Assembly: GCA_038823825.1 (NCBI GenBank)
Contig: JAWBCC010000001.1
Span: 270,001 to 302,000 of the forward strand
Direction of reading: 5' to 3'
Length of the DNA: 32,000 nucleotides
Source: Candidatus Hadarchaeales archaeon
GTDB lineage: Archaea > Hadarchaeota > Hadarchaeia > Hadarchaeales > Hadarchaeaceae
In this document: positions 1-32,000 of the stretch, in pieces
How the letters are laid out: every line of letters starts with the position of its first letter
How positions within the stretch are numbered: the first letter of the stretch is position 1
Made by a program: the position numbers and the translations under genes
The notes under the pieces: generated by a model
The model's input: only the letters and a program-made list of their open reading frames with translations
What the model was told of the DNA's origin: nothing
Databases searched by the model: none

Positions 1-487
1 GAAAGAGCATTCTTCTCCTCAGTAGTCATCTCTGCATAAGTTTTGCCATTTATTTCGAAAATTGGATCAAATCCAAATCCGTGTGTTCCTCTCTCTTCAA
101 AGGCTATTTTACCTCTGACAGAAGCCTCAAAAGCAATAGGCTCCAGCCCAGGTGTGCAGAAACCCACTGCTGATCGAAACTCAGAAGTTCTATCTTCAAC
201 ACCGTTCATCAGCTTCAATATACCTTTGTTACCTATTGTGAGGAAAACGAATTTGGAATATGGGCCCGGAAAACCTTTTAGCGCATGTATGAACATTCCT
301 GCATCTTCTACGAAGCATGGTTCCTTGATTTTTTCGCAGGCCTCTTTAGCCCCGATTTTCACTATTTCGCTTAAATCATCGGATTGAATCTCGGTATAAG
401 ACATCCTCTTCCAATTTATTTTAACTCCGACCTCCTTCGCTATTATGTAAACTTCTTTGAACTTATGCTCATTTGTTGTGACAAAGT

Positions 488-497
<10 letters not shown>
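1..497 (-). CDS. Non-canonical purine NTP pyrophosphatase (HAM1/RdgB family), 3' end truncated by window edge
   Basis: Absent from the ORF track because it runs off the window. Manual minus-strand translation from TTG at 497 gives (M)ALNFVTTNEHKFKEVYIIAKEVGVKINWKRMSYTEIQSDDLSEIVKIGAKEACEKIKEPCFVEDAGMFIHALKGFPGPYSKFV...GFGFDPIFEINGKTYAEMTTEEKNAL. This carries the family motifs FVTxN..K, EDxG, GFPGxYS, FGxDPIF and AEM..EEKN. The frame is closed by TAA at 531-533, and TTG at 497 is the only start candidate, preceded by GGAGAG. It overlaps the bud32 stop by 10 nt. Confidence 0.85.
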
Positions 498-2210
<1,713 letters not shown>

Positions 2211-3605
2211 ATGCATGAAGAAATCCTGAGGAAAGTCCTTGAGAAGGTAAAACCGAGCAACCAAGATTTGACCAGAATGTTGTCCGCCGCACGTAAGCTG
2301 CAGGCGATTGCAGAGAAAAAAATGAAGCAACTCGGAATTGATGCAAAAGTCATGCTCGTTGGTTCTGCCGCAAGAGGGACTTGGTTGAAAGGGGAAAAGG
2401 ACATCGATCTTCTGCTTCTTTTCCCTGAGAAAATATCTGAAGAGGAGATGGAGTTTCTCGGAATGAAGCTTGCTAGAGAAATTGCTGGATCATCAGGGAA
2501 AGAGGAATACGCCGAGCATCCGTACGTTAGAGTGGTTTTTGAGGGATTTGAAGTCGATTTAGTCCCTTGCTTCGATATTTCTGATCCGACTAAGACAAAA
2601 AGCGCTCCGGATCGTACTCCGCACCACCAGCAATATATTAAAGAAAGAATCAAGGGAAAGCTCGCGGATGAAGTGCTTCTTCTCAAACAGTTTGCCATAG
2701 GGATCGGTATATACGGAGCAGAAGCAAAAGTGCAAGGATTTTCCGGATATCTTTGTGAACTTTTGATTCTTCACTACGGATCATTCATGGAACTTGTAAA
2801 AAACGCCTGCAACTGGTATCATGGCGTCGTCATCGACATTGAAAAATTTTACAGCGACAGACGTGATCTCTCAAAGCTATTTCCAAATCAACCTCTAATC
2901 GTGATAGACCCAGTAGATCCGAAACGAAATGTGGCTGCAGCGGTTTCTCACAGAAGTTTTAGCGTGTTTATTCAGGCTTGCAGAGATTTTCTGAAATCAC
3001 CGAGCTTGAATTTCTTCTTCCCGCGACCTCCAAGAAGATTAACTCAAAAAAGTCTGCGTGAAATCCTAAAGCAAAGGGAAACAAGATTCATAGTCCTTTA
3101 CATAAAGCATGATGGAATATCTGAGGAAGTTATGTATCCTCAGCTTAGAAAAACGGCCAAAGCCATTCATACTGGGCTTGTGCAAAGGGGATTTTCAGTG
3201 CTGCGTTATGCCGTATGGTCAGGTGACCGTCATGCTGCCATCGTAATGGAGACGTTTCCCAAGAAGTTACCAAATGTTGAGGCTAGAGTTGGTCCGCGCC
3301 CACCGATCGATTCATCTAAGTTTATCGAAACGTACATAAATTCCGAGCGAACAATTGTCGGTCCAACAGTAAATGAGTTTGGCAACATTGTTTTCGAGAT
3401 CGAAAGAAAATGGAGAGACCCGGTATCCGTTATAAAGGATCTGCTTCAGAAGCGTTTGGGTTTTGGCAAGGATGTCGCAGATCTCATAATGAAGGGAAAT
3501 TGCGAACTTCTGATCGATGCAGAGGCTTCCAAGCTCCTGCGAAATGAGGACGCCAGACTTTTCTTGTCTGAATATTTTGACGATCGTCTTCGCTGGTATA
3601 GATAA
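2211..3605 (+). CDS. cca: CCA-adding enzyme (archaeal class I tRNA nucleotidyltransferase)
   Basis: The ORF track starts at TTG 2190, but ATG 2211 (MHEEILRKVLEKVKP...) fits the TATA spacing better. It has the class I signature VGSAARGTWLKGEKDIDLLLLFP, then YAEHPYV, DLVPC and DRTPHH, with the length expected for archaeal Cca. Confidence 0.92.
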   Translation: MHEEILRKVLEKVKPSNQDLTRMLSAARKLQAIAEKKMKQLGIDAKVMLVGSAARGTWLKGEKDIDLLLLFPEKISEEEMEFLGMKLAREIAGSSGKEEYAEHPYVRVVFEGFEVDLVPCFDISDPTKTKSAPDRTPHHQQYIKERIKGKLADEVLLLKQFAIGIGIYGAEAKVQGFSGYLCELLILHYGSFMELVKNACNWYHGVVIDIEKFYSDRRDLSKLFPNQPLIVIDPVDPKRNVAAAVSHRSFSVFIQACRDFLKSPSLNFFFPRPPRRLTQKSLREILKQRETRFIVLYIKHDGISEEVMYPQLRKTAKAIHTGLVQRGFSVLRYAVWSGDRHAAIVMETFPKKLPNVEARVGPRPPIDSSKFIETYINSERTIVGPTVNEFGNIVFEIERKWRDPVSVIKDLLQKRLGFGKDVADLIMKGNCELLIDAEASKLLRNEDARLFLSEYFDDRLRWYR

Positions 3606-3610
3606 AAAAG

Positions 3611-3653
3611 TCTACACATTATATTTTTAAGTTGAGACATCTTCATAATATGG
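3611..3653 (+). promoter_or_regulatory. Putative TATA-type promoter of the GalT-like gene
   Basis: CATTATATTTTTAAG at about 3617-3631 is centred about 28 nt upstream of the ATG at 3654. No obvious Shine-Dalgarno sequence, which fits a leaderless transcript. Confidence 0.35.
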
Positions 3654-4691
3654 ATGACTGTGGAATTCAGGCGCGAAATAGAAAAAGCGACATTCCGCAG
3701 TCCACTTGAAGGATTTAATCTTGTGACGCAAGAGGTGGAGGTTCGTGTAGATCCGCTTACCGGAAGAAAATCGCGTTTAAACATCCAAAGAGCCCGTCGG
3801 CCAAAACATGTCAAATGCTCTCCAGAATACGAGCAAATAATTGAAAGCTCTAGAAAAGGCTGCTTTTTCTGTCCCGAGAACATAGAAAACACAACTCCAA
3901 AGTTTCCATCTCCACTTCCGGATCGGATATGGGTTGGAGAAGCATGTGTTTTACCGAATCTCTTCCCATTTGCAGCCCATCATGCCGTAGCAGTGATATC
4001 TCGAGAGCATCACATAGAGATGTCTTCTTTTTCTCCAGTTCTTTTGCGCGATTGTATGAAAGCATCGCTCGAATATTTCAGACGGATATTCGAACTCGAC
4101 AATTCAGCCAAAATATGGAACATCAGCTGGAACTACATGCCCCCAGCCGCTGCTAGTCTCATTCATCCTCATTTTCAGCTTGTAGCATGTAGGGAACCGA
4201 CTTTCTTCCTTCATACCATGCTTCAAAAAAGCAGAGAATTTGAGGAACGCGCGGGGAAGAATTACTGGAGCGAGCTGATAGAAGTAGAGCAAAAACTTAA
4301 TGAACGATATATTGGGAGAAAAGGAAATGTTCACTGGATAGCAGCATTCTCTCCAATTGGCAACAAGGAAATCATAGCGGTTTTTGAGGGAAGTTCTTCA
4401 TTAAGTGATTTGAATGACCAGCAGATTTCCGATTTCTGCGAAGGGCTCTCAGCTATTCTTCGTGGTTACTGTGAAATTGGTGTCAGAAGCTTTAATATGG
4501 GAACCTTTTCTGCACCAGTTGGTGAAAACTGGAGTAACTGTTATTGGCTTAATATAAGGCTCGTTGCGAGACCAACACCGGCGTCTCTTTATGCCGGCGA
4601 CATAGGTTTTATGGAACTCTTCCAGCTTGAGCCAGTGATAGACACGATGCCGGAAGATCTTGCTTCCTTTTTGAAGAACTATCTACGCTGA
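3654..4691 (+). CDS. Galactose-1-phosphate uridylyltransferase-like nucleotidyltransferase (GalT branch of the HIT superfamily)
   Basis: 345-aa ORF with CFFCPEN (matching the GalT CxxCPG(N)E zinc/nucleotide loop) and the His-Pro-His active-site motif IHPHFQL, in a two-half-barrel length. The actual substrate (UDP-hexose versus ADP-glucose phosphorylase type) cannot be told from sequence alone. Confidence 0.65.
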   Translation: MTVEFRREIEKATFRSPLEGFNLVTQEVEVRVDPLTGRKSRLNIQRARRPKHVKCSPEYEQIIESSRKGCFFCPENIENTTPKFPSPLPDRIWVGEACVLPNLFPFAAHHAVAVISREHHIEMSSFSPVLLRDCMKASLEYFRRIFELDNSAKIWNISWNYMPPAAASLIHPHFQLVACREPTFFLHTMLQKSREFEERAGKNYWSELIEVEQKLNERYIGRKGNVHWIAAFSPIGNKEIIAVFEGSSSLSDLNDQQISDFCEGLSAILRGYCEIGVRSFNMGTFSAPVGENWSNCYWLNIRLVARPTPASLYAGDIGFMELFQLEPVIDTMPEDLASFLKNYLR

Positions 4692-5371
4692 AGATTTCTG
4701 AACATAAGAAATCCAAGACACAAGCCGACAATACATAGAAGGATGACAATTATTGGCACATAGTTTACTCCGGGTTTCGCTATAATGTTAAGGGTTACGA
4801 AAGGAGCAGTTTCTCCAATGATCTGGATACCCCCCGCCTGGCCGGTCCAAGGATGTATGGGAAAAACCAACAAATACTTATCTGAAGGAGCCTCTTTGCT
4901 CACTATTATCACCACTTTCACCATTCTGGCAGGGTAGAACTTATTTTCCCCTAAAATCTTGACATATGTGTCAACATATTCTGACCATTCTTCTCTTGGA
5001 GGCACCTCTACTACTGGTTGACCCGGTGTCGTGAACACAGCTATCACATCTTTTTCACTAATGGGGGCTTGATCATCTCTAGCAGAGTTTTCCGGATCTA
5101 TCAAAACCGAGAAATGTTTTGGTTCAATAATTTTGTTGTCTTGGTAAACCTCAGATCTGATAACTGCCCAGCAGTTCTCGTCCGAGACCTCCGCATTGTT
5201 GACGATATAAAGATAGACAGTTGCGTTTTCTCCAGCTTTCAAGTTCAAATTTTTATAAAAGCTAGGAAAGTCGGCTAAAATGGCTGCCTTAGCCGAGACT
5301 TGGGGAGGAAACATTATTAAAAAAATAAAAATAACCAGACCGCCGAGTGTTCGAGCTCGGTGGTCTGGCAT
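4679..5371 (-). CDS. Hypothetical surface protein with an N-terminal signal peptide and a C-terminal TM anchor
   Basis: 230-aa ORF. The N-terminus is MPDHRARTLGGLVIFIFLIMFPPQVSAKA (basic n-region, hydrophobic core, AKA site). The C-terminus is PIIVILLCIVGLCLGFLMF followed by RNLQRR. GGAGGGAG lies 3-12 nt upstream of the ATG, which is 16 nt downstream of the preceding gene. Confidence 0.7.
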   Translation of the reverse strand: MPDHRARTLGGLVIFIFLIMFPPQVSAKAAILADFPSFYKNLNLKAGENATVYLYIVNNAEVSDENCWAVIRSEVYQDNKIIEPKHFSVLIDPENSARDDQAPISEKDVIAVFTTPGQPVVEVPPREEWSEYVDTYVKILGENKFYPARMVKVVIIVSKEAPSDKYLLVFPIHPWTGQAGGIQIIGETAPFVTLNIIAKPGVNYVPIIVILLCIVGLCLGFLMFRNLQRR

Positions 5372-5387
5372 CTCTCTCCCTCCAGCC

Positions 5388-6608
5388 TTACGGAGCGGGT
5401 AGGCTATTGTCTTGAACTCTCACCCATACAGTCCCCGTGAAGTTGACCGTTGTTGGAACGTTCAGTGCTGGTACCTTTATTCTGAAGTTTTCCCTGATCG
5501 TGTGCTGCTGATTTGCTGCTAGGTCTCCTCTCAGCAATGCGTAGGTTTTTGTCAATGCAACCCAGGATCCGCCCTCGAATGGTCTGTGCTCGATATTATC
5601 AACTCCGATTGTCCAGCCTCCACCAGTTAGATCAGTTCCTTTTATGTAGACATCCACTCCGGAAACATTTTCACTGTTAACAACGACAGTGAAAGGATTC
5701 GTCAATGCTTCCTTGGTTTCTCCTGCAGTAACGCTGCCAAAGTTGATGTTATCGCTTATAGATACTATCTGCACGTAACCGATGCCTGGGCTTAAAGTAA
5801 CGTACATTGGTTTGCTAGTTTCCGCGATCAGACCGGTCCCGTAAGTTGCATTTCCGCTGGAATCAAAGTTTACATCGAAATAATAATCTATGACATTGTC
5901 TGATACCTCGCCCCACGTGTTTCCACTCACCGTTGTAATGACATCCAAAGCGTCAGATATGCTTCCTCCGCCGATGTCAACGGGGAATCCACTACCGTTG
6001 TCAGCGCATATCATCACCGTGAATCTGAGAGTAGCCGGTAGGCTTACGCCCAAGGCACTCCATGGCATCGAGATTTCAACGGTCTTATTTGTAGCGCTGA
6101 AATAAGAAGCTCCGGCGGTGGTATACTGCCACGATGTGTTATAATATCCAGTAGTAGCCACTGATGCCTTTATAACTCTCTCCCATCTTGCATTCGCGTT
6201 CACAAGTGTTGTTGTGAAATCTGGGAACCATTCATTTCCAGCACTGTTTAGAGTGGTGTCGACGGCAATATAGACGAGCACTCTCCATGCATCTGTCATA
6301 TTTGTAAAGCGCAGAAGGAAATAGATATTTTCCGTATCTCCCGTTACCCTGAATTCGCTCATGTCACAGTTTTCATGACCCTCAACATCTGTTCGTTGGT
6401 CTCCTGTGTTGTCCTTCCATATCCACTCTCCATTTTCGACTGTGTACGTGTTTACTGCGGCAGGCGGTGTTCCAATCCAGTCGTTTGGATTTCCATCGAC
6501 GGTTCTTGTCCCAGCGAAGCTAGCAGGTGCTAAAAGCACTCCAAGAGAAACTGCGAAGACGAGGAGAACTGCGACAGTCCCGCTCAAGTGGCGTATGGTT
6601 TTGCTCAT
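5388..6608 (-). CDS. Secreted protein with a glucodextranase-like / S-layer-type N-terminal domain and a C-terminal beta-rich domain
   Basis: The ORF track starts at GTG 6620. ATG 6608 is preceded by GGAGGTGA at good spacing and gives MSKTIRHLSGTVAVLLVFAVSLGVLLAPASFAG (signal peptide). The mature N-terminus is VDGNPNDW...WKDNTGDQ...EFRVTGDTENIYFLLRF...VYIAVD. By recollection this resembles the glucodextranase C-terminal / SLH-like module found in archaeal surface proteins. There is no C-terminal TM segment. Confidence 0.6.
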   Translation of the reverse strand: MSKTIRHLSGTVAVLLVFAVSLGVLLAPASFAGTRTVDGNPNDWIGTPPAAVNTYTVENGEWIWKDNTGDQRTDVEGHENCDMSEFRVTGDTENIYFLLRFTNMTDAWRVLVYIAVDTTLNSAGNEWFPDFTTTLVNANARWERVIKASVATTGYYNTSWQYTTAGASYFSATNKTVEISMPWSALGVSLPATLRFTVMICADNGSGFPVDIGGGSISDALDVITTVSGNTWGEVSDNVIDYYFDVNFDSSGNATYGTGLIAETSKPMYVTLSPGIGYVQIVSISDNINFGSVTAGETKEALTNPFTVVVNSENVSGVDVYIKGTDLTGGGWTIGVDNIEHRPFEGGSWVALTKTYALLRGDLAANQQHTIRENFRIKVPALNVPTTVNFTGTVWVRVQDNSLPAP

Positions 6609-6620
6609 GCTCTTTCTCAC

Positions 6621-6712
6621 CTCCCACTTTGTCTTTTTTAGCTTTTATAAAACTCTAGGTTTTGATGGGAAAGATTTAAATACCATGAAATCTTCAACCG
6701 ATAAGGTGAAAC
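6621..6712. promoter_or_regulatory. Divergent promoter region (surface-protein operon / glycosyltransferase)
   Basis: TTTTATAAAA (6641-6650) serves the minus-strand operon. GATTTAAATA (6673-6682) plus GGTGA (6705-6709) precede the ATG at 6713 on the plus strand. Confidence 0.4.
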
Positions 6713-7966
6713 ATGAACATCCTATATTTCTCCTTTGAATTTCCACCCTATTTCGTGGGTGGTCTTGGAACTTACGCGTATGAGATGAGTCGAAGATTTG
6801 CCAGGTTTGGTCATAGCGTGACGCTTTTCGCAATGAATCCAGGAGATGCCGTCACTACCGATCTGGTTGAGGGTGTTGAAGTTCACAGACCACTTCTCGC
6901 AGATGCCACAGATCTTCTCCCTTGCATAGTTCCAGAGGACATAAAATACTGGCCTCCAAAATCGCAGCGCTATTTTGCCGATGTTTTGATGTATAACATT
7001 CTCTCTGCAACCAAGGCTGTAAATCTTTTGGTCGGCAAGAACAACAGAAAGTTCGATCTAATCGTTTCACATGATTGGCTCGGCTGCATGGCAGGTATAC
7101 TTTGTAAAAGGATGCTTCAGTTGCCATTTATTCTTCATTTACATTCAATTGAAGAAGGCAGGAGTGGCGATGGTTCAGTGACTATAAAATCGCTGGAAAA
7201 GCAAGCCGGAAAAATTGCGGATAGAATAGTCACAGTAAGTTACGCTATGAGAGACCAGTTGGTTTCTCTTGGATACCCGGAAGCCAAGATAAGAGTAGTC
7301 TATAACGGAATCGACGAGCAGAAATATGATCCAGCGAGAGTTCCAGAAGAAAAAGTCAAGGAATTCAGAGAATCTCTTGGAATAGGCAATGATCCGCTCA
7401 TATTTTTCGTTGGACGACTGGTTTGGATAAAAGGTGCAGACACACTTGTGAGAGCGATGCCAATGATTCTTCAAGAAGTCCCAAACGCGAAACTCTTGAT
7501 CCTTGGAAAGGGAGACCAAGAGGAAATGATAAGAGAAATGGTTGAACACATGGGAATACAAAAGAGCGTCATTCTTGAGTACAAGTATGTCAAAGAGGAG
7601 GATAGAATTCTGAGATACGCAGCATGTGATGTTGCAGTGTTTCCATCAAAATATGAGCCCTTCGGTCTAGTCTGTACGGAGGCAATGTCAATGGGTAAAC
7701 CAGTGGTCGTAGGTGCAAGGGGGGTCTCGGGCATGCGTGAGCAGGTAATTCCTTGGGGACCTGACAGGTGTGGAGCACACATAAATCCGGATGATCCAAG
7801 TGACATAGCAAAGTTTGTTGTTGAAATCTTGAAGGATGACGGTCTGAGAAGACAAATGGGTAAAAATGCAAGAAAAAGAGTACTCGAGAAATTCACGATT
7901 CAGAAAGTTGCCGAAGAAACGATTAAAGTTTATGAGGAGACAGTGCAGGAATTTTCACGCCGTTAG
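6713..7966 (+). CDS. GT-B glycosyltransferase, archaeal glycogen-synthase-like (GT4/GT5)
   Basis: 417-aa ORF. The N-terminus MNILYFSFEFPPYFVGGLGTYAYEMSRRFARFGHSVTLF parallels the archaeal glycogen synthase KVGGL loop. It also has FVGRLVWIKGADTLVRA, ILGKGD, and the EX7E region KYEPFGLVCTEAMSMGKP. Confidence 0.7.
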   Translation: MNILYFSFEFPPYFVGGLGTYAYEMSRRFARFGHSVTLFAMNPGDAVTTDLVEGVEVHRPLLADATDLLPCIVPEDIKYWPPKSQRYFADVLMYNILSATKAVNLLVGKNNRKFDLIVSHDWLGCMAGILCKRMLQLPFILHLHSIEEGRSGDGSVTIKSLEKQAGKIADRIVTVSYAMRDQLVSLGYPEAKIRVVYNGIDEQKYDPARVPEEKVKEFRESLGIGNDPLIFFVGRLVWIKGADTLVRAMPMILQEVPNAKLLILGKGDQEEMIREMVEHMGIQKSVILEYKYVKEEDRILRYAACDVAVFPSKYEPFGLVCTEAMSMGKPVVVGARGVSGMREQVIPWGPDRCGAHINPDDPSDIAKFVVEILKDDGLRRQMGKNARKRVLEKFTIQKVAEETIKVYEETVQEFSRR

Positions 7967-7985
7967 GCTACATTTAAGTTAGCCT
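7965..7985 (+). terminator. Hairpin at the glycosyltransferase stop codon (possible terminator, overlaps the gatD promoter region)
   Basis: AGGCTA (7965-7970) and TAGCCT (7980-7985) form a 6-bp stem with a 9-nt loop, followed by T-rich GCGTTTAAATTTTCTT. The loop/3' arm sequence ACATTTAAGTT could also act as a TATA element for gatD, about 25 nt upstream of ATG 8003. Confidence 0.3.
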
Positions 7986-8002
7986 GCGTTTAAATTTTCT
8001 TG

Positions 8003-9328
8003 ATGACTGGATATCGCGGTTTGGTTGCAGATTTTTTGAAAAAAGCGGGGGCAGCCGTTGGGGACAAGATTAGGATCGAAACCGACAAAGGGATTTTTGA
8101 AGGTCTTTTGATGCCCAGAACAGAACTGGCGGATGAAAAGCATTTGGTAGTGAAGTTGCAGAGCGGTTATAATATTGGCATTCGCGTTGAATCCATCAAA
8201 AAACTTGAAGTTCTTGAGAAAGGAAGCCCCCCGAAAATTCTGCTAGCACCTCCACCTTCGGCTCCTAAAGAAAAACCAAGAGTTGCGATTGTGGGGACTG
8301 GGGGGACGATAGCCAGCAGAGTTGATTATAGAACGGGAGCCGTTTTTCCAGCTTTAACTGCTGGGGAGCTTTATAGCATCGTTCCAGAACTCGCCGAACT
8401 AGCAAGCATAGAAGTTGTTGAAGTGTGCAGAGTTTTCAGCGAGCACATGAGACCCGATATCTGGGTAAAGATAGGAAAGGAGGTTGCCCACCAGATAAAC
8501 AAAGGAGCCAGAGGTGTGGTAGTTACTCACGGCACAGACACGATGGGATATACCGCAGCTGCTTTGAGTTTCATGCTTAAAGGTCTCTTTAGGCCAGTAG
8601 TTCTCGTTGGTGCGCAACGATCTTCCGATCGACCAAGCAGTGATGCTTTTCTGAATTTGATTTCCGCGGTAGCATTTGCTGTAAAGTCCGACGTGGCGGA
8701 AGTTACCGTGGTTATGCACGGTTCAATGTCTGATGATTTTTGTTTGGCTCACAGGGGTACAAAGGTTAGAAAATGTCATACCAGTAGGCGTGATGCTTTC
8801 GTCAGCGTTAATCAGAAACCATTGGCTTTGATCAAAGATGGAGAGGTAAAAATAATTGAGGAAAACTATCGCAGAGCGAGTGAAAAAGGGAGGGTCAGGG
8901 TGGACGGTAAATTTGATCCAAAGGTAATACTTCTCAAGGCCACGCCGGGTCTTCGTTCTGAAGTGTTGGAAGCAATTGTGAATCTTGGATATCGTGGGAT
9001 TGTGATTGAAGGAACAGGTTTGGGGCACGTGCCTGAGACGATGTTCGATGGAATAAAAGATGCCATAAGTCGGGGTGTTCCAGTCGTAATGACTTCCCAG
9101 TGTATATGGGGAAGAGTAAACATGCGAGTCTATTCAACGGGCAGGGATCTGCTAAATCTGGGCATAATTCCCGCAGAAGATATGCTCCCAGAAACAGCCT
9201 TCGTGAAGCTCATGTATGTTCTCGGCCATACGAAAAATATGAGAAAAATCCACGAAATGATGCTTACAAACATGGCTGGGGAGATATCTGAAAGATCGCC
9301 GTCTGTCGAGTTTTGGGAGGGAAGGTGA
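8003..9328 (+). CDS. gatD: Glutamyl-tRNA(Gln) amidotransferase subunit D
   Basis: The track starts at TTG 8000, with ATG at 8003. It has an N-terminal GatD-specific domain plus an asparaginase-like core: VGTGGTIASRVDYRTGAV, VVTHGTDTMGYTAAAL, GTGLGHV. Confidence 0.95.
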   Translation: MTGYRGLVADFLKKAGAAVGDKIRIETDKGIFEGLLMPRTELADEKHLVVKLQSGYNIGIRVESIKKLEVLEKGSPPKILLAPPPSAPKEKPRVAIVGTGGTIASRVDYRTGAVFPALTAGELYSIVPELAELASIEVVEVCRVFSEHMRPDIWVKIGKEVAHQINKGARGVVVTHGTDTMGYTAAALSFMLKGLFRPVVLVGAQRSSDRPSSDAFLNLISAVAFAVKSDVAEVTVVMHGSMSDDFCLAHRGTKVRKCHTSRRDAFVSVNQKPLALIKDGEVKIIEENYRRASEKGRVRVDGKFDPKVILLKATPGLRSEVLEAIVNLGYRGIVIEGTGLGHVPETMFDGIKDAISRGVPVVMTSQCIWGRVNMRVYSTGRDLLNLGIIPAEDMLPETAFVKLMYVLGHTKNMRKIHEMMLTNMAGEISERSPSVEFWEGR

Positions 9329-11226
9329 TGATAATAGATTATGGCGCAATCGGTCTGAAAGTGGGGCTCGAAATTCATCAAGAACTCGCAACTAAAAAAC
9401 TGTTTTGTGCGTGTCCTACCCTGCTTTCAGACAAAACGCCGGAAGGCACGGTAATAAGAAGACTCCGACCGACACAGAGCGAGTTAGGCGAGTTCGACAG
9501 GGCGGCGCTTGCTGAAGCCATCAAGGGGAAAGGCTTCAAATATCAAATGGATTCGGACACAACTTGTTTAGTGGAACTGGACGAGGAGCCGCCACATTCA
9601 GTTCGTGATGACGTTATAGATGCAGCTCTCGAAATAAGTCTATTACTCAACGCGAAGCCCGTAGATGAAGTTCATGTGATGAGAAAAGTGGTAATAGACG
9701 GAAGCAACACCTCTGGATTTCAGCGCACAATGTTAATTGCGATGGATGGATGGATAGAAGTAGAAGGAAAAAGATACAAAATCACGACCGTTTGCTTGGA
9801 AGAGGATGCCGCGAGAAAGGTGGGAGAAACAGAGGAATATATAGAATATCGTCTTGACAGGTTAGGAATCCCGCTAGTGGAGATAGCGACCGCGGCAGAA
9901 TTTTCAGATCCAGAGACACCGGCGAAGGTTGCTTTTTATATCGGTCAGCTCTGCAGGATGACTAGCAAGGTAAAATGGGGGTTAGGAGCAACTAGGCAAG
10001 ATATAAATATATCGATTTCTGGTGGAGCGAGACAGGAGATAAAAGGCATTCAAGAACTTTCACTGATTCCGAAGGTGATCGAATTTGAAGCCGCTAGGCA
10101 ACTTGGTCTGCTGAAGCTTAAAGATGAGCTGAACAGGCGTGGAGTCAAGGAGAACCCCTGTGAGATTCGCAAAGTCACACACATCTTCGAAAATACGGCT
10201 TGTAGAATGATAAAGAAAGCTATTGAAAGCGGTGCAGACGTTTTTGCCGTAAAGCTAGCTGGGTTTGCCGGTCTATTGGGAATGGAACTTTGTCCGGGAA
10301 GAAGATTTGGAATGGAGCTTGCAGATCGGGCGAGAGTTTTCGGCAAAGTTGGAGGAATCTTCCATACCGATGAACTTCCTAATTATGGAATCTCGGATGA
10401 GGAAGTTTCAAAGTTAAAGAATGAGATGGGTGCCTCCGAAAATGATGTTGTAGTTTTAACGGTGGCTAAACCCAAAGATGCGGAGAATGCGTTAAGAGCA
10501 GTAGTCGAAAGGGCCAATATGGCGATCGTTGGAGTTCCGGAAGAAACGAGAAGAGCTCTTTCTGATGGAACCACCGAGTTTATGCGTCCACTGCCTGGAG
10601 CAGCCAGAATGTATCCGGAAACCGATATACCACCGATTCCCATAGACAAGAGAAGGATTGCCAAAATAAAGAAAAAACTTCCTGAACGTCCTGAACAAAA
10701 GATCGAAAGGTTTATGAAGTCATACAAATTGAGTCGTGAACTTGCGGAGCAGATGGTTTTTTATGGAGATTTCCGACTTTTTGAAGATCTTTTAAAAAGA
10801 ACCAAGGCGGATCCAACCCTTGTAGCGACTCTTTTGACGCAAACTCTGACAAGTCTGAGGAGGGAAGGTGTTCAAGTCGAGAGAATAAGAGTGGAGGACA
10901 TCGCTGAAATTTTGATTCTTGTTAGAAAGAAAAAAATTGCGAAAGAAGGAATCTCAGAAATTCTTAGGGAAATTTCTTCCGGGATTTCGGTAAAAGAAGC
11001 GATTGATAAGCTTAATTTGTGGTCGATAAGTGAGCGGGATTTGTGCGAGTTTGTCCGAAAAGTAGTGTGTGAGAAAAAATCTTTCATTTTGGAAAGAAGA
11101 GAGGCTGCTCTCCAGCCTCTGATGGGAATCCTAATGCAAAGTTTGCGTGGACGTGTTGATGGGGAAACGGTTCATAAATTGCTTGAGAAGGAAATTAGAA
11201 AGGTTCTTAGGGAGGAAGCCAAGTGA
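9328..11226 (+). CDS. gatE: Glutamyl-tRNA(Gln) amidotransferase subunit E
   Basis: The track starts at TTG 9313. ATG 9328 overlaps the gatD TGA (TGATG) and is preceded by GGAGGGAAGG. It has GLKVGLEIHQEL, a GatB/E catalytic core, an AspRS-like insertion and a YqeY-like tail. GatDE is archaea-specific. Confidence 0.95.
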   Translation: MIIDYGAIGLKVGLEIHQELATKKLFCACPTLLSDKTPEGTVIRRLRPTQSELGEFDRAALAEAIKGKGFKYQMDSDTTCLVELDEEPPHSVRDDVIDAALEISLLLNAKPVDEVHVMRKVVIDGSNTSGFQRTMLIAMDGWIEVEGKRYKITTVCLEEDAARKVGETEEYIEYRLDRLGIPLVEIATAAEFSDPETPAKVAFYIGQLCRMTSKVKWGLGATRQDINISISGGARQEIKGIQELSLIPKVIEFEAARQLGLLKLKDELNRRGVKENPCEIRKVTHIFENTACRMIKKAIESGADVFAVKLAGFAGLLGMELCPGRRFGMELADRARVFGKVGGIFHTDELPNYGISDEEVSKLKNEMGASENDVVVLTVAKPKDAENALRAVVERANMAIVGVPEETRRALSDGTTEFMRPLPGAARMYPETDIPPIPIDKRRIAKIKKKLPERPEQKIERFMKSYKLSRELAEQMVFYGDFRLFEDLLKRTKADPTLVATLLTQTLTSLRREGVQVERIRVEDIAEILILVRKKKIAKEGISEILREISSGISVKEAIDKLNLWSISERDLCEFVRKVVCEKKSFILERREAALQPLMGILMQSLRGRVDGETVHKLLEKEIRKVLREEAK

Positions 11227-11648
11227 AGAGGTTTGATTGGATTGAACATCCGAGCGATGTTGGATTCCGTGCTTATGGGCGAACTCTCTCAGAAGCTTTT
11301 GAAAACGCTGCAATTGCGCTTTTCGAGATAATGGTTGACACATCCACTGTGCGGCCTGAAATCGAGAAATCGATAGTATTGAGGTCGGAGGATCCGGAGT
11401 CCCTCTTGTATGACTGGCTAGATAGATTGATAGCGTTACACGACAGTGAGCAACTAGTTTTTTCGAAGTTTGAGGTGAACATTGCACAGATTTCCGAGGG
11501 CTTTCTCCTAAATGCGAAAGCTTGGGGGGAGAAATTCGATCCAAGCAGACATGAGGGACGCACAGCCGTCAAGGCAATGACGTATCACATGATGGAAATA
11601 AAAAAGAAAAATGACGAGTGGCTGGTTCAGGCTGTGGTAGATATCTGA
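11223..11648 (+). CDS. Archease (RtcB activator)
   Basis: 141-aa ORF with a GTG start overlapping the gatE stop (GTGA). It has FDWIEHPSDVGFRAYGRTLSEAFENAA at the N-terminus and VKAMTYHMMEI at the C-terminus, and sits immediately upstream of rtcB. Confidence 0.92.
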   Translation: MKRFDWIEHPSDVGFRAYGRTLSEAFENAAIALFEIMVDTSTVRPEIEKSIVLRSEDPESLLYDWLDRLIALHDSEQLVFSKFEVNIAQISEGFLLNAKAWGEKFDPSRHEGRTAVKAMTYHMMEIKKKNDEWLVQAVVDI

Positions 11649-11702
11649 AAAAACAAAAAGATAATATTCCCTCTCCTTGATAATTATCTTTGGTGACTTT
11701 TT

Positions 11703-13157
11703 ATGACGTGGATGGGGAAAATCAAACAAATAGATGAAGTACGATGGGAAATTCCAAGCGATTATAAGCCCGGTATGCTGGTTCCGGCGAGAATTTACGC
11801 AGACAGAGAACTTCTCGAAGAAATGCGTAAGGATATGACCCTAGAACAGGCGGCAAATGTTGCTTTCCTTAAAGGGATTTACAAATATAGCATAACTTTG
11901 CCCGATGGACATCAGGGTTATGGTTTTCCGATTGGTGGCGTAGCTGCAACAGATGCCGAGGTGGGCGTGATATCCCCGGGTGGGGTTGGTTACGACATAA
12001 ACTGTGGTGTTCGACTGCTACGCACAGAATTGAAGAAAGAGGATGTTATCCCAAAACTTCGTCAGCTAGTGGAAACTCTTTTCAGAAATGTTCCCTCGGG
12101 TTTAGGTAGCACAGGGCATGTTAAGCTCACACCACAACAGCTTGATGACGTTCTACGGTTGGGAGCAAAATGGGCGGTGGAAAATGGCTTCGGATGGGAA
12201 GAAGATTTGGAGAGACTGGAAGAGGGAGGTTGTATGGGGGGTGCAGATCCGAGCAAAGTTAGTCAAGAAGCCAAAAAGAGGGGGTTTCCACAGCTCGGCA
12301 GTTTGGGCAGCGGAAATCATTTCCTCGAGGTTCAAGTTGTGGATAAAATATACAACCCGGAGGTCGCAAAGAAATTCGGGATCTTTGAGGAAGACCAGGT
12401 TACTGTGATGATTCACACAGGTTCTAGAGGTCTTGGTCACCAAGTCTGTTCAGACTACTTGCGCAGAATGGAACACGTCGTTCACAAATATGGAATAAAA
12501 CTTCCCGACCGGGAGCTTGTAAACGTTCCATTCACCTCCCAAGAAGGGCAGGATTACTTCTCGGCCATGAAGTGTGCTGCTAACTATGCTTGGGCTAACA
12601 GGCAGATGATCGTTCATTGGGTGAGAGAGTCCTTCGAGCAAGTATTCGGAAAAGATGCAGAAAGCATGGGTCTCCACATAATTTACGATGTTGCCCATAA
12701 CATAGCAAAACTCGAAGAGCATAAAGTCGATGATGGGAAAAGAAAAGTTGTAGTTCATAGAAAGGGTGCAACCAGAGCCTTCGGTCCTGGACACCCCGAT
12801 GTTCCTTCGACATACAGAGATGTTGGACAGCCAGTTCTTATTCCTGGAGATATGGGGACTGCTTCGTATGTCTTAGTTGGAACAGATTTAGCCATGTGGG
12901 AGACTTTTGGTTCGACGGCTCACGGAGCAGGGCGTCATCTAAGCAGGGCGGCTGCTCTAAAGAGCTTCAGGGGCGATTATGTTCAGAAAGCGCTGGAATC
13001 TCAGGGAATAGTCGTGAAAGCGGCGAAGATTTCTGTTATCGCAGAGGAGGCACCAGAGGCATACAAAAATGTCGATCGTGTTGCAGATGTTTCGCATCGA
13101 GCTGGAATCGCCATCAAAGTTGCAAGATTGCGCCCGATAGGAGTAGCAAAAGGATGA
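11703..13157 (+). CDS. rtcB: RNA-splicing ligase RtcB (3'-phosphate/5'-hydroxyl tRNA ligase)
   Basis: 484-aa ORF with PDGHQGYGFPIGGV, YDINCGVR, GSGNHFLE, HTGSRGLGHQV and GSTAHGAGR motifs. The length is consistent with no intein. Confidence 0.97.
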   Translation: MTWMGKIKQIDEVRWEIPSDYKPGMLVPARIYADRELLEEMRKDMTLEQAANVAFLKGIYKYSITLPDGHQGYGFPIGGVAATDAEVGVISPGGVGYDINCGVRLLRTELKKEDVIPKLRQLVETLFRNVPSGLGSTGHVKLTPQQLDDVLRLGAKWAVENGFGWEEDLERLEEGGCMGGADPSKVSQEAKKRGFPQLGSLGSGNHFLEVQVVDKIYNPEVAKKFGIFEEDQVTVMIHTGSRGLGHQVCSDYLRRMEHVVHKYGIKLPDRELVNVPFTSQEGQDYFSAMKCAANYAWANRQMIVHWVRESFEQVFGKDAESMGLHIIYDVAHNIAKLEEHKVDDGKRKVVVHRKGATRAFGPGHPDVPSTYRDVGQPVLIPGDMGTASYVLVGTDLAMWETFGSTAHGAGRHLSRAAALKSFRGDYVQKALESQGIVVKAAKISVIAEEAPEAYKNVDRVADVSHRAGIAIKVARLRPIGVAKG

Positions 13158-13987
13158 GATTTAGAGTCCTCCTTCCGGCCTCTCTTGTGTGCGACGTCTC
13201 AGATTTAAGACAAAAAACGCTTAAGATTGGGATTGTTGGTAGGGCTTTAGCGATATTCAGAGTAGACTCAGTGTGGATATACGACGATCACGAGCCGAAG
13301 GTGAAAAATCCACAAGAGGAAATGAATCTTATAAAACTCATACTCGAGTACATGGAAACACCCCAATATCTCAGAAAGATACTTTTTAGAAAGAAAGAAG
13401 AGCTCAAATTTGCAGGAATGCTTCCTCCCTTACGCACGCCCCATCATCCATCTGTTCATGAGAGGTCCTCTCGCCAACAGATACGCGAGGGGGCTGTCAT
13501 TTCTTCTAAAGGAGGAAAGAGCATAGTCGAGTTAGGTCTTCCAAAGCGGGGACTTCTAAGCGAAGAGGTTAAGCCAGGCACAAGAATTACCGTGAGGATA
13601 CTCAAAGATATCGGAGATTATCTGATCGTGGAGGAAGTTAGGAAAGAGGAGGTAAAGGATTATTGGGGATACAGAGTTTATACTGCCCCCAGTCTGAGCG
13701 AAGCCGTTCGAATGTCGCGTTCAGGTTTCATGATAGGAACCTCTAAGCATGGCAGGAATCTGGAGGATGTCATGCACCTTCTTAAATCTGTCCGAGATCC
13801 TCTTACGGTAGCTTTTGGAGGCCCCTATGCCGGGCTTTTCGAAATATGTGCGAGAGAGGGTGTAAAAACCGAAGATCTTTTTGACATGGTGATAAACATG
13901 GTCCCGGGACAGGGAACGGAAACGGTGAGAACGGAGGAAGCGCTCATCGCATCACTGGCTATATTAAACGTTTTGCGCAGCATTTGA
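13154..13987 (+). CDS. SPOUT-superfamily putative RNA methyltransferase (DUF171 / COG2106, C9orf114-SPOUT1-like)
   Basis: The track ORF (12896..13987) begins inside rtcB in another frame. ATG 13154 overlaps the rtcB stop (ATGA) and gives MRFRVLLPASLVCDVSDLRQKTLKIGIVGRALAIFRVDSVWIYDD..., a central OB-like insertion, and the C-terminal knot region FGGPYAGL...NMVPGQGTETVRTEEALIASLAILN. By recollection this is typical of the family. Confidence 0.75.
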   Translation: MRFRVLLPASLVCDVSDLRQKTLKIGIVGRALAIFRVDSVWIYDDHEPKVKNPQEEMNLIKLILEYMETPQYLRKILFRKKEELKFAGMLPPLRTPHHPSVHERSSRQQIREGAVISSKGGKSIVELGLPKRGLLSEEVKPGTRITVRILKDIGDYLIVEEVRKEEVKDYWGYRVYTAPSLSEAVRMSRSGFMIGTSKHGRNLEDVMHLLKSVRDPLTVAFGGPYAGLFEICAREGVKTEDLFDMVINMVPGQGTETVRTEEALIASLAILNVLRSI

Positions 13988-14032
13988 CTCGGAAACTTTT
14001 TAACCGTTTTTTGACAATATTTTGTGGAAGGC
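13988..14032 (+). promoter_or_regulatory. Putative promoter of the giant surface-protein gene
   Basis: AAACTTTTTAACC (about 13993-14005) is a TATA-like element about 28-35 nt upstream of ATG 14033. GGAAGG lies directly upstream of the ATG. Confidence 0.3.
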
Positions 14033-17000
14033 ATGAGGAAATTTCCGCTACTGGCGCTGGTGGTATTTGTTTTCTGCCACATCATAGCATTTGCTACATC
14101 GGGAGAAACCTTCATTGAGCGTGATTTTTCATCTCCGGAAATTTATCTCCAGGGAACTGAAGTTGTTGATGGAAAAGTCAGGCTCAGAATAGGACCGGAA
14201 CAGATTTCTGACAAGCTGAGCCTGCGCCTGGAGAAAATTGGCGGGGACAACTGGGTCTCTCTTGAAAATATCGAAAGCTGGGCGGATTACGATGGAAAGG
14301 CGATGGTGGGCGTTAAGGACGAGTATGGAAGAAGCTACATTTATGTTCTCTGGCGGAAAGGAAGCTATTCGGACGCATTTAGAAGGTACAACGTGTCAGC
14401 AAACAGATGGGAGGTTCTGTCGAGTCCAACCGAAAGCGGGCTAGATGTAGTGAAGAATGGCGTTTGTATGGCTTGGGACGGCGGACGTTATATATATGTC
14501 ATGCGTGGTGGCGCATATTCCGATTTCTACAGGGATTTCTGGAGGTATGACATAAAGACGAACACCTGGGAAATCTTGGAGAATACTCCATGGTATCAGG
14601 GTGCAGGAAATGCGATGGCATGGGTGCGACTTGATGGAAAGGAGTACATATATGCGATAATAGGAACTACTAGCTCATCTGCTGCGGCGGGCAGGCGAGG
14701 AATGGTTTTTGCCAGATTTAACATCGCTGCATGGGAGATGGACCCGGACAACGAACCTTCGAAGTGGGAGGTCATCCAGTGGGTTGGTGGATATAGCCGG
14801 TATGGGGTAAGTGGAACCATTCCATACGGATGTGATGACGGTTCGAGCATGGTTTGGACGGGAGATAATTATCTATACTACTTGGTCGGAGCATATAATG
14901 AAACATTGAGCGGACTAGAGGAGAGCCATTTTCTGCGATATCATCTCAAAGAGAACCGATGGGAGGAACTAGCGCCTATACCTTACAACGGAAGACCGGA
15001 GGACAGATCGGGTGTCGATGATGGAGGCACTATCGTCTGGGCAGGAGATTACATTTACGCCGTGAAGGGAGGAGATGGAGCAGGACATGATTACGCGGAC
15101 AATTTCTATCGCTACTGTATCAGCACGAACAGTTGGGAAAAGTTGGCAAATCTTCCAGAGGGTGTTGGAAGAAGAAACGGCAGTCGGTTAGCGGCGATAG
15201 ATGGTGTCGTTTATTTCCTGCGTGGCCACGGTTCAACAGGCTTTTGGAAGTACAATCCTCCGCTATTTTCTACAGCTGAGTCATTTTATTCGCGAGTTAT
15301 CGATGTCGGCGCGGAGACGGATTGGGGAAAGATATCCTGGTCTTACTCCAAGCCAGATGGGATAGTAGAAAGCGTGTTTCAAACTTCAGATGAGCCAAGC
15401 GCATTACCAGATGGTTCTAATAGGGTTGGTCAGATTCCGATTTGGTATCCCGCAGATCATCCAGTTATAAGCGAGTTTGCAACGAGAGGGCCCGACAACG
15501 CATATCAAGAGTTTATCGAGATATACAATCCCACATCCTCAGATGTTGATCTCACAGGATGGAAGATTCAGTACCGGTCAGTGACCGGCACGAGTTGGTA
15601 CGACAGGGTTGTATTTCCAAGCGGAGCGAAGATCCCTGCGTACGGTTTCTATCTTGCTGTAAATGGACAGGGGTATCCAGGAGGAGTGATCGAAGGTGTG
15701 CAGGGAGATGCTCAGATGACGGATACAATTGCGGACAGCGGACATTTGAGACTCGTAGATAATTTTGGCAATGTGTTGGATGCTGTCAGTTATGGAAGCG
15801 GTCATAATTATACTGAAGAAGGACCACCGGCCCCAAACCATGGAACTACAAAAAATAACAAGAGTGTAGAGCGGAGAGCCACACCATTTTCCACAATTGC
15901 TGACATGTTGGTCGGAGGCATGCATGAGAATTTAGGAAATGCTTGCGACACAAACAACAATTCTTTTGATTTCTTTGTAAGACCGGTGAGAAATCCTCAA
16001 AATTCTTTGAGCGCGCCCGAAATTCCACCAACTCCCATGCCACTTGCCAACTATTCGCAAACGTTCGTTTTAGATGGATTATTTGAAAACATTTCAGAGA
16101 AAATTGTAGGACAACAGTCACAAGTTTTCCTAGAGAATCAGCAAACCACAATAGTTTTGAAAGGCGATAATGTAAGTTCTCCGGATTTGATGAATGATGA
16201 AGATGGAATATATTTTGAGGTATTTTCTGTTCAGTCGTACATAACAGAGGAAAACTGGGAAAATATGGCGGCCTGGCCTGGACTTTTGACAAATGGAGCC
16301 GCTTGCTACGCTGAAAACATATTGTCGGGCAGAAAGTATGTTTATGCCCACGATACTAGACATCTCTACCGTTACGACATTGCGGCGGACTTGTGGGAGA
16401 ATATCGGACCCTTGCCGGCTCAGGCATTCGCCGGTAGCGGAATGGTGTGGACTAAAGATAATTACATTTACATGACCAAAGGAGGATACAGTCTTCCCAA
16501 TTTTTGGAGATATCACATCCCAGAAAACAAATGGGAAAACCTACCAAATGTTCCGATTGATCAGAGGACTGGAAGTTGCATCGCATGGGATGGAGGAGAT
16601 AAAATATATGGAATCTTCCAAGCTGTAACCGATAACGCACTCTATGTCTTCTCGATAAGTGATAATTCATGGACAAGATTGTACACGATAGTTTATGGTG
16701 GGACCCCGAGGAGTCCGGGAAGCGGTTCATCGCTCGTTGCGGTGGGCGGATATCTCTACTACGCAGTCGGCGGAATGAGCCAATACTGGAGATATAACAT
16801 TGCTGATAACACTTGGGATAGACTTGCGGGCGCTCCTGGAACATGGGGGGCTGGAGGAGCACAAGAAGTGATAAATGAGAATATCATTTATGCGGTTGGA
16901 TTCGGTAGTCCGAGAGTTGGATTCGGCAGATTCATAATACCAGAAAATCGATGGGTGAAAATGACGGACTTACCAGCGGCGATCAGCAATGCAAACGACA

Positions 17001-20000
17001 GACTTGTTTTCGATGGATCATTCACGTATCTGGTGAGGGCTTACGGAGACAACAGCTTCTGGAGATATCCCAAGCTTTCCTATCAATACGATATATCTAC
17101 TGAGTCTTCTCTCCGATTGAACTTACCACCTGGTTACCAAGTTGAAAACTTGTTAATTTATCTGAAATTTTCTTCGGAAAATGGGGCGACGTACTATCTT
17201 GGAATTTACAACTGGATAACGGGAACGTATAGTGAGAACTCCCTTAGGCATATCGGCGACAACACGGTTGAAAATGTTCTGGTTGTGAGAGTTACCGGGA
17301 GTGAATATGTCTCAAGCGATAACTTGATAAAAATCAGAATAAGATCTTCAGAGCCGATTGCTCATAAATTGCTAGCAGATAGGCTCGTAGCAGAGATTCA
17401 AGTCGCGAGGAATCAGTATGCGTTAAGGTGGGGTTATGTTTTCTCAGGTTTGGATAATTCATACGAAAATGCGGAAATAATGATCCTTGGCTTCTCCGAC
17501 AACGATGAAAACATAGAGATAAGTGTTTGGAAAAATTCAACTTCTAACTGGGTAAAGCTTGGTGTCCTGCCCGCTTCGCCGAACTTCATGTCTTTCAAAC
17601 TTTCTGACTTGCCAGATTACTTGATTGGGGGAGAAAATCTCTTCGTGAAATTCGAAGATTCAGACAGTATGGATTGGACACAGACGACTATTTACATCGA
17701 TTACTTAGCAGTTAGAGCTGTGAAATCTTACGGAACATCAATAGTTGTGGAAGTTCGTTTTGGATCAGACAACGATCCAACCGATGAGCCATTTCCTCCG
17801 GAAAATTGGACTGACTGGATTATTTTCAACGTTGGTGACAATCTTGCCTTTAGATCCAGATATCTCCAGTATCGCATTCAACTCTTCTCAACCGATTTCA
17901 GATTTTCACCGCTAGTTGAAGTGCTAGAGATAGAACATCTTCCGCTCATCTATCGGGAGGGCATTTTCGTAAGCCAACCACTCCTATTGGGCTACGTGGA
18001 CAGTTGGGGGGAGTTAAAGTTTGATGTGGACACACCGACAGATACATCGATAGAGTTCTTCACCAGGTCCTCACCAGATGGCTTTTTGTGGTCTGAGTGG
18101 GAGCCGCTCGATTCAAGAAACATTCGGAGCCCAGTCTACAACTGCAGATATCTGCAGGTCAAAGCTATTTTATATGGGTTTGGCTCATTGACCCCCGTTT
18201 TGAAGGAGTACTCGATAGAGTACGTTCCAGATAAAACACCACCAATCGTTACCGTTTCTGAACCTAGAGACGGATTTGTGACAACACAAGATAAGATAAT
18301 AGTGCGGGGCACGGTAAGCGACGCAAATCCGGTTAGGCTTGAAATAAACGGCATGCCGGTTATCTTCGAACCGGGAGCGTTTGAGAAAGAGGTCAGATTG
18401 AGTCCGGGACAGAATGTGATAAGGATAGTTGCCTCTGATGTTGCCGGTAACAAGAGGGAGATTCTCATCCGTGGAACAATGGAGATGGGTCAGCCAATTC
18501 GACCGGCGGTACCTCCCTCAACATACTTTGTCGCCGCAATGATTGTGGGAGGGGTTATCGCAGGTATTTCGCTAATATACATTTTTGCTCCAGCTTTTGT
18601 GAAGGTAGTAAGGAAGGGGAATTTGGTTTTTTTGAGTCTCGCCTTAGTCTTTCCAATTTTGTTTAGTGGCTCCGCTGCTGCTCTTTCCACTTGGGAAGGA
18701 TCCTGGGTAAGTGATTATAACGATTTTAGGTTTGGAGAATTTGAAAATGTGGCTTCGTTTACTTCAGGTGTTTTAGCCTTACAACCGGAAGAATATTGGG
18801 GAAATGATTTTGCTGCTTCATACTATTATACCGAATGGACGAACTTGGATTCGTTTGAGAAGAAGGTCTCAATAAGGTTTGTTGCACAGGCTTCAAAGAC
18901 CCTTACCGGATTTATGATTTATCTTTATCAGACCGGAACGGATCTCACTTGGAGATTTAGGCTAGAGTTGGACGATGGCACCGGAAAGCCCAGTGGGATT
19001 CTCGCTTGGTCAAATGCTTGGCAGACTCTGAAGGTCACAAGTAGCAAATGGTGGACCGTAGATCTCCTTTCGCCAGGCATGTTGCGAAAGGGTGAGACAT
19101 ATCATATAGTGATTTCTTGGGAAAACTTCGGTGTAGCGCCTTCTTCACAAGATTTCATAAATATTAGGAGCCTTTGGCCGTTTAATCAAACGTGGATAAA
19201 CGGTCTCGTAACGAACAATAACAGAGGAGTTTTGATCTTTGACGGTTCATCTTGGAAGGATCTAGGCCGAGAACCAGTTTATATCCTGAACTTTTCAGAT
19301 AAAACTTACGAGGGGAATCCTTATTACACGCTTAGGACGGATGCTTATGAAATCGGCGTTTTCGGGGACAACGCCAAAGGAGAGAGATTTCAAACGGATT
19401 TATTGAGAAGGGTTTGTGGTATCGAGGTTTACGCTAGAAAGAGCGGCACACCCCACGACAACCTTTATCTGGTTCTGCAGAGAGGAGCATCGACATTAGC
19501 AAGCGTCTCAGTTGGAGACTCGACCACTATTGAAAATAGGTGGGGATGGGTTGGAGCACTCTTCGATGCACCTTTGAGTCTATCTCCGGCACAGTACGTG
19601 GTGGGCTTGAAATCTCCAGGTTCAACGAGCGGAAACAGGTATGATGTTTGTCTACTTGGAACATATTCGTCCTCTCCACATCCTGATCTTACCTTTTCAG
19701 GGACCACAGCCTGTTTTGTCTACTCTACGAACGGTGGGATTACATGGTCGACCAAATCCAAGATGCAGGATGATATACCGTTTAGATTCATAGAATCATT
19801 CAAAAAATCGGGCATTTTCACTTCAAGAATTTTTGACGCTGGAGATATTATGAAGTGGGAGCGATTAAACTGGGATGGAAGAATCTTGGATGGGACTAGT
19901 TTGGTTTTCCAGACTAGAACCTCTACAGATAACGTTAGGTGGTCGCCTTGGGAGGATGTTGGTCCCGATAGTTCAATAACTTCCCCGCCAGGTAGATATA

Positions 20001-20455
20001 TCCAGTATAGAGTAATGTTTACAACGCAAAGCGAGTATGTTACACCAAGATTGAATAGGGTTTTGATATATTTTTCAGATGCCTCTCCGCCGAAGATTGT
20101 TTCTGCCACACCAAGGAGCGGTCAAACAGTTTTCTCTACTACACCTACTATCGAAATTGTACTTGATGACATCTCCGGAATTGATCAAGATTCAATAGTT
20201 CTGAAGGTCGATGGTCAGAAAGTGGATTTCTCTTATGATCCGGCAACGAAAACAGTCTGGTTTTTGCCGGACAAGGGGCTGTCAACGGGCGAACATGAAA
20301 TATTCATTTCTTTGCAGGACGGAGCTGGTAATCTGCTGGAGGAAAGATGGACGTTTTTGGTCAGCGTTGAAGAAGGTCTTCGAGTGGAGTGGATACTCGC
20401 AGCTTTAGTCGTTGCAATCTTAATTATCGTGTTTGTAATCAAGACCAAAAGGTAA
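14033..20455 (+). CDS. Giant (~2140 aa) secreted/membrane-anchored multidomain protein: signal peptide, six Kelch-like blades, lamin-tail domain, six more Kelch-like blades, beta-sandwich modules, Ig-like domain, TM hairpin, a second ectodomain with an Asp-box and an Ig-like domain, and a C-terminal TM anchor
   Basis: - Uninterrupted ORF. The track starts at GTG 14024; ATG 14033 gives MRKFPLLALVVFVFCHIIAFATS.
- Two sets of six repeats follow the pattern YIY.(x)GG....FWRY.(x)..N.WE.L (aa ~95-412 and ~755-1015).
- The LTD signature is VISEF...EFIEIYNPTSSDVDLTGWKIQY...HLRLVDNFGNVLDAVSYG (aa ~478-595).
- Hydrophobic segments lie at aa 1499-1526, 1533-1556 and 2122-2140.
- STNGGITWS is an Asp-box-like motif.
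- aa numbering follows the track ORF. Confidence 0.85.
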   Translation: MRKFPLLALVVFVFCHIIAFATSGETFIERDFSSPEIYLQGTEVVDGKVRLRIGPEQISDKLSLRLEKIGGDNWVSLENIESWADYDGKAMVGVKDEYGRSYIYVLWRKGSYSDAFRRYNVSANRWEVLSSPTESGLDVVKNGVCMAWDGGRYIYVMRGGAYSDFYRDFWRYDIKTNTWEILENTPWYQGAGNAMAWVRLDGKEYIYAIIGTTSSSAAAGRRGMVFARFNIAAWEMDPDNEPSKWEVIQWVGGYSRYGVSGTIPYGCDDGSSMVWTGDNYLYYLVGAYNETLSGLEESHFLRYHLKENRWEELAPIPYNGRPEDRSGVDDGGTIVWAGDYIYAVKGGDGAGHDYADNFYRYCISTNSWEKLANLPEGVGRRNGSRLAAIDGVVYFLRGHGSTGFWKYNPPLFSTAESFYSRVIDVGAETDWGKISWSYSKPDGIVESVFQTSDEPSALPDGSNRVGQIPIWYPADHPVISEFATRGPDNAYQEFIEIYNPTSSDVDLTGWKIQYRSVTGTSWYDRVVFPSGAKIPAYGFYLAVNGQGYPGGVIEGVQGDAQMTDTIADSGHLRLVDNFGNVLDAVSYGSGHNYTEEGPPAPNHGTTKNNKSVERRATPFSTIADMLVGGMHENLGNACDTNNNSFDFFVRPVRNPQNSLSAPEIPPTPMPLANYSQTFVLDGLFENISEKIVGQQSQVFLENQQTTIVLKGDNVSSPDLMNDEDGIYFEVFSVQSYITEENWENMAAWPGLLTNGAACYAENILSGRKYVYAHDTRHLYRYDIAADLWENIGPLPAQAFAGSGMVWTKDNYIYMTKGGYSLPNFWRYHIPENKWENLPNVPIDQRTGSCIAWDGGDKIYGIFQAVTDNALYVFSISDNSWTRLYTIVYGGTPRSPGSGSSLVAVGGYLYYAVGGMSQYWRYNIADNTWDRLAGAPGTWGAGGAQEVINENIIYAVGFGSPRVGFGRFIIPENRWVKMTDLPAAISNANDRLVFDGSFTYLVRAYGDNSFWRYPKLSYQYDISTESSLRLNLPPGYQVENLLIYLKFSSENGATYYLGIYNWITGTYSENSLRHIGDNTVENVLVVRVTGSEYVSSDNLIKIRIRSSEPIAHKLLADRLVAEIQVARNQYALRWGYVFSGLDNSYENAEIMILGFSDNDENIEISVWKNSTSNWVKLGVLPASPNFMSFKLSDLPDYLIGGENLFVKFEDSDSMDWTQTTIYIDYLAVRAVKSYGTSIVVEVRFGSDNDPTDEPFPPENWTDWIIFNVGDNLAFRSRYLQYRIQLFSTDFRFSPLVEVLEIEHLPLIYREGIFVSQPLLLGYVDSWGELKFDVDTPTDTSIEFFTRSSPDGFLWSEWEPLDSRNIRSPVYNCRYLQVKAILYGFGSLTPVLKEYSIEYVPDKTPPIVTVSEPRDGFVTTQDKIIVRGTVSDANPVRLEINGMPVIFEPGAFEKEVRLSPGQNVIRIVASDVAGNKREILIRGTMEMGQPIRPAVPPSTYFVAAMIVGGVIAGISLIYIFAPAFVKVVRKGNLVFLSLALVFPILFSGSAAALSTWEGSWVSDYNDFRFGEFENVASFTSGVLALQPEEYWGNDFAASYYYTEWTNLDSFEKKVSIRFVAQASKTLTGFMIYLYQTGTDLTWRFRLELDDGTGKPSGILAWSNAWQTLKVTSSKWWTVDLLSPGMLRKGETYHIVISWENFGVAPSSQDFINIRSLWPFNQTWINGLVTNNNRGVLIFDGSSWKDLGREPVYILNFSDKTYEGNPYYTLRTDAYEIGVFGDNAKGERFQTDLLRRVCGIEVYARKSGTPHDNLYLVLQRGASTLASVSVGDSTTIENRWGWVGALFDAPLSLSPAQYVVGLKSPGSTSGNRYDVCLLGTYSSSPHPDLTFSGTTACFVYSTNGGITWSTKSKMQDDIPFRFIESFKKSGIFTSRIFDAGDIMKWERLNWDGRILDGTSLVFQTRTSTDNVRWSPWEDVGPDSSITSPPGRYIQYRVMFTTQSEYVTPRLNRVLIYFSDASPPKIVSATPRSGQTVFSTTPTIEIVLDDISGIDQDSIVLKVDGQKVDFSYDPATKTVWFLPDKGLSTGEHEIFISLQDGAGNLLEERWTFLVSVEEGLRVEWILAALVVAILIIVFVIKTKR

Positions 20456-20457
20456 AA

Positions 20458-21732
20458 TCACATCCAGATCAAGTGGAGAAGCAGGTGACCGACGAGCACG
20501 GATGCGATCGTCGTTGGAACGCTTATCTTAAGATACTCTCTCAATTTTATCCTGTGTCCATGCTTTTCAAGAATTCCGACCGCAAAGACGTTTGCCGTGG
20601 CACCGACCGGGCTTATGTTTCCGCCAACGCCGGTTCCAATCAACATTCCAAAGAGGAACGGAAATGGGGAAACGCCTGTTACTTCTGCCAAGTGTTTACA
20701 GACCGGTATCATCAAGACCGTGTAGGGCACATTGTCCATGAACGAGGATATTGCGACAGACATCCAAGTGATCATCGCTAGCAAAAGTGTGGGACTTCCC
20801 GCGCTCACTCTGCTTATTCCGCCCGCGAAATCTTTGAGGAGTCCTATCTTGTCAACACCATTTATCACCAGGAATACACCAACAACAAAGAAAAATGAAT
20901 TCCAATCGAATTCCTTCATCATGGTGACAGATTTTTTGTGTGCAACGGCCAAGGAAATCAAACCAACAGCAAGTCCAGCAACTCCGGATGGTATTCCTAT
21001 TTTCTGACCGATTATGAGAAGAACGACTCCGAATGCTAGAATGAACGCGGGTAGGGGATTTATCTGGATTTCTTCTTCTTCAAGATGAGTTTTTTTCCTG
21101 AGTCTTTTTCCGATAACAAAATAGAGAGCGAGTAAGCCAGCAAGCACCCCGGCGACTGAGATAACCCCGATGCTGATCTTTCCTTGGAAGAGATAAAAAT
21201 CCCAAAACTTCATTCCAGTTTCTGCAGCGAGGATGATGGAAGGAGGATCTGCGACCATTGTTACCGTGGTTGACATGTTTGAAGATATTGCAACCGGCAC
21301 TAAGTAATAAAAAAGAGGTGTTCCAGTCTTTCTCGCAATTTCTATGAGGATTGGTGCCATGAGGAGAACAACTCCAACATTTTCGAGAAAGGCGGAAAGG
21401 AAAGCGGTTATTGCGCATAGAATTATGAGGGCAGACCCCTCACTGTCGGTTTTTCTGAGGAGATGGAAGGCGAGATATTTTGGGATCCCGCTGTCTGCAA
21501 AAATCATGGACAGCATCATGAAACCCCAATAAATCCCCAATACGTCCCATTTGATCGCGTCTACGATTTCTTTTGGTGAAGCGAGGTTTGAAAAGAGCAA
21601 GATGAGAGATATCGCTATGCCGGATGTTATCCCAATGTAAGCAATTTTCCATTTTCTTGTGATGGCGAACGCGTAACACAGAATGAAAATGATGAATGCC
21701 GAAATCTTGGCTATTTCCATTGGCTCACCCAA
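20458..21732 (-). CDS. Ion-transporter-superfamily permease (ArsB/NhaD / CitMHS-like)
   Basis: 424-aa polytopic membrane ORF. The track start is TTG 21732. ATG 21720, preceded by GGTGAG, is the more likely start (MEIAKISAFIIF...). It has two homologous halves with LENVGVVLLMAPI and FMDNVPYTVLMIP hairpin-like motifs typical of the family. Substrate not inferable. Confidence 0.75.
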   Translation of the reverse strand: MGEPMEIAKISAFIIFILCYAFAITRKWKIAYIGITSGIAISLILLFSNLASPKEIVDAIKWDVLGIYWGFMMLSMIFADSGIPKYLAFHLLRKTDSEGSALIILCAITAFLSAFLENVGVVLLMAPILIEIARKTGTPLFYYLVPVAISSNMSTTVTMVADPPSIILAAETGMKFWDFYLFQGKISIGVISVAGVLAGLLALYFVIGKRLRKKTHLEEEEIQINPLPAFILAFGVVLLIIGQKIGIPSGVAGLAVGLISLAVAHKKSVTMMKEFDWNSFFFVVGVFLVINGVDKIGLLKDFAGGISRVSAGSPTLLLAMITWMSVAISSFMDNVPYTVLMIPVCKHLAEVTGVSPFPFLFGMLIGTGVGGNISPVGATANVFAVGILEKHGHRIKLREYLKISVPTTIASVLVGHLLLHLIWM

Positions 21733-21763
21733 TCTTTGACCAGTATTTTAAGCTCATTTGCAC

Positions 21764-22714
21764 TTAAATCGCTCCCAGTCCTATCACGTAAAGAAGGAAA
21801 AGACAAATCACGACTAGGGGTATTAAGTTCTGCATTTTTGATTCGAATTTTTCCGCGTCTTCTACTTTTCCAGACTCAACTAGTCTCATAGCTTGCACGG
21901 AGACCAGGAGATTGTAAAGGAAGAGAGAATATATTACCAGCATTATTCTGTCAAAAAGAGTGAGATAGCCAAGCGCTGGAAGACCACTCAGCGCGGCCAG
22001 ATGATATGCTACGGCCGACATAAGTGTTGTTACGCAGATACTCACTCTCTGACCAAAGTTTTTGACGGAAATTGAAAACGAAAGCAGGGAAATCAGGGTA
22101 ATGATGATTATTGGAAATATCGTTTTGAAAAGGGCGGAAATCTTAGAGCGAAAAACTGTGACACCGAAGGCGAACGTTGAGAAGTTTTCATCCGGATAAA
22201 CGTGCTCGCTTACTCGGCACCTAAAATCCTTTACTTCCCATCCGGGCACTTGTAGGTTTGGATCAAGTCCGCTTTCTTCCAAATCAGGTTCGAAAACCAA
22301 TTGTGAAATACCTTTTTGTTTGTCTTCGATTTCTACTTGCAAAAGATGCTCATCGAATGGAAAGTTTCTGAAATTTAGGGAGCCGATATATGTCCCTTTT
22401 ACTCTGTATTCGATGTAATTTTCATTTTCTCTTTCTTCTTTCGTCACTAGCTCTATCCTTGAAGGAGCGCCACGCAAGAACTCTATATTCGGTTCTACGT
22501 CTTTGTATTTGAACCATATGTAGAAATCTATCGTAAAAGTTTGGGATGGGACGTCCACTTTTTCTATCGCATTGATCCACACTCCGACTTTCACAACGGA
22601 CGGATTCGTTTGTGATGTGTCCTTATTGTCCGCTACTTGTCCATATACATTCATACTGTTGAGCACTACTAAGGATGTGGCCAGAATTATTGCAAGAGCG
22701 AGGTGTCTTTTCAT
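21764..22714 (-). CDS. Pentameric ligand-gated ion channel homologue (prokaryotic Cys-loop-less pLGIC, GLIC/ELIC-like)
   Basis: - 316-317 aa (GTG 22717 or ATG 22714), with a signal peptide.
- The beta-rich ectodomain carries VKVGVWINAIEKVDVPSQTFTIDFYIWFKYKD (beta1-beta2) and the hallmark loop LNFRNFPFDEHLLQVEIE (FPFD at 22352-22363).
- VPGWEV precedes three closely spaced TM helices. The M2 region is GQRVSICVTTLMSAVAYHLAALSGLP.
- A short M3-M4 loop and a fourth TM helix follow.
- It aligns block by block with my recollection of GLIC. Confidence 0.8.
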   Translation of the reverse strand: MKRHLALAIILATSLVVLNSMNVYGQVADNKDTSQTNPSVVKVGVWINAIEKVDVPSQTFTIDFYIWFKYKDVEPNIEFLRGAPSRIELVTKEERENENYIEYRVKGTYIGSLNFRNFPFDEHLLQVEIEDKQKGISQLVFEPDLEESGLDPNLQVPGWEVKDFRCRVSEHVYPDENFSTFAFGVTVFRSKISALFKTIFPIIIITLISLLSFSISVKNFGQRVSICVTTLMSAVAYHLAALSGLPALGYLTLFDRIMLVIYSLFLYNLLVSVQAMRLVESGKVEDAEKFESKMQNLIPLVVICLFLLYVIGLGAI

Positions 22715-22807
22715 CACAGAATATAGACATAGTGGATTTTTATTGTTTGCTTTTTGTCATACAGTTAGCAACAGATTCTGGCATAAGAATGAATTCTCGT
22801 GTGGTAT

Positions 22808-22900
22808 TGGCGGGCCCGGTGGGATTTGAACCCACGACTACCCGGTTTCCCCCGTGGTGGTCCGAAGCCGGGCATCCTGTCCTGGCTGGATCACGGGCCC
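22808..22900 (-). tRNA. Intron-containing tRNA, most likely tRNA-Arg(UCG), with genomically encoded CCA
   Basis: - Minus-strand sequence: GGGCCCG-TG-ATCC-AGCCAGGACA-GGAT-G-CCCGG-CTTCGG[ACCACCACGGGGGAA]A-CCGGG-TAGTC-GTGGG-TTCAAAT-CCCAC-CGGGCCC-G-CCA.
- It folds into a perfect 7-bp acceptor stem, 4-bp D stem, 5-bp anticodon stem and 5-bp T stem, with a GTTCAAATC T-loop.
- A 15-nt insertion sits at the canonical 37/38 intron position.
- The anticodon assignment depends on the exact intron boundaries. Confidence 0.8.
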
Positions 22901-23156
22901 CTAACTTAACTACTCCTTAAGGGTTGAAAATCTATTCCTATGGGGCGGGTGCGCACGCGTGAATTCTCATCTTTTCGGTTGTTTTGAGTACACAGCTGTG
23001 AACTTCACACCACGTAAAGTCAAATAGGACAACTTCACAAAAAACTGAAAAATCTCTTCTCATTTACTCCGAGGAAAGCTGGGGAAAATTGGAGAAATTT
23101 GAAATCCCTGGGAAGAGCTTTAAGTGAAGAGATTTTCACTGATTCAAATTTGAGTT

Positions 23157-23192
23157 AAAAAAGGTCTGCAGTGCACAGCTGTGAACTCTCAC
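23157..23192 (-). terminator. Putative terminator of the ribosomal-protein operon
   Basis: Downstream of the S8 stop, the minus strand reads GTTCACAGCTGTGCACTGCAGACC followed by TTTTTT (23162-23157). Two short palindromes (CACAGCTGTG, CTGCAG) precede an oligo-T tract, which is the usual archaeal termination signal. Confidence 0.45.
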
Positions 23193-23204
23193 CATTCAAA
23201 CAAT

Positions 23205-23591
23205 TCAGTAAACGTAGGCTAGGAGCTTCCCGCCTAGGCCCAGATCTTTAGCCTCTTTATGCGTCATCAATCCTTTAGATGTTGTCATTATCAATATACC
23301 CATCTCCGCAGCCGGTAGAAATCTCTTTTCCCAACTTTCAAGTTCCTTATTTTTAACCGAATATCTTGGTTTTATTGGTCCACAGGCGTTTATTTTCCCA
23401 GACAGTAAAACTCTGGCTTTTGGCTTATCTTCTTTTAGGATTTCGAAATCTTTAATGTATCCTTCTCTTTTCATTATCTCAAGACTTTGGATTATCAGCT
23501 TCGACACTGGAGTGATCACGACTTCCTTCTTCCTAGCTCGCTCCGCATTCATAATTTTCGACAGAGCATTGGACAGAGGATCTAAAAGCAT
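23205..23591 (-). CDS. rps8: 30S ribosomal protein S8 (uS8)
   Basis: 128-aa ORF MLLDPLSNALSKIMNAERARKKEV...GGKLLAYVY, in the canonical position after S14. Confidence 0.95.
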   Translation of the reverse strand: MLLDPLSNALSKIMNAERARKKEVVITPVSKLIIQSLEIMKREGYIKDFEILKEDKPKARVLLSGKINACGPIKPRYSVKNKELESWEKRFLPAAEMGILIMTTSKGLMTHKEAKDLGLGGKLLAYVY

Positions 23592-23601
23592 CTATCCCAC
23601 C

Positions 23602-23754
23602 TCAGCTATATTTTCTGAAACCCATTTTTGGGGCCAGCTCCCGGAAACACTTTCTACAAAGAAGTAACCCATGACACTGGTAAACTTTCCTATATCTACC
23701 GCAAACTTTACACCGCCTTGCTCCTTTTCCGAATTTTCGCTCCTTTTTCTCCAC
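23602..23754 (-). CDS. rps14: 30S ribosomal protein S14 type Z (uS14)
   Basis: Below the ORF-track size cutoff. Manual translation from GTG 23754 gives (M)[49 protein letters not shown] (50 aa), with the CxxC...CxxC zinc ribbon. It starts 3 nt after the L5 stop and ends 10 nt before the S8 ATG. Confidence 0.9.
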
Positions 23755-23756
23755 GG

Positions 23757-24266
23757 TTAATCCACCACCTTTACATTAAATTTCTTGCTTATGAATTCTA
23801 TCGCCTCTTCCTTCGTTACTCTGTGGCTCTTTGGAATCGCTCTGGCTAGTCTCTTACGATCTCTTATCCGATATCCTGGTCTGCAAAGACTCACACAAAC
23901 GTCTAACCCAAAGATACCAACTTCCGGATTATATTTACATCCAGGTATGTCAATATGTTCTTTTATTCCAAAAGAAAAGTTTCCCTTATCATCAAATGAG
24001 GATGCTTTTATCCTTCTGTCCACAGCATAGAGAAGCCTGTCGAGAACTTCTTCCGCAATCTTTCCTCTGAGCGTCACCTTACATCCGATGGGAGCTCCTC
24101 TCTTGATATTCCACTCCCTCACAGTCTTTTTAGCCAGAGTTCTGATGGGATTTCTTCCCGTTATTTCCTTTAGAATTCTCTCAGCGTTTGCCAGTCTATC
24201 ACCCCCCTCACCAACTCCGATATTGAGAACAACCTTCTCTATTCTGACTTCTCTCATAGAATTCAT
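23757..24266 (-). CDS. rpl5: 50S ribosomal protein L5 (uL5)
   Basis: 169-aa ORF with [19 protein letters not shown] and conserved operon position. Confidence 0.95.
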
Positions 24267-24979
24267 GCTGCAACACCCACGTCTACAAGGGGTTTCTCAT
24301 CACCGAGCACAAACACATAGTTTACGGATGTTTCTATTTTTTCTCCGTTAGTCGAAAGTCTAACAGTTTTGGTTTCTTTTTTTATCTCCTCTATTCTTCC
24401 GATTTTACCCGTATGTTGTCCATCCGTCACAACCGCAAGTTTGTTTTCAGAGAGTGGAATGTGCTTTAGGAGCTCTCCATCCGGAACCGAAAGCTCAATG
24501 ACATCCCCGATCCCAATATCTTTCAAATCTCCAACAATATTTCTTCCATCATGCATAGTGAGTTGAATTTTTCCTCCACGAACGCACTGTTTTTTTACAA
24601 CTTTGCAAAGCTTCTTACCGGCTTCTTCTTTGTTGGTTTCCAATAGCTTCAGCCTTCCAAGTTCATCGATAAAAACACGATATGTTTTGTTTATGTCAGG
24701 AATCTCCAAAATATCCATAAATCCAACCGGAAATCTTGGATCTCTTCTTACCACACCATCCACAATCACTTTGCCAGAGAATATGATTCTGTCGGCTTCT
24801 TTCGCTGTTCCCGCTAATTTCAGGTAATCTCGAACTATTATTCGAAGAGGAATAGACTTATCCACAGGATGTGGACCGGGTATCGGTTTCGTCAACCATT
24901 TGCTTGATTTAACGGGCAACCTCATTACCGGTGGCATTGAATAGCGTTTGATCTGTTTTCTTCCACCCATCTTTGCCAT
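24263..24979 (-). CDS. rps4e: 30S ribosomal protein S4e (eS4)
   Basis: 238-aa ORF with GPHPVDKSIPLRIIVRDYLKLA and FPVGFMDILEI. It overlaps the L5 start by 4 nt. Confidence 0.95.
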   Translation of the reverse strand: MAKMGGRKQIKRYSMPPVMRLPVKSSKWLTKPIPGPHPVDKSIPLRIIVRDYLKLAGTAKEADRIIFSGKVIVDGVVRRDPRFPVGFMDILEIPDINKTYRVFIDELGRLKLLETNKEEAGKKLCKVVKKQCVRGGKIQLTMHDGRNIVGDLKDIGIGDVIELSVPDGELLKHIPLSENKLAVVTDGQHTGKIGRIEEIKKETKTVRLSTNGEKIETSVNYVFVLGDEKPLVDVGVAA

Positions 24980-24983
24980 TCTC

Positions 24984-25331
24984 TCACCTCTTCAGGATTT
25001 TCTCCCTCCATTTATCCTGCGCAAGCTCTATAATCATCACGTTGGAAGGATGCACGGGTCTAGGAACCGCAGTCCCGTCAGCTTTTGTGACGGTTACCCC
25101 CTCTACGTATATTCTACCTTTTTTCCGATCTACCCTTGTGACATTACCCTCATGATTTTTGAAATCTCCACGCAGAATTCTAACTTTGTCACCCTTTCTT
25201 ACGGGAAGACTCCTCTTTCCAAACTTTTCAGCAAGTTCTCTAGCCAAATGTGCGCTTACAAATTTTTTTCTCGCGTGAACCGGCGCAGAATGGATTCTCT
25301 TTCTTTGTTTTCTCGGCTTCTTGCTAACCAT
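24984..25331 (-). CDS. rpl24: 50S ribosomal protein L24 (uL24)
   Basis: 115-aa ORF with a KOW motif region: VRKGDKVRILRGDFKNHEGNVTRVDRKKGRIYVEG. Confidence 0.95.
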   Translation of the reverse strand: MVSKKPRKQRKRIHSAPVHARKKFVSAHLARELAEKFGKRSLPVRKGDKVRILRGDFKNHEGNVTRVDRKKGRIYVEGVTVTKADGTAVPRPVHPSNVMIIELAQDKWREKILKR

Positions 25332-25334
25332 ACT

Positions 25335-25760
25335 TCACATCACCATTGAGGCAATCCCAGCAACCTTGGGCCATCTTTCGGCTGCTTCTTTGGCCATCGG
25401 TCCTTTTATCTCAGAACCTTTAGGCGATCCGTCGGGATTTATTATGACTGCAGCATTATCTTCAAATTTTATTCTAATTCCATCGGTTCGGCGATACTCT
25501 TTCCTCTGTCGTATTATAACTGCCTGAGCAAGCTGCTTTTTGAGTTCCGGAGTTCCCTTCTTTATTGACACAATAACAGAGTCGCCAACTCCAGCTTTTG
25601 GCATTCTCTTCCTAGTCCCATGATAACCGATCACGCTGATTATCTGAAGTTCCTTAGCTCCGGTGTTATCTGCGCACACCAATCTCGCTCCTACGGGCAA
25701 TACCTTCGTTGGTTTCACTGGAGACACTCCAAACGCTTCACCAGCCCCTTTCTTTCCCAT
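25335..25760 (-). CDS. rpl14: 50S ribosomal protein L14 (uL14)
   Basis: 141-aa ORF with [19 protein letters not shown] and [25 protein letters not shown]. Confidence 0.95.
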
Positions 25761-26062
25761 TATCCGCCACCTCCCAGCTTCTCAACGACGACGAAAGACT
25801 TAGTTTTACTCAGCCGTCTGCATTCCATTATTCTAACTCTATCGCCAATTTTCGCATTTATACACGGCGGGTTGTGCGCATGTATTTTTGATGTCCTCCT
25901 CTCATATCGCTCATATTTTGGAACATAATGTAATCTTTCGATTTGCACAGTGACGGTTTTCATCATTCTGTCGCTAACGACGATGCCCTCAAGTACCCTG
26001 CCCCTCACTGAAAGTTGCCCATGCAGCGGACACTTTGGATCGTTGCATTTTTGTTCAGCCAT
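25760..26062 (-). CDS. rps17: 30S ribosomal protein S17 (uS17)
   Basis: 100-aa ORF with [33 protein letters not shown] and [18 protein letters not shown]. Confidence 0.95.
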
Positions 26063-26064
26063 GT

Positions 26065-26337
26065 TTATCTCGCCTTCTTTATTCTATCTTCTGGTCTTCC
26101 TACGATTCTCCTTCCTTCTAATTTAATTTCCTTTCCGTCGGGAAGGGTTAAAAAGAAAACGGATGTCTCCTTTGGTATTTTTTTAGGCCCGTTCTTCGTC
26201 TCTAAAACAATCATTTTTTTGCTTTCATCGATAATCTTGCCTTCCAATCCAATCAGCGACCGACATGAGCTCGTCAGAATTTTTACCTTTAGACCAATGA
26301 GTTCGTGTTTTGCAATATCTTTTTCGGATATCTTCAT
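26065..26337 (-). CDS. rnp1: RNase P protein component 1 (Rpp29/Pop4 homologue)
   Basis: 90-aa ORF with [37 protein letters not shown]...IPKETSVFF...[18 protein letters not shown] (Sm-like fold pattern). It holds the conserved archaeal position between SUI1/L29 and S17. Confidence 0.88.
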
Positions 26338-26344
26338 TTCAAGA

Positions 26345-26647
26345 TCACTTCAAATCAATCATTTCAGACGAAAAACCAAGTTCCACAAGGATTTCCTTCA
26401 CTTTCTCCCTGTGATCTCCCTGCAATTCTACGTGGTTGTTCTTAACCGTTCCTCCACAAGCCAATCTAGACTTTAAAGTCTTTGCAATATCCTTCATGGA
26501 TTCTTGACTTACTCCTTCAACAATCGTAACGACTTTACCAAACTTTCTTTTGACAGAATATACCTGAATTCTCTGTTGCTCGCGAGAAATTTCCCGACAA
26601 ACACAGAGATCCTTCGGAAGACCACAGATCTTGCAGATCTCAGGCAG
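26345..26647 (-). CDS. Translation initiation factor aIF1 (SUI1 family), apparent CTG start
   Basis: Missing from the ORF track. Manual translation gives (L/M)[99 protein letters not shown] (100 codons). It matches archaeal SUI1 end to end, including the N-terminal Cys knuckle and the GGTVK/ELQGDHR core. GGAGGGGGA (26654-26662) lies 6 nt upstream of the CTG at 26647-26645. Confidence 0.85.
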
Positions 26648-26873
26648 TTTTGATCCCCCTCCCTTGTCGCTTCTCCCTTGCGATTGTCAATATTCTTGCA
26701 ATATCGCGCTTTATCTGTCTGATTTTCATAGGATTCTCAAGAGTACCACCAGCCTTGACAACTGCCCTGGCTCTTGCAAGTTCAGCTCTAAGCTCTCTAA
26801 GTTTCTCCTTCATTTCCTCCTCGCTCATCGCTCTTATTTCCTTCGCTTTCAGAGACGTCCACCTCCTCCACAA
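26640..26873 (-). CDS. rpl29: 50S ribosomal protein L29 (uL29)
   Basis: 77-aa ORF with [30 protein letters not shown]...[18 protein letters not shown]. The start is uncertain because it overlaps the S3 3' end by 77 nt. Confidence 0.9.
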
Positions 26874-27471
26874 CTTTAGGTCCTTCTATCCAAATTTTGT
26901 CCAGAATTGGAGCATCTGGTGGAAGTATCCATACCTTCACTCCTATTGTTCCGGGCTTAGTTAAAGCTTGTGCATAACCATAACTTACATATTTCTGAGC
27001 TAGATCTCCAGTCTTAACGAGATATCCTTGATAAAACCTGACTCGTTTCTTTCTTTCTCCGGCGATCTTCCCAGCAATCACGATCTCGGCCCCCTTGGCT
27101 CCTGCCTCCATTATCCTTCGCAACATCATCTGTCCGACTCTTCTAACGTTTATGCCTCGCTCAATAGCGAAGGCTATTCTTTTGGCCATTATGGGGGCGC
27201 AAAGCTCTGGATTTTTTATCTCAAGGACTTCTATCTGAGGTCTCTCAATTTTGAATCTTTTTTCCAATTCCTCTTCCAGTTGATGTATTTTTCCTCCTTT
27301 TTTTCCGATCACCATTCCCGGTCTTTCAACATAAAGAGCAACTCTCGTCCCAGTTGGAAGCCTTCTGATATCTACGCCAGCATATCCTGCTCTTCCGAGT
27401 GTTTTCTCCAAGAACGTCTCAAGCTCGACTTTTTTGATTCCCATTTCAACGAATTTATCTTTTACGGCCAT
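26797..27471 (-). CDS. rps3: 30S ribosomal protein S3 (uS3)
   Basis: 224-aa ORF with a KH domain: [22 protein letters not shown]. The C-terminal domain has [19 protein letters not shown], followed by an acidic tail. Confidence 0.95.
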
Positions 27472-27930
27472 TCAGCTCTCCTCCTTCAAGATTATTTCTA
27501 CGTTGGTTAACGGTCTATTCGCTGGCGTAGCTCTTCCAAATGCTCTTGGCATTATTCCAGGAATGACAATCCCTTTATATGCGCTGGCATGCGCGATCAC
27601 GAGCTTTTCCTCGTCCATCCCCTTGTATTTAGCGTTTTCTTCCGCATTCTTCAAGATTTTCAGAATTTCGGTAGCAGCTTTAACCGGATATGCTCCCGGA
27701 CCGATTCCGGTCTTGTGAGCTAACTTCTTTTTATGTGTACGATATGGAACAGGTCTTTTCTTTTTCTTTACCTCTTCCAGAAATTTTTTGGCTTCGCTTA
27801 GTTTCATCCCACGGATTGCCCGACATATTTCGACAGCGTCCTTTGGAGAAATTCTCAATTCTCTACCATAAGCCTTTGCACAAGGTTCGGGTATCTCTCT
27901 AGAATAGCCAAACTTTGGCATCGCAATCAC
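27472..27930 (-). CDS. rpl22: 50S ribosomal protein L22 (uL22)
   Basis: 152-aa ORF with [37 protein letters not shown]. Confidence 0.95.
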
Positions 27931-28319
27931 TTCAGTGGTATGAACATCGAGCTTCTAGTGGCTCCTATACCAGGTGCCCCATGTACAACTCTTTTTCTTG
28001 TCTGAACAAACTCGCCCAATCTGTGGCCAATCATCTCAGGAACTATTTCAATTGTCACAAACTCCTTCCCGTTGTGAACTGCAAACTTCATACCAACCAT
28101 TTCTGGAAGTATTATCATGTCTCTCAAGTGTGTGCGTATTGGCTTCTGAATATTGTTTTCTTTCCATTTTCTGATCTTTTCAAGAAGTTTTTTGTGTCTT
28201 GGTGAAAACCCCCTCATGATTGTTCTTCTCTGTCTAGCTGGAAGTAATTTGGCGAACTCGATTAAAGACATTTTCTGAAGCTGGTCAAGGGTATATCCTC
28301 TATAAGTGTACTTCTTCAT
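27927..28319 (-). CDS. rps19: 30S ribosomal protein S19 (uS19)
   Basis: 130-aa ORF with [29 protein letters not shown]. Confidence 0.95.
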
Positions 28320-28324
28320 CTACA

Positions 28325-29032
28325 TCACCTCTTACCAGTTCTCCTAGCAGCAATCAGTCCAACCTTCTGTCCCGGCGGCGCACCTCTTCTGATGGTTTTT
28401 GGTCTACCCGCATGTCTCCCTCTACCGCCCCCAAAAGGATGATCGACCACGTTCATCGCCACTCCTTTGACTCTTGGATACGGCTTGCCCTTTGCCAACA
28501 TCAGATGATATTTCTTTCCAGCCTTTAGAAAAGGTTTTTCGTCTCTTCCTCCTCCAGCTACTACACCTATAGTTGCTCTACATCTTGGATCCAGCTCCTT
28601 GAGTTCTCCAGAAGGTAGCTGCACTATTGCTTTTCCTACATCATGCGAAACCAAGATCGCGTATGTGCCTCCCGCTCTCGCCAGTTTTCCACCATCGCCC
28701 GGCTTAAGCTCCACATTATGGATGAGGGTTCCCTCCGGAATTTCCGCGAGTGGCAAAGTGTTTCCAGGTTTTATGGGTGCCGAAGGCGAAGCCATTATTT
28801 TGTCTCCTACCTTTATACCCTCAGGAGCGAGAACGAGTCTCTCCTGTCCATCTTTATATCTTATCCTTGCAACTGGAGCGCTCCTTCCCGGATCATGAAT
28901 GATGTCGACTACCACAGCCTCTCCATCTCTAAGTGGCGGAAGTTTTATCTCTCCAACTCTCCGCCAAGATTTCGCCCGATAAGTTGGGGATCCCTTTCCT
29001 ATTCGCTGAGCTCTGATTATCTTTCCCATCAT
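28325..29032 (-). CDS. rpl2: 50S ribosomal protein L2 (uL2)
   Basis: 235-aa ORF with GNTLPLAEIPEGTLIHNVELKPGDGGKLARAGGTYA and NVVDHPFGGGRGRH. Confidence 0.97.
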   Translation of the reverse strand: MMGKIIRAQRIGKGSPTYRAKSWRRVGEIKLPPLRDGEAVVVDIIHDPGRSAPVARIRYKDGQERLVLAPEGIKVGDKIMASPSAPIKPGNTLPLAEIPEGTLIHNVELKPGDGGKLARAGGTYAILVSHDVGKAIVQLPSGELKELDPRCRATIGVVAGGGRDEKPFLKAGKKYHLMLAKGKPYPRVKGVAMNVVDHPFGGGRGRHAGRPKTIRRGAPPGQKVGLIAARRTGKR

Positions 29033-29292
29033 ATCACCTCCAGTTTGGTGGCCAGATCCATTGCGGAATACTCCGGTGCTAGTTTGACATATGCAAGTTT
29101 CTCGCCTTTCGGACTCCGCAGGATATTGACTTTAACGACTTTCACCTGATAAAGCGCCTCGACCGCTCTTTTAACGTCTATTTTGTTCGCGTCGTCTGCT
29201 ACCACAAAGACGAGTTTATTTTCAGATTCTATCATTCTTACCGCTTTTTCGCTCATTTTAGGATACCTTATGACTTTTTGTGGATCCTTCAT
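29029..29292 (-). CDS. rpl23: 50S ribosomal protein L23 (uL23)
   Basis: The track ORF starts at 29334. ATG 29292 (MKDPQKVIRYPKMSEKAVRMIESENKLVFVV...) overlaps the L4 stop (ATGA) and gives the usual length of about 87 aa. Confidence 0.92.
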   Translation of the reverse strand: MKDPQKVIRYPKMSEKAVRMIESENKLVFVVADDANKIDVKRAVEALYQVKVVKVNILRSPKGEKLAYVKLAPEYSAMDLATKLEVI

Positions 29293-30068
29293 GCGAACAT
29301 GCCTCCAAGTTTTTCTATCGCTTTTTCTGTCCATATTGTTAGTCTCCCCGGTATCCCTCCAGGAGCCAAAAGCTCCGCATTTAGACCTTCAACTGTAGTG
29401 ACATTAACCCCGGGGATATTACGTGCCCCTTTTGTTATTCCTCTGTCTTCTCCCACCACAATAAGTGGTCCGGTAGGCACTCGATATTTTCTACCCCTCA
29501 TTTTTCCTCGTCCGCTTCTTATTTTTGTGTTTCTCATAACCCTTTCTACATCTTTCCAAACACCAATATTTTTAAGAAACTTTTCTACTTCTTTGGCAGA
29601 CTTTAATTCTTCTATCTCTGCAGACACCACCAGCGGAAATTCGGGTATTCCGTCGACAACGTGTCCTCTCTTCATAACAAGCTTTCGGTCTTTTGTTGCA
29701 GCGATCGCAGACATTACAGCTAACTTTTTTTCCTTTTTGTTTATTTTCTCTACCAGCTTTTTCTCCGGTTTCGGTGGATGGGCTCTTCTGCCCCCCACAG
29801 CATGCGGAACAAATCCAGCTCTTCCGGCAGCGGGATATCTGGTTCCTTTTACTCTTGGAACTCTTGAAACACCATAACCCTTACCCCAAGGTTCGGCTGT
29901 GGTTCTTTTACCAGCCATCTCATCCGGGCCGTATGGTTGCCGACGAGCGCTCTGGATCGCGTGAACGGCGCGTCTTATGACGTCTGTACGGATATCTGTT
30001 TCAAAAACTTTTGGCAAGGTTATCTTTTTTGCGACCTTTCCATCAAGCGAATAAACATTTACTTCCAT
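29289..30068 (-). CDS. rpl4: 50S ribosomal protein L4 (uL4)
   Basis: 259-aa ORF with GKRTTAEPWGKGYGVSRVPR and RSGRGKMRGRKY motifs. Confidence 0.95.
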   Translation of the reverse strand: MEVNVYSLDGKVAKKITLPKVFETDIRTDVIRRAVHAIQSARRQPYGPDEMAGKRTTAEPWGKGYGVSRVPRVKGTRYPAAGRAGFVPHAVGGRRAHPPKPEKKLVEKINKKEKKLAVMSAIAATKDRKLVMKRGHVVDGIPEFPLVVSAEIEELKSAKEVEKFLKNIGVWKDVERVMRNTKIRSGRGKMRGRKYRVPTGPLIVVGEDRGITKGARNIPGVNVTTVEGLNAELLAPGGIPGRLTIWTEKAIEKLGGMFA

Positions 30069-30075
30069 ACATTAC

Positions 30076-31077
30076 TCACCCCTGTTGAGACTTTAGACTT
30101 ATGTAAGTGATAGTCGGTGTTCCGCTCGGGAACTTGGGTGGTCTAATCGCCTGTCGCAAAAGAAGCAGTCTCTTTGTTGTCCCTGGAACTGATCCACTAA
30201 CCACTATGTAATCGGACCTTATTGGACCATACCTCAAAAAACCACCTTTCGGTGTTATTTCCTTCCCATTCGTTCCAATTTTTAGTATTCGTTTGTTTAA
30301 CTCTGTTCTCTGGTGATATCCCATCTGTCCAGCCATTGGTACGGTCCACATGACCTTTGCTGGAGTCCAAGGACCGATTGATCCAACCTGTCTCCGCCCC
30401 TTTCTGGTTTTTCTCGGAAGAATCTTTATGCCCCATCTCTTAACCGGTCCTTGGAATCCTTTTCCCTTTGTGATTCCTATAACATCAACAAACTCTCCCT
30501 CATTAAAAATCTTTGAAACCTGAATTTCGGTGCCGAGAATCTTTTTGCAGTATTCCCACTTTTCTTCTAAAGATTTTCCACTAACTCCGGCTTCAACGAT
30601 TTCCGGAGTTTTCTTAGGAACATTCCCCTTCCAAGGTTGTGTGCAGATAATGGCTCGAACATCAACAGCTTTTCCGCTTTTCACAAGCTCTTCGGCTTTA
30701 TTAATCGCTTTTTCAAAGTCGTATTTCTTGATTTTAGGAATTTTTCGGAAAATTTGTTTTGGCAGGTCCTTGGCCCATACTTCATAAATCGCTTTCTTAC
30801 CCCGTTCAGCCTTTGCATAGATGCGAACAGCACAAACGAAAACTGGCGGAGTCTCTAAAACAGTAACTGGCACAGATATCTCTTGCCCATATGTTAAGCT
30901 TCCTTTTCTGTCATCAATTATGAAAACATGACTCATTCCTGCCTTGTACGCAGGAAACAACTGGAGCCTAACCTCTTCCGATATAGGATAAGTCTGTACT
31001 CTACCATAGGGTCTTTTAGCCCTGACTCGCGGCGAAAACGCCAAAGATCCTCTTCTTGGTCTACTCGTCTTTCCCAT
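30076..31077 (-). CDS. rpl3: 50S ribosomal protein L3 (uL3)
   Basis: 333-aa ORF with PRRGSLAFSPRVRA, GKGFQGPVKRWG and VSGSVPGTTKRL. It is the first gene of the cluster. Confidence 0.97.
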   Translation of the reverse strand: MGKTSRPRRGSLAFSPRVRAKRPYGRVQTYPISEEVRLQLFPAYKAGMSHVFIIDDRKGSLTYGQEISVPVTVLETPPVFVCAVRIYAKAERGKKAIYEVWAKDLPKQIFRKIPKIKKYDFEKAINKAEELVKSGKAVDVRAIICTQPWKGNVPKKTPEIVEAGVSGKSLEEKWEYCKKILGTEIQVSKIFNEGEFVDVIGITKGKGFQGPVKRWGIKILPRKTRKGRRQVGSIGPWTPAKVMWTVPMAGQMGYHQRTELNKRILKIGTNGKEITPKGGFLRYGPIRSDYIVVSGSVPGTTKRLLLLRQAIRPPKFPSGTPTITYISLKSQQG

Positions 31078-31155
31078 TTTTTTTGTCCTCCTTCTACTTC
31101 GCTACTTCATTCTTTAGTCAATCGTCAATATAAACTGTGGATATTTAAAAAAGTA
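31078..31155 (-). promoter_or_regulatory. Putative promoter and leader of the L3 ribosomal-protein operon
   Basis: The minus strand reads CTTTTTTAAATATCCACAGTTTATATTGACG...GAAGGAGGACAAAAAAAATG. There are two TATA-like elements, TTTAAATA at 31142-31149 and TTTATATT at about 31126-31133. A strong GGAGGA Shine-Dalgarno sequence precedes the ATG at 31077. The distal TATA overlaps the stop codon of the upstream permease gene. Confidence 0.45.
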
Positions 31156-32000
31156 GAATCTCGGCAGAAATTACGGCCGATGTGGTAAATATGGCAAGAA
31201 GGCTGATGATGAACCCGTATTTGGTAAATTCTGAAAACGAGATCGGATATCCAGACTGGGTGAGTATTTCAGACCACATTATTCCAGCCAGCGAACCCGT
31301 GATCATGGTGCAAGGGCCAATGTCGCTGCCGGCTATTATGGCCAAAGCTACTCCCTTATTTTGAACGTTCAAACTTCTTGAGAAGAAAACAGCCATCGGA
31401 TGATTATTCATAAATCCAGACAACCAACTGGCTGCGAAGCACACTGCTACAATGGATATACTACTCATCCTAAAAATAGAAAAAATGGAGGAGAATCTTG
31501 CTGTCCAACCAGTGTATGCAAGGCCCTCCACAAGTACAAACAGTCCAATAAGATAGGGGGCAATTTTCCAAGGTACTCTAACTGCGATTTTTCTGAGGAG
31601 TTTCCTATAGCTAATGAAAAAGGCGAGCAAAATGGCGAAAATCAAAGAGATGCTCCAAGCCGGAAGTTTTGTTATGCTTTTCGGTAATCCAATTAGAGTT
31701 ATTGTCAGAAAAAGGCAAAGCAGACCGGCCCACATGGCTTTTCTATCTCTTATTATCTCGAGATTTTCTTCCATTTGAACTTCCAGACTCTCTGGTATCT
31801 GTTTTCTGAAGATTATCCAGAGGGCAATCGTACACACCAAAGTTGAAAGAAAGGAAGGAAGCAGCATAAATTTGGCAAATTCTACGAAATCTATACCAAC
31901 AAAATCTGCAACGATGATGTTTGTTGGGTTTCCGATATAAAGTGCCATTCCAGCGATGTTTGTACTAAAAAATTGAAGAAAGAGGAATGGTATTGGATTT
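31145..32000 (-). CDS. ArsB/NhaD-family permease (arsenical-pump-like), 5' end beyond window
   Basis: The track shows a 267-aa ORF from ATG 31948, but the frame stays open to the window edge (...NPIPFLFLQFFSTNIAGMALYIGNPTNIIVADFVGIDF...). GNPTNIIVADF matches the ArsB SNLVNIVSADFF region. The protein is polytopic and hydrophobic throughout. Confidence 0.75.
   Translation of the reverse strand, partial: NPIPFLFLQFFSTNIAGMALYIGNPTNIIVADFVGIDFVEFAKFMLLPSFLSTLVCTIALWIIFRKQIPESLEVQMEENLEIIRDRKAMWAGLLCLFLTITLIGLPKSITKLPAWSISLIFAILLAFFISYRKLLRKIAVRVPWKIAPYLIGLFVLVEGLAYTGWTARFSSIFSIFRMSSISIVAVCFAASWLSGFMNNHPMAVFFSRSLNVQNKGVALAIIAGSDIGPCTMITGSLAGIMWSEILTQSGYPISFSEFTKYGFIISLLAIFTTSAVISAEILLF

Follow-up and report, generated by a model that had tools for sequence, protein, structure and literature searches.

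A giant Hadarchaeales surface protein with Kelch propellers flanking a lamin-tail domain, formed by fusion of two adjacent genes

The largest gene in a 32,000-nt stretch of DNA (the window; GCA_038823825.1 JAWBCC010000001.1:270001-302000) from a thermophilic, hot-spring Hadarchaeales archaeon encodes a protein in which two six-bladed Kelch β-propellers flank a lamin-tail domain (LTD). Here, we report that this giant open reading frame (ORF) is intact and that, as homologous loci show, it arose by in-frame fusion of two adjacent, translationally coupled surface-protein genes, in a Rosetta-stone configuration. Pfam and NCBIfam searches returned no catalytic family, only Kelch, LTD, Ig-like and DUF4082-like domains. 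The best explanation of its role, which we consider probable, is a non-catalytic binding or envelope surface protein composed of two fused modules, A and B, and bearing variable loops; this function is a prediction.

Gene identity and integrity

The ORF extends over 14024..20455 (+) from a GTG start (2,143 amino acids). Public gene calls choose the ATG at 14033, giving 2,140 amino acids and leaving the GTG as an alternative; we number residues from this ATG, and Pfam positions, obtained on the GTG-start translation, are reduced by three (Table 1). The gene is 6,423 nt long and fills 20% of the window, as the initial annotation stated; its coordinates were correct to within a few codons, with residues counted from the GTG. 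In GenBank, the product is named 'lamin tail domain-containing protein'. It is identical to MEM1689158.1 (P0023) and has four further independent full-length copies, so that the frame is uninterrupted in five independent assemblies from different samples, at 99.4–100% identity. The frame also stays open in an orthologue of roughly 60% identity, which disposes of the concern that it might be an assembly chimera: the gene is real and intact. Upstream on the same strand lie genes for GatD, GatE, archease, RtcB and a PF02598 RNA methyltransferase. The neighbouring RNA-processing operon noted initially is thus present, but any meaning of this adjacency would be conjectural, and unfused homologues have other contexts.

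Table 1 Features of the gene and its product (window coordinates; residues counted from the ATG at 14033)
Feature	Residues	Position	Strand	Basis
Whole gene, 2,140 codons and stop		14033..20455	+	Sequence, public gene calls
N-terminal Sec-type signal peptide, without lipobox	1–24	14033..14104	+	Hydropathy, sequence reading
Kelch β-propeller 1, six blades	~71–409	14243..15259	+	Pfam, AF2, Foldseek
LTD, with extension to residue ~665	476–588 (Pfam core)	15443..16027	+	Pfam, homologue alignment
Low-confidence linker	~666–750	16028..16282	+	AF2, sequon count
Kelch β-propeller 2, six blades	~751–1015	16283..17077	+	Pfam, AF2, Foldseek
Hypervariable patch in propeller 2	790–846	16400..16570	+	Strain comparison, AF2
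Middle region without Pfam match	~1016–1230	17078..17722	+	Profile searches
Two β-sandwich repeats of ~90 residues	~1231–1400	17723..18232	+	Sequence reading, self and cross matches
Ig-like Glucodextran_B (PF09136), last module A ectodomain unit		18242..18463	+	Pfam
Predicted transmembrane helix 1 (C-terminal anchor of module A in unfused homologues)		18518..18598	+	Hydropathy
Basic loop VKVVRKGN, eight residues, opening with GTG; fusion junction		18599..18622	+	Sequence reading, homologue comparison
Predicted transmembrane helix 2 (former signal peptide of module B)		18623..18682	+	Hydropathy, homologues
Module B core	1551–1915	18683..19777	+	Profile searches, homologues
Third β-sandwich repeat, then Big_5/Big_7-like Ig domain	1916–2110	19778..20362	+	Pfam, cross matches
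Predicted C-terminal transmembrane anchor and basic tail KTKR		20378..20452	+	Hydropathy, sequence reading

Domain architecture

The Kelch models score above their gathering thresholds (Kelch_6, 94.6 versus 25.3 bits; Kelch_4, 67 versus 21.6; Kelch_3, 52.1 versus 22; Kelch_1, 51.2 versus 20.1). An AF2 model of residues 60–1030 (pLDDT 80–95 in propeller 1, 75–90 in the LTD and a moderate 65–85 in propeller 2) contains 24 strands in propeller 1 (6 × 4), where an N-terminal strand closes the last blade, and 23 in propeller 2, where one strand of blade 5 is missing in a low-confidence stretch. The best Foldseek matches in the PDB are the six-bladed Kelch domains of LZTR1, Keap1 and KLHL7/17/20, with target TM-scores of 0.6–0.72. 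The LTD (PF00932) scores 55.0 bits against a threshold of 34.3 (E 1.2e-14; model positions 7–108 of 109) and carries a conserved C-terminal extension (SVERR...GNxxDTNNNxFDF...NPQNS), with homologues aligning over residues ~470–685. Profile and structure searches thus both bear out the two six-bladed propellers that had first been read from the sequence, and the profile score the LTD placed between them.

One or both propellers might act on the cell surface as enzymes, resembling either galactose oxidase or the NanM/YjhT mutarotases of sialic acid, given weak matches to NANM (PF24996, E 0.0015), TIGR03548 and TIGR03547 and the name 'N-acetylneuraminic acid mutarotase' that JGI gives to a distant multi-Kelch homologue. 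However, the mutarotase models fall far below their cut-offs (56.7 versus 243.2 and 19.5 versus 256.35 bits for the two TIGR models; 17.9 versus 45 for NANM), and in structure the propellers come closest to Kelch domains that bind proteins. Galactose oxidase is seven-bladed and carries copper ligands, whereas the propellers here have six blades and the protein contains 0.9% His and 0.5% Cys. We regard an enzymatic role as extremely unlikely.

Downstream of propeller 2, the β-sandwich repeats end in the motif RYxQYR...SP.L, which recurs in the third copy (residues 1916–2012), and Glucodextran_B scores 53.7 bits against a threshold of 27. Orthologues of the middle region give a faint GH114_assoc match. 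The module B core consists of a conserved N-terminal segment followed by two divergent DUF4082-like jelly-rolls, with one Asp-box-like motif. DUF4082 (PF13313) itself is below threshold on the window protein (22.3 versus 28.4 bits, E 1.3e-4) and passes on the homologue P0087 (35.4 bits, two stretches); the structure model of module B is poor (pLDDT 55.6) and yields only unspecific matches to jelly-roll folds.

Between species, the best-conserved parts are the LTD (77% identical in the orthologue L005, the highest value in module A) and the greater part of the module B core (72–82% in its N-terminal two-thirds, 65% in the second DUF4082-like domain). Conservation of the LTD could point to capture of extracellular DNA, by analogy with archaeal and bacterial LTDs on extracellular nucleases and ComA-type competence proteins (Hvo_1477, Hlac_1867 and ExeM). 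However, no nuclease, phosphatase or metallo-β-lactamase domain was found in the protein, in its segments (Pfam, NCBIfam) or in adjacent genes, so that this LTD lacks a hydrolase or nuclease partner, and the literature on LTDs suggests membrane association, not DNA binding. In homologues, the LTD also accompanies proteases, β-helices and PEGA domains, and so behaves as a general accessory Ig-like module. DNA capture is in our judgement very unlikely, and because no nuclease domain is present, binding of extracellular DNA is the least supported of the roles first proposed, among which adhesion and glycan binding are likewise conjectural.

Membrane topology

Hydropathy analysis identifies four hydrophobic segments in the whole protein, with basic residues in the hairpin loop and the C-terminal tail. 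The first (residues 1–25) supports the signal peptide recognized initially (MRKFPLLALVVFVFCHIIAFATS), and transmembrane helix 2 keeps a small-residue c-region (SGSAAALS). The protein ends in ...VEEGLRVEWILAALVVAILIIVFVIKTKR, and the C-terminal helix is not preceded by a PGF-CTERM motif. This hydropathy profile indicates that the protein is anchored in the membrane by an internal two-helix hairpin, whose VKVVRKGN loop would lie on the cytoplasmic side, and by the C-terminal helix. The initial description of a secreted protein therefore stands as to surface location, but with three predicted transmembrane segments the product would be anchored, not released. Of the 24 relatives checked, 11 combine a hydrophobic segment at the N terminus with a helix at the C terminus, the arrangement of a surface protein. 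A paralogue-like protein of another MAG (P0002) is annotated PGF-pre-PGF.

Origin by gene fusion

The initial annotation treated the ORF as a single protein. Its C-terminal 618 residues, however, form a separate module (DUF4082-like jelly-rolls, a β-sandwich and an Ig domain) and are the product of a fused second gene. Module B occurs as a standalone protein in P0035, P0183 and P0184 (607–627 amino acids, 51–53% identity); all three have a signal peptide and a C-terminal helix of their own. At the loci L007, L008 and L010, the gene directly upstream of module B encodes a module A homologue that closes with an Ig domain, a transmembrane helix and basic residues, and the TGA of this gene shares bases with the ATG that follows (TGATG). 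Since module B is separate, with this stop/start overlap, in three lineages, the giant ORF must derive from a coupled pair that became joined in frame. Five copies in the window cluster, as well as L005 and P0034/L006, keep the fused junction. L005, from a Hadarchaeota MAG, has an uninterrupted 1,392-residue frame that is 60.6% identical over residues 323–1692 and contains the LTD (E 3.6e-17, 63.1 bits), the second propeller and the hairpin; the propeller–LTD–propeller order is kept in this orthologue of roughly 60% identity. The in-frame TAA of the orthologous L006 contig may mean that some lineages can do without the gene, or it may be an assembly error.

The same junction could be taken as a sign that the giant ORF is an artefact, either an assembly chimera or read-through caused by a sequencing indel at a two-gene boundary. 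It does resemble such a boundary: a 15-nt stretch of the +1 frame holds TGA, TAG and TAA, the signal-peptide-like segment comes after a GTG, and homologues are unfused. Yet the same 2,140-residue product recurs without interruption in the five assemblies, and two contigs of the ~60% identical lineage share the in-frame junction. The artefact reading is already largely refuted, and we give it almost no credence.

A hypervariable patch in propeller 2

In a comparison of about five haplotypes of closely related populations, 44 of the 68 variable nucleotide sites fall in 4.7% of the gene (p 1e-41; 8e-10 without L001). The hypervariable patch (residues 790–846) comprises the D–A loop that joins blade 1 to blade 2, together with the top-face B–C and D–A loops of blade 2, all in propeller 2; amino-acid changes lie in the B–C and D–A loops, and the strands carry synonymous changes only. 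Eight partial copies end at residues 762–855, where assemblies break at the variable spot, and no intragenic DNA repeat that would explain these breaks was found. The patch was also considered as the target of a diversity-generating retroelement and rejected: all base classes change and not adenine alone, synonymous third positions included, neither the window nor L001 contains the patch a second time, and no reverse transcriptase is encoded among the scanned window genes.

Proposed function

In other lineages, the two modules are separate type-I membrane proteins encoded by adjacent genes. The fused chain comprises the signal peptide, ectodomain A (residues 25–1495; propeller 1, LTD, propeller 2, β-sandwich domains and Ig domain), the predicted hairpin with its eight-residue basic loop, ectodomain B (residues 1551–2110) and the predicted C-terminal transmembrane helix. 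In the model that we favour, A and B would work as one surface complex of 1:1 stoichiometry, with B as the membrane-proximal partner. Ligand binding is predicted from the domain types: it would involve the propeller top faces and the LTD, with a glycan or another polymer of the envelope or of a partner surface as the candidate ligand. The blade 2 top-face loops and the loop between blades 1 and 2 of propeller 2 would be under diversifying pressure and may be exchanged through short recombination tracts. The former signal peptide may stay a transmembrane helix or may still be cut by signal peptidase; such a cut, a speculation from three sequences, would free both ancestral subunits from one precursor.

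By analogy with two-component archaeal S-layers, the protein could also be the main S-layer or envelope lattice protein, with A as the outer canopy and B as the membrane-bound stalk of one precursor. It is large and all-β, has a signal peptide, a C-terminal transmembrane anchor and hypervariable surface-exposed loops, and goes back to a coupled pair of a big and a small gene. On the other side, the architecture is confined to two Hadarchaeota lineages, with an unfused, differently built version elsewhere, which counts against this role because a lattice protein, if essential, should occur throughout the order, and one orthologue has an in-frame stop. Sequons (N-x-S/T) are not enriched (13 in 2,140 residues, three of them in the linker between the LTD and propeller 2), and codon usage fails to set the highly expressed genes of this genome apart. 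No S-layer family is among the Pfam and NCBIfam matches, which is weak evidence since many S-layer proteins match no family. We consider a lattice role unlikely.

Comparison with known systems

Propeller-rich surface proteins are an established kind in archaea (Jing et al. 2002, as cited in PMC5498576), and archaeal surface(-layer) proteins carry β-propeller, PKD, β-helix or CARDB modules (Mia14 'ARMAN'; PMC5498576). In the available portion of PMC5498576, these proteins, for which adhesion or cell–cell contact has been proposed, resemble the window protein in being large, strain- or lineage-specific and all-β, with a signal peptide and Kelch/YVTN propellers plus Ig-like modules. The window protein differs in its two Kelch propellers around an LTD, its tandem DUF4082-like module and its three predicted membrane segments, including the fusion-derived hairpin; these three features do not appear in that portion, nor in Jing et al. 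2002 as cited there.

Like the prokaryotic LTD proteins ExeM, Hvo_1477 and Hlac_1867 (nucleases/phosphatases and ComA-like lipoproteins), the window protein is extracytoplasmic with a canonical LTD signature above threshold. In contrast to them, it has no hydrolase domain, its LTD sits between propellers and not beside a catalytic domain, and it has transmembrane anchors and no lipobox.

The propellers share fold and blade number with the eukaryotic Kelch domains of Keap1, the KLHL family and LZTR1, at only 14–21% identity; these are cytoplasmic BTB-linked substrate adaptors, and no functional relationship is implied. In them, the B–C and D–A loops form the ligand-binding face, and these are the loops that vary in the window protein.

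In the unfused cassette (an A-like gene with P0184, P0035 or P0183 at L007, L008 and L010), homologous modules stand in the same order, with 36–45% identity in A and 51–53% in B. The end of A and the layout of B, with its signal peptide, core and C-terminal helix, are shared; the differences are the two separate genes and, at L007, one propeller plus CBM_4_9 in place of the LTD and propeller 2.

The initial suggestion that the architecture had not been described overstates its novelty: propeller-rich archaeal surface proteins are established, the gene is already annotated and Kelch followed by LTD recurs, and only the exact propeller–LTD–propeller order is so far confined to two Hadarchaeota lineages. 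An LTD comes immediately after a Kelch propeller in P0193 (1,531 amino acids), P0007 (1,592) and P0199, P0201 and P0202 (~540–600), proteins of uncultured organisms and of unrelated lengths. They share a homologue of propeller 1 with its adjoining LTD (30–34% identity across both), but not the second propeller or module B, and their other domains are β-helix/NosD, PEGA and Big_13. P0193 further resembles the window protein in its signal peptide and C-terminal transmembrane helix, and the gene encoding it overlaps another Kelch-protein gene that lies downstream.

Architecture and integrity of the giant protein

The giant gene encodes a real, conserved surface protein that is predicted to be anchored in the membrane and in which no catalytic domain was detected. 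Its frame on the plus strand is as large and as continuous as the initial annotation had stated. Pfam identified two sets of Kelch repeats scoring well above the gathering thresholds (Kelch_6, 94.6 bits; Kelch_4, 67; Kelch_3, 52; Kelch_1, 51), with a lamin-tail domain (LTD, PF00932; 55 bits versus 34.3) between them, and each set could be parsed by eye into six blades. The AF2 model of residues 60–1030, for which the input alignment comprised 22 rows of trimmed homologues, has pLDDT values of 80–95 in propeller 1, 75–90 in the LTD and 65–85 in propeller 2; propeller 1 contains 24 strands and propeller 2 contains 23, with blade 5 poorly resolved. The top PDB matches of this model in Foldseek are the six-bladed Kelch domains of LZTR1, Keap1 and KLHL7/17/20 (target TM-scores 0.6–0.72). 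The Pfam scores and the structural matches thus bear out the proposal of two six-bladed Kelch-like propellers flanking an LTD. The protein further contains a Glucodextran_B Ig-like domain (Pfam), Big_5/Big_7-like Pfam matches near the C terminus and three copies of a roughly 90-residue β-sandwich ending in RYxQYR...SP.L, a domain that large proteins elsewhere carry in many copies. No catalytic family was detected anywhere in the protein by Pfam or NCBIfam, and mutarotase models score far under their cut-offs; a reading of the protein as an enzyme is less supported.

Features of the giant gene, its surroundings and related loci (residues of the giant protein are numbered from the ATG at 14033; Pfam positions, which refer to a GTG-start translation, were converted by subtracting 3)
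Feature	Position	Strand	Remarks
230-aa ORF	4679–5371	-	Also called in L001
410-aa ORF	5388–6620	-	Also called in L001
GT4 glycosyltransferase, GatD, GatE, archease, RtcB, PF02598 RNA methyltransferase		+	Upstream of giant gene
Gap before giant gene	13988–14032		45 nt
Giant gene	14024/14033–20455	+	Uninterrupted; 2,140 aa from the ATG; 20% of window
LTD	aa 476–588		
Glucodextran_B domain	aa 1404–1477		
Hydrophobic segments 1–4	aa 1–25, 1496–1522, 1531–1550, 2116–2137		Hydropathy
Hypervariable patch	16400–16570 (aa 790–846)		Top-face loops around blade 2 of propeller 2; strain comparison
Fusion junction	18590–18625		
CitMHS/ArsB-type transporter			Downstream of giant gene, convergent
317-aa ORF	21764–22717	-	
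tRNA (Rfam)	22811–22900	-	90 nt; 51.8 bits
In-frame TAA	L006:723 (about window aa 1231)		JGI contig Ga0496363_0011176
Run of N	L007:9830–10000		Between module-A and module-B genes
Surface-protein gene run around P0193	L012/L013 1–17047		Metallophosphatase with LTD; Zn-phospholipase C with Big and CBM96; P0193; overlapping 578-aa Kelch protein; DUF2341 and Laminin_G_3 protein; BNR-type propeller

The suspicion that the frame is an assembly chimera, or is interrupted by frameshifts in the real genome, fails because full-length copies in other assemblies agree and because the frame is open in a second lineage. An identical protein (P0023; MEM1689158.1, annotated 'lamin tail domain-containing protein [Candidatus Hadarchaeales archaeon]') is encoded on a 463-kb contig, and the gene is complete in four more copies, recovered from other NCBI MAGs and from JGI metagenomes, whose products differ from the window protein at 8–12 residues. 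In the other Hadarchaeota lineage, a contig of the GTDB species representative (L005) consists of a single open frame spanning its entire 4,180 nt, which is 60.6% identical to window residues 323–1692 and in which Kelch sets flank the LTD (E = 3.6e-17) on both sides, so that the propeller–LTD–propeller order is kept there. An artefactual origin of the ORF is essentially excluded. The scan of GTDB genomes for orthologues returned one locus only. In L006, which carries an orthologue of about 59% identity, an in-frame TAA splits the gene call, owing either to a mutation that pseudogenised the gene or to an error in the assembly; the L005 contig is open at the matching position.

Fusion of two coupled genes

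Of the four hydrophobic segments of the giant protein, the second and third are separated by the basic loop VKVVRKGN, forming a hairpin, and the third resembles a signal peptide in that SGSAAALS follows its hydrophobic core. Both halves of the protein share one layout: signal peptide, domains, Ig domain, transmembrane helix and basic tail. We denote the part up to the hairpin junction module A and the remainder module B. The initial view of a secreted single protein therefore holds for the signal peptide and not for release, as hydropathy and homologues predict a membrane-anchored protein that includes a second, fused gene product.

When the last 618 residues were used as query in an exhaustive HMMER search, module B emerged as a stand-alone protein (P0035, 622 aa, 51% identical, carrying a signal peptide and a C-terminal helix of its own; further copies, P0183 and P0184) and as the N-terminal module of the surface proteins P0036, P0037 and P0040. 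At three loci (L007, L008 and L010), a module-A homologue (36–45% identical, that of L007 also matching window residues 1–469) lies immediately upstream of a stand-alone module B. These unfused module-A genes end in an Ig domain, a transmembrane helix and a basic tail of about 20 residues, and their stop codon (TGA) overlaps the start codon (ATG) of module B. The run of N between the two L007 genes has the same sequence (..TGATGCGGCGCC..) on either side and looks like a scaffolding artefact; the true arrangement there is probably a stop/start overlap as in L010.

In the window lineage and in the roughly 60%-identical lineage (L005; P0034 on L006), modules A and B are joined in frame. Of the module-A tail, only a basic loop of eight residues is left there, and the former signal peptide still has its small-residue c-region. 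Because the modules are separate with overlapping codons elsewhere and joined in frame here, sequence comparison identifies the giant ORF as a Rosetta-stone fusion of two translationally coupled genes, from which the classical inference is that modules A and B would work together at fixed stoichiometry. At the window junction, the +1 frame has TGA, TAG and TAA within 15 nt, and a GTG opens the in-frame signal-peptide-like segment; a separate module B could arise by internal initiation or by signal-peptidase cleavage after SGSAAALS. When the window species is compared with the L005 species, conservation is highest in the LTD (77% identity) and over most of the module-B core (72–82%) and lowest in the hairpin (33–39%).

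The module-B core of the window protein matches DUF4082 below threshold (22.3 bits versus 28.4); since its homologue P0087 passes the threshold with two stretches (35.4 bits), we read the core as a putative divergent, tandem DUF4082-type jelly-roll. An AF2 model of module B from a six-sequence alignment is all-β and poor (pLDDT 55.6), and Foldseek against the PDB returned low-TM, non-specific jelly-roll or CBM-like matches only. A PDB sequence search with module B and the middle region of the giant protein gave no match, and literature searches found no paper on DUF4082 function.

A hypervariable patch in propeller 2

Strain comparisons indicate that this fusion of two coupled surface-protein genes also carries a localised diversifying patch. 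The window and the near-identical strain contig L001 differ at 35 of 22,540 positions, 31 of which are inside the giant gene and 30 in a run covering residues 819–846 (84 nt). Among five complete copies, 44 of the 68 variable nucleotide sites fall in residues 751–850, which make up 4.7% of the gene (binomial p = 1e-41; p = 8e-10 without L001), and at least five patch haplotypes are mosaically combined. Amino-acid changes occur in the D–A loop that connects blades 1 and 2, as well as in the B–C and D–A loops of blade 2, and the strands between the variable loops have synonymous changes only. In Kelch propellers, the B–C and D–A loops are the canonical binding face, as known from Keap1.

DGR-type hypermutation was rejected as the source of this variation: all bases change, synonymous sites included, and no template repeat lies nearby. 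The L001 tract is closer to the L005-species allele (63%) than the window allele is (52%), which points to the import of short recombination tracts into the patch as the probable source. Neither the window nor L001 contains a donor of the L001 patch, and a metagenome scan for further variable-region haplotypes returned only an already known contig.

Eight other members of the same 90% cluster, from MAGs or metagenomes, are partial; contig ends cut all of them within residues 762–855. Intragenic DNA repeats were considered as the cause, but the giant gene has only chance-level matches of 20–27 nt; as no such repeat accounts for the shared end points, strain heterogeneity at the patch most probably breaks the assemblies.

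Relatives and possible function

A Kelch propeller homologous to propeller 1 directly precedes an LTD in five proteins of uncultured organisms (P0193, P0007, P0199, P0201 and P0202), the other domains of which are quite different. P0038 (1,631 aa, from a Logan contig) consists of a signal peptide, propeller 1, module-B core, propeller 2, middle region, Ig domain and transmembrane helix. In contrast to the window protein, it has the DUF4082-like core in place of the LTD between its propellers, which shows shuffling of modules within this family. An N-terminal hydrophobic segment and a C-terminal helix occur together in 11 of the 24 relatives checked. The P0193 gene overlaps the downstream gene for a 578-aa Kelch protein within a run of surface-protein genes.

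The architecture had been put forward as undescribed. However, Kelch–LTD pairs recur in these relatives, LTDs of archaea have been described on lipoproteins of the nuclease or ComA type (PMC5118699), and propeller-, PKD- and CARDB-containing archaeal surface-layer proteins are established in the literature (PMC5498576, citing Jing et al. 2002). The protein's components and its general type thus have precedents; new in detail are its exact arrangement, its hairpin-linked fusion and its variable patch. On surface proteins of Hadarchaeota, literature searches turned up no paper.

From the types of domain and the pattern of evolution we infer a binding, adhesion or envelope function, and readings as an S-layer protein or as an eDNA-binding protein are less supported. 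It is conceivable, if rather unlikely, that the product is a precursor, much like a polyprotein, from which an envelope or receptor complex of two subunits is made in Hadarchaeales. Signal peptidase would then cut the internal signal peptide to release A and B at 1:1, and the hypervariable top-face loops at and next to blade 2 of propeller 2 would contact a virus or a partner cell, diversified by short inter-lineage recombination tracts. Antigenic or receptor variation would thereby have a counterpart in archaea.

Hadarchaeota are subsurface and hot-spring archaea, uncultured or barely cultured, and we know of nothing reported on their cell envelope, for whose surface the giant gene is a concrete, conserved candidate. 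The natural fusion predicts a physical partnership between the Kelch-propeller and tandem DUF4082-like families, both uncharacterised archaeal surface proteins, and the sharply localised variable loops mark a probable interaction face, also accounting for MAG assembly breaks inside the gene. These findings widen the contexts of prokaryotic LTDs beyond hydrolases; they do not overturn current understanding, and their value lies in giving metaproteomics, structural biology and virus–host studies a well-defined target.

Genomic neighbourhood

Within the gap before the giant gene lie an oligo-T run and a T-rich element resembling a TATA box (CTTTTTAACC), which could be the gene's own promoter, the terminator of the upstream operon, or both. 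Codon-usage similarity to ribosomal-protein genes, used as an expression proxy, did not separate ribosomal from non-ribosomal genes in the window. The Pfam scan gave no match for the 410-aa ORF, and none is recorded in L001 for it or the 230-aa ORF. The conserved 317-aa ORF adjoins the transporter in every strain copy and has weak, sub-threshold matches to pentameric ligand-gated ion channels, in both the ligand-binding domain (E = 2e-4) and the membrane domain (E = 8e-5). The tRNA, absent from the ARAGORN output, probably contains an intron, as some archaeal tRNAs do; the genes for archease and the tRNA-splicing ligase RtcB are about 10 kb away.

Follow-up and report, generated by a model that had tools for sequence, protein, structure and literature searches.

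Comparison of related sequences indicates that the surface-protein open reading frame (ORF) at 14033..20455 of the window, by which we mean the whole 32,000-nucleotide stretch of DNA analyzed here, arose when two neighboring, formerly translationally coupled genes were joined in frame, and that this fusion is real and has become fixed in evolution. With modest confidence, we favor the fuller reading that two Sec-exported, membrane-anchored surface proteins were fixed in this fusion and that the former signal peptide of the second protein is most likely cut. The mechanism itself is not new; fused genes are well known, as are internal signal peptides.

The features of the ORF are listed in table 1. 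Amino acids are numbered from GTG 14024, from which the frame is open; the likely start codon is ATG 14033 (MRKFPLL...), three codons further on, which gives a gene of ~2140 codons. A Kyte-Doolittle scan of the 2143 amino acids revealed only four hydrophobic segments, namely the N-terminal signal peptide and residues 1499-1530, 1531-1557, and 2116-2143; thus, the internal anchor-then-signal pair that a first-pass annotation had noticed inside the giant ORF is a real and singular feature, borne out by hydropathy and by homologue alignments. Among 153 related proteins, it was present only in the protein's own cluster and in one sister lineage. The pair reads STYFVAAMIVGGVIAGISLIYIFAPAFV-KVVRKG (aa 1499-1532) and then NLVFLSLALVFPILFSGSAAA-LSTWEG. 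Residues 1499-1526 with the KVVRKG that follows them have the composition of an anchor plus basic tail (about 20-28 hydrophobic residues, then K/R) at an internal position, the first in-frame stop codon occurring only at 20453. As the same annotation had described, the second part of ~600 aa again closes with a transmembrane (TM) anchor and KTKR, the ORF ending in ...WILAALVVAILIIVFVIKTKR and the stop codon. At the other end of the protein, the AFA/TS of the N-terminal signal peptide satisfies the -3/-1 rule (here and below, a slash marks the cleavage site).

Table 1. Coordinates of the fused gene and its parts in the window
Feature	Position	Strand	Residues, basis, and remarks
Fused giant surface-protein gene	14033..20455	+	2143 codons plus stop, counted from GTG 14024
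N-terminal signal peptide, MRKFPLLALVVFVFCHIIAFA/T	14033..14095	+	aa 4-24; hydropathy peak at aa 7-25
Ectodomain 1	14096..18517	+	Pfam matches
TM1	18518..18601	+	aa 1499-1526; hydropathy and alignment with stand-alone anchors
Basic loop KVVRKGN	18602..18622	+	aa 1527-1533; predicted cytoplasmic
Former signal peptide, now internal	18623..18682	+	aa 1534-1553; h-region LVFLSLALVFPILF, c-region SGSAAA
Ectodomain 2	18683..20383	+	homologues are stand-alone proteins of ~610 aa
C-terminal TM anchor, KTKR tail, and stop	20384..20455	+	aa 2121-2139; hydropathy

In ectodomain 1, Pfam matches revealed two Kelch beta-propellers, a lamin-tail domain, and beta-sandwich modules, and the membrane-proximal module is a Glucodextran_B-type Ig domain. 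Ectodomain 2 contains a beta-sandwich and a Big_5 Ig-like domain, together with a weak DUF4082-like similarity that falls below the Pfam cut-off (E = 3.2e-4). The membrane-proximal modules of the two ectodomains are paralogous (32% identity over 182 aa, E = 1e-14). At E values up to 1, no NCBIfam match to an archaeosortase-type sorting signal (PGF-CTERM, PEF-CTERM, or similar) was obtained with either half or with the junction fragment, and both anchors lack a visible PGF or PEF motif. No PDB sequence matched the C-terminal half, again at E values up to 1, and its AlphaFold2 model from a 5-sequence alignment was too poor for a fold search (mean pLDDT 52.9, pTM 0.32). A word-indexed homologue search with the junction-spanning fragment 18164-18940 gave zero matches, although P0001 was expected. 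The fused gene lies in a core housekeeping region, beside GatDE, RtcB, and a ribosomal protein operon, and its full-length NCBI relatives carry the annotation 'FG-GAP-like repeat-containing protein'.

The two halves were found as separate neighboring genes in four related Hadarchaeota-type contigs (L001, which is GCA_964481545.1, L008, L009, and L010) at ~52% identity; for the C-terminal part, the identity of this split lineage to the window protein was 51-55%. The split pairs share both protein families and their order with the fused ORF. Their upstream member (1432-aa type) ends in an Ig-like domain, a TM segment, and a basic R...RRHR tail before the stop, and the downstream member (~610-625 aa) opens with MMRR, a hydrophobic stretch, and AAA/Q, a true signal peptide, after which W-x-G-x-W and YWGNDFAASY follow. 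In contrast to the fused ORF, which lacks the tail, the stop, and the start, each split gene is an ORF of its own. The two lie in different frames, a ~17-residue cytoplasmic tail is present, and their stop and start codons overlap as ATGA in L001 and L008 and as TGATG in L009. The middle domains of the upstream partner also differ, with CBM_4_9 in the split pair versus a second Kelch propeller and an LTD in the fused ORF. The L001 locus is not syntenic with the window, as the downstream CitMHS transporter gene of the window, L002, and L011 is absent in L001; therefore, the split genes may be paralogues instead of strict orthologues.

Both elements of the internal pair have counterparts in these stand-alone genes. 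TM1 aligned with the C-terminal anchors of the upstream genes of L001, L008, and L009, in which the anchor is truly C-terminal, and residues 1527-1557 matched, column for column, the N-terminal signal peptides of stand-alone downstream homologues. With the distant stand-alone proteins P0008, P0013, and P0017, phmmer alignments started from residues 7-12 of these proteins and from positions 200-204 of the query (aa 1530-1534). By these alignments, TM1 was once the stop-transfer anchor at the C-terminus of the upstream protein, and, together with the adjacent gene pairs of the relatives, they strongly support the original proposal of an in-frame joining of two genes that were both complete, with a signal peptide, an ectodomain, and an anchor in each. 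The comparison of related loci for one ORF versus two, which had been suggested alongside, sets the four split contigs against two fused lineages.

Assemblies from different projects, at least ten in all, carry the fused state in these two sister lineages; the in-frame junction was seen in lineage A in at least seven assemblies or proteins and in lineage B in three assemblies. In lineage A, which includes the window, metagenome contigs L006 and L007 show no difference in the junction DNA; their overall identity is 99.6%, the ORF is free of indels, and it is intact in the independent contig L007. Among the NCBI Hadarchaeales metagenome-assembled (MAG) proteins, the junction is unchanged in P0161-P0163, of which the full-length P0162 and P0163 match aa 735-2143 at 97.7% identity, and a variant junction was found in P0164/L011. 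In the L011 strain (99.6% identical), five of the 18 SNPs over 4.8 kb sit within 18612-18678, where they change R1530K, N1533S, and A1552V (AAA to AVA); the positive charge and the -3/-1 alanines are therefore preserved. Lineage B (L002, L004, and P0155), at 65-69% amino acid identity, is likewise fused in frame and has the homologous junction ...ILLGFPRIRILPWIFLLSLLLFFPLVSVAAPD.... In a neighbor-joining (NJ) tree, the two fused lineages were sisters, the split lineage was their sister group, and the outgroups were stand-alone genes. Since the more distant homologues are separate genes, the fusion is probably the derived state.

This spread over both sister lineages and ten or more assemblies also means that the fused state is not an assembly artefact. 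An assembly or sequencing indel that joined two real genes would fit with the error-prone nature of homopolymers and with relatives that carry the two genes one frame apart, and the first-pass annotation had pointed to the T7 tract at the junction (18627-18633) as a place for such an indel; however, the same junction recurs across projects in both lineages, the tract is constant in four contigs, and fused and split junctions differ in length by ~8-10 residues, the fused one being the shorter, so that more than a single base separates them. We consider the artefact effectively refuted. The same annotation had also suggested that slippage at this tract couples or uncouples the halves, which would make it a phase-variation switch. 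The ORF has no other homopolymer of at least 7 nt, the tract is located at the junction, and a T6 version would stop translation after 4 codons (...KVVRKGNLVF), leaving a plausible anchored N-terminal protein. However, the tract merely codes for V-F-L in the hydrophobic segment of the former signal peptide, the whole window contains 14 A/T runs of this length, and lineage B lacks the tract. At the DNA level, T7 was the same in the window and three further contigs (L006, L007, and L011), with no length variation in the four and despite the five SNPs of L011 in the surrounding 67 nt. Moreover, with a stop after about 15 codons for T8, both T6 and T8 would only truncate the protein and open no alternative frame, and the C-terminal half would then have no start codon. 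We thus regard a programmed frameshift or slippery switch at this tract as extremely improbable.

Independent production of the C-terminal half, by a translation or transcription start at TTG 18623 behind AGGAAGGGG or at GTG 18599 and with two-gene behavior, is also very unlikely. The Shine-Dalgarno (SD)-like AGGAAGGGG at 18611-18619, the in-frame TTG at 18623-18625 (3 nt after it), T7, and the +1-frame stops are all present as described, but the SD strength, the stop cluster, and the occurrence of a T7 run are not above chance level. In favor of an internal start, internal operon genes of the same archaeon do use GGAGGTGA-type SD sites, the in-frame GTG 18599 would yield MKVVRKG..., an ideal signal-peptide n-region, and an AT-rich TAATATAC was seen by eye at 18573-18580. 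Scored against a generic anti-SD, however, the SD-like site reached -6.8 kcal/mol, compared with a median of -9.45 for real gene starts in the window, and this value was equalled or bettered at 14% of all in-frame positions of the ORF; of the 108 ATG/GTG/TTG codons that it has in frame, 11 did as well or better. The motif simply comprises the codons for R-K-G, and within it L011 has AAG in place of AGG, so that the site is mutated there and the residue is still basic. GTG 18599 has no SD (-0.2), the product from TTG 18623 would have no charged n-region, and the lineage B junction (L002 and L004) lacks an SD-like site, an AT-rich box, and any ATG/GTG/TTG in frame. Two further candidates were rejected. 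The putative archaeal promoter TAATATAC equals the codons for L-I-Y and is missing from lineage B, and the +1-frame TGA, TAG, and TAA at 18600-18611, taken with 'GTGA' at 18599-18602 as a relic of the ancestral overlap, form one of four such stop clusters in the ORF, with none at the lineage B junction.

To account for the origin of the fusion, we propose a frame-changing deletion of roughly 10 codons, which would have removed the upstream cytoplasmic tail, the stop codon, and the downstream start codon and welded the upstream anchor TM1 to the downstream signal peptide via a basic loop of 5-7 residues. In the fused protein, ectodomain 1 would be exported by the N-terminal signal peptide, transfer would be halted by TM1, and the basic loop would be left in the cytoplasm; the former signal peptide would then go back into the translocon in an N-in/C-out orientation and export ectodomain 2, and the C-terminus would be anchored by the last TM segment. 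The likely outcome is a TM hairpin with both ectodomains outside. Read from the sequence, the self-consistent topology put forward in the first-pass annotation (ectodomains out, KVVRKG loop in) matches the positive-inside rule, with three K/R in the KVVRKGN loop versus 0 in the next 15 residues.

The architecture expected of a polyprotein with an internal signal is present at the sequence level, that is, a predicted N-out/C-in TM segment, a short positive loop, and a signal with a motif on the trans side. The former signal peptide is not N-terminal, as aa 1527-1553 lie inside a continuous ORF, and its three regions fit those of a Sec-type (class 1) signal peptide. The n-region carries three K/R in the window (KVVRKG) and two in lineage B (PRIRI), and it reads KVVKKG in L011. 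The h-region, with 14 residues in the window and about 17 in lineage B, falls within the range of about 7-17 residues and is shorter than a typical TM helix. In the c-region, all fused variants have small uncharged -3/-1 residues and no Pro from -3 to +1, and the sites at the end of the second hydrophobic stretch (h2) are AAA/LS in the window, AVA/LS in L011, SVA/AP in L002, and ASA/AG in L004; the -3/-1 rule is crude and of low specificity, such 'sites' being found also inside control TM helices. The conservation of this cleavage motif rests on just two fused lineages, that is, on few independent observations. Because the short h-region (14-17), a helix-breaking Pro, and the small -3/-1 residues are kept, a cut by an archaeal type I signal peptidase after A-x-A (A1551-A1553/L1554, between 18682 and 18683) is plausible, and we lean slightly toward it. 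Such a cut would yield two separately anchored proteins in a strict 1:1 ratio, the second predicted to begin LSTWEGSWVSDYNDFR, and the former signal peptide would stay on the N-terminal product as the second helix of a hairpin anchor.

It is a minority possibility, though one to be taken seriously, that the fused product stays uncut as a protein of ~2140 aa, with a TM1-loop-TM2 hairpin in its middle, a C-terminal anchor, three TM helices altogether, and two ectodomains linked outside the cell. The predicted topology would be identical to that of the cleaved form; the 18-26 uncharged residues around h2 would be enough to span the membrane and to remain there as a TM helix without cleavage; no feature of the sequence makes a cut obligatory; and the halves, once fused, do not obviously need to be separated. 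On the other hand, the hydrophobic core is short, with 14 residues in the window. In both fused lineages, the core includes a Pro, and a polar c-region of small residues (SGSAAA, SVAA, or ASAA) comes after it, which is the pattern of a signal peptide and not that of a TM helix; the sole change of AAA in the strain variant affects the -2 residue. Nilsson, Whitley and von Heijne are said to have found in 1994 that short h-regions make the sites of internal signal sequences accessible to signal peptidase, which would expose such a site here. Taken together, these features led us to prefer a fusion whose former signal peptide is cut.

We give an even chance to the proposal that Hadarchaeales possess a cellular 'glycoprotein-style polyprotein', in which one ORF would be threaded twice through the membrane and cut by the housekeeping signal peptidase into two anchored subunits in an obligate 1:1 ratio, with the former signal peptide as the second helix of a hairpin. 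If true, it would be an archaeal counterpart of flavivirus/bunyavirus envelope processing and of the bacterial FbcH. The pre-fusion state, a gene pair with an ATGA overlap, survives in sister lineages for direct comparison and thus offers a natural 'before and after' pair for the fusion of two exported, anchored proteins, indicating that neither ectodomain need be lost when an anchor is joined to a signal peptide to form a hairpin. The junction would also make it possible to address whether internal signal sequences are substrates of archaeal signal peptidase. Annotation pipelines will call such proteins multi-pass membrane proteins, and the real products may be two surface proteins. Our search of the literature on prokaryotic internal signal peptides and polyproteins and on the Hadarchaeota S-layer found nothing relevant.

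Known systems share parts of this arrangement. In FbcH, one prokaryotic ORF likewise encodes two membrane proteins that are separate genes elsewhere, and the signal peptide of the downstream partner, turned internal, drives re-insertion and cleavage, the latter being only predicted for the fused ORF. FbcH differs in that it belongs to a bacterial respiratory complex, has a polytopic upstream partner, and has reportedly been shown experimentally to be cleaved, whereas both partners of the fused ORF are large single-anchor archaeal surface proteins. S-layer precursors are cut after export in Clostridioides difficile (SlpA) and Staphylothermus marinus (tetrabrachion); as a candidate likeness read from sequence, one precursor would give two surface chains in a 1:1 ratio here as well, but SlpA and tetrabrachion use dedicated proteases and non-signal sites and have no internal anchor-plus-signal pair. 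Viral envelope polyproteins include flavivirus prM-E-NS1, bunyavirus Gn-Gc, and alphavirus E2-6K-E1. These have an identical junction architecture, in which a stop-transfer anchor leads, via a very short cytoplasmic loop of basic residues, to an internal signal with an A-x-A-type site at the outer face, and their internal signal remains as the second hairpin helix of the upstream protein. They are, however, viral, depend on the ER signal peptidase of eukaryotes, and have no sequence homology with the fused ORF, which is a cellular chromosomal gene.

The giant protein encoded by the window, probably starting at ATG 14033 (residues are numbered from GTG 14024), contains the junction ...PPSTYFVAAMIVGGVIAGISLIYIFAPAFV KVVRKG NLVFLSLALVFPILFSGSAAA LSTWEG..., and re-reading the ORF gave exactly the junction sequence of the first-pass annotation. 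A hydropathy scan over its full length revealed no more than four hydrophobic segments, each with K/R on the predicted cytoplasmic side as read directly from the sequence, and the last codons of the ORF specify a TM and then KTKR. Two Kelch propellers, a lamin-tail domain and beta-sandwich modules lie upstream of the first internal anchor (TM1, aa 1499-1526), which is immediately preceded by a Glucodextran_B-type Ig domain; the C-terminal part gave a DUF4082-like match too weak for the Pfam cut-off and has a Big_5 Ig-like domain immediately before the last TM. The two halves have paralogous membrane-proximal modules, which share 32% identity over 182 aa (E 1e-14).

Features of the giant ORF, its junction and the transporter ORFs of the window
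Feature	Position	Strand	Basis or remark
Giant ORF	14024..20455	+	2143 aa
Hydrophobic segment 1	N-terminal signal peptide	+	hydropathy scan
Hydrophobic segment 2	aa 1499-1530	+	hydropathy scan
Hydrophobic segment 3	aa 1531-1557	+	hydropathy scan
Hydrophobic segment 4	aa 2116-2143	+	hydropathy scan
TGA, TAG, TAA in +1 frame	18600-18611	+	junction sequence
SD-like AGGAAGGGG	18611-18619	+	junction sequence
In-frame TTG	18623	+	junction sequence
T7 tract	18627-18633	+	junction sequence
CitMHS/ArsB-type transporter ORF	20458-21732	-	profile match
CitMHS/ArsB-type transporter ORF	31145-31948	-	267 aa; matches C-terminal part of profiles alone

Searches with the C-terminal part as query returned just a handful of relatives, among which P0002, P0003 and P0004 are stand-alone proteins of 607-627 aa with 51-53% identity to it, and the N-termini of P0002 and P0004 are classic signal peptides (MMRRPTIMLLLVLIISVAAASPAIA|Q...). 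On the contigs of all three, an N-half-type gene lies upstream of the stand-alone gene (1432 aa with Kelch, CBM_4_9 and Glucodextran_B domains in L001, GCA_964481545.1); this upstream gene ends in ...VAVVAAVAAAGVAALAAWVFLRPPVHHSSGSFGRRHR*, and its stop overlaps the downstream start as ATGA (L001, L008) or TGATG (L009/L010). A 100-N scaffold gap in L001 (9858-9956), flanked on both sides by the same ~55-nt sequence, conceals the ATGA overlap, so that the start of P0003 was called too late, at MAVASPAAAQ...; L008 has the same arrangement without the gap. TM1 aligned with the C-terminal anchors of the upstream genes, and aa 1527-1557 matched the N-terminal signal peptides of the downstream genes column for column. 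More distant stand-alone homologues found by exhaustive phmmer search (P0008, P0013 and P0017; 31-37% identity) aligned from their residues 7-12 onward at query 200-204, that is, at aa 1530-1534, where the former signal peptide starts.

The fused state was observed in two lineages. In the window's own lineage, two metagenome contigs (L006, L007) match the window at 99.6% identity, with an ORF free of indels and an identical junction, T7 included; the junction is also the same in the NCBI MAG proteins P0161, P0162 and P0163, and P0164, encoded on contig L011, carries a variant. A second lineage (L002, L004, P0155), at 65-69% amino acid identity, is likewise fused in frame through a junction of nearly equal length (...SAYAIAAITIGVLVAGVSLVSILLGF PRIRI LPWIFLLSLLLFFPLVSVAAPDLPPAQTIW...), and a CitMHS-type transporter gene lies downstream as in the window. 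In L002, an in-frame TAA (723-725) replaces a Tyr codon of the window (…VKSYGTS…) and splits the giant ORF; P0155 (98.8% identical) continues past this site and L004 is free of in-frame stops, so the TAA is a contig-specific nonsense mutation or sequencing error. The comparison of related loci proposed in the first-pass annotation, one ORF versus two, yielded both states, and together with the homology of both junction elements it demonstrated the in-frame fusion as genuine and inherited; the giant ORF almost certainly derives from two genes. In a neighbor-joining tree, the two fused lineages grouped together with the split lineage as sister and the stand-alone outgroups outside, for which one derived fusion would be the parsimonious reading. 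The anchor tail plus signal peptide of the split genes, which lie one frame apart, exceeds the fused junction by 8-10 residues; we therefore propose that the genes were joined by a deletion that changed the frame rather than by a point indel.

Among 153 related proteins, an internal anchor-plus-signal pair occurred only in the window's own cluster and in the sister-lineage protein P0001. A word-indexed homologue search with the junction-spanning fragment 18164-18940 gave no match though P0001 is ~60% identical over it, probably a limitation of the tool. A Hadarchaeum sp. MAG contig (L003, 133-5478) encodes a 1781-aa single-anchor protein of N-half type, into the middle of which a module homologous to the one in the window's C-terminal half (…KVSLRFVAQ…YEGNPYY…) has been inserted; therefore, modules have been shuffled among paralogues.

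It had also been suggested that the second half might be initiated independently, or that slippage at T7 might couple or uncouple the halves. GGAGGTGA-type SD sites are clearly used by this organism; the junction motif scored -6.8 kcal/mol (true-start median -9.45), a value equalled or bettered at 14% of in-frame ORF positions and at 11 of the 108 in-frame start-type codons. It is altered to AAGAAGGGG in L011, a contig of the window's lineage, where the encoded residue is still basic (R1530K), and the junction of the second fused lineage has neither an SD-like site nor an in-frame ATG/GTG/TTG. Neither the SD-like motif nor TTG 18623 supports an embedded gene that is initiated separately, and the motif is best read as codons for R-K-G. 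The T7 tract specifies V-F-L and did not vary among four contigs (the window, L011 and two more), and a T6 or T8 version would simply cut the giant protein short, so a programmed-frameshift site is not supported; the ORF contains four off-frame stop clusters, among them that of the junction.

From the positive-inside K/R distribution, we infer a hairpin in which ectodomain 1 would lie outside, followed by TM1, an inside basic loop, the former signal peptide (N-in/C-out), ectodomain 2 outside and the final anchor. Cleavage of the former signal peptide appears slightly favored: the h-region, of 14-17 residues, is short, there is a Pro close to its boundary with the c-region, and all fused variants retain -3/-1 sites (AAA|L, AVA|L, SVA|A, ASA|A), a rule that is unspecific in that control TM helices match too. 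Furthermore, of the 18 SNPs of L011 over 4.8 kb, 5 are concentrated in the 67 nt of the junction but spare its charge and the -3/-1 alanines, altering the -2 residue alone, a fast yet constrained evolution typical of signal peptides. An uncleaved hairpin, in which the uncharged stretch could act as a TM helix, is a possibility to which we give distinctly less credence. Cleavage into two proteins, the polyprotein outcome, is put forward as plausible.

The full-length Hadarchaeales MAG proteins P0162 (2285 aa) and P0163 (2281 aa) match window aa 735-2143 at 97.7% identity, and their N-terminal ~875 aa form an unrelated FG-GAP-like module in place of Kelch + LTD (14024-16225, aa 1-734), where local similarity is only ~33%; the distal ectodomain cassette thus seems to have been exchanged at the level of strains. 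There are 30 differences between the window and L007 in the ORF, and 10 of them are clustered in 37 nt (16399-16435) within the second Kelch propeller (aa 792-804); six of the ten are nonsynonymous and affect five residues. The cluster, with the cassette breakpoint ~170 nt upstream of it, points to a short recombined or hypervariable stretch.

The window belongs to the core part of an archaeal chromosome, with genes for Kae1, a RIO-type kinase, CCA-adding enzyme, GatD/GatE, archease and RtcB and a long ribosomal-protein operon, and its nearest named relatives are Candidatus Hadarchaeota/Hadarchaeales MAGs. The small size of the shorter transporter ORF could reflect truncation of a paralogue or a start called too far downstream. 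A 317-aa ORF (21764-22717, minus strand) matched Neur_chan_memb (E 8e-5) and Neur_chan_LBD (E 2e-4) weakly, below Pfam cut-offs, and may encode an archaeal homologue of pentameric ligand-gated ion channels (pLGIC). A tRNA gene (22811-22900, minus strand; Rfam 51.8 bits, E 2.7e-10), missed by ARAGORN, carries an insertion of ~18 nt at the anticodon loop, likely an intron, inside which lies the sole indel between the window and L006/L007 (C5 vs C6, ~22848-22853).

With regard to known systems, the giant protein is not an archaeosortase substrate, as judged by an NCBIfam scan of both halves and the junction fragment that gave no hit at E up to 1. By mechanism, the junction corresponds to the hairpin of stop-transfer anchor and internal signal found in viral glycoprotein polyproteins, and it also matches the arrangement of B. 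japonicum FbcH, reportedly a case of "one gene, two proteins".

Follow-up and report, generated by a model that had tools for sequence, protein, structure and literature searches.

What is a gene for a pentameric ion channel of the ligand-gated kind (pLGIC) doing among the housekeeping genes of an archaeon, and what kind of channel would it build? The gene lies in a window of 32,000 nucleotides (the whole stretch of DNA that we analysed) from contig JAWBCC010000001.1 of assembly GCA_038823825.1, and its host is a Candidatus Hadarchaeales archaeon from a hot spring. The original prediction, made from the letters of this DNA, described a 317-aa open reading frame as a homologue of GLIC and ELIC in an archaeal housekeeping neighbourhood. 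The neighbourhood is indeed of that kind: the flanks encode ribosomal proteins S17, L14, L24, S4e, L5 and S8, a tRNA, RtcB, archease, GatD/E, Kae1 and the CCA-adding enzyme. The gene and its immediate surroundings are as follows.

22811..22900, minus strand: intron-containing tRNA gene (Rfam RF00005, 51.8 bits), separating the pLGIC gene from the ribosomal-protein operon.
22736..22743, minus strand: TATA-like box ATAAAAAT, read from the sequence, its centre about 26 nt upstream of the ATG.
21764..22717, minus strand: pLGIC subunit gene, complete, with GTG at 22717, a likely ATG start at 22714 and the stop codon TAA at 21766-21764.
20458..21732, minus strand: IT-superfamily (CitMHS/ArsB-like) anion transporter gene (Pfam CitMHS, 5.9e-57), downstream on the same strand.

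The pLGIC gene is real, conserved and under strong purifying selection. It comprises 317 codons from the GTG, or 316 aa from the ATG, which is the start chosen by NCBI for a 99%-identical protein of 316 aa (P0001). Comparison with an 89%-identical ortholog that has the same flanking genes (locus L090) gives a dN/dS of 0.049 and a dS of 1.18, and GCA_038841605.1 has a copy that is 99.4% identical, with the gene order unchanged. Under the spacing rule for archaeal promoters, the position of the ATAAAAAT box suggests a promoter belonging to this gene alone and transcription without a leader. The neighbouring tRNA contains a 15-nt intron; ARAGORN detected it in intron mode (-i) and missed it by default.

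The encoded protein is almost certainly a minimal prokaryote-type pLGIC subunit related to GLIC and ELIC. Sequence, profile and fold all agree on this point with the original prediction. The top phmmer match of the protein in the PDB is GLIC (E=1e-14), and a family profile built from 46 sequences matches GLIC with E=2.4e-32 over profile positions 31-305 of 309, which settles the question of homology. The AF2 monomer (pLDDT 91.6, pTM 0.78) is a beta-sandwich of nine strands followed by four helices, and a Foldseek search with this model finds GLIC at E=3e-23, TM 0.78 and 19% identity; GLIC, GABA-A, GlyR and sTeLIC all score a probability of 1.00, with TM 0.72-0.78. NCBIfam LGIC_1 (E=9e-15, at a score far under its equivalog-style cut-off) and TIGR00860 (E=1.8e-14) also match. 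The hmmscan check that had been proposed returned significant E-values for both Pfam domains, PF02931 for the ligand-binding domain (E=2.2e-4) and PF02932 for the transmembrane region (E=8.4e-5), but bit scores under the gathering cut-offs (21.2 bits against 26, and 23.4 bits against 28.1), which is why the protein is 'hypothetical' in public records.

Seven signature residues of the Pro-loop superfamily have been tabulated by Jaiteh et al. 2016 (PMC4795631, Table 1). All seven are found here, as F119, P120, D122, W160, R190, P202 and P247, with a conservation of 70-100% in the clade. Indeed, every element of a minimal pLGIC that the original prediction listed is present on the minus strand, beginning with those of the extracellular part.

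22640..22717, minus strand: signal peptide, residues 1-26 (MMKRHLALAIILATSLVVLNSMNVYG, with Q as the next residue), its n-, h- and c-regions read from the sequence.
22145..22639, minus strand: beta-sandwich ectodomain, residues 27-191, from AF2 DSSP strands and the GLIC alignment.
22352..22363, minus strand: Pro-loop signature F119-P120-F121-D122 at the beta6-beta7 tip (codons ttt cca ttc gat).

The N-terminus resembles a signal peptide, as had been claimed: KRH is followed by a hydrophobic stretch and then by VYG before the Q. AF2 places a helix at residues 3-24 and a disordered or low-confidence linker at 27-35, and we infer that cleavage probably occurs after residue 26. The DSSP strands of the AF2 model span residues 40-55, 60-71, 78-81, 83-95, 100-111, 123-132, 140-144, 160-173 and 178-189. 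The predicted beta-sandwich is therefore present, but at about 165 aa for the mature domain (residues 27-191) it is shorter than the ~190 aa first proposed.

The tip between beta6 and beta7 carries the expected FPFD loop. Its motif across the superfamily is [F/Y]-P-x-D, with a proline that is 100% conserved (PMC4795631, Table 1). Position 119 is F or Y, and position 120 P, in 46/46 sequences; at position 122, 32 of the 46 have D and the other 14 have E. The cysteines of a C-x13-C pair are absent, again as predicted: G112 (8 residues before P120) and L126 (6 after) stand in their place and no disulfide pair is present. L126 is invariant and hydrophobic, which is typical of prokaryotic members. 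The buried W160 in beta9, the equivalent of GLIC W160, is kept in 46/46 sequences.

Alignment to GLIC locates the shortening between beta2 and beta6 that the original prediction had noticed. GLIC residues 52-73, the 22 aa of the beta2-beta3 loop and beta3, have no counterpart in the window protein, which is shorter by a further 3 residues before beta6 and by 2 in loop C, where a 4-residue turn is formed (Y174-P-D-E177). We dropped the idea that a short ectodomain is unique to this protein: the link from beta2 to beta4 is 7-20 residues long in nearly all of 144 more distant relatives, the nearest representatives of 50%-identity clusters, against 30 in GLIC.

The membrane part consists of four helices and the putative filter.

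22073..22144, minus strand: M1 helix, residues 192-215 (AF2 DSSP), with kink proline P202.
21989..22057, minus strand: M2 pore-lining helix, residues 221-243 (AF2 DSSP; gapless alignment with GLIC M2).
22046..22054, minus strand: putative charge-selectivity filter G222-Q223-R224 at -2', -1' and 0' (codons ggt cag aga).
21875..21958, minus strand: M3 helix, residues 254-281 (AF2 DSSP), preceded by P247 and Y251 of the M2-M3 loop.
21767..21865, minus strand: M4, residues 285-317 (AF2 DSSP, helix 285-316), at the C-terminal end.

The AF2 helices bear out the tight succession of M1, M2 and M3, the very short M3-M4 linker and the position of M4 at the extreme C-terminus. A 3-residue break separates M3 from M4, and an amphipathic N-terminal extension (285-297) opens M4 ahead of its membrane span. 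The pre-M1 arginine that had been noted in FRSK is R190, which occurs in 45/46 sequences and aligns with GLIC R192, the salt-bridge partner of the Pro-loop aspartate and a superfamily criterion. Both P202 (GLIC P204) and P247 of the M2-M3 loop (GLIC P247) are found in 46/46. In the GLIC register the pore is lined by S226 (2'), T230 (6'), M233 (9'), A237 (13'), L240 (16') and S244 (20'). M3 contains an invariant aspartate, D256, which matches the Asp of the eukaryotic 'AMDW' motif; the protein aligns with the GABA-A alpha1 transmembrane domain of chimera 5osa without gaps.

Among known systems, GLIC from Gloeobacter violaceus (for example PDB 3EAM/4HFI) is like the window protein in architecture and size, in having neither Cys-loop cysteines nor an intracellular domain, and in its C-terminal M4. 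Residue numbering in the two proteins coincides from about 101 (P120, F121, D122, W160, P247, Y251), and the pore rings at 2', 6', 9', 13' and 16' are similar. The window protein differs in an M1-M2 loop that is 2 residues longer, so that this segment aligns to GLIC only with a 2-residue gap, in a Gly in place of the GLIC -2' Glu, accompanied by Q at -1' and R at 0', and in D256, which GLIC lacks. ELIC, sTeLIC and DeCLIC share the fold, are prokaryotic and Cys-less, and match more weakly than GLIC (sTeLIC in Foldseek, E=2.4e-21, TM 0.73). These three channels are cation-selective; amines, alkaline pH or Ca2+ gate or modulate them, their ectodomain is full-length and their loop C is longer.

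Which ions would pass this pore? The acidic ring of a GLIC-type cation filter (E222 in GLIC) is missing, with G222 and Q223 there instead. The -1' glutamine occurs in 45/46 sequences and the 0' arginine in 46/46. Across the 75 clade members, 73 have [G/S/A]-Q-R, all have Arg at 0', and none has D or E from -3' to -1'; in 91/144 of the more distant relatives D or E occupies -2' or -1'. No gap is needed to align the M1-M2 segment with the transmembrane domain of GABA-A alpha1 (chimera 5osa), which places G-Q-R over P-A-R. The metazoan P-A-R filter combines an uncharged -1', a basic 0' and an M1-M2 loop lengthened by one residue, with Pro at -2'; the window protein has Q at -1', R at 0' and the M1-M2 spacing of GABA-A alpha1, but -2' is G, S or A and not Pro. 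The likeness extends to GlyR and GluCl: all three anion-selective receptor types share with the window protein an uncharged -1' position, Arg at 0', the spacing from the M1 proline to 0' and the M3 aspartate. Unlike them, the window protein has no -2' Pro, Cys-loop disulfide, N-terminal helix or long M3-M4 loop, and its fold is less like theirs (TM 0.65-0.75) than like that of GLIC (0.78).

With Q223 and R224 (and K219) at the cytoplasmic mouth and no acidic ring, a pore that prefers anions or is poorly selective would be expected. Judged by these residues, the balance tips modestly towards an open pore that is either anion-preferring or non-selective; anion preference by itself is a tentative proposal, with a chance somewhat short of even. 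The net charge of the ectodomain, -11, would favour cations in the vestibule and counts against anion preference. In nicotinic receptors, neutralizing the -1' Glu alone lowers conductance and does not always invert selectivity. We dropped the description of M2 as GlyR-like and kept the filter and spacing argument alone, because a by-hand count gave 7/14 identities to both GlyR alpha1 and nAChR alpha7, so that M2 overall is not specifically of an anionic type. According to Jaiteh et al., cationic selectivity in metazoans goes with GE[K/R] and anionic selectivity with A[R/K], and the -2' to 0' motif is generally insufficient for predicting selectivity in prokaryotes (PMC4795631).

How would the channel open? 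Proton activation of GLIC implicates E26, D32, E35, D122, E222, H235, E243 and H277 (PMC5760087). Of this set the window protein keeps only D122, plus an aspartate of the beta1-beta2 loop, D55, that adjoins the D32 position. The remaining positions are taken by A50 (E26), Q59 (E35), G222 (E222), A235 (H235), L243 (E243) and A276 (H277), and where GLIC has its key sensor E35, the clade has Q, G, N or S. Because most of the sensors are thus replaced by non-titratable residues, proton gating of the GLIC type is unlikely. The positions that match orthosteric loops A to F do not vary among sequences 38-89% identical. Gating by a ligand, and not through proton sensing of the GLIC type, seems the likelier mode, though by no means a secure one. 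The coupling residues (FPFD tip, pre-M1 Arg, beta1-beta2 loop Asp and M2-M3 Pro) are all conserved.

We propose the following mechanism. The signal peptide-like N-terminus would export a protein made up of a compact ectodomain and four transmembrane helices, and five copies would assemble round a central pore. A small polar extracellular ligand would then bind, opening a gate in M2 (M233 at 9' and L240 at 16'). The candidate site is an inter-subunit pocket of invariant Y66, E79/F80, Y101/E103/R105, K133, D152 and Y174, where the geometry of pocket and pore is taken solely from the GLIC alignment, the AF2 model being a single chain. The open pore would let the cell shift its membrane potential or ion content upon meeting an external chemical.

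Loop C constrains this mechanism, since a classical capped orthosteric site cannot form with a 4-residue turn. GLIC is still gated by protons after deletion of its whole loop C (PMC4485021), so that a non-orthosteric or pH-type trigger is possible in the window channel. M2 has a histidine at 15' (H239) in 75/75 clade members, and this residue and the triad Y101/E103/R105, which GLIC has as Y102/E104/R105, could be parts of such a mechanism.

The boldest form of the proposal, which we regard as unlikely when taken whole, would make this clade of Hadarchaeales, Nitrososphaeria and Bathyarchaeia the first naturally anion-selective prokaryotic pLGIC: a thermostable, minimal channel with no beta3 and no functional loop C, opened by a small metabolite, zwitterionic or charged (such as an amino acid), at a pocket of the invariant residues E79, R105, K133, D152, Y66 and Y174.

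The same residues allow us to weigh the opposite reading, that of a cation-selective channel opened by extracellular protons like GLIC itself. GLIC leads the matches whether sequence, profile or fold is searched, the pore has GLIC-like rings at 2', 6', 9', 13' and 16', and the triad is kept; the 15' histidine in 75/75, the ectodomain charge of -11 and the dispensability of loop C for proton gating of GLIC (PMC4485021) are all in keeping with it. However, identity to GLIC is 19%, the -2' position of E222 is occupied by Gly, Ser or Ala with an acidic residue between -3' and -1' in 0/75 sequences, the E35 position is Q, G, N or S, and the positions of E26, H235, E243 and H277 are non-titratable. 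We consider a GLIC-type channel decidedly unlikely.

Could the gene instead work with its neighbour? Channel and downstream CitMHS/ArsB-like transporter might form a two-gene unit, the channel serving, for example, as a sensor or shunt for the transporter substrate. The two genes lie on the same strand 31-44 bp apart, with no obvious terminator read between them and with a GGTGA element, Shine-Dalgarno-like, 6 nt upstream of the likely transporter ATG at 21720. The pair is held in the window and in its closest relatives L089 (99%), L090 (89%) and L009 (80%), but it is limited to these. Our partner search, in which ORFs within 3.5 kb of the gene were clustered by BLASTP across 89 loci, found no conserved operon partner: the top family, generic ABC ATPases, occurred at 12/89 loci and every other at 8 or fewer, and we rejected the idea of such a partner. 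A CitMHS gene is adjacent at 2/89 loci (the window and L009), or at 4/91 with the later-fetched L089 and L090. The neighbours of other Hadarchaeales copies are glutamine synthetase/NUDIX or MFS/radical-SAM genes; in Nitrososphaeria and Bathyarchaeia they are UbiA or H+-PPase. Pairing in the nearest relatives only looks like local synteny by descent, not functional linkage. We therefore demoted the two-gene unit to a minor rival with a slim chance of being right; the two genes may be co-transcribed, in the sub-lineage of the window only.

The original prediction called the family very rare in archaea, a statement that is now outdated. Tasneem et al. 2005 had described archaeal pLGIC genes from Methanosarcina, and Jaiteh et al. 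2016 had described others from a Thaumarchaeota clade and other Euryarchaeota; with the 2016 survey came 10 further archaeal genera, that Thaumarchaeota clade among them, and no match in Crenarchaeota (PMC4795631). Like the window protein, these are Cys-less Pro-loop receptors. We find relatives of the window gene encoded in no fewer than 118 GTDB species genomes; without exception the best 80 come from archaea (Hadarchaeales, Nitrososphaeria and Bathyarchaeia). Bathyarchaeia (GTDB Thermoproteota) have the family in about 60 species genomes, and the clade counts sequences from Nitrososphaerota and Nitrosocaldus among its nearest relatives. We found members from Hadarchaeota or Bathyarchaeia mentioned neither in the text of Jaiteh et al. 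(PMC4795631) nor in the literature that we searched, and our search found no characterized archaeal member, in line with the original prediction. The clade members fall just below the Pfam thresholds and are therefore almost all nameless in public records; one UniRef entry has an automatic pLGIC domain name.

How did the gene come to lie where it does? The original prediction hinted at horizontal acquisition and proposed checks of GC, codon usage and phylogeny. The gene interrupts the ribosomal-protein operon after S8 and sits beside a tRNA, a classic integration landmark. Its composition, however, is native to the window: measured against 28 window genes, the fit of its synonymous codons (z = -1.2), its GC (z = -1.2) and its GC3 (z = +0.35) all lie within about 1.2 SD. 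In a neighbour-joining (NJ) tree the Hadarchaeales sequences (62-91% identity) form a single clade; they comprise the window and 12 loci, 10 labelled Hadarchaeales or Hadarchaeota and two (L014, L020) placed in the clade by the tree. The dS of 1.18 to an ortholog with the same flanks also speaks against a recent arrival. The tree groups Hadarchaeales with a Nitrososphaeria clade, and not along phylum relationships, which hints at an ancient inter-phylum transfer; it carries no support values, and this sister relationship is tentative. We noted no integrase or repeats, and any transfer would be ancient. Recent horizontal acquisition into the housekeeping region is very improbable, and we reject it on the native composition and the monophyletic clade.

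Loss of ion conduction, with the fold kept as a membrane-anchored receptor or structural protein, would fit the unusual filter and minimal loop C but is scarcely credible, as the polar and hydrophobic rings that line the pore and all residues that couple ectodomain to membrane domain are conserved under strong purifying selection and the protein is the minimal channel module alone, with no extra output domain.

All told, the gene is probably functional and vertically inherited, and encodes one subunit of a pentameric ligand-gated channel of the Pro-loop superfamily. The clade to which it belongs is coherent and evolves under strong purifying selection, with members in many MAGs of thermophilic archaea. 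The physiological role of microbial pLGICs is unknown for every member, GLIC included (Jaiteh et al. 2016; PMC4795631). The gains here are incremental within a well-known superfamily, and the clade is not a new kind of system. Its natural 'deletions', a missing beta3 and a loop C of 4 residues, bear on how little ectodomain gating needs, and the short loop C on whether loop-C capping is required at all. The acid-free filter bears on charge selectivity outside the metazoan motifs, and the thermophile origin may suit structural work. If the boldest reading is true, anion selectivity arose outside eukaryotes, as did gating of the amino-acid type, and the clade would offer a heat-stable minimal model of permeation like that of inhibitory receptors.

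The minus-strand ORF at 21764..22717 encodes a genuine subunit of a pLGIC, or pentameric ligand-gated ion channel, as the original prediction held: sequence, profile, fold and signature residues all agree. A phmmer search of all PDB chains gave GLIC, the proton-gated channel of Gloeobacter violaceus, as top match (E=1e-14), with query residues 101-288 lying on GLIC 102-289 and only a few single-residue indels. A profile combining the query with 45 homologues (alignment A1) reached GLIC at 2.4e-32, covering essentially the whole mature length. NCBIfam LGIC_1 and TIGR00860 both match at ~1e-14. The two Pfam families proposed for hmmscan, PF02931 and PF02932, gave significant E-values but scores under the gathering score, which is why nearly all public copies are named 'hypothetical protein'; the sole other name is a UniRef entry starting 'Neurotrans...' for the Hadarchaeum yellowstonense protein.

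The AlphaFold2 monomer computed on A1 (mean pLDDT 91.6, pTM 0.78) has an N-terminal helix (residues 3-24, counted from GTG), a disordered linker, nine beta strands within 40-189 and four C-terminal helices (192-215, 221-243, 254-281 and 285-316), the predicted four-transmembrane arrangement after a beta-sandwich. Foldseek placed GLIC first in the PDB (E=3e-23, TM 0.78), followed by GABA-A, glycine receptor and sTeLIC chains (TM 0.65-0.75). All seven of the most conserved superfamily positions tabulated by Jaiteh et al. 2016 (PMC4795631, Table 1) are kept in the clade: F119, P120, D122, W160, R190, P202 and P247. The metazoan cysteine pair was not found in the query, which has G112 and L126 at those positions as had been anticipated, and other prokaryotic pLGICs likewise lack it.

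The gene and its surroundings comprise the following features.

21764..22717, minus: pLGIC ORF, 317 codons if begun at GTG, 316 if begun at the ATG next to it (22714)
~26 nt upstream of the ATG (centre): ATAAAAAT box, from reading the sequence
31-44 bp downstream of the pLGIC gene, same strand: CitMHS/ArsB-type transporter gene (CitMHS 5.9e-57)
14024-20455, plus: giant secreted surface protein ORF, 2143 aa, converging on the CitMHS gene
22811-22900, minus: tRNA gene with a 15-nt intron, upstream of the pLGIC gene (Rfam 51.8 bits)
23205-31948, minus (the pLGIC strand): ribosomal-protein operon beyond the tRNA; also at 1-5510 of L089, a close homologous locus
3654-4691, plus: ORF, 345 aa, without Pfam match at E<=1e-5
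4679-5371, minus: ORF, 230 aa, likewise
5388-6620, minus: ORF, 410 aa, likewise

The ATG at 22714 is the start in the public record of P0001, a 99%-identical protein, and the predicted coordinates, 21764-22714, match this ATG-to-stop reading. The ATAAAAAT box suggests that the gene may be transcribed from a promoter of its own, as a leaderless mRNA. Purifying selection acts on the gene: against the 89%-identical ortholog at L090, dN=0.057, dS=1.18 and dN/dS=0.049. The proposed check for foreign composition found it ordinary among 28 window genes (synonymous-codon fit z=-1.2, GC z=-1.2, GC3 z=+0.35).

The pLGIC gene is best seen as standing alone. Clustering the neighbours at 89 loci revealed no recurrent partner; pairing with CitMHS is confined to the four closest genomes, and elsewhere the genes alongside are, for example, glutamine synthetase with NUDIX, MFS with radical SAM, UbiA with heliorhodopsin, or ApbE with H+-PPase. 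A 99.4%-identical copy in identical gene order (ribosomal proteins L2 to S8, pLGIC, CitMHS, giant Kelch protein) occurs in the Candidatus Hadarchaeales archaeon MAG GCA_038841605.1, and two further close loci, L090 and L009, share this order. At L006 7778-8598, in a Nitrososphaeria genome, a heliorhodopsin gene, apparently split into two ORFs, has the pLGIC homologue ~0.9 kb upstream.

The neighbourhood is the archaeal housekeeping one described in the original prediction, with ribosomal proteins upstream and tRNA/translation maturation genes in the left half. The operon encodes L2, S19, L22, S3, L29, SUI1, RNase P p29, S17, L14, L24, S4e, L5, S14 and S8. It ends after S8, followed by the tRNA, pLGIC and CitMHS genes, not the usual L6/L32e/L19e/L18/S5 continuation, and the break is identical in the two closest relatives examined, L089 and L090. 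The tRNA, with genomically encoded CCA, is missed by default ARAGORN and detected by Rfam; splicing at the canonical 37/38 position would give anticodon UCG (Arg), and the intron-mode ARAGORN call of TCA ('SeC') looks like a mis-placed splice site. The 2143-aa protein has a signal-peptide-like N-terminus, several Kelch beta-propellers, lamin-tail, glucodextranase B and Ig-like domains and a C-terminal membrane anchor; its place beside CitMHS is conserved in L089 and L090. Positions 488-13987 are rich in maturation genes: Bud32 and Kae1 (KEOPS), CCA-adding enzyme, GatD/GatE, archease beside RtcB (tRNA-splicing ligase and activator) and an RNA methyltransferase. Because the methyltransferase ORF as listed overlaps RtcB by ~260 nt, it probably begins further downstream. 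A GT4 glycosyltransferase gene also lies in the left half.

Archaeal pLGICs had been called very rare, a view now outdated by their distribution across GTDB species genomes. A first protein search returned 80 relatives (Hadarchaeales-type at 61-99% identity, Nitrososphaeria 49-55%, Bathyarchaeia 40-47%). When one genome from each GTDB species was scanned by pattern, at least 118 proved to encode a relative; the best 80 of these are all archaeal, with ten labelled Hadarchaeales, Hadarchaeota, Hadesarchaea or Hadarchaeum, five Nitrososphaeria, one Nitrosocaldus and ~60 Bathyarchaeia. Two more among these 80 ('uncultured archaeon' and 'Methanobacteriota archaeon') sit within the Hadarchaeales clade of a neighbour-joining (NJ) tree. 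Isolate names (Tengchong, Kamchatka, Yellowstone) suggest that most genomes come from hot springs. A profile search run exhaustively over 1.84 billion cluster representatives gave 14,071 matches at E<=1e-3, of which 903 reached E<=1e-30, the nearest outside the clade being Nitrosocaldus, Nitrososphaerota and Bathyarchaeota, then a Myxococcales bacterium.

Horizontal acquisition was the question put to the phylogeny. In the NJ tree, which carries no support values, the Hadarchaeales sequences form one clade whose sister is the Nitrososphaeria group, with Bathyarchaeia falling outside; identities average 48% (Hadarchaeales-Nitrososphaeria), 40% (Nitrososphaeria-Bathyarchaeia) and 42% (Hadarchaeales-Bathyarchaeia). 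This fits vertical descent within Hadarchaeales, with at most an ancient inter-phylum exchange. Jaiteh et al. (PMC4795631) had earlier brought in ten archaeal genera, with a Thaumarchaeota clade among them. In line with the original prediction, our literature search found no characterised archaeal pLGIC, and nothing treating ligand-gated channels together with Bathyarchaeota. The archaeal clade is undescribed but widespread, inside a large uncharacterised compact-ectodomain subfamily. Some distant members of that subfamily carry long N-terminal extensions before the channel module (P0202, 701 aa; P0141/P0148, 492 aa; P0104, 455 aa), recalling DeCLIC-like multi-domain bacterial pLGICs. Two MAGs hold two paralogous copies each (L011 and L013 in JZ-2_201705_bins_153; L031 and L038 in DRTY-6_201912_bins_40), so heteromeric assembly or sub-functionalisation is conceivable in some archaea.

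The ectodomain is shorter than that of GLIC between beta2 and beta6, as predicted. The query lacks any equivalent of GLIC residues 52-73 (beta2-beta3 loop plus beta3), and three residues before beta6 are missing; beta2 runs via 'KDVE' directly into the 'PNIEF' strand, the equivalent of GLIC 'PEIRF' (loop A). The short beta2-beta4 link is ruled out as a unique trait, being common to the 144 nearest distant representatives (7-20 residues in 144/144, 30 in GLIC); the shortest, 8 residues, belongs to the clade. Loop C is a four-residue turn (Y174-P-D-E), and such a minimal loop is clade-typical (73/75 clade members versus 9/144 distant representatives). The coupling residues D55 (beta1-beta2 loop), F119-P120-F121-D122, R190, P247 and Y251 show no variation or almost none (119 is F or Y; 121 is F in 35/46; 122 is D or E), among them the FPFD loop and pre-M1 arginine singled out beforehand. 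Residues that correspond to the classical binding loops do not vary among sequences at 38-89% identity; these putative pocket positions are Y66 (loop D), E79 and F80 (A), Y101, E103 and R105 (E), K133 (B), D152 (F) and Y174 (C).

M2 aligns to that of GLIC without gaps, with pore positions S226 (2'), T230 (6'), M233 (9'), A237 (13'), L240 (16') and S244 (20'). Where GLIC has E222 (-2') the query has Gly, and the clade alignment has Gln at -1' (45/46) and Arg at 0' (46/46). Acidic residues at -3' to -1' occur in no clade member (0/75), versus D/E at -2' or -1' in 91/144 distant representatives. Compared with GLIC, the M1-M2 segment has two extra residues, and it aligns gaplessly with the GABA-A alpha1 transmembrane domain (chimera 5osa), P-A-R falling under G-Q-R. 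In M3, D256 corresponds to the Asp of the eukaryotic 'AMDW' motif, an Asp that GLIC lacks.

Beyond family, fold, topology and these conserved coupling, pocket and pore residues, we infer how the channel would work. Subunits would assemble as a homopentamer, which would be gated when a small polar ligand outside the cell binds the inter-subunit pocket, whose charged and aromatic residues are invariant. Gating by the GLIC proton sensors (Nemecz et al. 2017, PMC5760087) would be less likely than by ligand; these are mostly non-titratable in the query (E26->A50, E35->Q59, H235->A235, E243->L243, H277->A276). A non-orthosteric trigger, perhaps pH acting via other residues such as H239 (15' of M2, kept in 75/75 clade members), is possible, because GLIC tolerates loss of the entire loop C (PMC4485021). 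The open pore would be anion-preferring or poorly selective, because the cytoplasmic mouth has no ionisable groups other than basic ones (K219, R224), a reading tempered by the ectodomain net charge of -11; the -2' to 0' motif is an unreliable selectivity predictor in prokaryotes, per Jaiteh et al. (PMC4795631). Two features deserve experiment, the acid-free filter specific to the clade and the minimal loop C. Interest in the channel is moderate, and proof of anion selectivity or of a defined metabolite agonist would raise it substantially.

Follow-up and report, generated by a model that had tools for sequence, protein, structure and literature searches.

A conserved CTG at the start of the aIF1 gene in Hadarchaeota, and the case for self-limiting synthesis of an archaeal initiation factor

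This study concerned the start of the gene for translation initiation factor aIF1 (SUI1) in a 32,000-nt stretch of DNA, here called the window, from a Candidatus Hadarchaeales archaeon (GenBank assembly GCA_038823825.1, contig JAWBCC010000001.1, positions 270,001 to 302,000). The gene very probably starts at a CUG, encoded by the CTG at 26645..26647 (minus strand), which occupies the position of Met1 in other archaeal aIF1 genes; among 64 Hadarchaeota genomes the homologous codon was CTG in 34, and outgroups had ATG or GTG. The best explanation for the whole of the data, to which we assign a probability of about 0.57, is that aIF1 is initiated at CUG and restrains its own synthesis through negative feedback at that codon.

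The gene lies on the minus strand in an operon with the order S3, L29, aIF1, Rpp29, S17, L14, which is the same in related genomes. Ribosomal protein S3 (26797..27471) and the RNase P protein component Rpp29 (26065..26337), the ATG of which lies 7 nt beyond the aIF1 stop, were identified by Pfam, as was L29 (9.2e-20), the longest reading frame of which runs from a TTG at 26873 (26640..26873; start uncertain). From the CTG, the aIF1 coding sequence (26345..26647) comprises 100 codons and a TGA stop (26345-26347), and its translation matched Pfam SUI1 (PF01253) over residues 23-92 with a score of 71.6 bits (cut-off 25.5; E = 7.7e-20). A scan of the whole genome (1.05 Mb in 9 contigs, 96% complete, 46% G+C) scored it at 71.7 bits and returned it as the sole SUI1 gene. 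An archaeal zinc knuckle, CxxCGLP...CxC, sits directly behind the Met1 position and aligns with archaeal aIF1 proteins that begin M-P-E/D-I-C.

The original prediction had described a reading frame closed by a TGA 14 codons upstream, without ATG, GTG or TTG before codon 51, and with a CTG at the Met1 position that is preceded at 6 nt by a Shine-Dalgarno (SD) sequence and followed at 2 nt by the L29 stop; all of this was borne out. The closing TGA is at 26687-26689 and is followed by 13 sense codons and then by CTG CCT GAG ATC TGC (L-P-E-I-C), and no in-frame ATG, GTG or TTG was present in the window between that TGA and codon 51, an ATG at 26495-26497. A start at this Met51 would cost the protein its zinc knuckle and half of its SUI1 domain. 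The SD sequence GGGAGGGGGA (26654..26663) is located within the coding end of L29, with its GGAGG beginning 15 nt ahead of the C of the CTG and a spacer of 6 nt (tcaaaa), and the L29 stop TGA (26640..26642; CTGCCTGA) does not share the aIF1 frame in this genome. A startless run of about 63 codons has a chance of about 5% at this base composition, so the absence of a start is by itself unremarkable, and it is the comparative evidence that carries the case.

The phylum was covered by 65 species genomes bearing aIF1, of which 64 were usable. The Met1 codon was CTG in 34 genomes, which belong to the window's family and represent 10 of its 12 genera, GTG in the 3 genomes of one early-branching genus (g12), and ATG in 21 genomes, all those of the five other families. 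Six genomes, of genera g9 and g10, carried an ATG or GTG two to three codons further upstream, and two (G011 and G061) had ATA without any canonical start. No canonical codon separated the upstream stop from the first cysteine in 27 of the CTG genomes, and in the remaining seven the only such codon was a GTG at Val4. Where L29 could be placed (33 of the CTG genomes), an in-frame stop lay two codons before the CTG in 31, one genome (G005) having tandem stops (TGA TAG CTG), and GGAGG was found at -15 in 28 of the 33. Ten different codons occupied the -1 position between stop and CTG. A stop zero to two codons upstream in nearly all genomes, an SD at a fixed distance and a conserved N-terminus together indicate that translation starts at the CTG, and the proposal that CTG is the start codon is strongly supported by its retention in 34 species-level genomes behind an SD at -15 and a variable -1 codon.

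The same survey supplied the comparison of the L29-SUI1 junction among relatives that had been suggested as a check, and thereby disposed of an assembly error. That the CTG is a misread ATG has nothing in its favor beyond the prior rarity of CTG starts, and since 34 species-level genomes, assembled independently in different studies, share the codon, this reading is effectively refuted.

Two changes of start within the family were seen at nucleotide level. In G011 (L130) and G061 (L100), ATA replaces an in-frame ATG of sister genomes (ATA AGC TCG and ATA ATC TCG, respectively). In genus g9 (L013, L098, L106, L110), the clearest of the upstream shifts, a 1-nt deletion has brought the ATG of the L29 A-TGA overlap into the aIF1 frame, so that the return to a canonical start (ATG AGC GCG CAG...) did not come about by a point change of the CTG.

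Public gene calls disagreed on the product. A 50-aa protein starting from Met51 is given for 11 contigs (NCBI, JGI/IMG, ENA, Logan), and a 100-aa aIF1 beginning M-PEIC is recorded for the window gene in NCBI (5 contigs). The latter means that a CTG start has been tacitly accepted by an annotation pipeline, and the former that most gene callers shorten aIF1, a universal marker gene, in this case. Might the callers be right, with translation beginning at an internal canonical codon (Met51 here, the Val4 GTG in the seven relatives that have it), or might the gene be decaying? We regard this as very improbable. The pattern of substitution, namely a protein sequence that is kept while synonymous sites change abundantly, argues that codons 2-50 are translated, and the CxxC...CxC knuckle falls within them together with half of the SUI1 domain. 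The aIF1 frame of G013 has no canonical codon before codon 88, and a decaying or truncated gene would be the only SUI1 gene of a 96%-complete genome.

The position of the L29 stop bears on how ribosomes might reach the CTG. It was found at -6, -5 or +5 relative to that codon, and so within 6 nt of it in all 33 CTG genomes with a placeable L29. A stop within a few nucleotides of the start and an SD inside the upstream gene are the arrangement expected of termination-reinitiation, and the suggestion that aIF1 may be coupled to L29 in this way fits the geometry. No conserved RNA structure was found around the aIF1 start (-1.25 kcal/mol, no covariation).

The closeness of the two genes also raises the question of whether aIF1 might emerge fused to L29, through readthrough of the stop codon or frameshifting, and have no need of a start of its own. 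The 31 genomes whose L29 stop shares the aIF1 frame and precedes the CTG by two codons could be read in this way, as could the former annotation of the Sulfolobus solfataricus SUI1 gene as frameshifted, except that the -1 frameshift in that annotation was a sequencing error (PMC8211752). The L29 stop is out of frame in the window (+5) and lies at -5 in G001; G005 has tandem stops, and in eight genomes the stop is TAA. There is no frameshift geometry common to the clade, whereas the CTG is common to it, and neither a fixed frame relation nor a shared recoding signal, as programmed readthrough or frameshifting would call for, was found among these genomes. A fusion product is accordingly a slim prospect. 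A variant in which ribosomes shift frame from an out-of-frame ATG or GTG at -7 was rejected: the ATG is merely an A/G plus the TGA of the L29 stop, and the -7 codon is missing wherever that stop is TAA, and missing in the window.

Initiation at the CUG itself is then the preferred reading, and the question becomes why the codon has been kept. Synonymous sites in these genomes have changed freely. At fourfold degenerate sites of the 34 CTG genomes, none of 11 conserved columns was invariant at the third base (mean major-allele frequency 0.54), and the median pairwise identity, 0.35, was close to saturation. Leucine is also invariant at five other columns, and each of these draws on five to six codons, TTG among them; codon 1 is CTG in 34/34, a figure drawn from a set chosen by CTG itself. 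A fairer set is the 41 genomes of the family outside the GTG genus, and among these no point change of codon 1 to ATG, GTG or TTG was seen. The eight departures from CTG all involve a start shifted two to three codons upstream (ATG, GTG or ATA), most clearly the indel of g9. The 34 genomes share ancestry, and so represent one origin, not 34 trials.

A tree was built from S3, L29, Rpp29, S17 and L14 (622 columns), on which the start state was strongly clustered, requiring 7 changes compared with 22.7 when labels were shuffled. It is compatible with a single origin of the CTG and a few later changes; two ATG families are placed within the CTG clade, and the number of reversions is uncertain. By a heuristic calling of starts, those of the five neighboring genes are canonical in all genomes, drifting among ATG, GTG and TTG. 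Taken together, these comparisons of codons argue that the CTG at aIF1 is held by selection across the 34 species.

The main rival to a regulatory role bears directly on this point. It accepts CUG as the real start and holds that, with a perfect SD and L29 so tightly coupled, it hardly matters which codon is used, the CTG having arisen once and persisted as a frozen accident in a lineage that tolerates CUG. We consider it possible, at well short of even odds. It draws on the L29 stop lying no more than 6 nt from the CTG in 33/33 genomes, on the strong SD, and on sporadic CTG starts at other genes of the host genome and of G034. A neutral site should nevertheless drift, and codon 1 is frozen where synonymous sites are near saturation; start codons at other genes flip between the two closest genomes, and neighboring genes that are equally coupled keep canonical starts. 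The switches to ATA, and the recurrence of near-cognate starts on aIF1 in another phylum, are also poorly accommodated by an accident frozen once.

That recurrence emerged from aIF1 loci outside Hadarchaeota. Two samples (66 + 78 loci) spanned Archaeoglobi, Methanomicrobia, Methanosarcina, Thermoplasmatota, Woesearchaeota, Nanoarchaeota, Altiarchaeales, Micrarchaeales and one member of Hodarchaeota, and a canonical start, nearly always ATG, was present just ahead of the zinc knuckle in about 143 of the 144. A CTG at the Met1 codon of one Thermoplasmatota locus (L154) was rejected as a further case: it is confined to a single species in which the ATG codon has been deleted, an in-frame GTG with an SD lies three codons upstream, and two members of the same class have ATG.

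A different result was obtained from the phylum that holds the genome titled Candidatus Aenigmatarchaeota, the taxonomy of the outside genomes being that of record titles only. Nine of the 68 classifiable aIF1 loci in this sample lacked a canonical start, having instead CTG (five loci: L315, L325, L327, L330, L333), ATC (two: L344, L351) or ATA (two: L309, L355). Some are unambiguous, with a stop directly preceding the near-cognate codon, as in TAG-CTG of L327 and TAA-ATC of L344, and in L315 the L29 stop overlaps the aIF1 start as C-TGA (GCG CTG ACA). Nine more loci have CTG, ATC or ATA at the homologous codon and are ambiguous, since an in-frame canonical codon is also available to them, either within or next to the SD or at the neighboring valine codon. 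Judged from these alignments, two unrelated phyla have acquired near-cognate aIF1 starts independently, and with differing codons. For the broader statement that archaea have repeatedly and independently placed a near-cognate start (CUG, AUA, AUC, possibly AUU) on the aIF1 gene, the chances appear evenly balanced.

Whether CUG can serve as a start elsewhere in the genome was addressed with a crude set of 1037 genes, defined heuristically by codon usage and screened for coding signal upstream of the first canonical start; a table of GGAGGT-to-codon offsets was too noisy, and the codon-usage set was used instead. SD-like 5-mers peak 8-15 nt upstream of starts genome-wide. Hits with near-cognate starts from a screen for strong SD sequences were dismissed, as each has a canonical start 1-17 codons downstream. 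Two genes outside the window are probable cases. A GT4 glycosyltransferase gene (G000 C5:19028, minus strand, L047) reads AGGGGGATAGCG CTG AAG GTT CTG ATA GTT, with no canonical start in this gene upstream of the conserved KVLIVGDEFPPDIGG (M?-KVLIVGDEFPPDIGG); the start codon is GTG in the closest relative and ATG in others, and the distant genome G034, of another family, has TAA-CTG at the Met1 codon of its GT4 gene (L049). A dihydroorotase-like amidohydrolase gene (G000 C1:8546, minus strand, L072) has GGAAGGAGGGTGCCAAT CTG, the CTG standing behind GGAAGGAGGGTG, and its first canonical codon is at residue 55, directly ahead of the HxH motif; relatives have TTG or ATG at the CTG position.

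L29 may be a third case. A CTG at 26850-26852 (minus strand) stands behind GGAGGAGGTGGACGTCT, where the closest relative (G003) starts with TTG; the alternatives are an in-frame TTG at 26871-26873, seven codons upstream, and an ATG at 26826-26828, eight codons downstream. CUG thus seems to be usable as a start in this lineage generally, with CTG the probable start at two or three other genes, and among the genes compared it is conserved only at aIF1, the start codons of the others flipping even between the two closest genomes. A non-canonical start, or else a frameshift, could also be present in an acetyl-CoA hydrolase/transferase-like gene of 625 codons (G000 C4, plus strand, ~36644, outside the window). 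Its upstream stop is followed by 40 startless codons that take in an apparently conserved N-terminus (…ALSLIKTGDHIFVGSACGEP), with an ATG in another frame just upstream. No tRNA dedicated to initiation at CUG was found in the host genome, where tRNA-Leu(CAG) is a standard elongator and the initiator tRNA has the usual features (A1:U72, anticodon CAU, and an anticodon stem with three G:C pairs).

These features suggest how the start would operate. The SD 15 nt upstream would set the 30S subunit on the CUG, and that subunit would probably have just finished L29, the stop of which lies within 6 nt. Ordinary Met-tRNAi (anticodon CAU) would pair with CUG through a first-position mismatch, giving a protein that begins Met-Pro-Glu-Ile-Cys. 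When aIF1 is plentiful it would suppress initiation on its own CUG, and when it is scarce it would permit it, the outcome being a negative feedback loop that sets the start-codon stringency of the cell. Methionine as first residue, a low efficiency of the CUG and its sensitivity to the level of aIF1, and hence the feedback, are what we infer from the arrangement of the locus.

As two papers summarize it, aIF1 of S. solfataricus discriminates against non-AUG initiation and destabilizes the complexes formed on an AUU mRNA (PMC6237735, PMC4705826). A suboptimal start on the mRNA of the factor itself is conserved (CTG in 34/34, ATA in two relatives, 9/68 in the second phylum), and the simplest explanation for a conserved weak codon on a factor that destabilizes non-AUG complexes would be negative feedback. 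That conservation of the CTG reflects autoregulation has, in our estimate, somewhat better than even odds. Feedback, which the original prediction put forward as an analogy, gains indirect support from strong purifying selection on the C of the CTG, from the switches to ATA and from the recurrence in a second phylum. Two observations count on the other side. Most archaea do well with ATG on aIF1, and the other CTG starts of this genome imply that CUG is perhaps fairly usable, which would weaken the premise of strong discrimination by aIF1.

No account of a near-cognate start or of autoregulation for archaeal aIF1 came up in full-text literature searches, in agreement with the supposition that such a start was undescribed; Monestier et al. 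(2018) mention the eIF1 loop merely as an analogy. If the proposed loop is real, the factor that polices start codons limits itself through its own poor start site in all three domains, which suggests homeostasis of stringency as a general design rule. In Hadarchaeota the loop would have been kept throughout the history of a family, and may accompany a tolerance of CUG starts across the proteome. There is also a practical consequence for annotation, as gene callers in these lineages either cut the aIF1 marker gene down to 50 aa or overlook it, and the apparent CUG starts at other genes matter for annotating uncultivated archaea in general.

IF3 and eIF1 are the textbook examples of fidelity factors that tune their own level through a poor start site, and the archaeal initiation machinery is a simplified, ancestor-like version of the eukaryotic one. 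Bacterial infC, which encodes IF3, has an AUU start at which translational autorepression has been shown experimentally, and the feature is widespread in bacteria. Like infC, the aIF1 gene places a fidelity factor behind a conserved near-cognate start of a kind that the factor itself probably discriminates against, and does so with an SD-led start in an operon with ribosomal protein genes. They differ in that the IF3 fold is unrelated to that of aIF1, in the codon (AUU versus CUG), and in that regulation is demonstrated for infC and deduced for aIF1; the near-cognate start also appears to be lineage-specific among the archaea sampled, unlike its wide distribution in bacteria.

Termination-reinitiation at overlapping or adjacent stop/start pairs is known in archaeal and bacterial operons, where, to our knowledge, the coupled pairs use ATG, GTG or TTG. 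The aIF1 junction resembles these in having the upstream stop within a few nucleotides of the start and the SD inside the end of the upstream coding region, and one Aenigmatarchaeota genome has C-TGA, a near-cognate form of the classic A-TGA. Coupling would account for the delivery of ribosomes, but not for a conserved C at position 1.

Two further counterparts are eukaryotic. In eIF1 genes the AUG stands in a conserved poor context that provides negative feedback (Ivanov et al. 2010, as cited in PMC6237735). The protein is a homologous member of the SUI1 family with the same proofreading role and a suboptimal start site of its own. The eukaryotic gene, which is read by scanning, has kept its AUG in a weakened context; at aIF1 the codon itself is near-cognate, placed by an SD and read without scanning. 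CUG is the most efficient non-AUG start in eukaryotes (PMC4705826), and in both domains it would be read by the e/aIF2-Met-tRNAi complex through a first-position mismatch under the control of e/aIF1. Eukaryotic CUG starts mostly give alternative isoforms or belong to uORFs, whereas aIF1, an essential single-copy gene, would have no start other than its CUG. With this conserved codon, archaea would offer a concrete and testable counterpart of the IF3 and eIF1 loops.
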